In this document: positions 1-28,851 of the stretch, piece by piece
How the letters are laid out: each line of letters begins with the position of its first letter
How positions within the stretch are numbered: the first letter of the stretch is position 1
Origin: an uncultured Desulfobacterales bacterium
Lineage (GTDB): Bacteria; Desulfobacterota; Desulfobacteria; Desulfobacterales; Desulfosudaceae
Assembly: GCA_964432245.1 (NCBI GenBank)
Contig: CAYSMV010000471.1
Coordinates: 1-28,851 of the forward strand
Length of the DNA stretch: 28,851 nt
Reading direction: 5' to 3'
Notes under the pieces: generated by a model
Seen by the model: the letters and a program-made list of their open reading frames with translations, nothing else
The model's database searches: none
Told to the model about the DNA's origin: nothing
Program-made: the position numbers and the translations under genes

Positions 1-1
1 C

Positions 2-397
2 GTAAGGATGAATGGGATAGGTGGGGCTGGGCGTGAAGACCAAATCACCCGGCCGGATGGTCACCAGGATCAAATGCGAGAAGCCCTCTTTTACGCCCAT
101 GGTGGCAATGGCCTCCTCCTCGTAATCAACGGCCACGCCATAACGCCGCTGATACCAGTCGGCTATGGCCATGCGGAGCTTGCGGATGCCCATGGAGGCC
201 GAATAGCGGTGATTATGGGGTTTTCTGGCCGCCTCCACCAGCTTTTCGATGACATGATCCGGCGCCGGCAGATCGGGGTTGCCCATGCCCAGGTCGATAA
301 TATCCTTGCCCGCCCGCCGCTCTTCCATCTTGATCTGGTTAACCGTCGCGAACACGTAGGGCGGCAGGCGATCAAGTCTTCCGAATTTGTTGTTCAT
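2..397 (-). CDS. PLP-dependent class I/II aminotransferase, AlaC/LL-DAP aminotransferase-like (5' part; runs off window)
   Basis: Not in the ORF track; translated manually from ATG at 397: [44 protein letters not shown]...[13 protein letters not shown]...GVKEG...[10 protein letters not shown], typical AlaC-family N-terminus. Confidence 0.88.
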
Positions 398-475
398 AAT
401 CTCTTTTCCATTAAGCGAAAAAAGCGTAAACTTGATTTGTGTACTACAGATGCGACCTGACTGTCAAAAAATATT

Positions 476-504
476 TTGACTTTCCAAACGGCCGACGTTA
501 TGAT
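476..504 (+). promoter_or_regulatory. sigma70 promoter for purM operon
   Basis: TTGACT (476-481), 17 bp, TATGAT (499-504); the -35 lies in an inverted repeat GTCAAAA-N4-TTTTGAC (463-480) whose other arm reads TTGACA on the minus strand toward the aminotransferase. Confidence 0.6.
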
Positions 505-557
505 TGCTGGTCTTTTACCATATAAAAACCAACTGATTGCTGATACAGGACAAAAAG

Positions 558-1601
558 ATGACATCCATAACATACAAAGACGCAGGGGTGGATATAGACA
601 AGGGCAATGCCTTTGTGAAGGAAATTAAAAAAATCGCCAGAAAAACAAATCGACGGGGCGTTCTTGACGATATCGGCGGTTTCGGGGGACTGTTTTCCCT
701 TGACACTTCCAATTTGAAGAATCCGGTGCTGGTCAGCTCCACCGATGGCGTCGGCACCAAGCTGAAACTCGCCTTCATGACCGGCAAACACGACACCGTC
801 GGGATTGATCTGGTGGCCATGTGTGTTAACGATGTCGCGGTTCAGGGCGCCAGCCCGCTTTTTTTTCTGGATTATCTGGCCATGGGCAAACTGGATCTTC
901 AAATAGCGACCGCGATCATCAAGGGCGTCGGCGAGGGCTGCCAACAGGCCAAATGCGCCCTTATCGGCGGCGAAACAGCGGAAATGCCCGACTTCTATAA
1001 AGAAAACGAGTATGACCTGGCCGGTTTCACGGTCGGCATCGTAAACAACGACCAGATTATCGATGGTTCCGAAATAAGGGTGGGCGATAAAATTATCGGC
1101 CTCGCCTCCAGCGGCCTGCACAGCAACGGCTATTCTCTGGTCCGCAAGATCTGTTTTGATGTCCTGAAACTCAAACCGGAAAAACATATCGACGAATTCG
1201 GCCGGTCCCTGGGAGAAGAGCTGCTGCAACCCACGATAATATATTCCGAAATGCTCAAGCGGCTGATCAAGCTCTTTCCCGTTCACGGCCTGGCCCATAT
1301 TACCGGCGGCGGCATGCCGGACAATATCGTGCGCATTCTTCCCCAGACCTGCGCCGCGGAGATCGCGTGGGGATCATGGGAAATACCGCCGGTTTTTTCC
1401 TTTCTGCAGAAAGGCGGCCAGGTATCCGACGATGAAATGAAACGAACCTTTAATAACGGTATCGGAATGGTCCTGGTGACATCACGGGATAGTTTTCAGG
1501 ATGTTTTGCAAAGCATACAGGCCATGGGAGAAAAGGCGTATCTGATCGGCGAAATTACGGCCCGGGATAAGAAAACATCGCCCCAGATTCAATTCAAATA
1601 A
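558..1601 (+). CDS. purM: Phosphoribosylformylglycinamidine cyclo-ligase (AIR synthase)
   Basis: YKDAGVDIDKG, DGVGTK, GGETAEMP, SSGLHSNGYSL, HITGGG, TFNNGIG motifs; ATG 558 chosen over 537. Confidence 0.98.
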   Translation: MTSITYKDAGVDIDKGNAFVKEIKKIARKTNRRGVLDDIGGFGGLFSLDTSNLKNPVLVSSTDGVGTKLKLAFMTGKHDTVGIDLVAMCVNDVAVQGASPLFFLDYLAMGKLDLQIATAIIKGVGEGCQQAKCALIGGETAEMPDFYKENEYDLAGFTVGIVNNDQIIDGSEIRVGDKIIGLASSGLHSNGYSLVRKICFDVLKLKPEKHIDEFGRSLGEELLQPTIIYSEMLKRLIKLFPVHGLAHITGGGMPDNIVRILPQTCAAEIAWGSWEIPPVFSFLQKGGQVSDDEMKRTFNNGIGMVLVTSRDSFQDVLQSIQAMGEKAYLIGEITARDKKTSPQIQFK

Positions 1602-1602
1602 T

Positions 1603-1722
1603 ATGAAGTCAACCCAAAACCATCACCGTCAAGTCTTTTCAAAACGCCTTCGCGGGGTATTAACCCGCTGGCTGGCGCGTATCGCAGAAGCCAACAAAAA
1701 AACACCCATCTGTACGAGTTGA
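1603..1722 (+). CDS. putative 39-aa small protein
   Basis: ATG 1 nt after purM stop; MKSTQNHHRQVFSKRLRGVLTRWLARIAEANKKTPICTS; fills most of the purM-tsaD gap. Confidence 0.35.
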   Translation: MKSTQNHHRQVFSKRLRGVLTRWLARIAEANKKTPICTS

Positions 1723-1785
1723 CGGATCTCCAGACGTCCGCCGGTCCGGCGGAACAAATAATAATCACTTGGGTTTGCAGGAACA

Positions 1786-2787
1786 ATGAACATCCTGGGC
1801 ATCGAAACCTCCTGCGATGAAACCGCTGCCGCGATTGTGACGGACGGTCATCATATCCTCTCCTCGGTCGTCTCTTCCCAGGTGACCATCCACCGCCCCT
1901 ATGGCGGTGTCGTGCCTGAACTGGCCTCAAGAAAACACATAGAAAATATCGTGCCGGTCGTCCTGCAGGCGATAACGGAAGCCGGGATCACGAATAAGGA
2001 TATAGACGCCCTGGCCGTTACCCAGGGGCCCGGCCTGATCGGCGCTCTGCTGGTGGGCTTTTCCTTTGCCAAGGCCTTTGCCTATGCCCTGAAACGCCCT
2101 CTTGTCGGCGTCAACCACCTGGACGGGCACCTGGCCTCGTTATTCTTAACCGGCGATCCGCCGCCATTTCCCTTTGTGGCTTTGCTGGCATCGGGTGGCC
2201 ACACGGCCATCTACCTTGTCTTGTCAGAAACAAAAGCGACCCTGATGGGGCAGACCAGGGATGACGCGGCCGGAGAGGCCTTTGACAAGGCGGCCAAAAT
2301 CATGGGCCTGGGATATCCGGGAGGAGAAGTAATCGACCGCTATGCCGGCCGGGGAAACCCGGCGGCCATAAAATTCACCCGGCCTTACCTTGATAAGAAC
2401 GCGTTTGACTTCAGCTTCAGCGGCATTAAAACAGCCGTCAGCCGATATGTTCAGTCAATAGGAGATAAACTGGAAGCGGCTATCCCGGATATCGCGGCGG
2501 GGTTCCAGGAAGCGGTGGCGGACGTGCTGTGTTACAAGCTGATTCATGCCGCCGCCGTCAAGCAGGTTCGTCATATCGCCCTGGTCGGCGGGGTGGCGGC
2601 CAATTCCCGGCTGAGAAAAAAAATGAGCGGCCAGGCGGCGGAACGCGGATTGACGCTGCACATTCCGCCGATCGAACTCTGCGGCGATAACGCCGCCATG
2701 ATCGCGGCCGCCGGCTTTTACCGCCTGCAAAACGGCGATTCTCTTCCGCCGGAAAGTGATGTCTATTCCCGGGTAAACCTTTCTTAA
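1786..2787 (+). CDS. tsaD: tRNA N6-adenosine threonylcarbamoyltransferase TsaD
   Basis: GIETSCDETA, VNHLDGH, SGGHT, DDAAGEAFDK, CGDNAAMI motifs. Confidence 0.98.
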   Translation: MNILGIETSCDETAAAIVTDGHHILSSVVSSQVTIHRPYGGVVPELASRKHIENIVPVVLQAITEAGITNKDIDALAVTQGPGLIGALLVGFSFAKAFAYALKRPLVGVNHLDGHLASLFLTGDPPPFPFVALLASGGHTAIYLVLSETKATLMGQTRDDAAGEAFDKAAKIMGLGYPGGEVIDRYAGRGNPAAIKFTRPYLDKNAFDFSFSGIKTAVSRYVQSIGDKLEAAIPDIAAGFQEAVADVLCYKLIHAAAVKQVRHIALVGGVAANSRLRKKMSGQAAERGLTLHIPPIELCGDNAAMIAAAGFYRLQNGDSLPPESDVYSRVNLS

Positions 2788-2863
2788 GACAGCGGGCACA
2801 CCGAACAGCCAAGATATGTAAGGCGGTGAGAACCATTCACTGTTTCAAGTAAGGCTCTAAATT

Positions 2864-3070
2864 TTACTCCTGTTTTTTCACAGAATTTGTGCGGATTACC
2901 CCACTTGTTTTCTGGTAATATTCCGACGTCCTTTTGGCTGCAGTAATTTTGCCTAAACCCAATTTTAAATTATCGTATATTTTCTCGCATCCATCACCTT
3001 TTATTTCCTTTATCGTTGACTTAATACTTCCGCTCCGCCCAATAACGAATTCTATAACTTTTTTTTCCAT
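2864..3070 (-). CDS. DUF2997-like small protein
   Basis: IEFVIGRSG...IKGDGCEKI...LGKI...TSEYYQ pattern; last gene of AAA/DUF1257 operon. Confidence 0.75.
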   Translation of the reverse strand: MEKKVIEFVIGRSGSIKSTIKEIKGDGCEKIYDNLKLGLGKITAAKRTSEYYQKTSGVIRTNSVKKQE

Positions 3071-3074
3071 TGTT

Positions 3075-3452
3075 CTACCCCCAGGAAGTGGCTAATAATC
3101 GAATGGTTCCGTCTTCCTGCGTTGTAACAGATGAAACCTGATATTTCATAGCTCGGACTTTCTTTTTAACGGCCGCGACACTGTACTGCTGCCGCACCTT
3201 GTTCTTAAACGAACTGTCCCTTAAAAACCGCCAATCGCTGTCACCCACCAGTTCCAATTCCCCGCTACTACTGTTTTTTACGATTCGGATTTCCCGGTTA
3301 TATATCATAGTCTTGGCCACCTCTTTTTTTACCGAACGGCCACGTGGGGAATCCGCCGATTCCCTTACAGCAAATCCCATGCTCTGTATGGCTTCTCTCA
3401 AAAGGCCGATATCTGTGACACCCTGAAGCTTAGAATAGATTGTCATTGACAT
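3075..3452 (-). CDS. DUF1257 / Ycf35-like protein
   Basis: LLREAIQSMGF...LELVGDSD...VRQQYSVAAVKKK...QEDGTIRL pattern; AAGGGAG RBS before ATG 3452. Confidence 0.75.
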   Translation of the reverse strand: MSMTIYSKLQGVTDIGLLREAIQSMGFAVRESADSPRGRSVKKEVAKTMIYNREIRIVKNSSSGELELVGDSDWRFLRDSSFKNKVRQQYSVAAVKKKVRAMKYQVSSVTTQEDGTIRLLATSWG

Positions 3453-3472
3453 GATTCTGTCTCCCTTTTGGA

Positions 3473-3700
3473 TTATCCGCAATAAATGCGGCTGTGATTA
3501 TCAACTCTGACCGGGAAAAACTGTTTTGCGTTTACCGCGTCCCAGATCTCTAAAACCAGGGGCGTGGCGGCCGGATCGATCCACTCAATCTCCACACTGC
3601 CATCCCGGTGAATAATTACCTCCTGAAAAACTTTTCCTATGCATCTTTCGTCTCTTGAAATAACCGCCGCCGGCATTTTTATTTTTTTCCGTTCGATCAT
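3473..3700 (-). CDS. hypothetical 75-aa protein ending in YCG
   Basis: AAGGAG RBS; co-oriented inside the operon; EVIIHRDGSVEIE segment. Confidence 0.65.
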   Translation of the reverse strand: MIERKKIKMPAAVISRDERCIGKVFQEVIIHRDGSVEIEWIDPAATPLVLEIWDAVNAKQFFPVRVDNHSRIYCG

Positions 3701-3747
3701 CTTCTATCTCTCCTTTTTAACTGTTATTTATCCAGCCCGGATTAAAA

Positions 3748-5364
3748 TTACCCTTGTTCCCGTATGGTCATAATTTTCCCTGCTTTACCTTGCCGCCACT
3801 CGCTCCGTTGCATCTGCACGATATCCTCGGAGGCCGGTCGTGCTCTTGTCGACGCCCATTCCTTAAGTTGTTGAATATCTTCTGCCATGGTGATGGAAAG
3901 TGGTACCTGATTTTCTATGGCCCTTAACACATCAACAGTTGTCATTTGGTGGCCGTTATCAAAAGCCTCGTAAAGACCTGCGATAATGGCCTGTTCAATC
4001 TCAGCTCCGGAAAACCCGTCTGAGAATTCAGCAATCTGTCGGATATTAAAATCATTCGGATTTTGCCCTTTATTCTTCAAATGGATAGAAACAATTTCCT
4101 CCCGTTCACCCAGACCGGGCAGATCAATAAAAAAAATGTCATCCCAGCGGCCCTTACGAAGCATTTCCGCCGGCAACACTTCCACTGAATTGGCCGTGGC
4201 TACCACAAAGACAGGAGCTGTTTTCTCCTGCATCCAAGTAGCCAGAGAAGCGAAAACCCTGGCCGCGGTACCTGCATCTGAATCCATAGAACTGTTAACA
4301 CCGGCCAGGGCTTTTTCAATTTCATCGATCCAGAGAATACAGGGAGATAAGGCCTCAGCCGCCTTTAATGCCTGCCGGGTACGTTCCTCAGATCCCCCCA
4401 CCTGACTTGTAAACAGGCTGCCGGTATCCAGCCGCAACAGTGGAACTTGCCATAAAGCAGATATCATCCGGGCAGCCAAACTTTTTCCACAACCTGGTAT
4501 ACCCAGCAGCAAAATACCTTTAGGTGTAGGCAGGCCATAGGATTTTGCCCTGGCTGAAAAACCGAGCCGCCGCTGTAACAGCCATTTTTTTAAAAGAGAC
4601 AATCCTCCCGCATCAACTTGGGTCGCCACTTCTACCCATTCCAGTGCGGCAGACATTTTGAGAAGGTTTTTCTTGCTGTCAATAATTGCCCTGATAATGT
4701 CCTCATGGGTAATGAATTGGCCGCTGGCCACTAAACCGGAAAGGCCGCTTTCATATTGACTCATGGTGAGCCCCTGCCCGGCGGTTGCGATTTGTCCAAA
4801 ATCTTCATCAGTTAGGGGCGGCCGAATACTCAATCTTGTTCTACTTAAAATGGTTCTGGCATGTGCCTCCATTTCCTTGCGGGTCGGCAGCGGAAAATCA
4901 TAACGCCAGATCTCATGAGCCAACGATTGTGGCAACATTGTTAATGGTGCCAGGATAATAATGGAACTGTCCTGTTTTTTCAGAATTGTTTTCAGGTCAC
5001 GTAAATGTCTGCGGATCAATCCGTCTTGTAAATATTCGTGAAAATCGAGGAGCAGAAAAACAGCGCCCTGTTTAGGCATGTGAATATCCTTGATCTGCCG
5101 GAGTATTCCTGTTGGATCACGGTAATCAGCATTCGCCCGGCCATGAACGATTTCCGGAACAAGCTCTTTTGTTTGACAAAAATCAACCGTCCACAACCCT
5201 TCACTGATGGTATGGCACCACATTTTCCGGCAAATTTTGATACAGCAAAGTTCAATGGCCTTGATCACCCGTTCCTCTTCTACGCTGGTGATATAAAGGA
5301 CTGGTGTGTTGGCCTTCAGGGCCGTTAAAATTGGCTGGATATGGTTTGTTTCAATATCGTTCAA
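3748..5364 (-). CDS. Ycf46-like tandem AAA+ ATPase (degenerate N-terminal and active C-terminal AAA domain)
   Basis: N-terminal LYITSVEEERV and FLLLDFHEYL; Walker A GIPGCGKS, Walker B ILWIDEIEK, RKGRWD; TTG start. Confidence 0.9.
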   Translation of the reverse strand: MNDIETNHIQPILTALKANTPVLYITSVEEERVIKAIELCCIKICRKMWCHTISEGLWTVDFCQTKELVPEIVHGRANADYRDPTGILRQIKDIHMPKQGAVFLLLDFHEYLQDGLIRRHLRDLKTILKKQDSSIIILAPLTMLPQSLAHEIWRYDFPLPTRKEMEAHARTILSRTRLSIRPPLTDEDFGQIATAGQGLTMSQYESGLSGLVASGQFITHEDIIRAIIDSKKNLLKMSAALEWVEVATQVDAGGLSLLKKWLLQRRLGFSARAKSYGLPTPKGILLLGIPGCGKSLAARMISALWQVPLLRLDTGSLFTSQVGGSEERTRQALKAAEALSPCILWIDEIEKALAGVNSSMDSDAGTAARVFASLATWMQEKTAPVFVVATANSVEVLPAEMLRKGRWDDIFFIDLPGLGEREEIVSIHLKNKGQNPNDFNIRQIAEFSDGFSGAEIEQAIIAGLYEAFDNGHQMTTVDVLRAIENQVPLSITMAEDIQQLKEWASTRARPASEDIVQMQRSEWRQGKAGKIMTIREQG

Positions 5365-5375
5365 TGTTATCGAAC
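5359..5375. promoter_or_regulatory. operator copy 1 (GTTCAATGTTATCGAAC), overlapping the AAA ATPase start codon
   Basis: One mismatch to GTTCGAT-N3-ATCGAAC. Confidence 0.7.
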
Positions 5376-5460
5376 CCTAAAAAAACAGAACCTCATTTAT
5401 AAGCTTTCATGAATAGTAAATCTCCTGTTTCCCGGTGCCGGCGCGATTCTTAACTGATTG

Positions 5461-5483
5461 ATTGTTCGATGCTATCGAACAAT
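5461..5483. promoter_or_regulatory. operator copy 2 (ATTGTTCGAT-gct-ATCGAACAAT)
   Basis: Perfect 10-3-10 palindrome between irrE-like gene and AAA ATPase. Confidence 0.75.
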
Positions 5484-5497
5484 ACGGGCAAAAAAAA

Positions 5498-6199
5498 TTA
5501 TGCTGCCGGCACTGCCTGAGAACGTTTTTTCCAGCCCATTATCTGACGGGTATGATTCACCACCAAGCCCAGCTCCTGAAGCCTGATGATCATGGCCTGG
5601 CGGGAGACATTATCAAAACCCCCGGCCATTCTAACTGCATCAGCGATGCATGGCCAGTTATCAACACAAAGATCAAAACAAAAAGGCATGGACGCAAAAT
5701 TCTTTTCTACGTTAACGATATCGATTACATCCGGTGCAAATGTTTTTTTAAACGCAAAACGCACCAAATCTTCAGGCATTAAAAGGCAGCCGGCAAAATA
5801 ATCAGCCTGCCATTCAATCGGCTTTCTGGCATCTTGCGCCCGGCAGAAAATAGCGTCTTCCAAATCCCCGTACCTGTTGGCAACCGCAAGCAAATGACGG
5901 TGAAGCACCCAGTGTCCGGCTTCATGAGCCATGGTAAAGGCCGCCCGGCCTTTTGATCTCTCATCCAGCAGCCCGGCATTAATGACAACTATCCTCTTTT
6001 TAACGTATGTCGCGCCAAGCACATCTGGCGCATTGATTTGTTCAAAATCGACAAACTGGCAGCGTAACCCCATCATGGCAAGAATATCTTCGATGGGCAC
6101 CGGCGGTTCAATGGACCGCCCGGTTTTTTCTCGAAATTGTGCCAAGATCGCTTTTCCGGCCTGGGCAATCTCGTTTCTGGATAAATAAGGCACGTTCAT
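5498..6199 (-). CDS. ImmA/IrrE family Zn metallopeptidase (Peptidase_M78)
   Basis: FTMAHEAGHWVLH (HEXXH) and EWQADYFAGCLLMP; directly downstream of an XRE gene. Confidence 0.93.
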   Translation of the reverse strand: MNVPYLSRNEIAQAGKAILAQFREKTGRSIEPPVPIEDILAMMGLRCQFVDFEQINAPDVLGATYVKKRIVVINAGLLDERSKGRAAFTMAHEAGHWVLHRHLLAVANRYGDLEDAIFCRAQDARKPIEWQADYFAGCLLMPEDLVRFAFKKTFAPDVIDIVNVEKNFASMPFCFDLCVDNWPCIADAVRMAGGFDNVSRQAMIIRLQELGLVVNHTRQIMGWKKRSQAVPAA

Positions 6200-6202
6200 G
6201 GA

Positions 6203-6574
6203 TTATTTATCAGAGCCTTTCTTTTGTATGACCAGATCCACCAGTTGATTGTGCTTTTCCCAATCATTCTCATCCCAGCAGTTTTCCACGGTTTTGCGTA
6301 AAAAATCAGCAGCGGCCTCATTGGCAAGAATATGCTCAAATTCCCTGCCGGCCAAAAGGATCAGTTCGTTTTCAGTTGCGCTGTCCAGCCGAAGTGTCCG
6401 GCTGATCCCCCTGATGATCGACACATCCGGGGCGGGATGTTTGCCGCTTAAAATACCGGAAAGGTAGCTTTTGGAGATAATTCCCGTCTTGACCAGATCG
6501 GCCTGAGAGCAATCCGCCGCACCCATGAGCGCTTTTAACCGTTTAACAAAAGAAGTGGTATGTTTTATTTCCAT
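6203..6574 (-). CDS. XRE-family HTH transcriptional repressor
   Basis: RLKALM...SQADL...ISKSYLSGILSGK..P helix-turn-helix; ATG 6574 chosen because the promoter lies between 6574 and the ORF-track start. Confidence 0.85.
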   Translation of the reverse strand: MEIKHTTSFVKRLKALMGAADCSQADLVKTGIISKSYLSGILSGKHPAPDVSIIRGISRTLRLDSATENELILLAGREFEHILANEAAADFLRKTVENCWDENDWEKHNQLVDLVIQKKGSDK

Positions 6575-6578
6575 TTTA

Positions 6579-6611
6579 GTTCGATAATATCGAACCAACA
6601 TGCCTTGTCAA
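6579..6611 (-). promoter_or_regulatory. sigma70 promoter of XRE gene overlapped by operator copy 3 (GTTCGATAATATCGAAC, 6579-6595)
   Basis: TTGACA (6611-6606), 16 bp, TATTAT (6589-6584); the -10 sits inside the palindrome. Confidence 0.72.
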
Positions 6612-6640
6612 GATATTTTTGAATTTTTTTTTAACAATTC

Positions 6641-6790
6641 TTGAAGAAATCGTAAAAAGTCGAAATCTATCTTATTCTGCCCCCCCGGCCCCCAAGCCGG
6701 GGTCCAGAAAAAATGAATAATATCAATTTTATACTGGATTCCGGGTCAAGCCCGGAATGACGATGGTAAGACTTTTTACGATTCCATCAA
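6641..6790. mobile_element. 150-bp MITE-like element with 21-bp terminal inverted repeats and two internal REP-like hairpins
   Basis: TTGAAGAAATCGTAAAAAGTC (6641-6661) versus reverse complement of GACTTTTTACGATTCCATCAA (6770-6790), 19/21 identical; hairpins CCCCGGC/GCCGGGG (6683-6702) and ATTCCGGG/CCCGGAAT (6738-6758). Confidence 0.78.
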
Positions 6791-7085
6791 AAATAATGTC
6801 TATGGTTTTTCTCACGGTAACCCCTTTCCTCCTCAAAAGCCTGTAGTCCGTGGCACTCTCTAATGCCAATTCCTGTCCGCACATTGACATAAATGGAAGA
6901 TCCAGCAGAAGATCCCTGGCGATCTTAAAATCCCGGTCACTCTGAAAACCCTGGAGAACTTCCGTCAGGATAATATCGCTCATGATAACGGGTGTATTCC
7001 CAAGCGAAGAATCGAGCCAGTCCGCTTGGAACGTTTGATTACCGTTGAAGTAATCAATCCATACGGACGAATCAACAAGAATCAT
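6729..7085 (-). pseudogene. vapC: VapC PIN-domain toxin, 3'-truncated and fused to MITE sequence
   Basis: MILVDSSVWID, EVLQG, VRKTIDII motifs; after TIDII the frame reads into the MITE (FDGIVKS...IPGLTRNPV) and lacks the usual C-terminal DRDF-type segment. Confidence 0.85.
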
Positions 7086-7276
7086 TTGTCTGACCTCATC
7101 TTATCAAGATCGCCGGACCATTCCAGTTTTCCCCGAAACCGCTTGATTTTTTTCTGACTTTTCACTTGGACCAGAAGTTTCAAGCCCTCTTCTATGGCAT
7201 CCTTTTTCGTTTTGAGACCGGACAACTTAAGCGCCGATGCCATCAGCTTGTCATCTACGACCACATTTGTTCTCAT
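7082..7276 (-). CDS. vapB: VapB antitoxin (type II TA)
   Basis: MRTNVVVDDKLM...KTKKDAIEEGL...RGKLEWSGDLDKMR; 4-nt overlap with vapC. Confidence 0.92.
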   Translation of the reverse strand: MRTNVVVDDKLMASALKLSGLKTKKDAIEEGLKLLVQVKSQKKIKRFRGKLEWSGDLDKMRSDK

Positions 7277-7289
7277 TTCCTGCCTCCAA

Positions 7290-7316
7290 TGTGTATAAAT
7301 AATTATATTATACACA
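7290..7316. promoter_or_regulatory. vapBC operator palindrome overlapping a -10
   Basis: TGTGTATAA-N9-TTATACACA perfect 9-bp arms; TATAAT on minus strand at 7312-7307. Confidence 0.7.
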
Positions 7317-7437
7317 CTTGCAGTTGGGTTTGAAAGAATTCTTTGTGCTGCCTGTAACCGTATAAATATTGCCTGCCCGCTTGACCTTAAAAATAACGGA
7401 GCCCTTCCTTGGATCCTGTTTGTGATAACACCTTATA

Positions 7438-7467
7438 TTGACACCCGTGCCGGTATTGCTATATAAT
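7438..7467 (+). promoter_or_regulatory. consensus sigma70 promoter
   Basis: TTGACA, 18 bp, TATAAT; AAGGAG RBS follows before ATG 7516. Confidence 0.7.
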
Positions 7468-7515
7468 TTATCATCCCCTTAACTCTATAACCGCAGGCAA
7501 AGGAGTCCATAACCA

Positions 7516-8751
7516 ATGGCACTTACTCCGAAAGTCGAATACCATCACGAATTTCTCTACTTCAACGCCTTTGTCAGGGAAAAAGGCTGCACGCCGAAAA
7601 AACACCCCGACATCTGGTTCACGCCTGAAAATAAGCAAGGGAAAGAGCTGTCGCTTTATGAAATCTGTAATATCCTGCTGTTTAACATGAAAGCCACCTC
7701 CAGAAAGGCAAAACCATGGCTCGAACTTGTAAAAACAATGCTCCATGCCCCACACTTTCCACCAGAACTGCTGGAAAAGGTCGATGTCAAGGCCTGGCTG
7801 GAATATGCCCGGTCCCTGGACATAGAAGGCAAGCTGGACAGGTACCTGCCGAAAATCTTCAACGCTTTCGGCAACACCTTCGAGGTACCGGTGATCAAGG
7901 TATCGCCGGTGCGGCTGAACCCCTGCCCCATCAACCACTTCCGGGCCATCGCCAGCGGCTCCTATGACAGGTACAATATTACCAGCTGTGACCCGGCCTT
8001 CTACAACAAAGCCGGCCCGGTCATCTATTTTCCCATCCCGGAAACCGCGGCCGCCGCCAGGATGCCTGAAGGCACTCACGATATGGTCCTGATGCACGAA
8101 GTGGTGCATGCCTCCATCAGGCCCTTCTATGGCGGCCTCTCGCTTAATGAAGGTGAACTTCTCGATATCCCGGAAAATGTATTAAACCGGGCCTTTTCAG
8201 AAGTATTTTCCACCCTGGGCGCCACCTATGCGGTTTATGGCGAGGTTTACGGTCCAAAAAAAAAGAGAATGCCAAAAAGCAAACTGTTAAACGTCTCCCA
8301 ACATCTGCTTAACGATGAGCTGTTCATGCAGGCCTTTATCTGCATGGCTCAGGTCGGTTTTGAAAATATCTGCCGGATAGTGTCGCCGGCGTTGAGCCTG
8401 ACCAGCCGGGTAACATTTTTAACCCGGGAATTGAACCGGATCGACACCCTGACCGAAAAACAGATGCGCGGGATTCTGACAAAGCGATACGCCTACAAGA
8501 AGCAGGTCAGCGGCATGAGCAAAAAGGTCTTGAAAAATAAGCTTCTCAAACATGGAATCCAGCGCCTGCGGGCCCATTTTGAGGATATCAGGCGGCTTCA
8601 AATCCACCGGCTCTTTGCCGGCGCGGCGTCCGGCAGTGAATTTGCCGGGTGGCAACAGAAAGTCCTGCTGAAATTAAGCGACCTGTTCGGCCCGGAAAAG
8701 ACGGTCACTTGGATTGACACCGGCCTTACCCGCGGGCATACAAACCCGTAA
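7516..8751 (+). CDS. hypothetical protein with zincin-like HEXXH motif
   Basis: 411-aa ORF with promoter and RBS; VLMHEVVHAS followed by AFSEVFS (possible third Zn ligand). Confidence 0.7.
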   Translation: MALTPKVEYHHEFLYFNAFVREKGCTPKKHPDIWFTPENKQGKELSLYEICNILLFNMKATSRKAKPWLELVKTMLHAPHFPPELLEKVDVKAWLEYARSLDIEGKLDRYLPKIFNAFGNTFEVPVIKVSPVRLNPCPINHFRAIASGSYDRYNITSCDPAFYNKAGPVIYFPIPETAAAARMPEGTHDMVLMHEVVHASIRPFYGGLSLNEGELLDIPENVLNRAFSEVFSTLGATYAVYGEVYGPKKKRMPKSKLLNVSQHLLNDELFMQAFICMAQVGFENICRIVSPALSLTSRVTFLTRELNRIDTLTEKQMRGILTKRYAYKKQVSGMSKKVLKNKLLKHGIQRLRAHFEDIRRLQIHRLFAGAASGSEFAGWQQKVLLKLSDLFGPEKTVTWIDTGLTRGHTNP

Positions 8752-8946
8752 TTCTTTCAAAAATATTTATTTTAACCATACGATTAAAATACAGTCTTTC
8801 TATAAAATTTTTATCGTCCGGTTTGACGTTTTCTTCTGAAAATCATCGCCTTCCAAAACAAACACCGCCATTGGCCTAAAATCAATTGACATTCATCGCA
8901 TTACAAAATAATACAGCAGCATACATAAAATGATGGGGGAAGCGTA

Positions 8947-9354
8947 ATGACAACCATACAAAAAAGTCTGCGATTACCCAGTGAAGCTGTAAAAGAGATA
9001 GAACGCCTGGCCGCCGGGACCGGTAAAGATTTTTCAGGATTGGCCAGAGATCTTCTGAAAGAGGCGATTAAAACAAGAAGATGCCCCGGCATCACCTTTG
9101 CCGATGGCCCAAGCGGAAGGAGAGCCAGAATAGCCGGAACAGGCATAGACGTCTGGGAAATCATTGCCTCTTATCATGGAGCGGGGAAAGACTACAGTCA
9201 GCTTAAACAGGCCTACCACTGGCTCAATGACCAGCAGGTCAGAGCAGCATTCTCGTACTATACCCTCTACCCTGATGAAATCGACAACCAGATAAAAAAC
9301 AACGAGGCATTGGATGAGGAGAAGGTGTTAAAAAAAACACCCCTTCCTGTCTGA
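8947..9354 (+). CDS. DUF433-domain antitoxin with N-terminal RHH/CopG-like region
   Basis: KSLRLPSE N-terminus; PGITFADGPSGRRARIAGTGIDVWEII...QVRAAFSYYTLYPDEID. Confidence 0.87.
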   Translation: MTTIQKSLRLPSEAVKEIERLAAGTGKDFSGLARDLLKEAIKTRRCPGITFADGPSGRRARIAGTGIDVWEIIASYHGAGKDYSQLKQAYHWLNDQQVRAAFSYYTLYPDEIDNQIKNNEALDEEKVLKKTPLPV

Positions 9355-9369
9355 AATGCGAGCTAACCC

Positions 9370-9726
9370 GTGAAGTATTATCTGGACGAAGATATCAGCC
9401 CCCGCGTGGCCGAGCTTTTGAGAAAAAACCGGGTTGAGGCCATAAGCGCCCATGAACAAGGGATGATAGGAACATCGGATGAGCAGCAACTTCTGGCTGC
9501 CGCCAAAGCCGGACGAGCCATGGTAACCAGAAACAGAAACGATTTTATTCGGCTAACCGTCAGCTTTTTCGAGGGACTGAAACCCCATCATGGATCGGTC
9601 ATAATCCCGCATTACATTCCAGGCCATGATTTTTCACTGATGGCCAGACTGCTGTCACACCTCGCCGACGAATATCCCAATGGTATGACGCCTTACACCA
9701 TAAAATTTCTGTCAATTGGTCCTTGA
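9370..9726 (+). CDS. DUF5615 family PIN-like toxin
   Basis: MKYYLDEDIS...SDEQQL..A...RAMVTRNRNDF...HHG; paired with DUF433 gene. Confidence 0.88.
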   Translation: MKYYLDEDISPRVAELLRKNRVEAISAHEQGMIGTSDEQQLLAAAKAGRAMVTRNRNDFIRLTVSFFEGLKPHHGSVIIPHYIPGHDFSLMARLLSHLADEYPNGMTPYTIKFLSIGP

Positions 9727-9743
9727 CTTTTCCCCATCAGGGT

Positions 9744-11426
9744 TCAGGACATCCGATAATCAGTCAGTGCTTTTTGTAAATTCCTGGCCGCCGCCCATTT
9801 TTTTAAAATACCCAGTTCGTGTGAAGTTGGCCGACGGTTGCTGACGCCGCGGACCTCCCCAAATTTTCCGGTTTGAGGCAGATATTCGATAGTTAAAACG
9901 CGGTACTCATCGCAGCGCAGAGAAAATATCAGGCTCCGCCCTCTCACACAGCTGCCCGTATACGTATAGACGCAGTGGTGCATCTTTTTGCCTTCCTCAA
10001 GCAGTTCATGACTGTTAAGCAACTCCCGCATCTCCCAGATGTGTATCACCGTATCGTTCTTTTTCTGTTCCCACCGCCAGTCCAGATGATGCCAGTTCCA
10101 CCTGACCAGTTTATCCTTATTGACTTTGCCAAGGCCGCCATGCCACTGGTCAACCAGCGCGAGGACGGCCCCGGGCGACCGGCCGGTGATCTGAAAATCG
10201 GGATTTTCACGCGGATGATGATATTTCTGATGGTTTATAAAATCGACAATAGGGCCGTAATGGGCTGGATCCAGCATGGGATGACGCAGAAACCATTCGA
10301 TGACCGTCTGCCAGAATGCATGTCTTTTTAAAAACCCGAAAGGGTTATTTGAGCCGATCGTTTCTATCCGCGTATTTTCTATTTCCTGAAAAAACCTCTG
10401 GTTTCCCCCCAGCGCCATAACCTGCCCCCAGCGGATGGCCTGCTCGATGGACAACGTCCCGGGCGCCTGAAGCAGGGTGTGCCACATCTTCTTTGTATAA
10501 GTGAGCGGGAAATTTTTTAATTTTCTGACGCTCTTACCCCTCGCCAGATCAATAAACCACATAATCCATTCCGGGCCTTTTCTGAACCAGACTGAATCCA
10601 TAAAAAGGGGGACGCTGTATTGGGCAAAAAGATGCCTGACCAGGGAACTGAATTGTCTGACAGGATTATGGCTGTGCGGCTTCCAGTCATCGATTTCCCT
10701 GACTTTATAGGAGTAAAAGGCAGCCACGCGCATCAAAGCCACTGGAAACGTATTTTCCTCTGATCCAGAATAGGCCGGAATAACCTGGCGGGTATCGGTG
10801 AGGATTTTCCTGCTGCCGCATTTTTCAAGCAGCGACAGATAGAACTCATAATCATTCCGGGTGAACAAATTGATTTTTATCTTGTTTTTGATATCTTCAA
10901 TTGAAGGGACAGCAGACTTATTCCTGTCTCTTTTGAAATCTTCTTCGTAATCATTCGGGGCTTTGGACGGTCTTTCCTCTCCGGCTTTATTAAGCGCGTT
11001 CAAGGCGGCTTCGATCCCGCCGGGTGTGCCGGCCGGAACAATCCGGATAACAGGCTTGCCGCCATCGTTGCTGCACAAAAAAACTTCACTGTGATCCTGA
11101 AAAAGGAAGGTCAGAATGATGATTTTCCTGTGTTTATCAATATTGGAAAGCTGAACATCAAGATTTGCCTCTATCTCCTTTTTAACGGTTAACTCAAATA
11201 TTTCGGCTTTCCCTTTTTTTATGATTTTAAATGCATAGTCTTTTGATTGCCTGTACCTTATGGCTTCGTTTTCCATCTCTTGACGAGTTCGATGCCTTCG
11301 CGACCAGCCACGAAGGCCCGCTTCATAATCAGCCAGGTGTTGCCGCAGGTTTCTGGTGATATATGAAAAACCGGCGCCAATGGAGTCAAAACTCCGCTTT
11401 ATATGTTCTATGTCTGATTTGTTCAT
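9744..11426 (-). CDS. PcfJ-domain protein
   Basis: LVRHLFAQYSVPLFMDSVWF, QITGRSPGAVLALVDQWH, ELLEEGKKMHHCVYTY, RVLTIE, EVRGVSNR. Confidence 0.85.
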   Translation of the reverse strand: MNKSDIEHIKRSFDSIGAGFSYITRNLRQHLADYEAGLRGWSRRHRTRQEMENEAIRYRQSKDYAFKIIKKGKAEIFELTVKKEIEANLDVQLSNIDKHRKIIILTFLFQDHSEVFLCSNDGGKPVIRIVPAGTPGGIEAALNALNKAGEERPSKAPNDYEEDFKRDRNKSAVPSIEDIKNKIKINLFTRNDYEFYLSLLEKCGSRKILTDTRQVIPAYSGSEENTFPVALMRVAAFYSYKVREIDDWKPHSHNPVRQFSSLVRHLFAQYSVPLFMDSVWFRKGPEWIMWFIDLARGKSVRKLKNFPLTYTKKMWHTLLQAPGTLSIEQAIRWGQVMALGGNQRFFQEIENTRIETIGSNNPFGFLKRHAFWQTVIEWFLRHPMLDPAHYGPIVDFINHQKYHHPRENPDFQITGRSPGAVLALVDQWHGGLGKVNKDKLVRWNWHHLDWRWEQKKNDTVIHIWEMRELLNSHELLEEGKKMHHCVYTYTGSCVRGRSLIFSLRCDEYRVLTIEYLPQTGKFGEVRGVSNRRPTSHELGILKKWAAARNLQKALTDYRMS

Positions 11427-11576
11427 GACTTCACAACTTGTCAGCCTTGGTGAAGCAGAAAAAACTTCCTATAAAAGAATGGATATCTCCACAAATCTCA
11501 TAGTAAGGCCTGTTGCAATTGCAGCATTAACTGAAGGCCGTCGCTACCGATGTTTCCCTCACTGCTGCCACCTGAC

Positions 11577-12171
11577 TTAAACTGCGTTTTTGAACTGTGT
11601 TCTAATCATCTTATCAAGCTCAGCCAGATAAGAGCGGCCATACGGCCCATTCTCAAGGCCCTGAACCAGATGCTCCGGAATATCCTGAACAATTTCCCGG
11701 CAGCATGATCCCGCCGCCGGCGCAATGGTCGCCACCGTGTCGGTATCCCCGCCCCAAGCAATGCTGCTTTTCAGTATGGCGGAAAGGGAATCGTTCCGCA
11801 TCAGCGATGTAATGGCCGCGCGCACGCTCATCCAGCCCTTTGAGCCGACCTCACCCTGCCATGGCTCGTTCCATTGCCCCGGCACATGCCGGCAGATAAA
11901 ATCCGCCAGAATACCCTTCTCTCTGGTCGCGATGAAACACCTCGACAAACCGGGAGGCGATATTTTCCGGAGTCCAGTCGACCCGCTCCACGACCAGCTC
12001 GGCAACCGCCAAGCTCATCTGCGTGTCATCAGTATACGCGCCGAGCTTATGACGATGCGTCGGATGACGAACGTAGGCTGACAAATCATTATGCCGCGAT
12101 ATAAAACTCCTGTCCCTGACATATTCAAATCCCGCGCCGTACGCATCGCCAATGGCCAGTTCCACAAGCAT
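11577..12171 (-). pseudogene. ADP-ribosylglycohydrolase (ARH/DraG family), internally deleted and frameshifted
   Basis: N-terminal half: AIGDAYG, YTDDTQM, REGYSGGFY; C-terminal half in another frame: GSKGWMSVRAA, GGDTDTVATIA; the middle catalytic region is missing. Confidence 0.88.
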
Positions 12172-12257
12172 TCAACTCCCCCTTGACTTTATCCTTACCA
12201 AGAATTGCTTTACCTGGTCTAATACCAATTCCCTGAAAACAGATGGCACGGCCTTCC

Positions 12258-12458
12258 TTATTCCGTCAGGTGATCTCCGCGGCCGTCACCTCCGATGTAT
12301 TCGCAGAGTTCGCAGCGGATAATCTCCTTCCCCTGTAAACGGCGGGCCTTGCGGCAGGCGGCTTTGATATACTCGGTATGATCAAAGTGTGCCATATTGG
12401 AATGGCCAAGGCGGCCGCCCTGCCCCGCTTCGATTTTCCATTTTTTTATGCCACCCAC
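12258..12458 (-). CDS. small basic hypothetical protein (GRLGHSNMAH motif)
   Basis: AGGAGG RBS 6 nt before GTG; co-oriented in cluster. Confidence 0.6.
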   Translation of the reverse strand: MGGIKKWKIEAGQGGRLGHSNMAHFDHTEYIKAACRKARRLQGKEIIRCELCEYIGGDGRGDHLTE

Positions 12459-12498
12459 TGCTGCCTCCTGACAGGATTAATTCATGCTGTTTATGCAA

Positions 12499-12822
12499 TC
12501 AAAATCCCGCACCATTATCATAATCAATAACGGACAATCCATTCAGGCACTTGATACAGGCTTCCTCGAGCTTTGGAACGAACTCACCCTAACCGATCAA
12601 ATCCATGAAAGATACGCTCCGATCTTTTCTCAGACGCATCTTCCGACGGCACGCGCGGCAGACAACGGCCTCCGTATAAAATTTCTCACTATTATCGGTG
12701 TCGATAAAGACCCGCTCTCCCTGCTTCAGCTTGCGGCGTGTCCCGGTCCCGATACCCGCGTAAATATGCCGGCAGACCAGGCAACCTTTCTGGACCCCAT
12801 GCTCTTCACAAATTACTGCCAT
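12499..12822 (-). pseudogene. Cys-rich putative Zn-binding protein interrupted by in-frame TAG at 12589-12591
   Basis: AAGGAG RBS; CEEHG, CLVCRH, CRAC motifs; the frame continues past TAG as GEFVPKLEEACIKCLNGLSVIDYDNGAGF to TGA. Confidence 0.6.
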
Positions 12823-12835
12823 CCTTTACTCCTTA

Positions 12836-12873
12836 ATTGATAAATTATGACGGGACGGATTGATAATTATGAC
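12836..12873. repeat. tandem direct repeat, possible operator
   Basis: ATTGATAAATTATGAC (12836-12851) and ATTGATAATTATGAC (12859-12873). Confidence 0.5.
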
Positions 12874-12970
12874 AAAATTTTCCAAGCATAACCAAAATAC
12901 GTCTGACTTCGATTAGCAAATTTAGTAAGTATGATTCAGATCTTTTTGCCCCTGCCCGCGTTGCCTCACA

Positions 12971-13000
12971 TTGACATCTCTATTTGACAATATATATAAT
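12971..13000 (+). promoter_or_regulatory. sigma70-like promoter
   Basis: TTGACA, 18 bp, TATAAT. Confidence 0.5.
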
Positions 13001-13346
13001 CTTTTTGTTTTCTGCAAAACCACTCTGAACTGAATGAGCCCTTATTTTTTAGAAAATAACTGACCATGGATTTAAACAAGAGACACATCATTATTCTTGG
13101 CTTTCTAAAAAATTTCAGCGGGCAAAAAAATTTTTTGCGCAGTTTGATGAAACCTTCGGCTAAGGCGACCTACCTGCTCCGGGACAAAAATGCCTCTAAA
13201 CTATTATGGAAATACAAGGTCGGGATATCAGGCGGCTTGTACATAAACAGCCGATGAATTATAAAAATCTTCCAGAGACAGAAATGAAGCCATACTTAGA
13301 TTTTATGTGGGGATACCGAAAAGCACTGACGGAGTAATGTAAATAT

Positions 13347-13760
13347 ATGAATAGATGTATTTTCTGCGATATCATTGCCGGTAAGTCGGAGGCGGCATTT
13401 GTCTACAGGGACAAAAAGATTTCAGCCTTCATGGACATCCGGCCGATTAATTCCGGGCATCTCATAATCGTTCCGAACACGCACGCCGAAGATTTGTCTA
13501 TTATTTCTGAATCGACCGGCGCCCGGATGTTCAATACAGCCCGACTGCTGGCCACTGCCATCAAAGCAAGCGGTATACGCTGTGAAGGCATTAATCTTTT
13601 CCTTGCCGATGGCAAGGCCGCCGGTCAGGAAATTTTTCACATACATCTACATGTTATTCCTCGCTTCAGAAACGACGGATTCAAACTTAAATTCGATACC
13701 CTGGAAACATCCCTATCGAATTTGCGACAGACGGCGGAACTTATTCAAAAGCACTTGTAG
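13347..13760 (+). CDS. HIT family nucleotide hydrolase
   Basis: CIFCDII, AFMDIRPINSGHLIIVP, GQEIFHIHLHVIPR histidine triad. Confidence 0.95.
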   Translation: MNRCIFCDIIAGKSEAAFVYRDKKISAFMDIRPINSGHLIIVPNTHAEDLSIISESTGARMFNTARLLATAIKASGIRCEGINLFLADGKAAGQEIFHIHLHVIPRFRNDGFKLKFDTLETSLSNLRQTAELIQKHL

Positions 13761-13764
13761 TCGA

Positions 13765-14280
13765 TCATCTTCTTCTTACGAATTCAAGTAATATATAGAT
13801 GAGAACTCCGATTACTCCCAGAAATAAGCATGACAGGTCGAGAGCATCAATCGATATAATGTTTGCCAGGTGATTGTGCTTCGAAAAAGGTGCCAGGGGC
13901 TGCATGTCAGCGTGCATGATGCTGTCGATGGCAACGTGGCTGAAAGCGCCGACCAGGACACCAATTCCGACAGGCACCATTTTCAGGGGTTCATTCCCGG
14001 CCAGAATACCCATGTGATATCGCCTCACAAGCCAGTTCCATACCCGCAATATGTACGGACATAACAGAAACGACAAGGGGAACATGAAGACTGCGATAAG
14101 CATGGCACCAATATAGGTGTGCGTGAATCCATGCAGATGCAAATCGCCGCGAAGGGTACGGACGATGGGTTCGATGTCCATGGCAACCTGAGTCAGAGCG
14201 AATGCGCTCAAGCTGAAATAACGCCCGGCAGCAACCTTCAGGGGTATGGCAGGGCCGATATGAAGCGGCGTGACCGGCAT
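13765..14280 (-). CDS. DUF4184-like membrane-bound metal-dependent hydrolase
   Basis: MPVTPLHIGP, MDIEP, HGFTHT, SHVAIDSIMH motifs and hydrophobic helices. Confidence 0.8.
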   Translation of the reverse strand: MPVTPLHIGPAIPLKVAAGRYFSLSAFALTQVAMDIEPIVRTLRGDLHLHGFTHTYIGAMLIAVFMFPLSFLLCPYILRVWNWLVRRYHMGILAGNEPLKMVPVGIGVLVGAFSHVAIDSIMHADMQPLAPFSKHNHLANIISIDALDLSCLFLGVIGVLIYILLEFVRRR

Positions 14281-14315
14281 AATTCCCTGTGTTTCAACAA
14301 AAGAGATCGATCCCG

Positions 14316-14843
14316 TCATTCATACAAAAATCCCGGAATCCATAAATGCTTTTGCCCCGTTCTGTAGGTAAAGGCCTCTTTAACCGGGTCATTCAGCGCT
14401 ATGACGCCTCTGGCCTGTCCGGCAGCCGCGATACAATCGGCGTGGATAAAAAATTCCAGGCCGGTTAACTTTATTTCAAAGCAGATCTCTATATCCTCAA
14501 CGAATTTTGATATGGCCGGCAGCACGGCGCTTTGCAGATAGTCAACCGGCGTGTACCAATATTGGCCAAAAAACAATTTTTTGAGGGCCGGCCCAGCGGG
14601 CGCACTTTTATGAAATATTACCTCAAAACAAGGCACCGGTTCTTTCATTGTTTTCCTGATAAAATTTTCAAACATTTCCCTGGTCCGGGAGAGCGAACTG
14701 ATGGTTATTTCAAACGTCATGACATCAGAGAACTGGCCGCCTCTTTTTATTTTTGTGGCCAGATAAAGATCTGCCGGAAGTCTTTTACCCCAGGGCAACA
14801 TATACTCCAGAAATTCAATGCCGCCTGTTTCCATTTCTATCAT
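14316..14843 (-). CDS. hypothetical protein
   Basis: AGGAGG RBS 7 nt before ATG 14843; protein-like composition; no family recognised. Confidence 0.65.
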   Translation of the reverse strand: MIEMETGGIEFLEYMLPWGKRLPADLYLATKIKRGGQFSDVMTFEITISSLSRTREMFENFIRKTMKEPVPCFEVIFHKSAPAGPALKKLFFGQYWYTPVDYLQSAVLPAISKFVEDIEICFEIKLTGLEFFIHADCIAAAGQARGVIALNDPVKEAFTYRTGQKHLWIPGFLYE

Positions 14844-15135
14844 TGGTTCGCCTCCTTGTAGGTGCATATTGTCAGACTTTTACCCGCAGGCCGGTTCAAA
14901 AAATGATCGGATAAAAATTATGCCTCCCTGTAATATTAAAGACGGATCAGAATGATATATATGACAACGATAAAAAGCCATCGATAAAATAATTGTGTAG
15001 AACAGACAGGGTAATTGACATAAAATTTCATTTTTCCCGTTTATAGATATATTATGACCAATCCATAAAAAATAATACTGTGTTTCGTTATTATTCCAGG
15101 GATGATTTGTTCTTGATGCCGGATCGGTGGGCCTG

Positions 15136-15170
15136 TGTCGCAATTCGTCATCCCGCCAAGTGGAGCGAAA
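15136..15170 (+). repeat. 35-bp imperfect direct repeat, copy 1
   Basis: TGTCGCAATTCGTCATCCCGCCAAGTGGAGCGAAA. Confidence 0.8.
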
Positions 15171-15299
15171 CGGTGCCCGACCTGACGAAGCAAGCCCCGC
15201 TTAAAAACGGCATGATGGACAATAATCCTGAACTAAAATAATAGCTGGCATGCAATTTGAGAGTAAACACATGACATAACACTGAAGGTTAAACAAATG

Positions 15300-15981
15300 A
15301 AAAACATTGCAGAAATTGCGATTGACCCCGACCTGTCCAATGAAACCGGCAAAGGTTTCATGGCCAGGGGGCGACCGGAGGTAAGCAGCCTGACGAATAG
15401 TGTCCGGCGTTTACACCGGTTAAGGCGTGAAGACAGCCGCCGTGGTTCTTTGACAGACAGCTTAGTTGCAGCAGTAAAGATGAGACAGAGTAGCATCAGA
15501 CGTGCTCGATTCCGCTTGAATATAAACGTGTTCCCGGCAGTTGCCGCGGATATGAAGCCTTTTGACGCTACCCCCGTTTTCACGGACACGTTGAAAACGG
15601 GCAGCCAGCCGTCCCCGTCGTTCCATCCCTGTATGGGAACAATTGCACGGCCGGCTTACAGACGGTGCCAGTTCAGCGATTTCTCCGGCGGGAGCGATCG
15701 GGCACCGTGCCCGGCATCCACTCAAACCGCCAAGGATGCCTTTGGGCGGGCCTTCTCACGGCTCTCTATTTGTTCTGAATCGTCGCATTTAACCTGGAAT
15801 CAGGTTCAGGGGTCGGCTATTTGCCCCGTGTTCAGATTATCCCCGTAACAGGGTGCTGAAACGCCGCTCCCCGGACTTGAATTCATCGACGGGAAGCGGC
15901 AAGCAGCACGCACTCTGTCTTGGCCAAATAAGGGCCGGAAGGACAACAGGCATCATTTACATCCTTCCGGCTTTTATTTTT
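15300..15981. ncRNA. candidate large structured non-coding RNA (family unassigned)
   Basis: Seven stems found by eye, including a three-way junction and a compound long hairpin; overlapping ORFs look spurious; ends in a terminator-like hairpin. Confidence 0.45.
15934..15981 (+). terminator. intrinsic terminator-like hairpin
   Basis: GCCGGAAGGA-N18-TCCTTCCGGC followed by TTTTATTTTT. Confidence 0.6.
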
Positions 15982-16084
15982 AAAATTACCGTCTGCCGTC
16001 CTTAAACAAAATGAAAAACAATGCGTTTTGTGATACAAAATAACAGCCGCAAAAAAAAAACGTTATGCCCGACCTTGAAGGCCA

Positions 16085-16118
16085 TGTCGTAATTCGTCAT
16101 CGGCCAAGTGGAGCGAAA
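16085..16118 (+). repeat. direct repeat copy 2, followed by degenerate REP-like sequence
   Basis: TGTCGTAATTCGTCATCGGCCAAGTGGAGCGAAA; downstream CTGGATTC...GGAATAAC resembles the CTGGATTC...GGAATGAC hairpin at 6734-6761. Confidence 0.75.
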
Positions 16119-16229
16119 AATAGACGAAACTTCGTATATGAATCCGAGAATTAACTGGATTCTGATTTTCATCGGAATAACAAAACAACTTCAAACCGGA
16201 CTTTTTTTATAAATTCATAGCTTTTTTAG

Positions 16230-19200
16230 ATGACAGATCCGACCTCATTTAAAGACACCCGGCTCTGGCTGGCGCTGAAGGGATCCACGCCGGAAATTTT
16301 ATCCTGCCTGGATCAGCTCAACACCCTATCGGAGCTTTCCGTGGAAGAGCGTATGCCTTTTCTGGCGCGACTGCTGCCCTTAACCCGCCATGAGAACGCC
16401 CGGATCCGGAAAGCGGCCTTTCAGGCCTTATCAGGCGTGGCCGGTTATACCGGCCTGCAGACCCTGCTGACAGGCTGTTCCGATGCCGAACCGGAGACCC
16501 GGCAGGAAGCGCTGCTGGGTTTTCACGAATCCTGTCAGCATGACCCGAACCAGTGGATACTGGCCCTGTTTCATCCCGATGCGGACATGCGGCTTCTGGC
16601 ATTGGGGCAGAGAATACCCCGCGGAACAGAAGACCTGTTACTGGCCATCCTGCTTCTGTCAGCAGACCCGGCCTCCCAGATCCGCGTTGAAAAACATTTA
16701 AAGAACCATAACATACCGGTGGTGCATCTGCACTTACTGCTAAGGCTCCATAACAGCGGCCATGTTTCCACAGAAACGGCCAAGGCCCTGATTACCAGTC
16801 TTAATTGGACTTATTTGTTTGAAATTATCGACCTGCGTCACACAGATCTTACAGACATCCCTGACTACGCGTATTCTGCCGAAGAACCGCCCGAGCACAC
16901 GCCCCCGCCCCTCAGCGTGAACACCGCACCCCTGGCCTATCTCATCAGCCTTTTCTGGGAAAATCCCGCTGAAGAGACTGAACAGGACCAGGAAGAAGAG
17001 CCCTCGCCGCCCGAGGATTTCTGGAAAAAATTACACCGCTGCCCATCCATCTTCGATGGGGCAAGGTACGATCTTATCAAGGCCATTCATGCCGTTGCCG
17101 CCCACAAAAAATTCTGGATCCAGCCGGCGGCAGATACGCTGACAATGATCAGCATCCATGCCCTGGCCGACGAGCGCATCCCCCCTGAACTTCGGCGAAA
17201 ATCAAGCCTTACCATTATTAAACAGGCCGGAAATATAGAAAAAGACAGTCTTAAAACGATTAAGAAGATACTCAGGAACAAAATCTGTTTGGATGATTCT
17301 GGCCGACCGAACCTGACGGTTATCATCAGTGTACTATTAAGACTGGAACGCGCCGCCTCCGGCAGACCGCCTGACCCATACCGCATTTTGCTGAATTTAT
17401 TCGGTCTGGAGCCGATTGTCGACGCCGCAGTTCGCCAACCCCGGCTGGCAGGCTATCTGTTAATTCTGCCCGCTTCCCAGAAGAGCTGGTCAAGAAGGCT
17501 GATTTACCGCCGAATTAAGGACCATCCGCAAATCCCCGGGGCTTTGCTATATTGCGCCGTTATTGCCGGGACACTGCCCAGTCAATTGGGATTTCTGGCA
17601 GAATTAGACCCCGATATTCTCTTTAACATCTGCGAAGAGATATTTACACAGGAAGTCAGGCAAGAGATTCTCCTGTCCCGGCGAAAACTCCAGAAAACGG
17701 CTGAAATCATTGCCAACAAAATGACCGCTGAACAGGTTATCCCCATTGTCAGGCTCTGGTTTGACGTCCACTTACAGAAAGAAAGCTATTTCGGCCAGGA
17801 ACTGCTGGCCGATCTCGCGCGGGAAATATCAACCGACGCATTTCTGAAAGAGACAAAATCAGCCTCCCGCGAAGATCTGATAAAATTGCTGACATTAATT
17901 CCATGCTGCCCGGGCTTTCCTGTCGGTAAAGAGAACGCCCTGGCCATGGAACTCAAGCACCATCCGGATCCGTCTGTGGAGCGATGGTGCGCTGAGCGCG
18001 TCCTGAAAACTGATAAAAACGCCCGGGAGGATACTGAGGTTGACCCGTCCGCCCTGCTGTCGGACCAGGAAAAAAACAAGATTGTCTCTGCCGGCGACCT
18101 TGAGCTGAACGATCTCCTCCAGCCGGCTCTCAGGCACCAGCGGCAGGGCCTCTGCCGGACCTTGCTGGCGCGCCCGGCTCCTTACAGAGAGTCCGTTGAA
18201 GTCTGCGCCGCCGCCCTGAAAAGCCTTGATCCTCTGGAAGAGATAGATGCCGTGTTTCACCGGTATGGAAACAGCACCCCCTCTTTCCTGGAAAAACTGG
18301 ACCTTCTGATGGTCGGAAACAGCCGCCTTCCGGAATCGCTGTTCGGCAACTGCTTTCTATGCCTGTGGGAAGAACATTGCTTTGCCGCCGCCGGACAGAT
18401 AGAAAGCCTGCCCGGCGGTTTTACAGTTTTTATTGAAATCGGGGATAATCTGCGATCCGCGCCGATCAGGGATGTCATGTGGCTGACGCTGAAATACCTG
18501 GTGAGCATGTGGCGATTTCGCGACCTTGACAAACTAAAATCGATATTCACGCCGGATTTTGCGCACAAAATGGTGGACCATCTCACGGAAGGCAATGAAC
18601 CCGCGGCTAAAATCCTGATCAGAGCCTTTGAATCCGGTCTGCTTCCCTCACCAAGTATGACGAATGTCTCTCCGCGCGTTCGCTCCGAAATCCAGGATTA
18701 CCCGCCGAACATTCGTAAAATTCTAATGCCGTGGATTGACAGTACTGGGATCACGGGCAATTCCCTGCGGCTGACCGGAAAAAAGGACGAGCCTTCTAAA
18801 GAGATCACTCAAAAAATAACCGGGAGTATGGACACACAGTTTCTGCTCGGCTGCTGTCTGCATGCCAATGGCGGTGTGGTCAACGAGGCGGTCCTGCGCA
18901 TCATTGAGCTGGAAACGCCGCTCACAGGCCTGGCGCAACTGATGATCCGCGACCCGGCGCCTGACAGCATCGGCATTCTGACCGAGTCCATCAGCCTCTG
19001 GCCGGAAGGAGAAGCCCTGTCTATTCTGGAAAATGCCATCCCCCTGGCAACTACCCCGCTTGTCTCCCGCTTTAAGATCACTCTGGCCATGCTTGAGCGG
19101 GGATGCCGGCAATATGAGAAGCTGATATTTGAAATCCTGAACACCGAAACCGATTCTTTCTGGTTTCAGAAAAAAGACTGGGAGCGCCTCCTGAAACTGG

Positions 19201-21329
19201 GCCTTGATAAATCAACGCTGGTTGAAACCTGTGTCATCTCGCCGCAGCCCGTTATGTATCAGGAAGCAGTGCAGATCTTAAAGTTCAGCATTCGCATACC
19301 CCCGGACCGACGGATTAAGGCCCTGCGGTCATTTCTTGACCTGGGACGCAACCGTAAGCACACGGTCCGGCTGGAGGCCGCCCTCACCCTGGGACTCCTG
19401 GGTTGTCCGGATGGCTGGCCGATTATACTGACAGCCTTGCTGGCAGGTGAAATCGAGGGTGAAAAAACTATTGCATTTATTCTCGATTTGCCGGGTCTGC
19501 ATGAAGAAATGATTGAATCCGCGCTGATTGCCGGGGCTCATTTTTTCCCCTCCCGCTTGCTGACCGGCTTTTTAAAAAAGTGCTCCGCGCCATTGCTGAA
19601 AACCATTATCAGAACAACCAGAGATCCGGAATTGCGCCAGGCGGCCATCAACCACATGATCAAGGATGACCGGCACAACCCGACGATACTGCATTTAAGT
19701 AACATCTGCAAAGAGGGCATGCAGACCGGATTTGCCTTAACCGGCAAGCGCTTTCAGGTAAAAATGCTGGAAACCGGCGAGATCGGCTATACCCGCCTGG
19801 AGGGAAATGTTATCTACGCCACCCCCATTCCGGTAATCAGCCAGGCGCCTGAAGGCAGCCGGATCGTGCGCGGGGTGATTCTCCACGAAATCGGCCACCA
19901 CCTCTTTCATGCCGGCAAAGAGAGCCGCGAGGCCCATGAGGCGGCCGTGAATGAAAAAATAACGGACCTGTTGAATATCGTAGAAGATGAGCACCTGGAG
20001 CGTAATCTGCGCGTCAGGAACGAAACCTGGGGCGATGATTTTAAAAAGCTCGCCGCCTACGCCTTTCAGCACGCCGATCGTGAGGCCGATGCCGGCGACC
20101 TGCTCCGGGCCCTTGAGATCGACGCCTTTCCCGTTTTAACCGGAACCGTCATTAAAGTGGGCGTAAAAGAGGGCTGCGTCTCCTTCAATGCCGGCGGCAT
20201 CTGGCAGAAACTGGAAGAAAACCAAAACAGTTTTTCCCGGTTCATGCGCGCCCTTCGCATGGGACTCGGCAATCGTTATAACGACCCTAAAGTGGCCGCC
20301 GGGCTGAATCTGTTTAAACGCGGTTTCAAAAAGGCCTCTCCTGAACGGCTGCTTGAAATCGCGCGGGAGCTGAAAAAAATCTTCGGCCCGCGGGCCGCTC
20401 TATTGGAGAACCTGTCCTGGGAGGGCCTCTCTGAAGACGCGGAAACCCTGCTGATCGGCAGTGACGGCATTACCCAGGAAAATATTGACCGGGCCCTGGC
20501 CCGGACAGAAAAAAACGACAGTCTTTCCGGGAAAAAGGTAATAATTTACAATCAAAGCAAGGATACCTATTTTGAAAAAATTACCCGGATTGTCCGGCTG
20601 CCTTTTGACCTGAAAGCACATCAGGAATATGCCCAAAAAACCATGCGCGCCTCACGGCAGCTGCGTCCTTTTTTCCGGAACCTGGGGGTGCGATATCTGA
20701 AAGAACGCTTCCGCCTTTCCGGACGGCGGCTGGATCGCTCCCGCCTGCAGAAAATGGTTATCTACGGGGAACCACGGCTCATGATCGCCCGGATCATCAA
20801 ACCCGTAACCGATCTGTTCCTGAGCATTATTATCGACTGCTCCGAATCCATGAACCACCACAAAAACATTGAAAAAGCCAAACAGTTCGGCACCCTGTTA
20901 GCCGAGTCAACAGTCGGGGTAGACGGCCTTGATGTCCGCATTTTCGGCTTCACCGACCGGGTTATATACGATGCCGGCACACCCTTCCGCTGCGCCGTGT
21001 CGGCACTGGAAGCGGAAAACGGAAATAACGACGCGGCCGTCCTGTGGCACGCGGCCCGAATCGCTTCCGCCAGCCGCCGCGCGGTCAAGCTCCTGGTCAT
21101 GATCAGCGACGGCGCGCCGACCGCCTGCAGCACAACCGCCCTGCGCCTGCTGGTGCAGAGCCTTGCCCGGCAGCAGATATGCTGCGCCCAGATCGCACTG
21201 CGGAAATTAGACCCGGAAGATATCTGCTTCCCCTGGTACATCGTGCTGGACGAAGACGACCTTGCTTCATCCGTGAGTAAGTTCGGAGCAATTATGATAA
21301 AACTGGTAAAGCAGGCCATGGGAGGGTAG
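16230..21329 (+). CDS. 1699-aa HEAT/alpha-solenoid + zincin metallopeptidase-like + vWA protein (MoxR partner)
   Basis: HEAT-like repeats (HENARIRKAAFQAL, DAEPETRQEAL); VILHEIGHHLFH (H1219) plus LLNIVEDEHLE; MIDAS IIDCSESM (D1536) and MISDGAP; no clear SD. Confidence 0.87.
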   Translation: MTDPTSFKDTRLWLALKGSTPEILSCLDQLNTLSELSVEERMPFLARLLPLTRHENARIRKAAFQALSGVAGYTGLQTLLTGCSDAEPETRQEALLGFHESCQHDPNQWILALFHPDADMRLLALGQRIPRGTEDLLLAILLLSADPASQIRVEKHLKNHNIPVVHLHLLLRLHNSGHVSTETAKALITSLNWTYLFEIIDLRHTDLTDIPDYAYSAEEPPEHTPPPLSVNTAPLAYLISLFWENPAEETEQDQEEEPSPPEDFWKKLHRCPSIFDGARYDLIKAIHAVAAHKKFWIQPAADTLTMISIHALADERIPPELRRKSSLTIIKQAGNIEKDSLKTIKKILRNKICLDDSGRPNLTVIISVLLRLERAASGRPPDPYRILLNLFGLEPIVDAAVRQPRLAGYLLILPASQKSWSRRLIYRRIKDHPQIPGALLYCAVIAGTLPSQLGFLAELDPDILFNICEEIFTQEVRQEILLSRRKLQKTAEIIANKMTAEQVIPIVRLWFDVHLQKESYFGQELLADLAREISTDAFLKETKSASREDLIKLLTLIPCCPGFPVGKENALAMELKHHPDPSVERWCAERVLKTDKNAREDTEVDPSALLSDQEKNKIVSAGDLELNDLLQPALRHQRQGLCRTLLARPAPYRESVEVCAAALKSLDPLEEIDAVFHRYGNSTPSFLEKLDLLMVGNSRLPESLFGNCFLCLWEEHCFAAAGQIESLPGGFTVFIEIGDNLRSAPIRDVMWLTLKYLVSMWRFRDLDKLKSIFTPDFAHKMVDHLTEGNEPAAKILIRAFESGLLPSPSMTNVSPRVRSEIQDYPPNIRKILMPWIDSTGITGNSLRLTGKKDEPSKEITQKITGSMDTQFLLGCCLHANGGVVNEAVLRIIELETPLTGLAQLMIRDPAPDSIGILTESISLWPEGEALSILENAIPLATTPLVSRFKITLAMLERGCRQYEKLIFEILNTETDSFWFQKKDWERLLKLGLDKSTLVETCVISPQPVMYQEAVQILKFSIRIPPDRRIKALRSFLDLGRNRKHTVRLEAALTLGLLGCPDGWPIILTALLAGEIEGEKTIAFILDLPGLHEEMIESALIAGAHFFPSRLLTGFLKKCSAPLLKTIIRTTRDPELRQAAINHMIKDDRHNPTILHLSNICKEGMQTGFALTGKRFQVKMLETGEIGYTRLEGNVIYATPIPVISQAPEGSRIVRGVILHEIGHHLFHAGKESREAHEAAVNEKITDLLNIVEDEHLERNLRVRNETWGDDFKKLAAYAFQHADREADAGDLLRALEIDAFPVLTGTVIKVGVKEGCVSFNAGGIWQKLEENQNSFSRFMRALRMGLGNRYNDPKVAAGLNLFKRGFKKASPERLLEIARELKKIFGPRAALLENLSWEGLSEDAETLLIGSDGITQENIDRALARTEKNDSLSGKKVIIYNQSKDTYFEKITRIVRLPFDLKAHQEYAQKTMRASRQLRPFFRNLGVRYLKERFRLSGRRLDRSRLQKMVIYGEPRLMIARIIKPVTDLFLSIIIDCSESMNHHKNIEKAKQFGTLLAESTVGVDGLDVRIFGFTDRVIYDAGTPFRCAVSALEAENGNNDAAVLWHAARIASASRRAVKLLVMISDGAPTACSTTALRLLVQSLARQQICCAQIALRKLDPEDICFPWYIVLDEDDLASSVSKFGAIMIKLVKQAMGG

Positions 21330-21443
21330 AAAGACTGTCAGAAATGCACGCTTTTTGATATATGAAAAAATTCGGGGGGATACATTCCTAGTTTTAACTG
21401 TATACGTGCACGTGCACGAGTCCGCGTAAAGGAGAAACCACCT

Positions 21444-22568
21444 ATGTCATCCAGATTGAAAACCGAGGATATTGCCGTCGGCCAGTTAATGGAGACCACC
21501 TTCTGGGTTAATCCCGTCAAAGAATCCAAGTTCCGGTTCCGCGCCACCCACTTAAACGGCAAAAAAGCCCCCAAGGTCATTCTCAGCGACGACCCGGGGA
21601 TTAGGCCGGGCATCCCCTGCCTGGTCAAGATCGAAGCCATCAGGAAAGCGGAGCGGGATGACCGCGGCCAGATCGAGGTAAGCCTGCAGCACCTGCTGGA
21701 TTTAAACCTCAAGGGAATTTATCTGGATCCCGTCATCAGTATTAAACTTCAGGTCCTGCTGGAAAGCGGTTTGAATATCCTGCTGGACGGCCCCCAGGGA
21801 TGCGGCAAAACCGTTCTGGCCCGGAGCATCGCCGAATCCCTGGGCATGGAATTCATTTTTTACAACTGCAGCGCCGTGATCGAAGCCACCGACTTTCTGG
21901 CCAGCCTGCAAGTCGTGTCCGAAGAGGGACGGACGGTCACCCGGTTCATCAAAACCGATGTCCTGAAAGCCCTGGAAGAAGCCTGTGAACACCCCCGGAG
22001 AAAATACCTGATATTCCTTGACGAGTTCAACCGCTGCCCGGAGAGCGCCCGGAACGCGCTCATGCCGGTGCTGGACCACACCCGGCGGATCTTCAACCCT
22101 GTCAGCAACACTTTCCTTCAGATCGAGGACAACATCCAGTTCATCGCGGCCGTTAATCGCGGCAACGAATTTTCCGGCACCTTCGGCATTGACGCCGCCC
22201 AACTGGACCGGTTCGCCCCCCTGCAGATGGATTATCCGCCGGAAGAGGCGGAAGTGGACCTGATGACGGAAAGGCACCCGGAAGTCAGCAAAACGCGGAT
22301 CAAACAGGTGGTGAAGATCGCCAACCTCGTCCGCGCCAGCCATGAGCTCAACAAAGGCCTGTCGGTGCGGGCCGTGGATGAAACCTGCATATACCTGAAA
22401 CATCCCCTGCTGGAAAATAACACAGCTAAAATGCTTCCGGAAATCCTGAAGTCCGCTTTCTGTGGCCGCTTCCCCGGCCGCTGGGACGACCCCGATTCCG
22501 ATGCCGGCCTGGTCTGGAGCATCATCAGGGGAAGTATAGAAAAGTCCGACAAATGCTGCCGCAGGTAA
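21444..22568 (+). CDS. MoxR-family AAA+ ATPase with ~95-aa N-terminal extra domain
   Basis: Walker A GPQGCGKT, Walker B IFLDEFNR, AAVNRG, AQLDRF; AAAGGAG RBS. Confidence 0.93.
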   Translation: MSSRLKTEDIAVGQLMETTFWVNPVKESKFRFRATHLNGKKAPKVILSDDPGIRPGIPCLVKIEAIRKAERDDRGQIEVSLQHLLDLNLKGIYLDPVISIKLQVLLESGLNILLDGPQGCGKTVLARSIAESLGMEFIFYNCSAVIEATDFLASLQVVSEEGRTVTRFIKTDVLKALEEACEHPRRKYLIFLDEFNRCPESARNALMPVLDHTRRIFNPVSNTFLQIEDNIQFIAAVNRGNEFSGTFGIDAAQLDRFAPLQMDYPPEEAEVDLMTERHPEVSKTRIKQVVKIANLVRASHELNKGLSVRAVDETCIYLKHPLLENNTAKMLPEILKSAFCGRFPGRWDDPDSDAGLVWSIIRGSIEKSDKCCRR

Positions 22569-22570
22569 AA

Positions 22571-22918
22571 TGTAGTGGTCAAGTAAAAACGGACACAAAA
22601 TTAAGCAACTTTTAAATACTGTTCTTTCTCATAAGCCATAGGAGACAGATAGCCCAAGGTAGAATGAAGCCGTATACTGTCATAGAAGGTGATATAATCC
22701 AATATTTCCATCTCGGCTTGTTTCCGGGTTGCGAAACTATAGGCTGTCAGCCGTTCTGATTTCAGAGAGCGGAAAAAGCGTTCTGTGGGGGCATTGTCCC
22801 AACAGTTTCCTTTTTTCCAACCTATACCTGTACTGTTTCCGTTCCTTGACCATGTGAAGCTCCTTTCATGTTGTGAATCAGAGCTTGGCACATTGTCCAG
22901 TTCTTGGGGACCACCGCG
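22571..22918 (-). mobile_element. internally deleted IS3-family element (348 bp, both ends retained)
   Basis: IR TGTAGTGGTC-N10-GGACA at 22571 and CGCGGTGGTC-N10-GGACA on minus from 22918; RBS + orfA start MVKERKQY (ATG 22853) joined to orfB C-terminus KGNCWDNAPTERFFRSLKSE...HSTLGYLSP. Confidence 0.88.
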
Positions 22919-23083
22919 TAAGAGGACGGCAGGGCCGGTCGGCAAAGGGGATGACCGGTCCGGGCAAGTGTCAGGAAGAAACACGACCTTGTCGGCGCTA
23001 AGGTCATGCGGCAACCAGGAGCGGAGCCTGCCTGTCGGCTCGGCTGAAAGGTTAAGTATCTGCATATGGATATCAACCGGCAT
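22919..23083 (-). pseudogene. N-terminal fragment of an RtcB-like RNA ligase family protein
   Basis: GGAG RBS; MQILNL...WLPHDLSADKVVFLPDTCPDRSSPLPTGPAVLL resembles the RtcB LPD..PxG N-terminal motif; cut by the IS3 remnant. Confidence 0.55.
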
Positions 23084-23158
23084 GATTTCTCCACGCCCGA
23101 CAAAAACCTTACAACCATTTAATCCGAATATTCCGGGTTAACAGCAAGGTTTGCCCTG

Positions 23159-24160
23159 TTATGATAATTTTTCGAGATTAAATCTCACATGCATATGATC
23201 GGTATGCGGCGCCGCCCCGTCTCCGGCGTAACGCAGAACCTTCTGCAACCGGAGAACTGTTGCCGATGGCATTCGCTGCTTTTTCGCCTCCTGGATAAGT
23301 AATTCTTCTATAAAAGGCTCTACCAGAATCATATCAACTCCGGCTGCCGTTTGCTCCAGCAGAGACACAATCAGAGCAAGATTGGCCGGGCAGTCAAATT
23401 GCCGGCCCTGGCATACCCCATTCTTGTTATAGCGCAACCGGTAGCCGATACGAGCCAGAGAAGGACGTTGCGGATATAAACGGCCTTTTCCGTCACGCCC
23501 GATATACAAAAGATCGACATCATAGCCATGCTTGTGGCTGAGATGTTTGAGAAGGCTGCCTCCATAAGCGCCGCTTATATCAAAATAAGCCATGCCGGCG
23601 CCGGGATGACGTGCGGCAAAATCCGCTGAGGCTACCTTCAAGGCGGATACAAGCGGCTTCTGGCCGTAGCACCGGCCGGTCAGCCAGAACATGGGGTTTT
23701 GCACAAACAGATTTTCCTGCCAAAACGGCATCAGAACAAGGTCCGGATGATGAGGCGCGACCAGACGATAGAAATAGCAGCCAGGGAAAAAAAGCAGAAT
23801 CAGCAGGAGGATCAGTCCGGCTGTTACGATCAACAATCGTTTCGATTTCTTCTGATGAAGAGAAGTCGCAGCGGCGTCCCCCACATCTGACGGTTGCTGA
23901 CCGCATTCACCGCCCGATGTTAGCGGCGATCCGGAATAAACGGCCGAGGTATTGGATGAATATCTGCTTAACTTATGAATGTGAAAACCCTGCCAGCACA
24001 CCAGAAAAATCAGCATCAGGGTAAAAACCGGAAATATCACCAGAAAAAGAATGAAGTTTATTTCCGTATAAGTAATTCCCAGCAAATTGGCAAGATTCAC
24101 GGTAAAATCAGTGCAGAACCAATATAAGGTTCGAATTATCCCGTCTATTTTATCCATCAT
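23159..24160 (-). CDS. membrane-anchored MepA-like (LAS/M74) murein endopeptidase
   Basis: Two hydrophobic segments, then DISGAYGGSLLKHLSHKHGYDVD and HTDHMHVRF Zn motifs. Confidence 0.8.
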   Translation of the reverse strand: MMDKIDGIIRTLYWFCTDFTVNLANLLGITYTEINFILFLVIFPVFTLMLIFLVCWQGFHIHKLSRYSSNTSAVYSGSPLTSGGECGQQPSDVGDAAATSLHQKKSKRLLIVTAGLILLLILLFFPGCYFYRLVAPHHPDLVLMPFWQENLFVQNPMFWLTGRCYGQKPLVSALKVASADFAARHPGAGMAYFDISGAYGGSLLKHLSHKHGYDVDLLYIGRDGKGRLYPQRPSLARIGYRLRYNKNGVCQGRQFDCPANLALIVSLLEQTAAGVDMILVEPFIEELLIQEAKKQRMPSATVLRLQKVLRYAGDGAAPHTDHMHVRFNLEKLS

Positions 24161-24167
24161 TCCGGCC

Positions 24168-24575
24168 CTATTTCATTCCGCTTTGCAAATCTTTTATTCG
24201 CCTTCTCTGGGCCAGTACCAGTACGATCAGAAAGAGCCATGGTAAGGGGAAGCCGATCAGATAAATCAAGATACAGGCCTGCTTGTAGTTCAGGCCGGGG
24301 AGGTTGCCCAGAAGCGCAATATTGCCATTATAAAGAGTACCCGCTGCCTTCACAATAAAACTATTTTTCAACCCGGCATAACGCTGCTCAACATGCCGGC
24401 AGCCCTTGTCATGGCAGTATCTTGAACAACGATTTGGATCATATCCATGAGTAGGCGGCGGGGAAAAATGATTTACGAAAAACATGACGCTGAAACAAAA
24501 GAAAAGGCCGGCCATTAATACCAGCACCAGATCACGCACTATTTTAAATCCGAATTTGAGCACAACGGACCTCAC
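24168..24575 (-). CDS. hypothetical membrane protein
   Basis: Two TM segments flanking CSRYCHDKGCRH. Confidence 0.7.
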   Translation of the reverse strand: MRSVVLKFGFKIVRDLVLVLMAGLFFCFSVMFFVNHFSPPPTHGYDPNRCSRYCHDKGCRHVEQRYAGLKNSFIVKAAGTLYNGNIALLGNLPGLNYKQACILIYLIGFPLPWLFLIVLVLAQRRRIKDLQSGMK

Positions 24576-24600
24576 GCCCGGAATAAACTATTAACCGTAC

Positions 24601-26247
24601 TCACCTTTTTTTGACCACCCCGATCACATTGGGAATGGGCCACAGGGTCATGTTGCCATCATCCTCGAAAAAGCCGGTCTCATAACTGCCCGCCCAGTAT
24701 CGTTCCTTATCGCCTGATTTGACATAAAGGGATGCTTCCGGCCCGCCTTCAACGTACATGGCATTCCTGATATTAAGCGGAAGTGTTAAAAGAATATGGT
24801 TAAAATCATGCACCGAAAAAGGAGTCCGGCTGTGAATAAACAGCAGGCAGCCTTTTTTGTCCATGGCCACGGCAGCGATGCTGTATATTTTATCAGACTG
24901 CAGCCAGGTATTTTTTCCGTTAAGGCTGATCATCCTGAAATTCTGAATAACGGTATGATACTTATTAATAAGATCCTGCCAGTCCTTCTGATGATAGCGG
25001 TCGATGATCTGCACCGCCGGAACTGATTTGTTGGACGGGTTGAAGGCCAGAAAAGCGCCGAACCTGGAGTTGATCAGGCCGTTGTTGACGTGGCTGAAGT
25101 TTTTCATATAGCCCGTGCTGGTCTTGTGGTCCGTATCATACATACTGGCGTTGATAACTGCGACCAGGCCAAAAGAATCAGCCCAAGCTTTTGCGGTTTT
25201 GTTTTTGCCGCCGCGCTCCGAAGCCGAAAGCAGTTTGAGATCGTAAACGGCAGGATCAATCTTCAGAACCCTTATGGGGTAATTACAGATCTTTGACTTT
25301 TGCGGAGACTCAAACTCTCCCAGGAAAAGACCGTCAGCTATTTTCTCCCAGGCCGGCGCCTGAAGGGTAGCCCCATTTGAGAGTTGGTATCTGCCCTGGC
25401 TGTCGACGCGCATGTCCGGAAGTTGCCGGCTGGATTCAAAATAATCATACCCCGGCTTTAAATTTCCCCAGAGGGCGATCAACCCCGGCTGATCCGAATA
25501 ATCCCGCTTCAGTTGAGCCATGCCCTCATCGTTCAATCTTGTCGGAAAAATGTGGACCGGTATCTGTGTCTGGCCGTTTTCCCGGGACTCCACCGCCGCC
25601 AGGTACAACTCCTTGATTTTGTCGTCGGTAATAGGCAGACAGCCGATGGTCGCACAGGCGCCATGGATAAAGATATCACCGCCCAGCCTGCCCTGAACAC
25701 CGAGAATCCGGTCCGAACGATTGGGATAATCGATACGAAGGGATAGATGGTAGCTGCTGGTCGGATTAAACCCGCTGATATAATAAAAACCCTCGGGAAT
25801 CTGCCCGTCTCCTTCCTGCCGCTTCGGCCCCAGCGTCCCGGAAGCCGGCCCGGTGTTGCCGGGATAAGTACAAATATTATAGGCGGTAACCAGATCAAAT
25901 CGCGCGCCCGCGCCTGAACGCGCCCAGAGTTCCAGCCGGTTCTCTTTTTTAAACACCCGGATAAAAATACCGGCCGGCGGCCAGGCAAGCTTCTTGTCAG
26001 CAAAAAGGGCTTCAACCGCCGCCGCCTTTTCTTGAAAAGCCGTCCGCACCCGGCTGTACCTCAGCTGATCTGCCTTGAACTGCGCCTGCGCAGAATCAGG
26101 GATTAAAGATAAAACAAATATCAGCAGAAGCGCCTCCGCCAGCCGTTTTCCGGCCTGAACCCGGCTCCTTTCAGCCGCGGTTTTCCACCACTGCCTGGCA
26201 GAATTGTTGTCACGGATTTTGTAAAATGAGGCGCCAGCCTGATTCAT
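24601..26247 (-). CDS. YkuD-fold DpaA/YafK(LdtF)-like enzyme fused to phosphodiester glycosidase (NAGPA-like) domain
   Basis: GPKRQEGDGQIPEGFY, SYHLSLRIDYPN, IFIHGACATIGC (His/Cys); C-terminal VINASMY...AMYVEGGPEASL; ATG 26247 overlaps upstream stop (ATGA). Confidence 0.85.
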   Translation of the reverse strand: MNQAGASFYKIRDNNSARQWWKTAAERSRVQAGKRLAEALLLIFVLSLIPDSAQAQFKADQLRYSRVRTAFQEKAAAVEALFADKKLAWPPAGIFIRVFKKENRLELWARSGAGARFDLVTAYNICTYPGNTGPASGTLGPKRQEGDGQIPEGFYYISGFNPTSSYHLSLRIDYPNRSDRILGVQGRLGGDIFIHGACATIGCLPITDDKIKELYLAAVESRENGQTQIPVHIFPTRLNDEGMAQLKRDYSDQPGLIALWGNLKPGYDYFESSRQLPDMRVDSQGRYQLSNGATLQAPAWEKIADGLFLGEFESPQKSKICNYPIRVLKIDPAVYDLKLLSASERGGKNKTAKAWADSFGLVAVINASMYDTDHKTSTGYMKNFSHVNNGLINSRFGAFLAFNPSNKSVPAVQIIDRYHQKDWQDLINKYHTVIQNFRMISLNGKNTWLQSDKIYSIAAVAMDKKGCLLFIHSRTPFSVHDFNHILLTLPLNIRNAMYVEGGPEASLYVKSGDKERYWAGSYETGFFEDDGNMTLWPIPNVIGVVKKR

Positions 26248-27110
26248 CGTGCCGCTTTCACCTTCATCAGAAGCTGCATTTTGAAACAGACTACAATAAT
26301 GAAAAACGCAAGAACCCAGAAACCCGTATGTTCCGCCAATAATTGATAGATTGTCCCAGGAACGGTGATCCACCCGCTGTTACCAAAGGGCATCAAGCCA
26401 TATAGCATCAGGGCCTGAACCGTAAAAAGCACGACTTTAAAAAACAGGCAGATAACAAATAAATACCACACCGCCCTGAATATGCGAGGGGATGAACGCC
26501 TGCGGTCTTTCCCCTGTGGCAATCGAAGCAACAGATCCAGCACCATCACAAACGATAAAAGAGCAAGTACCGCCACGCAACCCCAGTTGATAATATAAGG
26601 TATCTGTCCGGCTTCAGCCGGGTCTGAAACACCGAAAGCGTCCTTCATGATCTGCACGATCTCCTGACTCGATGGCGACAACATTGTCACGCCCGGAACA
26701 ATTTCTTTAACATCTTTACCCTTTAATATGACGCCATCGGGTACAACCATGCCCGGCTTGTCAGGAAACAATAGATTGATGTAGCCTTCGCCGACCACTA
26801 AACCGTCTTTTTTAATTTCAGCCGACAGGCCTTTGGTCAGATAGTCTCTTTTTTCCGGATCGATATTGTCAATTTTCACCTGAATCAGCACGACTCCCGG
26901 AGACGGGCTATGCGGCGGGGCCGCCACCTGCCCTACTACTATTCCATCTCCCATCACCCGATCACCGACAGTAATCCCCCGGGCATCTTTGAATTGAAAA
27001 CTGATCGTCAAGGCATTTTGACATTTCTCGCCGGCACAGCCAGCTACCACACAAGCAATCATCGCAATTGCCAGCAGCGGTAAACAGCTTGTTCTGACTG
27101 AAATCTTCAC
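26244..27110 (-). CDS. MCE/MlaD-domain lipoprotein with three C-terminal TM helices
   Basis: Lipobox VVAGC; FKDARGITVGDRVMGDGIVVGQV MCE motif, GLVVGEGYINL; hydrophobic C-terminus; GGGAGG RBS. Confidence 0.78.
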   Translation of the reverse strand: MKISVRTSCLPLLAIAMIACVVAGCAGEKCQNALTISFQFKDARGITVGDRVMGDGIVVGQVAAPPHSPSPGVVLIQVKIDNIDPEKRDYLTKGLSAEIKKDGLVVGEGYINLLFPDKPGMVVPDGVILKGKDVKEIVPGVTMLSPSSQEIVQIMKDAFGVSDPAEAGQIPYIINWGCVAVLALLSFVMVLDLLLRLPQGKDRRRSSPRIFRAVWYLFVICLFFKVVLFTVQALMLYGLMPFGNSGWITVPGTIYQLLAEHTGFWVLAFFIIVVCFKMQLLMKVKAAR

Positions 27111-27330
27111 TATCCCCCTCCCGAATTTTGTAAAATCCTTATAAATCTGTTTAAAGACGTTACTGCTTAATAATGTAACTTCAGATTTTGAAAATGTCGC
27201 TGGCTGCTCAGGCAGCTTCTTTTTCCGGGCCGAACAGGTCGGTGGACACCATCATTTAGACAGTCGATTCCCCGAGTTAATTAAAGTTTAACAAGCCGAA
27301 CTTGACGTAATATTTGAATAAAATGGGCGG

Positions 27331-28851
27331 TCAGCTGATTACCTTATATGCGCCGTTTTCAAAAAAAACAGTAACGGCTTCAGCCTTCTCAAATTTTTCC
27401 TGGTTGGCAAGAGCAATCTGTTTCATGTGGCCCTCGAAGGTCGCTTTCAGGTTGCGAACACCGAATTTATCAAAGTTTGCTTGGTCGAGAATATTCTTAA
27501 TTGCAGTATCGTCCAGTTTGAAACTGCACGAAAATTCGGGAAGCGCATTAAACTGTTCCAGCATGCTGCTGATAATCTCCCGTGCGACATCTTCGCCGAT
27601 CTTGCTGAACGCACTTATTAGCCTTATTCTTCCCACAAACTCTCTTCTAAAATTTCCCTTGTCTTTGTCACAAAGTTGTTGCAGTCGTTCTCCATCCGAT
27701 GAATCCGCAGACAAATCCTGTCCCAGATTGCTGGTCAGAATAAATATGAAAGGCCGGCAGTTTATTTTTCTCCCCCTGTTATCGGTTGTTGACCCCTTGT
27801 CAAACACTTCCAGGAAGGCGTCCTGTATCTGGCGTTCCCGGTTGTTACCGCTCTGGGTGACTTTTTCGAACTCATCCAGTATGACTATGCCAGAATCATA
27901 TGAACTGATGAAATTAAGAATGGGCGAACTATCTTCATAGCCTACATAGCCAGGCGCGGCACCTGTTATTACGCTTTTGTCGGTAGCGGCGCCCATATTG
28001 AAAAGCAAAGCCCTGCCGTCATCGCCCCACAGTTCACGAGTGAGAGTGATAGCAAGTTCGGTTTTGCCCACTCCCGTGGGCCCCATGAACAGCATAACAA
28101 GAGGCCTTTCAATTTTTGTCAGGAGAAAAAAATGGGATCGGATGGTTTCCAGAATCTCTTTCAACTGCAAGTCCTGACCCCTGATCACGCGCGAAACATT
28201 AGCCGCAATCTCCTGAAAAGATTCTTCCCCTGAAAGACGGAGAGATATTTCACCAACTTTAAAACGTTCCTTTATCAATGTTTTGGTTATGGTCGAATCA
28301 GCACTCTGATTTAATCGCGAAATAACATCTGAAAGAATCCGCTCCCCGCTCCGGGGAAGCGCCTGCAATGGATTAAGCTTTTTAGCTGTCCAGTAAAGAT
28401 AATCCAACGTAAGGTCATCAATGATTAGTTTTTTGGTTTTGTTGTTATCAATAATTTTTCTGAATATATTGACAATTACTTCCTGGGGCAACTCATCTAA
28501 ATTAACCCTTCCAAAGCGTTGAACAAACGCTTCATCATCTCCTACGACATCCCTCCGGAACTCATAGTCAGTGGTCGCGCCGATTGCTGGAAACTCGCCG
28601 TTTGCCAGAGCCGGCTTTAAAGCATTCCGAATCGTTTCATTGGCCATGAACTGATGAAACTCGTCGAAAAAAACGATAACTTCAGCCCTGTGCGCCTTTA
28701 CCTCTGATATAAGGTTACTTACACGTGCCTCCAGGGAGCCTGCGACACCGGTATCACGGATCAGCTTGGTATATTCTATTTCAAATATTTTTACCTTGCG
28801 CAGTTTCTCAGGTATTGCCGAATTTGCTTTGTCTGCCATCCACGCAGCCAG
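27331..28851 (-). CDS. Clp/Hsp100-type two-domain AAA+ ATPase (5'-truncated by window edge)
   Basis: Frame open to 28851 (LAAWMADK...); NBD1 Walker B VFFDEFHQF, LKPALANG, IGATT; NBD2 GPTGVGKT, GAAPGYVGY, ILDEFEK, ILTSNLG, REFVGRI, FGVRNL. Confidence 0.9.
   Translation of the reverse strand: MAAWMADKANSAIPEKLRKVKIFEIEYTKLIRDTGVAGSLEARVSNLISEVKAHRAEVIVFFDEFHQFMANETIRNALKPALANGEFPAIGATTDYEFRRDVVGDDEAFVQRFGRVNLDELPQEVIVNIFRKIIDNNKTKKLIIDDLTLDYLYWTAKKLNPLQALPRSGERILSDVISRLNQSADSTITKTLIKERFKVGEISLRLSGEESFQEIAANVSRVIRGQDLQLKEILETIRSHFFLLTKIERPLVMLFMGPTGVGKTELAITLTRELWGDDGRALLFNMGAATDKSVITGAAPGYVGYEDSSPILNFISSYDSGIVILDEFEKVTQSGNNRERQIQDAFLEVFDKGSTTDNRGRKINCRPFIFILTSNLGQDLSADSSDGERLQQLCDKDKGNFRREFVGRIRLISAFSKIGEDVAREIISSMLEQFNALPEFSCSFKLDDTAIKNILDQANFDKFGVRNLKATFEGHMKQIALANQEKFEKAEAVTVFFENGAYKVIS

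What the first reader, a model, noticed from the sequence alone, without database searches (positions are those of the whole stretch)
5359..6595. Three copies of a 17-bp operator GTTCGAT-N3-ATCGAAC wire the repressor to the AAA operon
Copies: 6579-6595 (over the XRE -10), 5464-5480 (perfect, extends to 10-bp arms) and 5359-5375 (one mismatch, over the AAA TTG start). I noticed no other copy in the window. This is direct sequence evidence that one dimeric regulator controls both its own promoter and the effector operon. The half-sites resemble the Firmicute LexA (Cheo) half-site but in the opposite arrangement and spacing, so it is probably the XRE's own site.
Basis: partly seen in the sequence, partly recalled or inferred. 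Interest (0 to 1): 0.72.

Follow-up and report, generated by a model that had tools for sequence, protein, structure and literature searches.

The report
Private operators of a repressor-protease switch
Three copies of a 17-bp palindrome are real, locus-private binding sites through which a cleavable repressor (paired with a DNA-damage-type protease) most likely controls both its own promoter and a neighbouring ATPase operon of unknown function, and the same layout recurs in dozens of other bacteria.

Summary
GTTCGAT-N3-ATCGAAC occurs three times in the window (0.13 expected) and nowhere else in the 2.77-Mb genome assembly.

All genes lie on the minus strand: xre, immA (CapP/IrrE-like Zn peptidase), a AAA+ ATPase, a 75-aa ORF, DUF1257 and DUF2997.

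- **O1 (6579-6595):** it carries the -10 of a near-consensus promoter (TTGACA-16-TATTAT) in its centre. The xre ATG follows 4 nt after the site, so the mRNA is probably leaderless.
- **O2 (5464-5480):** it lies 9 nt after a T8 tract that starts right after the immA stop.
- **O3 (5359-5375):** it covers the AAA TTG start, 105 bp from O2.

Five orthologous cassettes in different genomic contexts keep O1 and O2 at the same positions. About 40 more distant xre-immA modules do too, with AAA+ or DnaB cargo.

O2 has no recognisable promoter or terminator hairpin, so I read it as a roadblock that keeps basal xre transcription out of the cargo. This step is inferred.

[quoted passage not shown] This one differs in its co-directional cargo and its conserved internal T-tract plus operator. 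I class it as a new variant of a known kind, of moderate interest. Binding and cleavage are untested.

The parts
6579..6595 (.). O1: operator GTTCGAT-aat-ATCGAAC overlapping the xre -10
   Evidence: It sits at the same place (ending 3-4 nt before the xre ATG) in all 5 distinct orthologous cassettes and in 39 dereplicated family loci.
6584..6611 (-). P_xre: -35 TTGACA (6611-6606), 16-nt spacer, -10 TATTAT (6589-6584). The ATG at 6574 is 9 nt after the -10, so the mRNA is leaderless or nearly so.
   Evidence: 11 of 12 matches, the best promoter-like site in 3000-7400. TCTTGACA-N10-operator is conserved in orthologs. The spacer is 16 nt in 44 of 47 family sites.
6203..6574 (-). xre: 123-aa HTH repressor (CapH/DdrO/SinR-like architecture) with an invariant AADFLR motif at residues 89-93
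   Evidence: Pfam HTH_31/HTH_3; weak PADLOC capH match; alignment A1; AF2 model with an HTH plus two long C-terminal helices.
5498..6199 (-). immA: 233-aa M78 Zn-metallopeptidase, CapP/IrrE-like (HEAGH; invariant C119 and E129)
   Evidence: Pfam PF06114 1e-10; PADLOC capP 7.8e-24; PDB 7t5t by sequence and by fold, E 1.5e-6; invariant residues.
5490..5497 (-). T8 tract on the coding strand, starting directly after the immA stop codon and ending 9 nt upstream of O2
   Evidence: The ATA-T7/8-R-N8-operator arrangement is conserved in 42 dereplicated loci, with exactly 9 nt between tract and operator in 38 of 42.
5461..5483 (.). O2: perfect operator (core 5464-5480) with 10-bp arms, in the immA-AAA spacer
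   Evidence: Present 18-41 nt after the immA stop in orthologs and family loci.
5359..5375 (.). O3: operator with one mismatch, over the AAA TTG start; 105 bp centre to centre from O2
   Evidence: A third site at 105 bp (L084) and 103 bp (L092) from O2 is present in orthologs, and absent in L087, L093 and L089.
3748..5364 (-). AAA+ ATPase (classical AAA clade; the C-terminal half carries the ATPase domain): first cargo gene
   Evidence: Pfam PF00004 6.9e-26. PADLOC IetA and NCBIfam FtsH/PAN matches cover the ATPase domain only. More than 587 homologous loci across phyla.
3473..3700 (-). 75-aa ORF with no family match, conserved in the cassette
   Evidence: An ORF of 72-80 aa sits at the same place in L084, L087, L089 and L092.
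3075..3482 (-). DUF1257 (Ycf35-like) protein
   Evidence: Pfam PF06868 3.1e-10; conserved in orthologous cassettes.
2864..3070 (-). DUF2997 protein, last gene of the cassette
   Evidence: Pfam PF11211 6.6e-9; conserved in orthologous cassettes.

Best explanation
The three palindromes are operators for the XRE repressor encoded in the same six-gene, single-strand cassette: xre, immA, AAA+, a 75-aa ORF, DUF1257, DUF2997.

O1 holds the -10 hexamer of the strong, leaderless xre promoter in its centre. Bound repressor therefore occludes its own promoter (negative autoregulation).

O2 sits just after immA, and in this clade O3 sits one hundred bases further on, on the same DNA face, over the AAA start. 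Together they stop transcription from reaching the cargo. The most likely mechanism is a protein roadblock to polymerases reading through from P_xre. In this way basal autoregulated expression of repressor and protease is uncoupled from the cargo.

When the ImmA/CapP-like metallopeptidase is activated, it cleaves the repressor in its C-terminal oligomerisation helix. By analogy the activator is single-stranded DNA made during DNA damage or phage infection, and the predicted cut is at the invariant AADFL|R. All three sites then empty at once and the whole operon is expressed.

What is shown: the sites, their statistics, their privacy to the locus, their positional conservation, the promoter geometry and the protein families.

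What is inferred: binding by XRE, roadblock rather than promoter occlusion at O2 and O3, cleavage, and the ssDNA signal.
For: - **Statistics and privacy.** There are 3 sites against 0.13 expected. They are the only ones with up to 1 mismatch in the genome. In two other genomes that carry the cassette, every perfect match lies inside it.
- **Position in orthologs.** O1 is TCTTGACA-N10-operator-N3/4-ATG, and O2 follows the immA stop, in L084, L087, L089, L092 and L093, whose flanking genes differ.
- **Family level.** 39 O1 and 42 O2 dereplicated sites show sharply bounded conservation with flanks near zero information. The sites go with xre-immA whether the cargo is AAA+ (12 loci) or DnaB (11 loci). 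None of the 80 best AAA homologue loci showed a tblastn match to this xre or immA.
- **Protein-DNA match.** Recognition-helix residues S34, Y37 and S39 are invariant, as are the outer GTTC and GAAC bases.
- **Single-operon evidence.** P_xre is the best sigma-70-like site in 3000-7400, and no terminator-like site lies in the immA-AAA spacer. At O2, any -35 match is no better than at control positions, and no hairpin lies upstream of the T tract. In family loci the cargo start codon lies only 3 to about 45 nt after O2, which leaves no room for a downstream promoter.
- **Switch proteins.** ImmA matches CapP by PADLOC at 7.8e-24. Its best fold matches are CapP 7t5t, then PprI/IrrE. HExxH, E129 and C119 are invariant. 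The XRE model has an HTH plus a two-helix C-terminal domain, and its invariant AADFLR parallels the CapH F82|R83 cleavage site in the first C-terminal helix.
- **Precedent.** An XRE-family repressor, SinR-SlrR, attenuates transcription from sites inside an operon.
Against: - No binding, cleavage or expression data exist for this protein or locus.
- The XRE matches the PADLOC capH profile only weakly (E 4.8e-4), and by fold it is a generic XRE HTH.
- ImmA is about 50 residues shorter than CapP, and the fold match is moderate (TMq 0.51).
- Published capH/capP pairs are divergent from their cargo. The roadblock role of O2 therefore has no direct precedent in that family.
- A weak promoter cannot be excluded. 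Candidates are TACTAT at 5418-5413 between O2 and O3, the -10-like TAACAT inside O3, or one overlapping O2.
- O3 is missing in some orthologs, so it is not essential.
- The family sites were collected with patterns that impose GTTC-N9-GAAC, TTGAC or the T-run. Conservation at those imposed positions is partly by construction.
Confidence: 0.75

Rival explanations
1. O2 and O3 are classical promoter operators. A separate cargo promoter lies in the immA-AAA spacer. XRE represses it by occlusion, or by an O2-O3 loop around it (as in the gal operon), not by blocking read-through.
For: O2 and O3 are 105 bp apart, about 10 helical turns, in the window and L084, and 103 bp apart in L092. A block conserved between the window and L084 contains a -10-like TACTAT (5418-5413) midway between them. 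The O3 centre reads TAACAT or TAGCAT, which is -10-like, in the window, L084 and L092. The T-run at O2 occupies exactly the place the -35 hexamer occupies at O1, 10 nt before the operator.
Against: No acceptable -35 accompanies any candidate (my reading). Across 42 loci the -35 score at either O2 promoter model is no better than at control positions. The essential A at -10 position 2 is present in only 11 of 42 O2 centres, against 18 of 39 for O1. Orthologs with a single operator (L087, L089) have no O2-O3 loop. The window and L084 are too close (90% XRE identity) for the shared block to count as a footprint.
Confidence: 0.3
2. The palindromes act as RNA hairpins (processing, stability or termination signals) rather than as protein-binding DNA.
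For: Each site can form a 7-bp stem with a 3-nt loop. O2 can form 10 bp. O3 would sequester the TTG start with a G-U pair. These follow directly from the sequence.
Against: O1 contains the -10, so it lies upstream of the transcription start and is mostly not transcribed. Family variants break complementarity instead of compensating: GTTCTAT...ATCGAAC and GTTCGAT...ATAGAAC give mismatched pairs. No U-run follows any of the three hairpins on either strand, so none looks like an intrinsic terminator. No Rfam match.
Confidence: 0.04
3. A host global regulator binds the sites, either LexA (Cheo-like halves) or another factor, so the cassette belongs to a chromosomal SOS-type regulon.
For: The halves GTTCG and CGAAC are those of the Firmicute LexA box in swapped order (own knowledge of the Cheo box CGAAC-N4-GTTCG). 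The actinobacterial ClgR box GTTCGC-5N-GCG has similar outer bases.
Against: No site exists outside the cassette in three genomes, so there is no regulon. No LexA above the family cut-off was found in the assembly, which is only 71% complete. The arrangement and spacing differ from the Cheo box. The site co-migrates with xre-immA across phylogenetically scattered loci; this immA type was found in only 8 of 401 sampled genomes of the phylum.
Confidence: 0.03

Closest known systems
CapH/CapP regulators of CBASS and other defence operons (Lau et al. 2022, bioRxiv 10.1101/2022.04.27.489752; Calloji et al. 2026, 10.64898/2026.05.16.725639)
   Same: An adjacent small HTH repressor and an M78 HExxH peptidase. 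The peptidase gives the best sequence, profile and fold match to CapP. An invariant Cys lies in the loop between HExxH and the third Zn ligand, as in the CapP cysteine switch. The repressor has an HTH plus a two-helix C-terminal domain, with an invariant hydrophobic-Arg motif where CapH is cut.
   Different: Published pairs are encoded upstream of their cargo on the opposite strand and share its promoter region, with one 22-bp site upstream of the -35. Here everything is co-directional. The autoregulatory site overlies the -10, and a second conserved site with a T-tract lies after the peptidase gene. The peptidase is about 50 residues shorter. The cargo (AAA+/DUF1257/DUF2997, or DnaB) is not among the described cargos. 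Only the ATPase domain of the AAA+ gene matches PADLOC models (IetA, TRIP13), and the other three cargo genes match none.
ImmR/ImmA of ICEBs1 and phage phi105; DdrO/IrrE (PprI) of Deinococcus
   Same: An XRE-type repressor is inactivated by a cognate M78 metalloprotease on DNA damage. immR-immA are co-transcribed and autoregulated (as summarised, plus own knowledge). The IrrE/PprI structures are the next-best fold matches after CapP. DdrO is cut at Leu|Arg (own knowledge), which resembles AADFL|R.
   Different: No integrase, excisionase or phage genes are in or next to the cassette. There is no genome-wide regulon like the Deinococcus RDRM regulon. The operator sequence is unrelated to RDRM (own knowledge).
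SinR (and SinR-SlrR) of Bacillus subtilis
   Same: XRE HTH plus a helical multimerisation domain. The 7-bp half-site GTTCTYT is close to GTTC[G/T]AT. SinR is among the fold matches, and NCBIfam gives a weak SlrR match. SinR-SlrR attenuates transcription from sites inside an operon, the mode proposed here for O2.
   Different: SinR is antagonised by the binding partners SinI and SlrR, not by proteolysis. No M78 peptidase partner is involved. Sequence similarity is marginal, well below the family cut-off.
Restriction-modification controller (C) proteins (C.AhdI, C.Esp1396I, C.BclI)
   Same: Small XRE dimers or tetramers that autoregulate from palindromic boxes overlapping their own, often leaderless, promoter. 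They are among the top fold matches for the HTH domain.
   Different: C-proteins lack the long C-terminal domain and a protease partner. They act as concentration-dependent activator-repressors of R-M genes (own knowledge).

Membership tests
CapH/CapP-type repressor-peptidase switch | Adjacent genes for an HTH repressor and an M78 (ImmA/IrrE) HExxH metallopeptidase | tested here: met
   Pfam HTH_31/HTH_3 and PF06114; PADLOC capP 7.8e-24 and capH 4.8e-4. The genes are 3 nt apart.
CapH/CapP-type repressor-peptidase switch | Peptidase active site: HExxH plus a downstream Glu ligand; optional cysteine-switch loop | tested here: met
   H92, E93, H96, E129 and C119 are invariant in 40 homologues. 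The region aligns to CapP 7t5t. The Cys lies 10 residues further from the HExxH than in Thauera CapP, so its switch role is inferred.
CapH/CapP-type repressor-peptidase switch | Three-domain peptidase fold (peptidase, HTH-like linker, C-terminal GAF) that binds ssDNA | tested here: inconclusive
   The AF2 model (pLDDT 87.7) best matches CapP 7t5t over 222 columns, but TMq is only 0.51. The protein is 233 aa against 278-291 aa. ssDNA binding is not testable here.
CapH/CapP-type repressor-peptidase switch | Repressor is an N-terminal HTH plus a two-helix C-terminal oligomerisation domain, cleaved in its first helix | tested here: inconclusive
   The predicted architecture fits: HTH at 8-60, helices at 65-97 and 102-119. 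An invariant AADFLR lies at 89-93. Cleavage itself cannot be tested with these tools.
CapH/CapP-type repressor-peptidase switch | Regulator pair encoded upstream of, and divergent from, the cargo operon, sharing its promoter region | tested here: not met
   All six genes are on one strand in the window and in all orthologs. The published arrangement is divergent.
ICE/prophage immunity module (ImmR/ImmA) | Embedded in a mobile element with integrase, excisionase, conjugation or phage genes under its control | tested here: not met
   Within the region examined (537-7315) the neighbours are tsaD, an AIR-synthase-like gene and vapBC. Ortholog flanks vary and have no integrase next to the module. 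One locus has a DDE transposase 0.9 kb downstream of the cassette's last conserved gene (DUF2997).
LexA (Cheo-type) SOS box | CGAAC-N4-GTTCG arrangement, present before SOS genes genome-wide, with a LexA encoded in the genome | tested here: not met
   The arrangement is GTTCG-N7-CGAAC. No sites lie outside the cassette. No LexA above the cut-off in the 71%-complete assembly.
SinR-type operator and repressor | GTTCTYT half-sites bound by a tetrameric SinR that is antagonised by SinI/SlrR | tested here: inconclusive
   The half-site is similar. The NCBIfam SlrR match scores 22.6 bits against a cut-off of 250. The partner here is a peptidase, not a SinI-like protein.

The most novel reading that the evidence does not exclude
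The conserved unit ATA-T7/8-R-N8-operator after immA may be a repressor-dependent terminator. A polymerase reading through from P_xre stalls against operator-bound XRE with its RNA:DNA hybrid on the U/A tract, and releases the transcript. The protein does the job of the terminator hairpin.

CapP-type peptidases are activated best by T-rich single-stranded DNA. The exposed non-template T-tract in such a stalled bubble could therefore also present the activating ligand right beside the substrate.

If so, this would be a compact, portable device. It would let a co-directional cargo, including an essential-looking dnaB in some genomes, be insulated from and then released with its own regulator genes.
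Probability: 0.2. Interest if true: 0.75.

Novelty: new variant of a known kind. Interest (0 to 1): 0.55.

Why it matters
The finding gives a defined, testable cis-code (TGTTCGAT-N3-ATCGAACA, 16-nt promoter geometry, T-tract plus internal operator) for a widespread but uncharacterised branch of the CapH/CapP, ImmR/ImmA and DdrO/IrrE switches.

Such switches are now seen as the way many defence and stress operons sense DNA damage. The published examples are divergent from their cargo. This branch shows how the same logic can be wired co-directionally.

It also places the Ycf46-like AAA+/DUF1257 (Ycf35)/DUF2997 gene set under a damage-type switch. These genes are conserved from cyanobacteria and plastids to Desulfobacterota, and I know of no established molecular function for them. 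That gives a handle on when the genes are needed. The same module in front of dnaB in other genomes hints at damage-responsive control of a replicative-type helicase.

Tried and rejected
1. **A conserved xre-immA partnership in the AAA family.** tblastn of the window's XRE and ImmA against the 80 best AAA loci found none. The switch is therefore not a general feature of the AAA family.
2. **A genome-wide regulon.** Pattern scans of the own genome and of G401 and G402 found only cassette sites plus a few one-mismatch hits at about chance level. A strict scan of G314 and G067 missed their diverged sites and was uninformative.
3. **An intrinsic terminator at the T-tract.** Rejected. No hairpin lies upstream: mean MFE is -5.1 kcal/mol and z is -0.45 over 42 loci.
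4. **A sigma-70 promoter at O2.** Two models were tried: a -10 of the form nATATT before the T-run, or a -10 in the operator centre with the T-run as the -35. Neither has a -35 better than control positions, and A at -10 position 2 is not enriched. Sigma-54 and Bacteroidetes-type motifs were checked by eye and do not fit.
5. **A known RNA family.** Rfam gave none.
6. **Covariation between recognition helix and operator.** Both are essentially invariant, which is consistent but not discriminating.
7. **The 5-aa mini-ORF (5410-5393) as a leader peptide.** It is not conserved as a peptide in L084.
8. **Whether the dnaB next to the module is the genome's only dnaB.** The genome of L094 is not held.
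9. **Defence-system identity of the cargo.** PADLOC matched only the ATPase domain (to IetA and TRIP13). It gave nothing for the 75-aa ORF, DUF1257 or DUF2997.
Full report
**1. Observation**

The motif GTTCGAT-N3-ATCGAAC occurs at three places:
- 6579-6595, no mismatch;
- 5464-5480, no mismatch;
- 5359-5375, one mismatch.

No further match with up to two mismatches exists in the 28.9-kb window. Dinucleotide-preserving shuffles expect 0.13 matches, and none of 100 shuffles reached three. The middle copy extends to perfect 10-bp arms at 5461-5483. In the whole assembly these are the only matches with up to one mismatch. The assembly is 2.77 Mb in 536 contigs and 71% complete. The extended family pattern adds only one unrelated one-mismatch hit.

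**2. Anatomy**

All relevant genes are on the minus strand:

| Gene | Coordinates | Note |
|---|---|---|
| xre | 6574-6203 | 123 aa, HTH_31/HTH_3 |
| immA | 6199-5498 | 233 aa, Peptidase_M78, HEAGH |
| AAA+ ATPase | 5364-3748 | TTG start |
| 75-aa ORF | 3700-3473 | no family match |
| DUF1257 | 3482-3075 | |
| DUF2997 | 3070-2864 | |

The 132-aa xre ORF starting at 6601 is a listing artefact. All orthologs are 122-126 aa and begin at the equivalent of 6574.

The best sigma-70-like promoter in 3000-7400 is TTGACA (6611-6606), a 16-nt spacer and TATTAT (6589-6584), with 11 of 12 matches. Its -10 hexamer is the last T of the left operator arm, the 3-nt spacer, and the AT of the right arm. The ATG follows 9 nt after the -10, so the xre mRNA is leaderless or nearly so (direct reading).

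O2 lies 9 nt downstream of a T8 tract (5497-5490), which starts immediately after the immA stop. O3 lies 105 bp further on, centre to centre, and covers the AAA TTG start. Its single mismatch (ATCGAAC to ATTGAAC) creates that TTG. N-terminal alignment shows no other canonical start upstream of the conserved AAA core. No terminator-like site lies between immA and AAA.

**3. Orthologous cassettes**

XRE homologues of 69-90% identity lie in the same six-gene, single-strand cassette in at least five distinct Desulfosudaceae or Thermodesulfobacteriota assemblies. Their flanking genes are unrelated: an RNA-repair/conflict island, vapBC plus AAA_14, tRNA synthetases, and others.

In every one:
- O1 is TCTTGACA-N10-GTTCGAT-nnn-ATCGAAC-N3-ATG;
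- the spacer varies (gta, ata, aga, atc, att) yet always gives a TnnnAT -10;
- O2 follows a T7-8 run after the immA stop.

A third site occurs 105 bp (L084) or 103 bp (L092) from O2, and is absent in L087/L093 and L089. One metagenomic variant (L086) has a 10-bp deletion that removes the left arm of O3.

In the genomes that hold L092 (4.8 Mb) and L089 (2.6 Mb), all perfect matches are inside the cassette. The few one-mismatch hits elsewhere are at about the chance rate.

**4. The site goes with xre-immA, not with the cargo**

The AAA+ protein has hundreds of homologues across bacterial phyla and archaea, at about 36-46% identity. None of the best 80 loci showed a tblastn match to this xre-immA pair.

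ImmA homologues of 41-56% identity from metagenomes and MAGs tell the opposite story. They repeatedly show both O1 and O2:
- O1 as TCTTGACA-N9/10-TGTTCGAT-nnn-AT(A/C)GAACA before xre;
- O2 as ATA-T7-R-N8-TGTTCnAT-nnn-ATCGAACA after immA.

After dereplication there are 39 O1 and 42 O2 sites. Information content is high only in these blocks and near zero in the flanks. The search patterns imposed GTTC-N9-GAAC, TTGAC and the T-run. The additional conserved positions were not imposed. These are TC before TTGACA, T before GTTC, the inner GAT/ATC, the A after GAAC, and ATA before the T-run.

Geometry is tight:
- the O1 spacer is 16 nt in 44 of 47 sites;
- the T-run is 7 nt in 29 of 42 sites;
- the distance from T-run to operator is exactly 9 nt in 38 of 42 sites.

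The gene directly downstream on the same strand is the AAA+ cassette in 12 loci, sometimes with DUF2997 first (for example G314). It is a full-length DnaB helicase in 11 loci. A more diverged ImmA subgroup lacks this operator and carries ARPP-1, baeRF, RecC, HU-like or AAA_16 genes. This immA type was found in only 8 of 401 sampled genomes of the phylum, so it is an accessory module.

**5. The proteins**

ImmA:
- It matches the PADLOC capP profile at 7.8e-24 and Thauera CapP (7t5t) by sequence.
- Its AF2 model (pLDDT 87.7) has CapP as best structural match (E 1.5e-6, 222 columns, TMq 0.51). Deinococcus PprI/IrrE follow, including the ssDNA complex.
- H92, E93, H96, E129 and a loop cysteine C119 are invariant in 40 homologues. 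This recalls the CapP cysteine switch.

XRE:
- It is a generic XRE HTH by fold. Matches include C-proteins, ClgR, SinR, the CapH N-terminal domain and the DdrO N-terminal domain.
- It has two long C-terminal helices, the architecture of CapH, DdrO and SinR.
- Across 26 homologues the recognition-helix residues S34, Y37 and S39 are invariant, as is the motif A89-D-F-L-R93.
- CapH is cut between F82 and R83 in the first helix of its C-terminal domain. DdrO is cut at Leu|Arg (own knowledge). AADFL|R is therefore the predicted ImmA cleavage site (inference).

**6. Mechanism**

Shown: the operators, their privacy to the locus, their conservation and the promoter geometry.

Inferred with good support: XRE binds them, and O1 gives negative autoregulation by occluding the -10.

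For O2 and O3 two models remain. I favour a roadblock to read-through from P_xre, for these reasons:
- There is no intrinsic terminator between immA and the cargo.
- No -35 better than control accompanies either possible -10 at O2.
- The critical A at -10 position 2 is not enriched, at 11 of 42.
- In family loci the cargo start codon lies only 3 to about 45 nt after O2, so transcription must come from upstream.
- The co-directional layout needs something to uncouple basal repressor and protease synthesis from the cargo.
- SinR-SlrR provides a precedent for an XRE-family factor that attenuates transcription inside an operon.

The alternative is a weak cargo promoter. It would be repressed by occlusion or by an in-phase O2-O3 loop, with candidate -10s TACTAT at 5418-5413 or TAACAT inside O3. 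This is not excluded, and I give it about 0.3.

The role of the invariant T-tract is unexplained. No hairpin precedes it, so it is not a standard terminator. My speculative reading is a repressor-dependent terminator, in which a stalled polymerase sits on a U:A hybrid. CapP prefers poly-T ssDNA, so a further role for the tract in local activation is conceivable but untested.

**7. Comparison with known systems and novelty**

In function the module works like CapH/CapP, ImmR/ImmA and DdrO/IrrE.

As a member of the CapH/CapP family:
- Met: gene pairing, active site, cysteine loop and repressor architecture.
- Inconclusive: the GAF-type C-terminal domain (a shorter protein, TM 0.51).
- Not met: the published divergent orientation.

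It is not an ICE or prophage immunity module, because it has no integrase or phage genes. It is not a LexA box.

The half-site resembles the SinR GTTCTYT, and the outer bases resemble the ClgR box. These are resemblances only.

Four features are new relative to the literature I could search. They are the co-directional wiring, the -10-embedded O1 with a leaderless start, the conserved T-tract plus internal operator, and the AAA+/DUF1257/DUF2997 and DnaB cargos. Only five papers in the library mention either DUF, none in this context. I therefore class it as a new variant of a known kind.

**8.

Another first-stage note on the same stretch (e1-5315969) calls the cargo a Ycf46-AAA/DUF1257/DUF2997 module under an XRE plus IrrE/ImmA switch. 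I confirmed the DUF and switch assignments. I did not test Ycf46 identity beyond finding cyanobacterial homologues at 37-46% identity.

Noticed in passing
L094:4613-7186, L095:4613-7308, and 9 metagenome loci (e.g. L124, L126, L138, L140, L155, L156): The same xre-immA module, with the same O1 and the same T-tract plus O2, sits directly upstream of a full-length DnaB helicase gene (DnaB N- and C-terminal domains). The dnaB start lies only 3-45 nt after O2. Whether this is the genome's only replicative helicase could not be checked, because the genome is not held.
   Followed up: partly
family loci, e.g. L119:3598 and 4722; L146:1156 and 2278: In many family members O1 reads GTTCGAT-nnn-ATAGAAC while O2 reads GTTCTAT-nnn-ATCGAAC. 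O2 is thus the reverse complement of O1, so the two pseudo-palindromes face each other across xre-immA, about 1.1 kb apart. In the window's clade both are symmetric. The reason is unexplained.
   Followed up: no
L086:3474-3490 versus L084:7200-7216: A metagenomic variant of the closest ortholog has a 10-bp deletion that removes the left arm of O3 (GTTCTTTAAGGGTTCAATAGC becomes GTTCTTTAGC). This is a natural operator-loss allele.
   Followed up: no
window 5393-5410 (-): A five-codon mini-ORF (MKAYK*) follows a GGAGA motif between O2 and O3. Its DNA is part of a block conserved with L084, but the encoded peptide is not conserved.
   Followed up: partly
window 5379-5385 (-): A second T7 tract lies 3 nt upstream of O3, not 9 nt as at O2. 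An AGGG motif between the tract and O3 is the only Shine-Dalgarno-like sequence for the TTG start.
   Followed up: no
window 6729-7315 (-): A vapB-vapC (PIN) toxin-antitoxin pair lies immediately upstream of the cassette. PIN-type TA pairs also flank the cassette in L087, L093 and L092.
   Followed up: no
window 6660-6760: A G/C-rich palindromic element (ccggcttgggggccgggggg, then gggcttgacccggaatcc) lies between vapC and P_xre. Only sub-threshold Rfam sRNA hits fall there, with E 0.1-0.3. It is possibly a REP-like element or the vapBC terminator.
   Followed up: no
L084:1-5924: The closest ortholog is embedded in an apparent RNA-repair/conflict island: RF-1-like, M23 peptidase, Macro, cpYpsA, methyltransferase, RNA ligase, KTI12/HD and a metallophosphatase.
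   Followed up: no
L098 (G314:C74), L121, L153, L158: An alternative cassette order, xre-immA-[O2]-DUF2997-like small gene-AAA+, occurs in more distant relatives. The cargo gene set is thus kept but permuted.
   Followed up: partly

What the first reader, a model, noticed from the sequence alone, without database searches (positions are those of the whole stretch)
15300..15981. Candidate large ornate non-coding RNA (~0.7 kb)
No credible protein lies in 14844-16229; the ORFs there are R/S/P-rich, lack motifs and overlap each other. The sequence is GC-balanced and packed with stems: ATGAAACC/GGTTTCAT (15340-15361, extendable), CCCGTTTTCA/TGAAAACGGG (15573-15601), CGGGCAC/GTGCCCG (15699-15713), GGCATCC/GGATGCC (15713-15740), TCTGAA/TTCAGA (15774-15836) enclosing AACCTG/CAGGTT and GGGG/CCCC (three-way junction), and a compound hairpin GTGCTG..GCCGCT..CCCCG/CGGG..AGCGGC..CAGCAC (15853-15909). 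A terminator-like hairpin follows. 15171-15180 is also complementary to 15698-15707. The size is in the range of GOLLD/ROOL/OLE-type RNAs found in mobile regions, but I cannot match it to any family. The terminator and A-rich loops favour the plus strand; the wobble-pair evidence is mixed.
Basis: partly seen in the sequence, partly recalled or inferred. Interest (0 to 1): 0.8.

Follow-up and report, generated by a model that had tools for sequence, protein, structure and literature searches.

The report
New folded RNA before giant-adaptor/MoxR operon
The flagged stretch holds a real, previously uncatalogued folded RNA whose about 105-base pseudoknotted core sits just upstream of a giant HEAT/zinc-peptidase/vWA gene and its MoxR ATPase in six loci from distant bacteria, so it probably controls or works with that uncharacterised machine.

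Summary

- **Fold:** 15300-15981 folds far better than shuffles (z about -5.5; contig controls -2.1 to +1). It matches no Rfam family.
- **Homologues:** DNA and protein searches of relatives found none. They appeared only upstream of homologues of the downstream 1699-aa gene.
- **Conserved domain:** the closest locus (L016) is 77% identical over 15441-15925. Synonymous sites of the two flanking genes are saturated between the same loci (pS 0.72-0.81).
- **ORF183 is not protein-selected:** in its frame pS is 0.23 and pN 0.25, and differences by codon position are 28/32/29. Stops break the frame in L017 and L025.
- **Core:** a covariance model built from the window alone found a core (15658-15768) upstream of the giant gene in 6 of 10 loci examined.
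- **Covariation:** 93.7% of cells are paired against 33-46% for slid controls. Thirteen of 27 pairs change on both sides.
- **Pseudoknot:** a 5-bp loop-loop pairing covaries in all seven copies.
- **Flanks:** the first 140-170 nt of the flagged interval are not conserved. The 3' domain is specific to the window/L016 clade.
- **Function:** untested. My best guess is a cis-acting leader. A stand-alone RNA partner is the main rival.

An earlier scan note (e1-981012) reported an undescribed RNA with this protein family on other DNA.

The parts
14961..14990 (+). Only sigma-70-like promoter match on the + strand between the upstream gene and the giant gene (ATGACA-18-TAAAAT). Possible start of the unit, weakly supported.
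   Evidence: Two sites were found against 2.5 expected, so this is not significant on its own.
15131..15190 (+). Degenerate copy of a dispersed REP/MITE-like repeat. It is not part of the conserved RNA.
   Evidence: Canonical copies lie on own-genome contigs C35, C334 and C407, and nine matching places were listed in relative G009.
15297..15848 (+). 183-codon ORF overlying the RNA. The frame is open here and in L016A, but there is no protein-level selection.
15441..15925 (+). Conserved RNA domain, 72-82% identical to L016 4228-4695, directly upstream of the homologous giant gene.
   Evidence: Neighbour-gene control. Changed pairs stay canonical 50% of the time against 30.5% under the null.
15482..15491 (+). 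5' strand of the long-range closing helix. It pairs with 15912-15921.
   Evidence: (RNAalifold on window and L016A), and the independent folds of both sequences.
15912..15921 (+). 3' strand of the closing helix.
15573..15601 (+). Hairpin CCCGUUUUCA/UGAAAACGGG. It is kept in L016A (with U.G pairs) and in L017 (U-A and A-U replaced by C-G).
   Evidence: helix 2: 95% paired, 5 pairs with double changes.
15603..15656 (+). Helix AGCC.GCCGU with ACGGC.CGGCU, enclosing a variable hairpin. In L016A one C-G becomes U-A and the internal mismatch is repaired.
   Evidence: (pairs 132-141 with 176-185) and direct reading.
15658..15768 (+). Core motif shared by all seven copies: P1, P2, P3/P3a and P4, plus a loop-loop pseudoknot.
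15662..15708 (+). P1 (15662-15669 with 15701-15708) enclosing P2 (15677-15685 with 15692-15700). The P2 loop is 15686-15691.
   Evidence: Six of the 8 P1 pairs change on both sides.
15687..15691 (+). Pseudoknot strand GGCGG in the P2 loop. It pairs with CCGCC at 15727-15731.
   Evidence: The pair covaries as GACGG/CCGUU, GGUGG/CCACC and GGUGG/CCAUC. None of 5000 loop shuffles kept it in all seven copies.
15709..15747 (+). P3 (GCCC/GGGC) and P3a (GGCAUCC/GGAUGCC) with the UUU bulge (invariant in all seven copies; its GCC/GG flanks differ at one base in L025). The loop carries the CCGCC pseudoknot strand at 15727-15731.
15748..15764 (+). P4 hairpin GGGCC/GGCUC followed by UCUAUUUGUU. It looks like a weak terminator here and in L016. 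The stem covaries in the other loci, where no U tract follows.
   Evidence: helix 10.
15769..15911 (+). 3' domain (three-way junction and compound hairpin, or alternatively one long imperfect rod). Conserved only between the window and the L016 copies.
   Evidence: One U-A to A-U swap in the stem 15853-58 with 15904-09.
15926..15985 (+). Intrinsic terminator: 18-nt arms (89% complementary), 18-nt loop, then a T run. L016A and L017 have a terminator at the same place with a different sequence.
16083..16190 (+). Second degenerate copy of the dispersed repeat, in the unconserved spacer between the terminator and the giant gene.
16230..21329 (+). Giant 1699-aa HEAT / HExxH / vWA protein, the gene that the RNA accompanies.
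21444..22568 (+). MoxR-type AAA+ ATPase (AAA_5), the partner gene. Present next to the giant gene in all six RNA-bearing loci.

Best explanation
The region encodes a non-coding RNA on the + strand.

**What is there.** About 485 nt (15441-15925) are kept under nucleotide-level selection. A long-range helix closes this domain and a strong intrinsic terminator (15926-15985) ends it. Inside lies a compact core of about 105 nt (15658-15768): helix P1 enclosing hairpin P2, an adjacent bulged hairpin P3/P3a, a 5-bp kissing interaction between the P2 and P3a loops, and a closing hairpin P4. This core is the only part shared by all homologues. It always lies upstream of, and co-oriented with, a giant HEAT/HExxH/vWA adaptor gene that is followed by a MoxR ATPase gene.

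**How I think it works (inferred, not shown).** The core is a sensor or binding domain of a cis-acting leader. Its folded state, set by a small ligand or by a product of the operon, would decide whether transcription stops at P4 or at the downstream terminator, or reads through into the giant gene. The lineage-specific flanking domains would then act as variable expression platforms.

**Confidence.** That it is a functional structured RNA tied to this operon: about 0.9. The cis-regulatory mechanism in particular: about 0.45.
For: **Shown: nucleotide-level selection.** The region is 77% identical to L016. Between the same two loci the flanking giant gene has pS 0.72 and the MoxR gene pS 0.81.

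**Shown: no coding signature.**
- pS 0.23 and pN 0.25 in the ORF183 frame; differences by codon position 28/32/29.
- Core conservation by codon position is 0.70/0.72/0.67.
- Stops break the frame in L017 and L025.

**Shown: conserved structure.**
- A model built from the window alone finds the motif in L016 (twice), L017, L024, L025 and L032, each time upstream of the giant gene on its strand, with E 7e-37 to 1e-8.
- A sequence-only MAFFT alignment gives the same fold. It has 93.7% of cells paired against 33-46% for slid controls, and 13 of 27 pairs with double changes against 0-5.
- The pseudoknot covaries in all seven copies.
- Fourteen G.U cells are valid only on the + strand.

**Shown: specificity.**
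- One copy in the window's genome (G000) and two in G788.
- No hit in 150 genomes of the same order.
- Present in all 6 loci where a MoxR gene follows the giant gene, and in none of the 3 loci where it does not.

**Pointing to cis action.**
- The position and orientation are constant.
- A conserved core with variable downstream parts is the usual layout of leader RNAs.
- P4 is followed by a U tract in the AT-richer loci.
- No promoter-like site lies between the terminator and the giant gene.
Against: - There are no transcript data. No RNA run holds the locus, so the RNA's ends are inferred.
- The core lies 187-660 nt from the start codon, which is long for a riboswitch.
- The main terminator has an 18-nt-arm stem placed after a closing helix. 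That looks more like the end of a discrete RNA gene than like a regulated attenuator, and I found no conserved anti-terminator.
- The 245-nt spacer before the giant gene is unconserved and tolerates a repeat insertion.
- L016 has a second copy 2.2 kb upstream, ahead of small unrelated ORFs.
- Only seven sequences from six loci are available, and two of them are close paralogues.
- The promoter evidence rests on consensus matching only.
Confidence: 0.5

Rival explanations
1. A discrete RNA of about 0.5 kb, made as its own unit or processed from a longer transcript, that works in trans with the proteins. It could be a scaffold, a client or an inhibitor of the giant HEAT/peptidase/vWA adaptor and its MoxR motor, forming an RNA-protein machine. 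The arrangement would resemble retron ncRNA or type III antitoxin RNAs, which travel with their protein partners.
For: - A closing helix joins the two ends of the conserved domain, and a strong terminator follows at once in the window, L016A and L017.
- The spacer before the giant gene is unconserved.
- The RNA is present only where a MoxR gene follows the giant gene: 6 of 6 loci against 0 of 3.
- RNA, giant gene and MoxR gene occur together in the window's genome and in G788, whose order and phylum samples share no handle.
- The scan's earlier notes report other undescribed RNAs beside MoxR-vWA pairs. These are leads only.
Against: - There is no evidence of binding.
- Four of the ten giant-gene loci examined lack the RNA, so the protein family does not need it.
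- Constant upstream, co-oriented placement is explained equally well by cis regulation.
- There are no tandem repeats as in ToxI, and I did not look for a reverse transcriptase.
Confidence: 0.3
2. ORF183, or a shorter version starting at Met61, is translated. The locus would then be a structured mRNA for a small basic, disordered protein, possibly a dual-function RNA.
For: - An ORF of 183 or more codons arises in only 1.35% of shuffles.
- The same frame is open in L016A to almost the same stop, with a single 3-nt indel. The chance of it staying open after 88 random substitutions is 0.05.
- A third open version was called as protein P0122, E 1.4e-5.
- GAAGG lies 8 nt before the ATG.
Against: - dN/dS is 1.07, with synonymous sites three times more conserved than in the flanking genes.
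- Conservation shows no codon periodicity.
- GC2 is 0.55 against 0.40 +/- 0.04 for the genome's genes, and the hexamer score is below 88% of shadow ORFs.
- DNA conservation continues unchanged past the stop codon.
- The frame is broken in L017 (TAG plus a 1-nt insertion) and in L025 (TGA).
- Start and Shine-Dalgarno sequence are not conserved in L016A, and in L016 no gene was called over either RNA copy.
- P0122 could only be found because it happened to be open, so it is not independent support.
Confidence: 0.08
3. Non-functional, palindrome-rich spacer: debris of REP/MITE-type repeats that folds well by accident.
For: - Two degenerate copies of a dispersed repeat flank the region.
- Most stems are perfect Watson-Crick palindromes, and both strands fold about equally well in this one sequence.
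Against: - The structured part is single-copy in the genome.
- It is conserved at 77% where neutral sites are saturated.
- It covaries across six loci.
- The repeats lie outside the conserved domain.
Confidence: 0.03

Closest known systems
Orphan riboswitch candidates and structured leader RNAs found by comparative genomics (Breaker/Weinberg-type motifs, as catalogued in Rfam)
   Same: - A compact, pseudoknotted core of about 100 nt with covarying helices and conserved loop and bulge nucleotides.
- Always upstream of, and co-oriented with, one class of operon in distant lineages.
- The sequence downstream of the core varies between lineages.
- A hairpin with a U tract follows directly in the AT-richer genomes.
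   Different: - No Rfam 15 family matches, even at E<=10.
- The distance to the start codon is 187-660 nt.
- In this clade the core is embedded in a closed domain of about 485 nt that has its own strong terminator.
- No ligand is suggested by the gene context, because the operon's function is unknown.
   Same: - In the window/L016 clade the RNA is several hundred nt long and multi-domain.
- It is closed by a long-range helix, ended by a terminator, and of unknown function.
   Different: - It matches none of those models.
- Only about 105 nt are conserved beyond the closest relative.
- It is single-copy and tied to one operon rather than to phages, plasmids or membrane-stress genes.
- It is very rare: nothing in 400 order-level genomes by BLAST or in 150 by the model.
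RNA components that travel with their protein partners (retron msr-msd ncRNA upstream of the reverse transcriptase; ToxI of type III toxin-antitoxin systems)
   Same: A structured RNA encoded directly upstream of, and co-oriented with, the protein genes it accompanies. RNA and protein genes occur together in two genomes that appear to belong to different phyla.
   Different: - No tandem repeats.
- The partner proteins are a HEAT/HExxH/vWA adaptor and a MoxR ATPase, for which I know of no described RNA partner. This rests on my own knowledge. A full-text search for MoxR with 'RNA motif' or 'riboswitch' listed no paper containing 'MoxR' among its 15 top-ranked hits.
Cobalamin riboswitch. I considered it because other notes of this scan liken the giant protein and the ATPase to CobT and CobS.
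   Same: An upstream leader position and a loop-loop kissing interaction as a key tertiary contact.
   Different: No match to the Rfam cobalamin models at E<=10. I see no B12-box-like consensus (my reading). The architecture is different.

Membership tests
Any Rfam 15 family (including GOLLD, ROOL, OLE, HEARO, raiA, cobalamin, group II intron domains) | Scores at or above the family's gathering threshold with its covariance model | tested here: not met
   Nothing in the window. Only chance-level hits at E<=10 in 14800-16300. Nothing at gathering score in five homologous loci. One chance hit at E<=10 around the L024 copy.
Cis-regulatory leader / riboswitch-like RNA (a kind, not a family) | Conserved structured core supported by covariation | tested here: met
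Cis-regulatory leader / riboswitch-like RNA (a kind, not a family) | Lies upstream of, and on the strand of, the same class of genes in independent lineages | tested here: met
   Six loci, with giant-protein identity of 32-56% to the window's.
Cis-regulatory leader / riboswitch-like RNA (a kind, not a family) | Expression platform (terminator or SD-sequestering helix) that competes with the sensor fold | tested here: inconclusive
   P4 plus a U tract follows the core in the window and L016, and a strong terminator lies 160 nt further on. I found no conserved mutually exclusive pairing. The GC-rich loci have no U tract.
Cis-regulatory leader / riboswitch-like RNA (a kind, not a family) | Binds a ligand or protein and changes expression of the downstream genes | not testable with these tools
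   Needs in-line probing or SHAPE, and reporter assays.
Protein-coding gene (ORF183) | Purifying selection on the amino-acid sequence (dN/dS well below 1, excess change at third positions) | tested here: not met
   dN/dS 1.07 and differences 28/32/29, against 561/380/959 for the giant gene and 35/27/208 for the MoxR gene.
Protein-coding gene (ORF183) | Reading frame kept open in homologues | tested here: inconclusive
   Open in L016A and in P0122. Truncated, without an ATG, in L016B. Broken in L017 and L025.
Protein-coding gene (ORF183) | Codon and hexamer usage like the genome's genes | tested here: not met
Dispersed repeat (REP/MITE) | Many copies in the genome and its relatives | tested here: not met
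   The structured domain is single-copy. Only the flanking 35-60-nt elements are dispersed.
Type III antitoxin RNA (ToxI-like) | Tandem direct repeats processed into units | tested here: not met
   No tandem direct repeats in 14800-16300.

The most novel reading that the evidence does not exclude
The RNA is not a mere switch but a working part of the machine. Its pseudoknotted core would be bound by the HEAT arm or the vWA domain of the giant adaptor and remodelled, or released, by the MoxR ATPase. That would make this the first RNA-protein version of a MoxR/vWA (CobS/CobT-like) system. Together with the scan's other notes of undescribed RNAs beside MoxR-vWA pairs, it would point to a general and overlooked link between this ATPase family and structured RNAs.
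Probability: 0.25. Interest if true: 0.85.

Novelty: new variant of a known kind. Interest (0 to 1): 0.66.

Why it matters
MoxR ATPases with vWA adaptors are widespread, and most have no known client. The giant HEAT/HExxH/vWA family here has hundreds of members and no known function.

A conserved, pseudoknotted RNA that accompanies the gene pair gives a concrete experimental handle. Finding what the core binds would show either what the operon responds to or what the machine acts on.

It also adds a well-supported new family to the catalogue of bacterial structured RNAs. It was found only through synteny, after direct DNA and protein searches had failed.

Finally, it is a clear example of a long open frame lying over an RNA with no protein-level selection. 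Gene callers annotated that frame as a protein in the window's assembly.

Tried and rejected
**Searches that found no homologue of the region:**
- BLAST of 14868-16229 against the window's genome, 40 relatives and 400 genomes of the order. It returned only a dispersed 40-nt repeat and chance matches. L011 and L012 were inspected and rejected.
- Plasmid and phage collections.
- ORF183 as a protein: the word-indexed search found only itself. phmmer against 1.84 billion representatives found itself plus P0122. A profile of five translations added nothing.
- Back-translated scans of metagenome and genome contigs found nothing.

**Searches with limited yield:**
- An exact-pattern scan of metagenome contigs gave one true hit, L021, which is a twin of L016 copy B, and three chance hits in coding DNA.
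- Reads from the two runs that hold the locus are identical low-depth DNA contigs, so there is no polymorphism and no RNA evidence.
- The giant gene was not found in 40 relatives or in 400 genomes sampled from each of two phyla.
- Look-ups for P0021, P0025 and P0122 returned no DNA.
- The four non-held loci could not be used as genome handles.
- Model R3 of the 3' domain found nothing outside the window/L016 clade.

**Ideas considered and dropped:**
- An integron attC or attL/attR reading of the flanking direct repeats. They are diverged copies of a genome-wide repeat.
- A decayed pseudogene. No frame shows one.
- Another genetic code. Neighbouring genes read normally under table 11.
- A cobalamin or metal riboswitch. 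No Rfam match.

PADLOC and NCBIfam gave no informative name for the operon.

Full report
**1. The observation**

The interval between the upstream gene (14316-14867, minus strand) and the 1699-aa gene (16230-21329) holds no Pfam-recognisable protein.

The fold is far better than chance:
- 15300-15981 gives z -5.7 on + and -5.4 on -.
- 15300-15850 alone gives -4.9 on + and -2.95 on -. Eleven equal-sized windows of the same contig gave -2.1 to +1.0.

Rfam 15 gives nothing at gathering score and only chance hits at E<=10. The terminator at 15926-15985 is real.

**2. The ORF**

ORF183 (15297-15848) is unlikely to arise by chance. An ORF this long appears in 1.35% of dinucleotide shuffles.

It does not look like a gene of this genome:
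- GC by codon position is 0.50/0.55/0.59, against 0.58/0.40/0.63 for the genome's long genes.
- Its codon and hexamer scores fall below 88-92% of spurious shadow ORFs.
- It has no Pfam hit. Apart from itself, its only hit is one weak match, P0122 (E 1.4e-5), in 1.84 billion representatives.

**3. Finding homologues**

Direct DNA searches failed in the window's genome, 40 relatives, 400 genomes of the order, plasmids and phages. The only recurrent match was a 40-nt element at 15131-15173 and 16083-16120. It is a diverged copy of a dispersed REP/MITE-like repeat. This explains the direct repeats that bracket the region.

The flanking genes are also missing from relatives, so I searched for the giant protein instead. 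It belongs to a large family of proteins of about 1700 aa.

The closest member is P0003, 56% identical, on locus L016. It carries DNA 77% identical to window 15472-15939 directly upstream of its own giant gene, and a second, 5'-truncated copy 2.2 kb further up. The next member is P0004, 38% identical, on L017. It has an 82%-identical 71-nt match in the same place.

**4. RNA or protein?**

I compared the window with L016 in three places.

| Region | pS | pN | Differences by codon position |
|---|---|---|---|
| Giant gene | 0.72 | 0.27 | 561/380/959 |
| MoxR gene | 0.81 | 0.08 | 35/27/208 |
| Candidate region, ORF183 frame | 0.23 | 0.25 | 28/32/29 |

So every position of the region is held about equally, at a level where neutral sites nearby are saturated. 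That is selection on the nucleotide sequence, not on a protein.

Further points against a protein:
- DNA identity continues unchanged past the stop codon.
- The frame is interrupted in L017 by a TAG plus a 1-nt insertion, and in L025 by a TGA inside the core.
- Conservation in the seven-sequence core shows no codon periodicity: 0.70/0.72/0.67.

What remains unexplained is that the frame stays open in L016A to nearly the same stop, with one 3-nt indel. By simulation the chance of that is 0.05. I keep translation in this clade as a minor rival.

**5. Structure and family**

A covariance model built from the window sequence alone (R1, 15566-15765) matched:
- L016 twice and L017;
- two loci that BLAST had not seen, L024 (63 bits) and L025 (39 bits);
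- later L032 (51 bits).

Each match lies upstream of the giant gene on its strand. L022, L023, L030 (Lignipirellula cremea) and L031 had none.

The shared part is 15658-15768. A MAFFT alignment of the seven cores, made without reference to structure, gave the same fold with RNAalifold. On that alignment:
- 93.7% of cells form standard pairs, against 33-46% when partners are slid by 1-3 columns;
- 13 of 27 pairs change on both sides, against 0-5 in the slid controls;
- none of 500 shuffles reached the observed covariation score.

Fourteen G.U cells would be A.C mismatches on the other strand, so the + strand is the RNA.

The P2 loop (GGCGG, 15687-15691) is complementary to the P3a loop (CCGCC, 15727-15731). 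The pairing is kept in all seven copies through GACGG/CCGUU, GGUGG/CCACC and GGUGG/CCAUC. None of 5000 loop shuffles kept it in all seven.

The core model R2 finds one copy in the window's genome, two in L016's genome, and nothing in 150 other genomes of the order.

**6. The larger domain in this clade**

Between the window and L016A the conserved block runs from about 15441 to 15925. Its ends pair with each other, 15482-15491 with 15912-15921, in the joint fold and in each independent fold.

Helices outside the core also show compensation. At 15603-12 with 15647-56, one C-G becomes U-A and a mismatch is repaired. At 15853-58 with 15904-09, one U-A becomes A-U.

I tested the window's own minimum-free-energy structure on L016A. 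Of the pairs that changed, 50% remain canonical, against 30.5 +/- 6.2% for random placement of the same substitutions.

A model of the 3' domain finds nothing in L017, L024, L025 or L032, so that domain is clade-specific.

A terminator follows the domain in the window, L016A and L017. Its sequence differs between them.

**7. Context**

The RNA is present in all six loci where a MoxR AAA+ gene directly follows the giant gene. It is absent from the three loci where none does. L023 is cut at the contig end.

The order and phylum samples drawn around the window's genome and around L016's genome share no handle. From this I infer that the two genomes belong to different phyla. The giant gene was not found in 400 sampled genomes of either phylum. 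The MoxR proteins of the two loci are nevertheless 85% identical. Together this points to horizontal spread of the RNA, giant gene and MoxR gene as one unit.

PADLOC and NCBIfam do not name the system.

**8. Mechanism**

Shown: a conserved, pseudoknotted + strand element tied to this operon type.

Inferred: what it does.

For a cis-acting leader:
- The position and orientation are constant.
- A conserved core with variable downstream parts is the usual leader layout.
- P4 with a U tract follows right after the core in the AT-richer loci.
- No promoter-like site lies between the terminator and the giant gene.

For a discrete RNA partner:
- The closing helix is followed by a very strong terminator.
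- The distances to the start codon are long, 187-660 nt.
- The spacer is unconserved.
- L016 carries a second copy ahead of other small ORFs.

I put cis regulation at about 0.45, an RNA partner at about 0.3, translation of the ORF at about 0.08, and accident at about 0.03.

**9. Novelty**

No Rfam family matches any of the loci. A full-text search for MoxR with 'RNA motif' or 'riboswitch' listed no paper containing 'MoxR' among its 15 top-ranked hits.

Other notes report different RNAs beside MoxR-vWA pairs. I could not compare sequences, so I treat these as leads, not as support.

Noticed in passing
window 15131-15190 and 16083-16190; own-genome contigs C35, C334, C407; loci L002-L006: A dispersed repeat of about 130-140 nt with long inverted ends. 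Each end holds a hairpin of the type CGTCATCCCGGC...GCCGGGATCCAG, around a central TATAAAAT...ATTCATTTTT. Nine matching places were listed in one related genome. The two window copies are degenerate and more like each other than like the canonical form.
   Followed up: partly
L016 2109-2451 (copy B) and 2572-4006: The closest homologous locus has a second, 5'-truncated copy of the RNA, about 90% identical to copy A. It has its own promoter-like site and sits ahead of three small ORFs. Two of them give weak hits to the 5-fold beta-flower family (PF21785), below its cut-off.
   Followed up: partly
window 11854-12171 (-) and L017 14389-14694: A 106-aa ORF in a poorly coding stretch of the window (about 11.4-13.3 kb) is 67% identical to an ADP-ribosylglycohydrolase-like gene. 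In L017 that gene lies a few kb downstream of the homologous giant-gene/MoxR pair, next to a Macro/ADP-ribosylglycohydrolase gene. This may be a further shared neighbour of the module.
   Followed up: no
L025 about 2790-2990: The spacer between the RNA core and the giant gene holds two arrays of short TTAGC-containing repeats (GCGGTTAGCTATTAGC-like units) in inverted orientation around a central segment.
   Followed up: no
window 15171-15180 versus 15698-15707, and 15663-15669: The upstream repeat copy contains CGGTGCCCGA. This duplicates the 5' strand of core helix P1 and could compete for its 3' strand. About one such 10-mer is expected by chance, and I did not check whether homologues have it.
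   Followed up: no
window 16230-22568 compared with L016 5001-11290: The MoxR protein is 85% identical between two genomes that appear to belong to different phyla, while the giant adaptor is only 57% identical. The constraint on the two partners is very unequal, and the module looks horizontally transferred.
   Followed up: partly

What the first reader, a model, noticed from the sequence alone, without database searches (positions are those of the whole stretch)
16230..22568. Giant HEAT-solenoid / zincin / vWA protein with dedicated MoxR ATPase
Established: MoxR ATPases act with vWA partners, CobT/NorD-like partners can carry an HEXXH...NxxED peptidase-like domain, and MoxR-vWA pairs form the core of several NTP-dependent conflict systems. 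Seen: all these motifs are intact and preceded by ~1200 aa of HEAT-like solenoid. Inference: the solenoid is a sensor or scaffold for large invader or damaged complexes, with MoxR-powered activation of the protease. It sits in a defence-like island directly after the candidate ncRNA, so an RNA-protein link is conceivable but unsupported.
Basis: partly seen in the sequence, partly recalled or inferred. Interest (0 to 1): 0.75.

Follow-up and report, generated by a model that had tools for sequence, protein, structure and literature searches.

The report
Giant vWA adaptor, AAA+ motor, partner RNA
The giant HEAT/zincin-like/vWA gene and its AAA+ ATPase are real and conserved, and comparative analysis shows they always co-occur with a previously uncatalogued small structured RNA, pointing to a rare, horizontally spread RNA-protein machine of unknown role rather than a recognisable defence system.

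Summary
Observation confirmed. ORF 16230-21329 (1,699 aa) is about 1,120 aa of HEAT/ARM solenoid followed by a NorD/CobT-like module. That module has a zincin-like domain with invariant HExxH...E and a finger-bearing vWA with an intact MIDAS site. ORF 21444-22568 is an AAA_5 (CbbQ/NorQ/CobS-type MoxR) ATPase with a unique, basic N-terminal domain.

The pair is a discrete family: about 446 clusters at 50% identity, almost all 1,600-1,800 aa. It is found mainly in Myxococcota and Planctomycetota. The two genes are adjacent in about 70 of 80 loci, with no third conserved protein.

New here: a 94-nt structured RNA core (15657-15750) shows heavy covariation and a covarying kissing-loop pseudoknot, and accompanies the pair. 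It usually lies 150-500 nt upstream, but it is unlinked in three chromosome-level genomes and inverted in a few loci. Across about 300 sampled genomes the RNA occurred only where the ATPase did.

The module was horizontally acquired here (none in 40 relatives). It is rare and is not found in the phage, plasmid or viral collections searched. PADLOC recognises nothing, so a defence role stays untested.

The scan found this protein-RNA trio before on other DNA (e1-981012). I found no published description.

The parts
15657..15750 (+). Core of a conserved structured RNA. It has two helical domains (P1/P2 and P3/P4) joined by a 5-bp loop-loop pseudoknot (GGCGG at P2 loop with CCGCC in P4 loop).
   Evidence: Covariance model R1 scores 105.6 bits here. 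It gives 66 hits in 86 loci. 25 of 28 pairs show compensatory changes, and 94.3% of cells are paired against about 40% in slid controls. The pseudoknot covaries. The MFE structure equals the consensus, z = -3.13. There is one copy in the own genome and no Rfam match.
15472..15939 (+). Wider non-coding stretch around the RNA core that is conserved with the nearest homologous locus. The true RNA ends are unknown.
   Evidence: 77% DNA identity to L007 7241-7712, higher than the 67-71% of the adjacent coding DNA. tblastx hits fall in all frames and on both strands, so the stretch is non-coding. A second L007 copy matches 15640-15902.
16230..19586 (+). Giant protein, residues 1-1119: acidic HEAT/ARM-type alpha-solenoid.
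   Evidence: AF2 pLDDT 86.7, all helical. Only generic solenoid matches. Pfam HEAT_2 at residues 47-96. Median pI 5.7 across 38 homologues. 22-27% identity to distant homologues.
19677..20549 (+). Giant protein, residues about 1150-1440: NorD/CobT-like N-terminal domain with a zincin-like HExxH (19884-19898) and NIVEDEH (19974-19994), followed by an Arg-rich linker.
   Evidence: Invariant H1219, E1220, H1223, H1227, N1249, D1253, E1254, H1255. A three-stranded sheet comes before the HExxH helix, and the Glu lies on a later helix. phrog_1576 matches this stretch at 1e-4. Zincin_1 is sub-threshold. Embedding neighbours are phage CobT-domain and DUF2201_N clusters.
20586..21329 (+). Giant protein, residues about 1453-1699: vWA domain with a finger insertion (GRRLD motif) and an intact MIDAS site (DCSES at 20835-20849), plus a conserved C-terminal tail.
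   Evidence: VIA-align Z is 19.9 for MDN1 MIDAS, 19.4 for Rea1 MIDAS and 19.1 for NorD vWA, against <= 17.2 for other vWA domains. Foldseek gives NorD in the NorQD complex at 2.6e-8. A profile hit to CobT has E = 9e-6. VWA_CoxE, VWA_2 and CobT_C are found in 19-25 of 38 homologues.
21444..22568 (+). AAA_5 (MoxR-class; CbbQ/NorQ/CobS/GvpN-like) ATPase. Residues 1-105 form a family-specific basic domain, followed by the AAA+ core. Walker A is at 21789-21812 and Walker B at 22020-22025.
   Evidence: Pfam AAA_5 1.1e-16. GvpN model 8e-17, below its cut-off. Phage CobS phrog_249 1.9e-26. NorQ 5e-9 and CbbQ 1e-7. Identity is 58-86% across phyla, including the N-terminal domain. The N-terminal domain has pI 9.4 and no Pfam or PDB match.
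22601..23083 (-). Integrase-core (rve) fragment directly after the ATPase gene. It may mark an insertion boundary. It is not part of the machine.
   Evidence: Pfam rve_2 7e-14 and rve_3 3e-11.

Best explanation
The locus encodes a three-component module: a small structured RNA, a 1,699-aa adaptor and a ring ATPase. Its closest known relatives are the NorQ/NorD, CbbQ/CbbO and CobS/CobT remodelling machines. SHOWN: the three parts co-occur genome-wide, even when they are unlinked. The adaptor's last 580 aa match NorD-type proteins over their whole length. Those 580 aa comprise an N-terminal domain, a linker and a finger-bearing vWA with an intact MIDAS site. The ATPase is an intact AAA_5 enzyme. 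The RNA has a compact fold stabilised by a pseudoknot. INFERRED, by analogy with the NorQD cryo-EM work (PMC13036017): the ATPase forms a hexamer, and the vWA finger enters its pore while the adaptor's C-terminus docks on the ring. ATP hydrolysis then twists the vWA domain against the adaptor's N-terminal parts. This stretches the basic linker and remodels whatever the MIDAS site and the 1,100-aa solenoid hold. The invariant HExxH...E domain may then cut a bound protein. The RNA is most likely a trans-acting, stoichiometric partner of this complex, acting as scaffold, specificity factor or client. It probably binds the basic C-terminal module and/or the basic N-domain of the ATPase. The biological role is open. 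The module is a rare, horizontally mobile accessory function. That fits either a conflict or stress system or a specialised ribonucleoprotein remodelling or quality-control function.
For: Pair: the genes are adjacent in about 70 of 80 loci, and clustering finds only these two proteins conserved. A single ATPase orthologue is present elsewhere when the genes are separated. RNA: 66 hits in 86 loci, nearly all on the gene strand, at a median of about 326 nt upstream. There is one copy per genome. The RNA is unlinked from both genes in Minicystis rosea, a Pirellulaceae chromosome and Lignipirellula cremea. It is on the opposite strand in L020, L076, L080 and L083. Co-occurrence: in the Polyangia-type class sample the ATPase is in 10 of 151 genomes and the RNA in 8 of 150, all within those 10. 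In the Planctomycetia-type sample both are in the same 2 of 150. Homology with NorD, CobT and the MIDAS domains. Charge pattern. An accessory, horizontally transferred nature is indicated by 0 of 40 relatives carrying it. The ATPase is 86% identical to a genome whose TsaD is only 46% identical.
Against: There is no direct evidence that the RNA is transcribed, or that it binds either protein; no RNA-seq run holds the locus. No recognised RNA-binding domain was found. The solenoid is acidic. In most loci the RNA sits upstream on the same strand, so a cis-regulatory role there cannot be excluded. The hexamer and finger mechanism is inferred by analogy only. The zincin fold was not confirmed by a domain-level fold search. 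The genome sampling scored only the top candidates of each genome, so a few occurrences may have been missed.
Confidence: 0.6

Rival explanations
1. Anti-phage or conflict system. The solenoid senses an invader or damaged complex. The MoxR motor then releases or activates the zincin protease. The RNA acts as sensor, decoy or inhibitor, as in retron or ToxIN-type systems.
For: The module is rare, patchy and horizontally transferred. Here it lies in an accessory region of at least 26 kb with CapP-like (8e-24) and IetA-like (8e-23) genes, a DUF433/PIN-like pair and an integrase fragment. The peptidase motif is invariant. MoxR-vWA cores of conflict systems are a precedent (PMC7159879). The phyletic bias is towards large-genome, 'complex' bacteria.
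Against: PADLOC gives no significant hit for either protein. No VMAP, iSTAND, FtsH, beta-propeller or variable effector partner is present. Flanks in other genomes are ordinary genes. The ATPase is 58-86% identical across phyla and present in one copy, which is unlike fast-diversifying defence genes. It was not found on plasmids, phages or viral contigs.
Confidence: 0.25
2. Dedicated metal- or cofactor-insertion, or enzyme-activase, chaperone of the NorQD/CbbQO/CobST type for an unlinked protein client. On this reading the RNA is only a regulatory element.
For: The nearest characterised relatives of both proteins are NorQ/NorD, CbbQ, CobS/CobT and GvpN.
Against: No nor, cbb, cobN, gvp or other client gene is conserved nearby. 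The 1,100-aa solenoid and the invariant HExxH have no counterpart in those systems. The RNA is retained even when unlinked.
Confidence: 0.12
3. The RNA is a cis-acting leader (a riboswitch or attenuator) of the giant-gene operon, not a partner molecule.
For: In about 55 of 66 hits the RNA lies 50-1,500 nt (median about 326) upstream of the giant gene on the same strand. The compact pseudoknotted fold resembles a ligand-binding aptamer.
Against: The RNA is unlinked from both genes in three chromosome-level genomes: about 95 kb, about 280 kb and megabases away. In two of those genomes the downstream genes are unrelated to each other. It is divergently oriented in at least 3 loci. The distance to the start codon is long and variable. 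There is no general terminator signal after the core.
Confidence: 0.15

Closest known systems
NorQ/NorD (FeB insertion into cNOR; cryo-EM in PMC13036017); likewise CbbQ/CbbO and CobS/CobT
   Same: An AAA_5 MoxR-class ATPase works with an adaptor. The adaptor's architecture is an N-terminal domain, a linker and a vWA with a pore-inserting finger, a MIDAS site and a conserved C-terminus. The C-terminal 580 aa match NorD-family models over their whole length. The vWA matches NorD with Z = 19.1.
   Different: There is an extra solenoid of about 1,120 aa. The HExxH...E motif is invariant. The ATPase has a unique basic N-terminal domain. No client operon is present. A dedicated structured RNA co-occurs. 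Sequence identity is only about 15-18%.
MoxR plus metallopeptidase-vWA pair of group 2.2 jumbo phages (Iyer et al. 2021, PMC7824862)
   Same: A MoxR-type ATPase is paired with a vWA protein that carries an N-terminal zincin-like peptidase domain. Phage families phrog_249 and phrog_1576 are the best phage matches.
   Different: The phage proteins lack the giant solenoid. No RNA partner has been reported for them. No orthologues of this family were found in phage or viral collections.
Midasin/Rea1/MDN1 (eukaryotic pre-60S remodeller)
   Same: AAA_5 modules combined with a long helical region and a finger-bearing MIDAS domain, which is the top structural match for the vWA (Z 19.4-19.9). It acts on a ribonucleoprotein.
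   Different: Midasin is a single polypeptide with six tandem AAA domains. The high sequence score of the ATPase to midasin is a sum over those six repeats (best single domain 30.9 bits, against 38.7 for NorQ). No specific kinship is shown.
MoxR-vWA ternary conflict systems (Kaur, Burroughs, Iyer, Aravind 2020, PMC7159879)
   Same: A MoxR-vWA core with a third, system-specific component. The phyletic bias is towards Myxococcota, Planctomycetota and other complex bacteria.
   Different: Here the third component is an RNA, not VMAP, iSTAND, FtsH or a beta-propeller. There are no variable effector domains. The ATPase belongs to the CbbQ/NorQ/CobS branch and lacks the VMAP-type N-terminal motifs described in that paper.
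Ro60 (Rsr)/Y RNA ribonucleoproteins
   Same: An alpha-helical repeat region combined with a vWA/MIDAS domain, travelling with a dedicated small structured RNA.
   Different: There is no TROVE domain. The Foldseek match to Ro60 is weak (probability 0.9, TM 0.2). The RNA matches no Y RNA or YrlA model. Ro60 has no AAA+ partner.

Membership tests
MoxR-class AAA+ ATPase, AAA_5 (CbbQ/NorQ/CobS/GvpN) branch | AAA_5 domain scoring above the curated threshold, with intact Walker A and Walker B | tested here: met
   PF07728 scores 61.6 bits against a cut-off of 22. GPQGCGKT and DE are invariant in 15 orthologues.
MoxR-class AAA+ ATPase, AAA_5 (CbbQ/NorQ/CobS/GvpN) branch | Dedicated vWA partner encoded alongside | tested here: met
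   Adjacent in about 70 of 80 loci. A single orthologue lies elsewhere when the genes are separated.
MoxR-class AAA+ ATPase, AAA_5 (CbbQ/NorQ/CobS/GvpN) branch | Membership of a named equivalog (GvpN, NorQ, CobS) | tested here: not met
   The GvpN model scores 61.6 bits against a cut-off of 266.8. NorQ and CbbQ match only at 1e-7 to 5e-9.
NorD/CobT/CbbO-type vWA adaptor | vWA with a complete MIDAS site (DxSxS...T...D) | tested here: met
   D1536, S1538, S1540 and D1627 are invariant, and T1575 is nearly invariant.
NorD/CobT/CbbO-type vWA adaptor | Finger insertion in the vWA, and the N-domain/linker/vWA order | tested here: met
   VIA-align covers model residues 334-580 with Z = 19-20 for MDN1, Rea1 and NorD. 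AFDB NorD-family clusters align over residues 6-573 with E = 1e-14, though TM is only about 0.34.
NorD/CobT/CbbO-type vWA adaptor | Client enzyme genes (nor, cbb, cobN) in the neighbourhood | tested here: not met
   No third conserved gene across 81 loci. Contexts are listed.
Zincin-like metallopeptidase | HExxH plus a downstream metal-ligand Glu, conserved | tested here: met
   H1219, E1220, H1223 and E1254 are invariant in 38 sequences.
Zincin-like metallopeptidase | Significant family-level or fold-level match | tested here: inconclusive
   Pfam Zincin_1 has E = 0.05-0.1 in 4 of 10 homologues. DUF2201_N appears only as an embedding neighbour at 0.83. Fold searches of the 580-aa model were dominated by the vWA domain.
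MoxR-vWA ternary conflict systems (Kaur et al. 2020) | Conserved third protein (VMAP, iSTAND, FtsH or beta-propeller) and variable effectors | tested here: not met
   Clustering of all flanking ORFs finds none.
Catalogued anti-phage defence systems (PADLOC-DB 2.0) | Significant match of either protein to a defence-system model | tested here: not met
   The best hits cover only the P-loop (IetA 1.2e-6 over 37 residues) or a HEAT repeat (9e-4).
Ro60/Y RNA | TROVE ring domain and a Y-RNA-like partner | tested here: not met
   No TROVE hit in Pfam. Ro60 TM is 0.2. No Rfam match for the RNA at E <= 1.
Any Rfam 15 RNA family (for the RNA partner) | Covariance-model match | tested here: not met
   No hits at the gathering threshold over the window, and none at E <= 1 over 14800-16300.

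The most novel reading that the evidence does not exclude
This is the first MoxR/vWA-type AAA+ machine that works as a ribonucleoprotein. On this reading the pseudoknotted small RNA is an integral subunit, or the dedicated client, of a giant HEAT-zincin-vWA adaptor driven by a NorQ-like ring. That would make it a bacterial functional analogue of midasin-type RNP remodelling, or of Ro60/Y-RNA surveillance. It spreads horizontally as a three-part kit whose genes need not be linked.
Probability: 0.45. Interest if true: 0.88.

Novelty: new variant of a known kind. Interest (0 to 1): 0.78.

Why it matters
MoxR-vWA pairs are among the most widespread and least understood AAA+ chaperone systems. Every characterised example acts on protein clients such as Rubisco, NO reductase, chelatases and pre-ribosomal assembly factors. 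A family in which the pair strictly co-occurs with a dedicated, uncatalogued structured RNA would add an RNA component to this class. The co-occurrence holds even when the three genes are megabases apart. The family also offers a new bacterial non-coding RNA with an unusually clear covariation signal. Its biology can be tested in cultured strains (Lignipirellula cremea, Minicystis rosea DSM 24000). The invariant peptidase motif and the 1,100-aa solenoid suggest a large, still unknown substrate.

Tried and rejected
1. 'The ATPase is specifically midasin-like': rejected. The 80-bit PDB hit is a sum over midasin's six AAA repeats. The best single domain scores 30.9 bits, below NorQ's 38.7.
2. Ro60-like reading of the giant protein: no TROVE domain, and only a weak Foldseek match.
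3. Expression evidence: only two DNA metagenome runs hold the locus and no RNA run does.
4. Intrinsic terminator after the RNA core: no general signal. Mean folding energy of the 50 nt downstream is -13.0 kcal/mol against -15.4 for random windows of the same loci.
5. A common cis target for the unlinked RNA copies: the downstream genes in Minicystis and the Pirellulaceae genome are unrelated alpha/beta-hydrolases.
6. Identity of the ATPase N-terminal domain: no match in Pfam, a PDB profile search or the Atlas.
7. Mobile-element carriage: no orthologues in PLSDB plasmids, INPHARED phages or IMG/VR. The 36 IMG/VR pattern matches to the RNA's conserved loop were chance; only one marginal covariance-model hit (E = 0.09) was found.
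8. Literature: three full-text searches found no description of this family or RNA.
9. The N-terminal solenoid gave no specific structural relative.
Full report
**What is there**

The window has a 1,699-aa ORF at 16230-21329 (+). A 114-nt gap follows, then a 374-aa ORF at 21444-22568 (+). Pfam sees only a HEAT_2 repeat (residues 47-96) in the first protein and AAA_5 (61.6 bits, cut-off 22) in the second. PADLOC and NCBIfam give nothing specific. The best defence-model hits cover only the P-loop, and the GvpN model scores far below its cut-off.

**The family**

A word-indexed search found at least 156 full-length homologues of 1,600-1,780 aa. The named ones come from Planctomycetota (Lignipirellula, Gemmataceae) and Myxococcota (Polyangiaceae, Nannocystales, Sandaracinaceae). 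A profile of the C-terminal 580 aa, run against 1.84 billion representatives, gave 446 clusters at E <= 1e-30, almost all 1,600-1,800 aa. More distant relatives followed in smaller numbers (648 at E <= 1e-10, 2,573 at E <= 1e-3), so this reads as a family of fixed architecture.

In 38 divergent members the following residues are invariant:
- H1219, E1220, H1223, H1227
- N1249, D1253, E1254, H1255
- the MIDAS residues D1536, S1538, S1540 and D1627

The C-terminal module is 37-68% identical across the family. The N-terminal 1,119 aa is only 20-50% identical.

**Domains**

AlphaFold2 with the family alignment gave a confident C-terminal model (pLDDT 82.7) and a confident N-terminal model (pLDDT 86.7, pTM 0.70).

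- N-terminal part. It is an uninterrupted alpha-solenoid with only generic HEAT/ARM matches (CAND1, karyopherins, designed repeat proteins) at low TM.
- C-terminal 580 aa. It aligns over its whole length with AlphaFold-DB clusters named NorD or VWFA (E = 1e-14).
- vWA domain, including an inserted beta-hairpin 'finger'. Its best matches are human MDN1 MIDAS (Z 19.9), Rea1 MIDAS (19.4) and NorD vWA (19.1). Ordinary vWA domains score <= 17.2 (Foldseek). By sequence profile the vWA is nearest CobT (E = 9e-6). Homologues carry the VWA_CoxE, VWA_2 and CobT_C Pfam families.
- HExxH region. It has the order expected of a small gluzincin: a three-stranded sheet, then the HExxH helix, then a later helix carrying the Glu. 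Family-level support is weak: Zincin_1 at E = 0.05-0.1, phrog_1576 at 1e-4, and embedding neighbours that are phage CobT-domain and DUF2201_N clusters.

Iyer et al. described a MoxR plus metallopeptidase-vWA pair in group 2.2 jumbo phages (PMC7824862). That part of the architecture is therefore a known kind.

**The ATPase**

It is strikingly conserved: 58-67% identity across phyla and 86% to the nearest copy. This includes a family-specific N-terminal domain (residues 1-105, pI 9.4), for which Pfam, a PDB profile search and the Atlas gave nothing. Its nearest characterised relatives are phage CobS (phrog_249, 1.9e-26), GvpN, NorQ, CbbQ and CobS.

The top PDB hit is midasin at 80 bits, but this is an artefact of summing six tandem AAA domains. 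The best single domain scores 30.9 bits, below NorQ.

**Gene linkage**

In 80 genome loci the ATPase gene follows the giant gene within about 10-190 nt in most cases, and is present nearby in about 70. All-against-all clustering of the flanking ORFs found no other conserved protein. Where the ATPase gene is not adjacent, one orthologue lies elsewhere in the genome: at 6.66 Mb in the Pirellulaceae chromosome and at 6.32 Mb in Lignipirellula cremea.

**The RNA**

Comparing the window with its closest locus (L007, a Wenzhouxiangella MAG) showed that the non-coding stretch 15472-15939 is 77% identical. That is more than the coding DNA, and there is no frame preference. Shorter matches lay upstream of the giant gene in unrelated lineages.

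- Seed alignment. Seven sequences gave a two-domain structure in which 11 of 28 pairs already showed compensatory changes.
- Model search. Covariance model R1 found 66 matches in 86 loci. Nearly all are on the giant gene's strand, at a median of about 326 nt before its first ATG.
- Covariation. On the resulting alignment, 25 of 28 pairs show double changes. 94.3% of cells are paired, against 39-50% when partners are slid. No shuffle out of 500 reaches the observed values. The alignment was fitted to the model, so these counts lean towards the structure.
- Pseudoknot. The P2 loop pentamer (GGYGG) is complementary to the P4 loop (CCRCC) in 60 of 66 sequences. Variants covary: GATGG:CCATC ten times, GGCGG:CCGCC five times, and AGTGG:CCACT, GACGG:CCGTC and GGTAG:CTACC once each. 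Variant loops match their own partner in 18 of 26 cases, against 89 of 1,040 when paired with consensus-type loops.
- Window copy. It folds into exactly the consensus structure (z = -3.13).
- Databases. Rfam 15 has no match.
- Second element. A box (SCRTCGAY) lies within 120 nt downstream in 25 of 65 loci, against 7% of control windows and 0 of 65 upstream windows. The RNA is therefore probably longer than the 94-nt core.

**Is the RNA a partner or a leader?**

Several observations point to a partner.

- Copy number. Whole-genome scans found exactly one copy per genome, and two in the Wenzhouxiangella MAG.
- Minicystis rosea. The RNA lies about 95 kb from the gene pair and on the other strand.
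- Pirellulaceae chromosome. The giant gene (0.32 Mb), ATPase (6.66 Mb) and RNA (6.93 Mb) are all unlinked.
- Lignipirellula cremea. The three lie at about 3.18, 6.32 and 3.46 Mb.
- Orientation. In L020, L076, L080 and L083 the RNA is adjacent but on the opposite strand.
- Downstream genes. The genes after the two unlinked copies that were examined are unrelated to each other.
- Co-occurrence, sample 1. In a class-level sample around Minicystis, the ATPase orthologue was found in 10 of 151 genomes and the RNA in 8 of 150, all 8 among those 10.
- Co-occurrence, sample 2. In a class-level sample around the Pirellulaceae genome, both were found in the same 2 of 150.

These counts are not phylogenetically independent, and only the top candidates of each genome were scored. 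Even so, the RNA was never seen without the ATPase. I therefore read the RNA as a separately transcribed, trans-acting third component. No transcript data exist for this locus.

**Origin and context here**

None of 40 relatives carries the giant gene, including two 99%-complete genomes of the same genus. Window 500-2800 (an AIR-synthase-like gene and tsaD) is syntenic with same-genus genomes at 75-76% identity. Positions 23160-28800 are not found in them, so the module lies in an accessory region of at least 26 kb.

The host's TsaD is 77% identical to its genus mate, 56% to Minicystis and 46% to the Wenzhouxiangella MAG. That MAG's ATPase is 86% identical to the window's ATPase, a clear sign of horizontal transfer.

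Local neighbours include a CapH/CapP-like XRE-ImmA pair, an IetA-like AAA protein with DUF1257, a DUF433/PIN-like pair, PcfJ, a broken ADP-ribosylglycohydrolase gene and an integrase fragment. Elsewhere the module sits among ordinary genes: PII/AmtB, GlnE, kinases and SecDF. No orthologues were found in plasmid, phage or IMG/VR collections.

**Mechanism**

By analogy with NorQD (PMC13036017), I infer the following. The ATPase forms a hexamer that takes the vWA finger into its pore. The family has a conserved GRRxD motif at the predicted fingertip. The hexamer also binds the adaptor's conserved C-terminus. ATP hydrolysis then twists the vWA domain against the N-terminal parts and stretches the Arg-rich linker.

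The MIDAS site and the acidic solenoid would hold a client, and the invariant HExxH...E site could cleave it. The basic C-terminal module (median pI 9.4) and the basic ATPase N-domain are the most plausible RNA-contact surfaces. All of this paragraph is inference.

**Verdict**

The MoxR-partner reading is supported. The RNA link is upgraded from speculation to strong comparative support. The defence reading is neither supported nor excluded.

The same trio was reported by an earlier agent of this scan on other DNA (e1-981012; also e1-4859017 for the protein pair). My analysis reached the same conclusion from this window. It adds the pseudoknot, the whole-genome co-occurrence counts and three dispersed-gene genomes. 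I found no publication describing the family or the RNA.

Noticed in passing
window 15136-15170 and 16085-16119: A 35-bp direct repeat (91% identical) brackets the RNA region and ends about 110 nt before the giant gene's start codon. It may mark a cassette boundary or a REP-like element.
   Followed up: partly
L007:5179-5272 and L007:7426-7519: The nearest homologous locus (a Wenzhouxiangella MAG) carries two copies of the RNA 2.1 kb apart, both upstream of the giant gene. It was the only genome examined with two copies.
   Followed up: partly
RNA 3' flanks in L008-L081 (for example L009:310-330, L011:7655-7675): A second conserved element (consensus about GUGCCRUCGAUG) lies 8-94 nt after the RNA core, often after a variable hairpin. 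The exact 8-mer occurs in 25 of 65 loci, against 7% of control windows. Its role and any pairing partner are unknown. The window's own copy is degenerate.
   Followed up: partly
L004 (ENA contig ctg86472l), whole locus: A 38%-identical copy of the trio sits in a contig full of small unannotated ORFs, with a Macro-ADP-ribosylglycohydrolase gene, a MetRS gene split in two, an RtcB fragment, a NIF phosphatase and an Apyc1-like lactamase. This is an unusual context, possibly degenerate or element-like.
   Followed up: no
window 11577-12171 (-): ADP-ribosylglycohydrolase is split over two overlapping ORFs: 11851-12171 matches the N-terminal part of the Pfam model and 11577-12005 matches the C-terminal part. 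It is probably a frameshifted pseudogene.
   Followed up: no
window 3075-6601 (-): A CapH/CapP-like XRE plus ImmA/IrrE peptidase pair (capP 7.8e-24) lies upstream of an IetA-like classical AAA ATPase (7.6e-23) and a DUF1257 protein. It is a separate candidate regulated module next to tsaD.
   Followed up: partly
L010 and L019 (the same Gemmatales MAG, G045): One genome has two paralogous giant genes but only one ATPase orthologue and one RNA copy. Both the ATPase and the RNA lie next to the L019 paralogue.
   Followed up: partly
window 23160-28851: The ClpB-like ATPase, MlaD, YkuD/NAGPA and M74 peptidase block to the right of the module has no counterpart in same-genus genomes. The ClpB-like protein matches the PADLOC candidate models PDC-M37B and DolB (about 1e-20 to 1e-24).
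   Followed up: partly
window 8947-9726 (+): A DUF433 (RHH-like) plus DUF5615/PIN-like pair with a 15-nt gap between the genes. It is a probable toxin-antitoxin module inside the accessory region.
   Followed up: no

What the first reader, a model, noticed from the sequence alone, without database searches (positions are those of the whole stretch)
16230..22568. Giant HEAT-solenoid / zincin / vWA protein with dedicated MoxR ATPase
Established: MoxR ATPases act with vWA partners, CobT/NorD-like partners can carry an HEXXH...NxxED peptidase-like domain, and MoxR-vWA pairs form the core of several NTP-dependent conflict systems. Seen: all these motifs are intact and preceded by ~1200 aa of HEAT-like solenoid. 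Inference: the solenoid is a sensor or scaffold for large invader or damaged complexes, with MoxR-powered activation of the protease. It sits in a defence-like island directly after the candidate ncRNA, so an RNA-protein link is conceivable but unsupported.
Basis: partly seen in the sequence, partly recalled or inferred. Interest (0 to 1): 0.75.

Follow-up and report, generated by a model that had tools for sequence, protein, structure and literature searches.

The report
Giant adaptor, AAA+ motor, partner RNA
The 1,699-residue scaffold/protease/vWA protein and its AAA+ motor are real and conserved. In every genome searched they co-occur with a pseudoknotted small RNA that matches no Rfam family, which points to an RNA-protein machine that bacteria exchange horizontally.

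Summary
Window 16230-21329 encodes a 1,699-aa protein: about 1,145 aa of HEAT-type solenoid, a zincin-like HEXXH domain, then a NorD/CobT/midasin-type vWA domain with a full MIDAS. Window 21444-22568 encodes a MoxR-class (AAA_5) ATPase with an unclassified N-terminal domain. The architecture has a nearly constant length in more than 200 species, mainly Polyangia and Planctomycetota.

The unexpected result is the "candidate ncRNA". Window 15643-15768 is the core of a structured RNA with a loop-loop pseudoknot. Covariation is strong (94% of cells paired, against about 40% in slid controls). Rfam has no match.

The RNA lies near the giant gene in 65 of 70 loci. It is usually upstream on the same strand, sometimes divergent. 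In the other five genomes it occurs once elsewhere. Across 343 genomes the RNA and the proteins were present together (21) or absent together (322), with no discordant case.

No other neighbour is conserved. The module is absent from 40 relatives of the host, so it was acquired horizontally.

Best reading: an ATP-driven remodelling/protease machine with a trans-acting RNA cofactor. An anti-phage role is possible but untested. No known defence family matches.

The parts
15643..15768 (+). Core of a conserved structured RNA. Helices P1, P2, P3 and P4a/P4b, with a pseudoknot between the P3 loop (GGCGG, 15687-15691) and the P4 loop (CCGCC, 15727-15731), followed by hairpin P5.
   Evidence: Covariance model R1 scores 96.4 bits here, E 9e-15, and this is the only copy in the genome. 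Covariation is shown, the pseudoknot. Rfam has no match.
15364..15986 (+). Extended non-coding block conserved with the nearest relative (L004). It is probably the full RNA gene in this subfamily and is bounded by unconserved spacers.
   Evidence: nhmmer gives E 7e-198 (window) and 7e-200 (L004). Block identity is 71% and core identity 82%, against about 41% for both flanking spacers. The MFE z-score is -5.5.
15748..15774 (+). P5 hairpin followed by a U-rich tract. It looks like an intrinsic terminator placed directly after the core.
   Evidence: Terminator scan. A hairpin of variable sequence is present at this position in most homologues.
15934..15981 (+). Strong terminator-like hairpin (CCGGAAGGA...TCCTTCCGG) followed by a T-run, at the end of the extended block.
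   Evidence: Seen in the sequence. The equivalent hairpin in L004 has a different stem sequence.
16230..21329 (+). Giant adaptor gene, 1,699 aa.
16230..19664 (+). HEAT/ARM-type alpha-solenoid, aa 1-1145, about 70 helices.
   Evidence: Pfam HEAT_2 at aa 47-96. Model pLDDT 86.9. Foldseek matches to CAND1, importins and UTP10/20. The solenoid profile finds 365 proteins at E<=1e-30; the 150 best listed are nearly all 1,600-1,800 aa or shorter fragments.
19677..20609 (+). Zincin-like domain, about aa 1150-1460. HEIGHH is at nt 19884-19901 and N-x-x-E-D-E-H at nt 19974-19994.
   Evidence: The motif residues are invariant in 38 of 38 homologues. Zincin_1 hits are faint. Phage CobT-like/metallopeptidase look-alikes appear.
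20700..21326 (+). vWA domain with a complete MIDAS (DCSES at nt 20835-20849; T1575; D1627), preceded by an invariant Arg-rich segment (aa 1495-1521).
21444..22568 (+). MoxR-class AAA+ ATPase, 374 aa. Contains Walker A (nt 21789-21812), Walker B (nt 22020-22025), sensor 1 N238, Arg finger R256 and sensor 2 R309.
   Evidence: Orthologues are 59-86% identical across phyla.
21444..21743 (+). N-terminal domain of the ATPase, aa 1-100. It is basic (pI about 9), strongly conserved and belongs to no known family.

Best explanation
This is a self-contained, horizontally mobile module of three genes.

1. A structured RNA with a pseudoknotted core of about 125 nt. In this window it is embedded in a conserved block of about 620 nt.
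2. A 1,699-aa adaptor made of a HEAT solenoid, a zincin-like HEXXH domain and a NorD/CobT/midasin-type vWA domain.
3. A MoxR-class AAA+ ATPase with a unique basic N-terminal domain.

Shown here: the anatomy of all three parts, the RNA's secondary structure, and the strict co-occurrence of the three parts even when their genes are unlinked.

Inferred from the family precedents NorQ-NorD, CbbQ-CbbO, CobS-CobT and Rea1: the ATPase forms a hexamer that grips the adaptor's vWA domain, and the MIDAS binds an acidic residue of a target. ATP hydrolysis then pulls on the adaptor, so that a solenoid-bound client is remodelled and probably cut by the HEXXH site.

Inferred from the genomics: the RNA acts in trans as a subunit or cofactor of the complex, as scaffold, specificity element or on/off regulator. 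It is not merely a 5' leader.

The biological role is accessory. It is probably stress- or conflict-related, but that is not established.
For: The architecture and its invariant catalytic, MIDAS and ATPase residues are. The whole C-terminal module matches phage 'CobT-like' metallopeptidase-vWA proteins at E 1e-15. Such proteins are described as co-chaperones of MoxR ATPases (PMC7824862). The vWA finger-in-pore mechanism for NorQD is in PMC13036017.

Protein pair. The ATPase is adjacent in 55 of 71 loci. A single orthologue is present elsewhere in each of the 3 whole genomes searched among the 8 loci where it is missing.

RNA structure:
- On a plain MAFFT alignment of 59 sequences, 86% of cells are paired against 39-48% in slid controls. 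27 of 31 pairs show double changes, and 0 of 500 shuffles reach the observed values.
- On the CM alignment of 66 sequences, 94.5% are paired and 23 of 26 pairs show double changes.
- The pseudoknot was not modelled by the CM. Even so, 18 of 25 sequences with a minority loop pentamer carry its exact complement, and only 4 carry the majority CCACC.

RNA-protein association:
- All 66 CM hits in 1.35 Mb lie in loci that hold the module, 65 of them close to the giant gene or the ATPase gene (L036: about 5.7 kb upstream). 65 of 70 loci with upstream room have one.
- The 5 remaining genomes each have exactly one copy elsewhere, next to unrelated genes.
- In 151 Polyangiales-like genomes, the same 19 carry the ATPase and the RNA.
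- In 151 Pirellulales-like genomes, only the same single genome carries both.
- In the host's own lineage, 0 of 40 relatives carry either.

Evidence for independent transcription. The RNA is on the opposite strand in L016, L068 and L072 and in G445, and it is on other contigs in several genomes. In the window the conserved block is bounded by unconserved spacers (41% identity) and ends in terminator-like hairpins 244 nt before the ATG.

Split form. In L075 the order is RNA, then ATPase, then a separate solenoid gene, with a separate 744-aa zincin-vWA gene. All parts stay together when the fusion is broken.
Against: There is no transcript, binding or phenotype data. Physical RNA-protein contact is inferred from co-occurrence only.

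In most loci the RNA is upstream on the same strand as the giant gene, which is also what a cis-acting leader would look like. The P5 hairpin followed by a U-tract after the core resembles a riboswitch terminator.

The solenoid is acidic overall (median pI 5.8), so it is not an obvious RNA binder. Only the C-terminal module (pI 9.4) and the ATPase N-domain (pI 9.0) are basic.

The zincin fold was not tested on its own. Related genomes are not independent, so the perfect concordance overstates statistical weight.
Confidence: 0.55

Rival explanations
1. The RNA is a cis-regulatory leader, such as a riboswitch or a protein-binding attenuator, that controls transcription of the giant-ATPase operon. 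The two proteins act alone as a MoxR-vWA chaperone/protease.
For: The RNA lies on the same strand, typically 100-600 nt upstream of the giant gene, in about 60 of 66 hits. The compact pseudoknotted core followed by a hairpin, and here a U-tract, looks like an aptamer with a terminator.
Against: The RNA is on the opposite strand in L016, L068, L072 and G445. It is hundreds of kb away or on other contigs in G041, G598, G599, G401, G403 and G379, with unrelated downstream genes, yet it is still present only where the proteins are. In L075 it precedes the ATPase rather than the zincin-vWA gene. In the window a second strong terminator and an unconserved 244-nt spacer separate it from the ATG.
Confidence: 0.2
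2. The pair is an anti-phage or abortive-infection system. The solenoid senses large invader or damaged complexes, and the MoxR ATPase then activates the protease. The RNA could be an antitoxin-like inhibitor or a decoy.
For: The distribution is patchy and horizontally spread: 0 of 40 relatives, 13% of one order and under 1% of another. In this window the module sits in a variable region with a CapP-like M78 peptidase plus HTH, an IetA-like AAA protein, PIN and DUF433/DUF5615 toxin-antitoxin genes and an integrase fragment. The solenoid diverges much faster (21-26% identity for all but the two nearest relatives) than the ATPase (59-68%), as sensors often do. MoxR-vWA pairs are cores of predicted conflict systems (PMC7159879).
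Against: PADLOC has no model hit. There is no conserved effector or third protein, so the VMAP ternary pattern is absent. The module was not found in GenBank phages or IMG/VR. The genes are scattered in several Planctomycetota and Polyangia genomes. Each genome has a single copy with very strong purifying selection on the ATPase and the RNA. No phenotype data exist.
Confidence: 0.3
3. The pair is a dedicated maturation or metal-insertion chaperone for one metabolic enzyme, in the manner of CobST, NorQD, CbbQO or CoxDE. The HEXXH site would be a metal-handling or propeptide-processing site.
For: The closest solved vWA relatives by sequence are CobT (E 7e-6) and by fold NorD. The ATPase scores best with GvpN, CobS and NorQ-type models.
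Against: No metabolic enzyme gene recurs next to the module in about 80 loci. The CobT equivalog score is 15.6 bits against a cut-off of 759. None of those systems has a 1,150-aa solenoid or an associated RNA.
Confidence: 0.1

Closest known systems
NorQ-NorD and CbbQ-CbbO (MoxR-class AAA+ hexamer with a vWA adaptor)
   Same: Both have an AAA_5/MoxR-type ATPase encoded next to a protein whose C-terminal vWA domain has a full MIDAS. The vWA fold is closest to NorD (Z 19.0; Foldseek E 1.6e-8). The likely docking is finger-in-pore (PMC13036017).
   Different: The adaptor here is 2-3 times longer, with a 1,150-aa HEAT solenoid and an HEXXH domain. The ATPase has an extra N-terminal domain. No client enzyme gene lies nearby. 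A dedicated RNA co-occurs.
CobS-CobT, and the phage 'CobT-like' metallopeptidase-vWA / MoxR pairs of jumbo and other phages (PMC7824862)
   Same: The C-terminal 575 aa (zincin-like domain plus vWA) align over their whole length to phage CobT-like proteins (BFVD E 1e-15). The best PDB sequence hit of the vWA domain is CobT. The phage family is proposed to be a MoxR co-chaperone with peptidase activity.
   Different: It is not a CobT equivalog (15.6 bits against a 759 cut-off). There is no sequence-level match in 50,697 phage genomes or in IMG/VR. The solenoid and the RNA are absent from the phage proteins as far as seen.
Midasin/Rea1 (eukaryotic AAA+ remodeller of pre-60S RNPs)
   Same: Both combine a dynein/MoxR-clade AAA module, a long helical region and a C-terminal MIDAS domain. 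The vWA fold here scores highest with Rea1-MIDAS (Z 19.3) and MDN1-MIDAS (Z 18.1). Both are linked to an RNA-containing context.
   Different: This system has one AAA module per polypeptide, encoded separately, rather than six fused ones. Midasin has no HEXXH domain. Midasin's top rank in the PDB sequence search comes from summing several AAA domains, at about 26 bits each. No special kinship is shown.
Ro60/Rsr with Y RNA (HEAT-repeat ring plus vWA protein bound to a dedicated small RNA)
   Same: A helical-repeat protein with a MIDAS-bearing vWA domain is paired with a dedicated structured small RNA, often encoded nearby. Ro60 chains appear among the Foldseek hits of the C-terminal model.
   Different: There is no TROVE match. 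The RNA is unrelated to Y RNA (no Rfam hit). Ro60 has no AAA+ partner and no peptidase domain. RtcB is not linked here. This is an analogy only.
vWA-MoxR-VMAP ternary conflict systems (PMC7159879)
   Same: Both have a MoxR-vWA core. The vWA proteins in those systems often carry HEAT or TPR repeats and occasionally a metallopeptidase. They are enriched in Myxococcota-like multicellular bacteria.
   Different: There is no VMAP gene and no effector or EAD-type domains. The third partner here is an RNA, not a protein.

Membership tests
MoxR-class (AAA_5) AAA+ ATPases | The AAA_5 profile scores above the Pfam cut-off. | tested here: met
   PF07728 scores 61.6 bits against a cut-off of 22, E 1.1e-16, over aa 111-257.
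MoxR-class (AAA_5) AAA+ ATPases | Intact Walker A, Walker B, sensor 1, Arg finger and sensor 2. | tested here: met
   G116-T123, D193/E194, N238, R256 and R309 are invariant in 28 orthologues.
MoxR-class (AAA_5) AAA+ ATPases | Helix-2 beta-hairpin insert and pre-sensor-1 hairpin. | not tested
vWA domain with MIDAS (NorD/CobT/CbbO/midasin type) | A DxSxS motif plus downstream Thr and Asp. | tested here: met
   D1536, S1538, S1540 and D1627 are invariant, and T1575 is conserved in at least 90% of sequences.
vWA domain with MIDAS (NorD/CobT/CbbO/midasin type) | A vWA fold with the extra N-terminal elements of the AAA-docking subtype. | tested here: met
   Rea1-MIDAS Z 19.3 (205 aa aligned, rmsd 3.2) and NorD Z 19.0 both start about 70 residues before the generic vWA matches, which score Z 16.9 or less.
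Cobaltochelatase CobT (TIGR01651) | Equivalog score above the cut-off. | tested here: not met
   15.6 bits against a cut-off of 759.
Zincin metallopeptidases | HEXXH plus a third ligand on the following helix. | tested here: met
   H1219, E1220 and H1223, and E1254 with D1253 and H1255, are invariant in 38 of 38 sequences.
Zincin metallopeptidases | Zincin fold, or a family profile match. | tested here: inconclusive
   Pfam Zincin_1 is found only at E 0.06 in 5 of 38 members. The PDB profile search found nothing. The model shows a helix / 3-strand sheet / HEXXH helix / Glu helix order, but this domain could not be searched on its own.
vWA-MoxR-VMAP ternary conflict systems | A conserved third VMAP gene, with or without effector domains. 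| tested here: not met
   Clustering all ORFs of about 80 loci found no recurrent third protein.
Known anti-phage systems (PADLOC-DB 2.0) | A match to a system protein model. | tested here: not met
   Only P-loop-local or E of about 1e-3 hits were found.
Ro60/TROVE | A TROVE domain profile match. | tested here: not met
   A Pfam scan of the whole protein at E<=0.1 returns only HEAT_2 and HEAT.
Any Rfam 15 RNA family | A covariance-model match. | tested here: not met
   No hit at gathering score in the window or in 8 other loci, and none at E<=1 in window 14800-16300.
Riboswitch / cis-acting leader | The RNA always lies in the 5' UTR of the gene it controls, on the same strand. | tested here: not met
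   It is on the opposite strand in L016, L068, L072 and G445, and unlinked in at least 5 genomes with unrelated downstream genes.
Midasin | Six tandem AAA modules and a MIDAS domain in one polypeptide. | tested here: not met
   The protein has a single AAA module of 374 aa and is encoded by a separate gene.

The most novel reading that the evidence does not exclude
The RNA is an obligate subunit, so the module would be a previously unrecognised class of bacterial ribonucleoprotein: an RNA-containing MoxR/vWA AAA+ protease-remodeller. The pseudoknotted RNA would provide scaffolding, target specificity or an activity switch. It would be a prokaryotic counterpart of machines such as Ro60-Y RNA or midasin acting on RNPs. 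It would also be the first MoxR-vWA system known to me that has a dedicated RNA partner.
Probability: 0.5. Interest if true: 0.9.

Novelty: new variant of a known kind. Interest (0 to 1): 0.82.

Why it matters
MoxR-vWA pairs are among the most common yet least understood AAA+ systems. Their known clients are single enzymes such as Rubisco, NOR and chelatases.

This module adds two things that I found in none of the described systems: a constant-length solenoid of about 1,150 aa and a dedicated structured RNA. The RNA's presence tracks the proteins perfectly across at least five phyla, even when the genes are unlinked.

If the RNA is a subunit, this opens a new type of bacterial RNP and gives a defined three-gene system for reconstitution. 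It also adds a well-supported new family to the catalogue of structured bacterial RNAs.

If the module turns out to be a defence or stress system, it would be an RNA-controlled protease machine of a new design.

Tried and rejected
1. Midasin kinship. Midasin tops the PDB sequence search for the ATPase (E 1.6e-21). The profile search shows that this is the sum of several AAA domains at about 26 bits each, so I make no claim of special kinship.

2. Phage origin. tblastn of the C-terminal module against 50,697 phage genomes found nothing. The ATPase found only distant AAA proteins at 25-30% identity. A scan of IMG/VR with the ATPase alignment found none. The single RNA-pattern hit there is a 28-nt chance match without the proteins.

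3. Rfam. There is no match at any threshold tried.

4. PADLOC gave nothing for the two proteins.

5. ATPase N-domain. Pfam, a PDB profile search and the protein atlas gave no usable hit.

6. Zincin region. A PDB profile search gave nothing and Pfam only faint Zincin_1 hits.

7. Solenoid as an obvious RNA binder. Its net charge is negative, so this is not supported.

8. ORF 15297-15848 (183 aa), which overlaps the RNA. I rejected it as a gene. Its only 'homologue' is the same DNA block in L004, and the conservation pattern is base-pair covariation with indels that are not multiples of three.

9. A cluster of 13 neighbouring ORFs turned out to be Ser/Thr kinases at variable positions, which are common in these phyla, not a partner.

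10. RtcB linkage. RtcB is on another contig. ORF 7516-8751 matches no family.

11. A sigma-70 promoter scan around the RNA found nothing on the + strand. This is not informative for this phylum.

12. Complex prediction was not used. A pass for an ATPase-vWA pair would mostly reflect likeness to solved NorQD-type complexes, and the tool cannot include RNA.

13. My first visual estimate of 85-90% identity for the RNA block was too high. The measured values are 71% for the block and 82% for the core.


Full report
**What is at the coordinates.**
The window is one whole 28.9-kb contig of a 2.77-Mb, 71%-complete MAG. Its TsaD is closest to Desulfobacterales-type proteins. ORF 16230-21329 (+) encodes 1,699 aa. 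After a 114-nt gap, ORF 21444-22568 (+) encodes 374 aa.
- HEIGHH at aa 1219-1224
- N-I-V-E-D-E-H at aa 1249-1255
- DCSES at aa 1536-1540
- Walker A (GPQGCGKT) and Walker B (DE) in the second protein

Pfam sees only HEAT_2 at the N-terminus of the large protein. It calls the small protein AAA_5, the dynein/MoxR subfamily, at 61.6 bits against a cut-off of 22. NCBIfam gives a sub-threshold GvpN-type hit for the ATPase and a faint CobT hit in the vWA region.

**The giant protein is a real, constant architecture.**
A word-indexed search found more than 150 relatives. Nearly all are 1,600-1,780 aa and align end to end at 30-56% identity. A scan of one genome per species found relatives in at least 204 species. 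Most are Polyangia (Polyangiaceae, Nannocystaceae, Sandaracinaceae, Kofleriaceae) and Planctomycetota (Pirellulaceae, Gemmatales, Phycisphaerae). There are scattered cases labelled Verrucomicrobiales, Holophagales, Thermoanaerobaculia, Vulcanimicrobiota and Gammaproteobacteria. A profile of the solenoid alone, run against 1.84 billion cluster representatives, found 365 proteins at E<=1e-30. The 150 best listed are again nearly all 1,600-1,800 aa or shorter fragments. The solenoid therefore essentially occurs only in this architecture.

In a 38-sequence alignment the HEXXH residues, the N/D/E/H cluster 30 residues later and the MIDAS residues are invariant. Conservation is graded. For all but the two nearest relatives, the solenoid is 21-26% identical to the window protein and the C-terminal 575 aa are 37-47% identical. 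The ATPase is 59-68% identical across phyla, and 86% to the closest relative.

**Folds.**
The first 1,150 aa model confidently (pLDDT 86.9, pTM 0.71) as about 70 helices. They match generic HEAT/ARM solenoids such as CAND1, importin-beta family members and UTP10/UTP20, with low TM scores, as is usual for flexible solenoids.

The C-terminal 575 aa model at pLDDT 81.5. The vWA part is closest to Rea1-MIDAS (Z 19.3), NorD (Z 19.0) and human MDN1-MIDAS (Z 18.1). These matches begin about 70 residues earlier than those to ordinary vWA domains, which score Z 16.9 or less (Foldseek). By sequence the nearest solved relative is CobT (E 7e-6).

Against predicted viral structures, the whole two-domain module aligns to phage 'CobT-like'/VWFA/metallopeptidase proteins of 570-780 aa at E down to 1e-15. 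The language-model atlas also places the zincin-like region next to viral CobT/peptidase clusters. Iyer et al. describe such phage proteins as metallopeptidase-vWA co-chaperones of a MoxR ATPase (PMC7824862).

The zincin fold could not be searched in isolation. Support for it is the invariant motif, the secondary-structure order and faint Zincin_1 hits.

Midasin's top rank for the ATPase in the PDB comes from summing several AAA repeats. I do not read kinship into it.

**The ATPase is a dedicated partner.**
In 55 of the 71 related loci with room downstream, its gene starts within about 200 nt of the giant gene's stop. In 8 loci it lies 1-6 kb away or on the other strand. In 8 it is missing from the locus. 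I searched the whole genomes of three of those 8, and each contains exactly one orthologue (61-67% identity) on another contig or megabases away.

All AAA+ catalytic residues are invariant. So is much of a 100-aa basic N-terminal domain that matches no Pfam, PDB or atlas entry.

**No other protein neighbour is conserved.**
I clustered all ORFs from about 80 loci. Beyond the two proteins this gave only antisense artefacts of the ATPase gene and a set of Ser/Thr kinases at variable positions.

The module is accessory. It was not found in 40 relatives of the host, including two 99%-complete genomes of the same genus. It is present in 10 of 301 genomes of the Myxococcota-like phylum sample, 19 of 151 of the Polyangiales-like order sample and 1 of 151 of the Pirellulales-like order sample. 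In this genome it was therefore acquired horizontally. Its closest relative is in a MAG labelled Wenzhouxiangella (56% and 86% identity).

**The RNA.**
I aligned the window's upstream region with the nearest relative. This showed a non-coding block (15364-15986) conserved at 71% identity, and 82% in its core. That is comparable to the ATPase CDS (76%) and higher than the giant CDS (64%). The spacers on both sides are at about 41%.

nhmmer then found weaker matches upstream of the giant gene in other phyla. Iteration brought in 59 of 70 loci. The shared core of about 125 nt folds into these elements:
- P1 (7 bp), which encloses P2 (5 bp) and a capped stem-loop with the nearly invariant sequence CUC-N-GGYGG-GAG-C
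- a two-part hairpin, P4a/P4b, with a conserved UUU bulge
- a variable hairpin, P5
- an optional extra hairpin in the P4 loop of some members

On a structure-blind MAFFT alignment, 86% of cells pair, against 39-48% when partners are slid. 27 of 31 pairs show compensatory double changes, and no shuffle out of 500 reaches any observed measure. On the covariance-model alignment of 66 sequences the figures are 94.5% paired and 23 of 26 pairs.

The P3 loop pairs with the P4 loop. The model does not encode this pseudoknot. Nevertheless GGUGG goes with CCACC, GGCGG with CCGCC, GAUGG with CCAUC (10 of 10) and GGUAG with CUACC. Of the 25 sequences with a minority pentamer, 18 carry its exact complement and only 4 carry the majority one.

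Rfam 15 has no match in the window at E<=1 (14800-16300), none at gathering score across the whole window, and none at gathering score in eight other loci. Literature searches found no description.

**The RNA tracks the proteins.**
The model finds 66 hits in 1.35 Mb of loci on both strands. All lie in loci that hold the module, and 65 of them lie close to the giant gene or the ATPase gene (L036's hit is about 5.7 kb upstream). 65 of 70 loci with upstream sequence have one. L004 has two copies.

Most hits are on the same strand, 100-600 nt upstream. Three are divergent (L016, L068, L072). In L075 the RNA precedes the ATPase.

The five genomes without a linked copy each have exactly one copy elsewhere. 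Those copies sit beside unrelated genes: a DUF900 hydrolase, PSCyt2/PSD1, a cupin, Leu/Phe-tRNA-protein transferase and a carboxyltransferase.

In the same 151 Polyangiales-like genomes, the RNA is found in exactly the 19 that have the ATPase, once each. In at least three of them (G379, G401, G403) it is on a different contig although the ATPase contig has room for a linked copy. In the 151 Pirellulales-like genomes only the single carrier has it. In the host's lineage only the host has it. That makes 21 genomes with both, 322 with neither and none discordant. Relatives are not independent, so this is not a formal P value.

A divergent sister system (ATPase 47% identical, reversed gene order) has no detectable copy of this RNA.

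A split variant in a Thermoanaerobaculia MAG encodes, in order, RNA, ATPase and a separate solenoid gene. It also has a separate 744-aa zincin-vWA gene. All four parts stay together when unfused.

**In this window.**
The core is 15643-15768. P5 (15748-15764) is followed by a U-rich tract. A second, strong terminator-like hairpin with a T-run ends the conserved block at 15981. Its counterpart in L004 has a different stem sequence. The 632-nt block folds with z = -5.5, and the MFE recovers the covariation-supported helices. ORF 15297-15848, which overlaps the RNA, is not a gene.

**How it probably works.**
The anatomy and the association are shown. The rest is inferred from NorQD, CbbQO, CobST and Rea1 (PMC13036017; PMC3495828). 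In that picture:
- The ATPase hexamer binds the vWA domain. The invariant Arg-rich stretch before the MIDAS is a candidate pore finger.
- The MIDAS engages an acidic residue of a client.
- The solenoid provides a large binding surface.
- The invariant HEXXH site probably cleaves.

Divergent and unlinked copies still track the proteins, so I favour a trans-acting role for the RNA as subunit, specificity element or switch (about 0.55-0.6). A cis leader or riboswitch is the main rival (about 0.2).

Which part binds the RNA is open. The solenoid is acidic. The C-terminal module and the ATPase N-domain are basic.

**Biological role.**
The patchy, horizontally spread distribution and the fast-evolving solenoid fit a conflict or stress function. 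So does this window's surroundings: a CapP-like M78 peptidase plus HTH, an IetA-like AAA protein with DUF1257, PIN, a DUF433/DUF5615 pair, PcfJ and an integrase fragment.

Several points argue against a defence role, or at least leave it unsupported. That context is not conserved elsewhere. No known defence model matches. No effector beyond the peptidase is present. The genes are scattered in several genomes. The system was not found in phage collections.

I put an anti-phage or abortive role at about 0.3.

**Verdict.**
The protein pair is a new variant of the MoxR-vWA kind. The associated RNA matches no Rfam family and no description I could find, yet has very strong comparative support. Together they make this a high-interest finding.

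Noticed in passing
L004:5165-5290 and L004:7412-7537: The nearest relative (a MAG labelled Wenzhouxiangella) carries two copies of the RNA core about 2.2 kb apart upstream of its giant gene (84.5 and 82.2 bits). Every other genome searched has one.
   Followed up: partly
L075:7518-13434: This is a split form in a Thermoanaerobaculia MAG. On the minus strand lie the RNA (13291-13434), the ATPase (13070-11961) and then a separate solenoid gene. A 744-aa zincin-vWA gene (7518-9752, +) converges on them.
   Followed up: yes
G601 (loci L007 and L015): One Gemmatales MAG has two giant-protein paralogues but only one RNA and one ATPase, both next to the L015 copy. The second adaptor may share them, or the bin may be mixed.
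   Followed up: partly
L105 (G299:C184:9566-14028): This is a divergent sister system. The ATPase (47% identical) is followed, not preceded, by a large protein with a related zincin-vWA C-terminus. The RNA model gives no hit in that genome.
   Followed up: partly
window 3075-6601 (-): The region holds DUF1257 plus a classic AAA protein (weakly IetA/IteA-like, E 8e-23), then a CapP-like M78 peptidase (E 8e-24) with an HTH partner. This resembles a CapH/CapP-type regulator pair beside an uncharacterised AAA module.
   Followed up: partly
window 6729-7085 (-), 8947-9726 (+): There is a PIN-domain ORF and a DUF433/DUF5615 (PIN-like) pair, which are likely toxin-antitoxin genes. PcfJ-like ORF 9744-11426 and integrase-core fragment 22601-23083 mark the region as variable or mobile.
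   Followed up: no
window 7516-8751 (+): This 411-aa ORF has no Pfam, NCBIfam or PADLOC match. It is not RtcB. The genome's only RtcB match is on contig C228.
   Followed up: partly
L003 (ENA contig ctg86472l), whole locus: This contig carries the module (giant protein 38% identical, RNA at 7293-7416). It is otherwise full of short ORFs and apparently split genes: MetRS in two pieces, ADP-ribosylglycohydrolase and RtcB fragments, Macro, NIF, and an Apyc1-like lactamase. It could be a huge phage, an odd genetic code or a degraded region.
   Followed up: no
window 15575-15648 and the equivalent positions in other loci: In several phyla, 5' of the modelled core there is a further hairpin followed by a conserved (A)CAAUUG, then a variable hairpin (P0) just before P1. 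The RNA is therefore larger than the 127-nt model.
   Followed up: partly
window 23159-26373 (-): This is a cell-wall-related cluster: an M74-like endopeptidase, and an ORF combining YkuD L,D-transpeptidase with an NAGPA phosphodiester glycosidase. MlaD-like and ClpA/ClpB/ClpV-like ATPase ORFs follow it. It is unrelated to the module.
   Followed up: no
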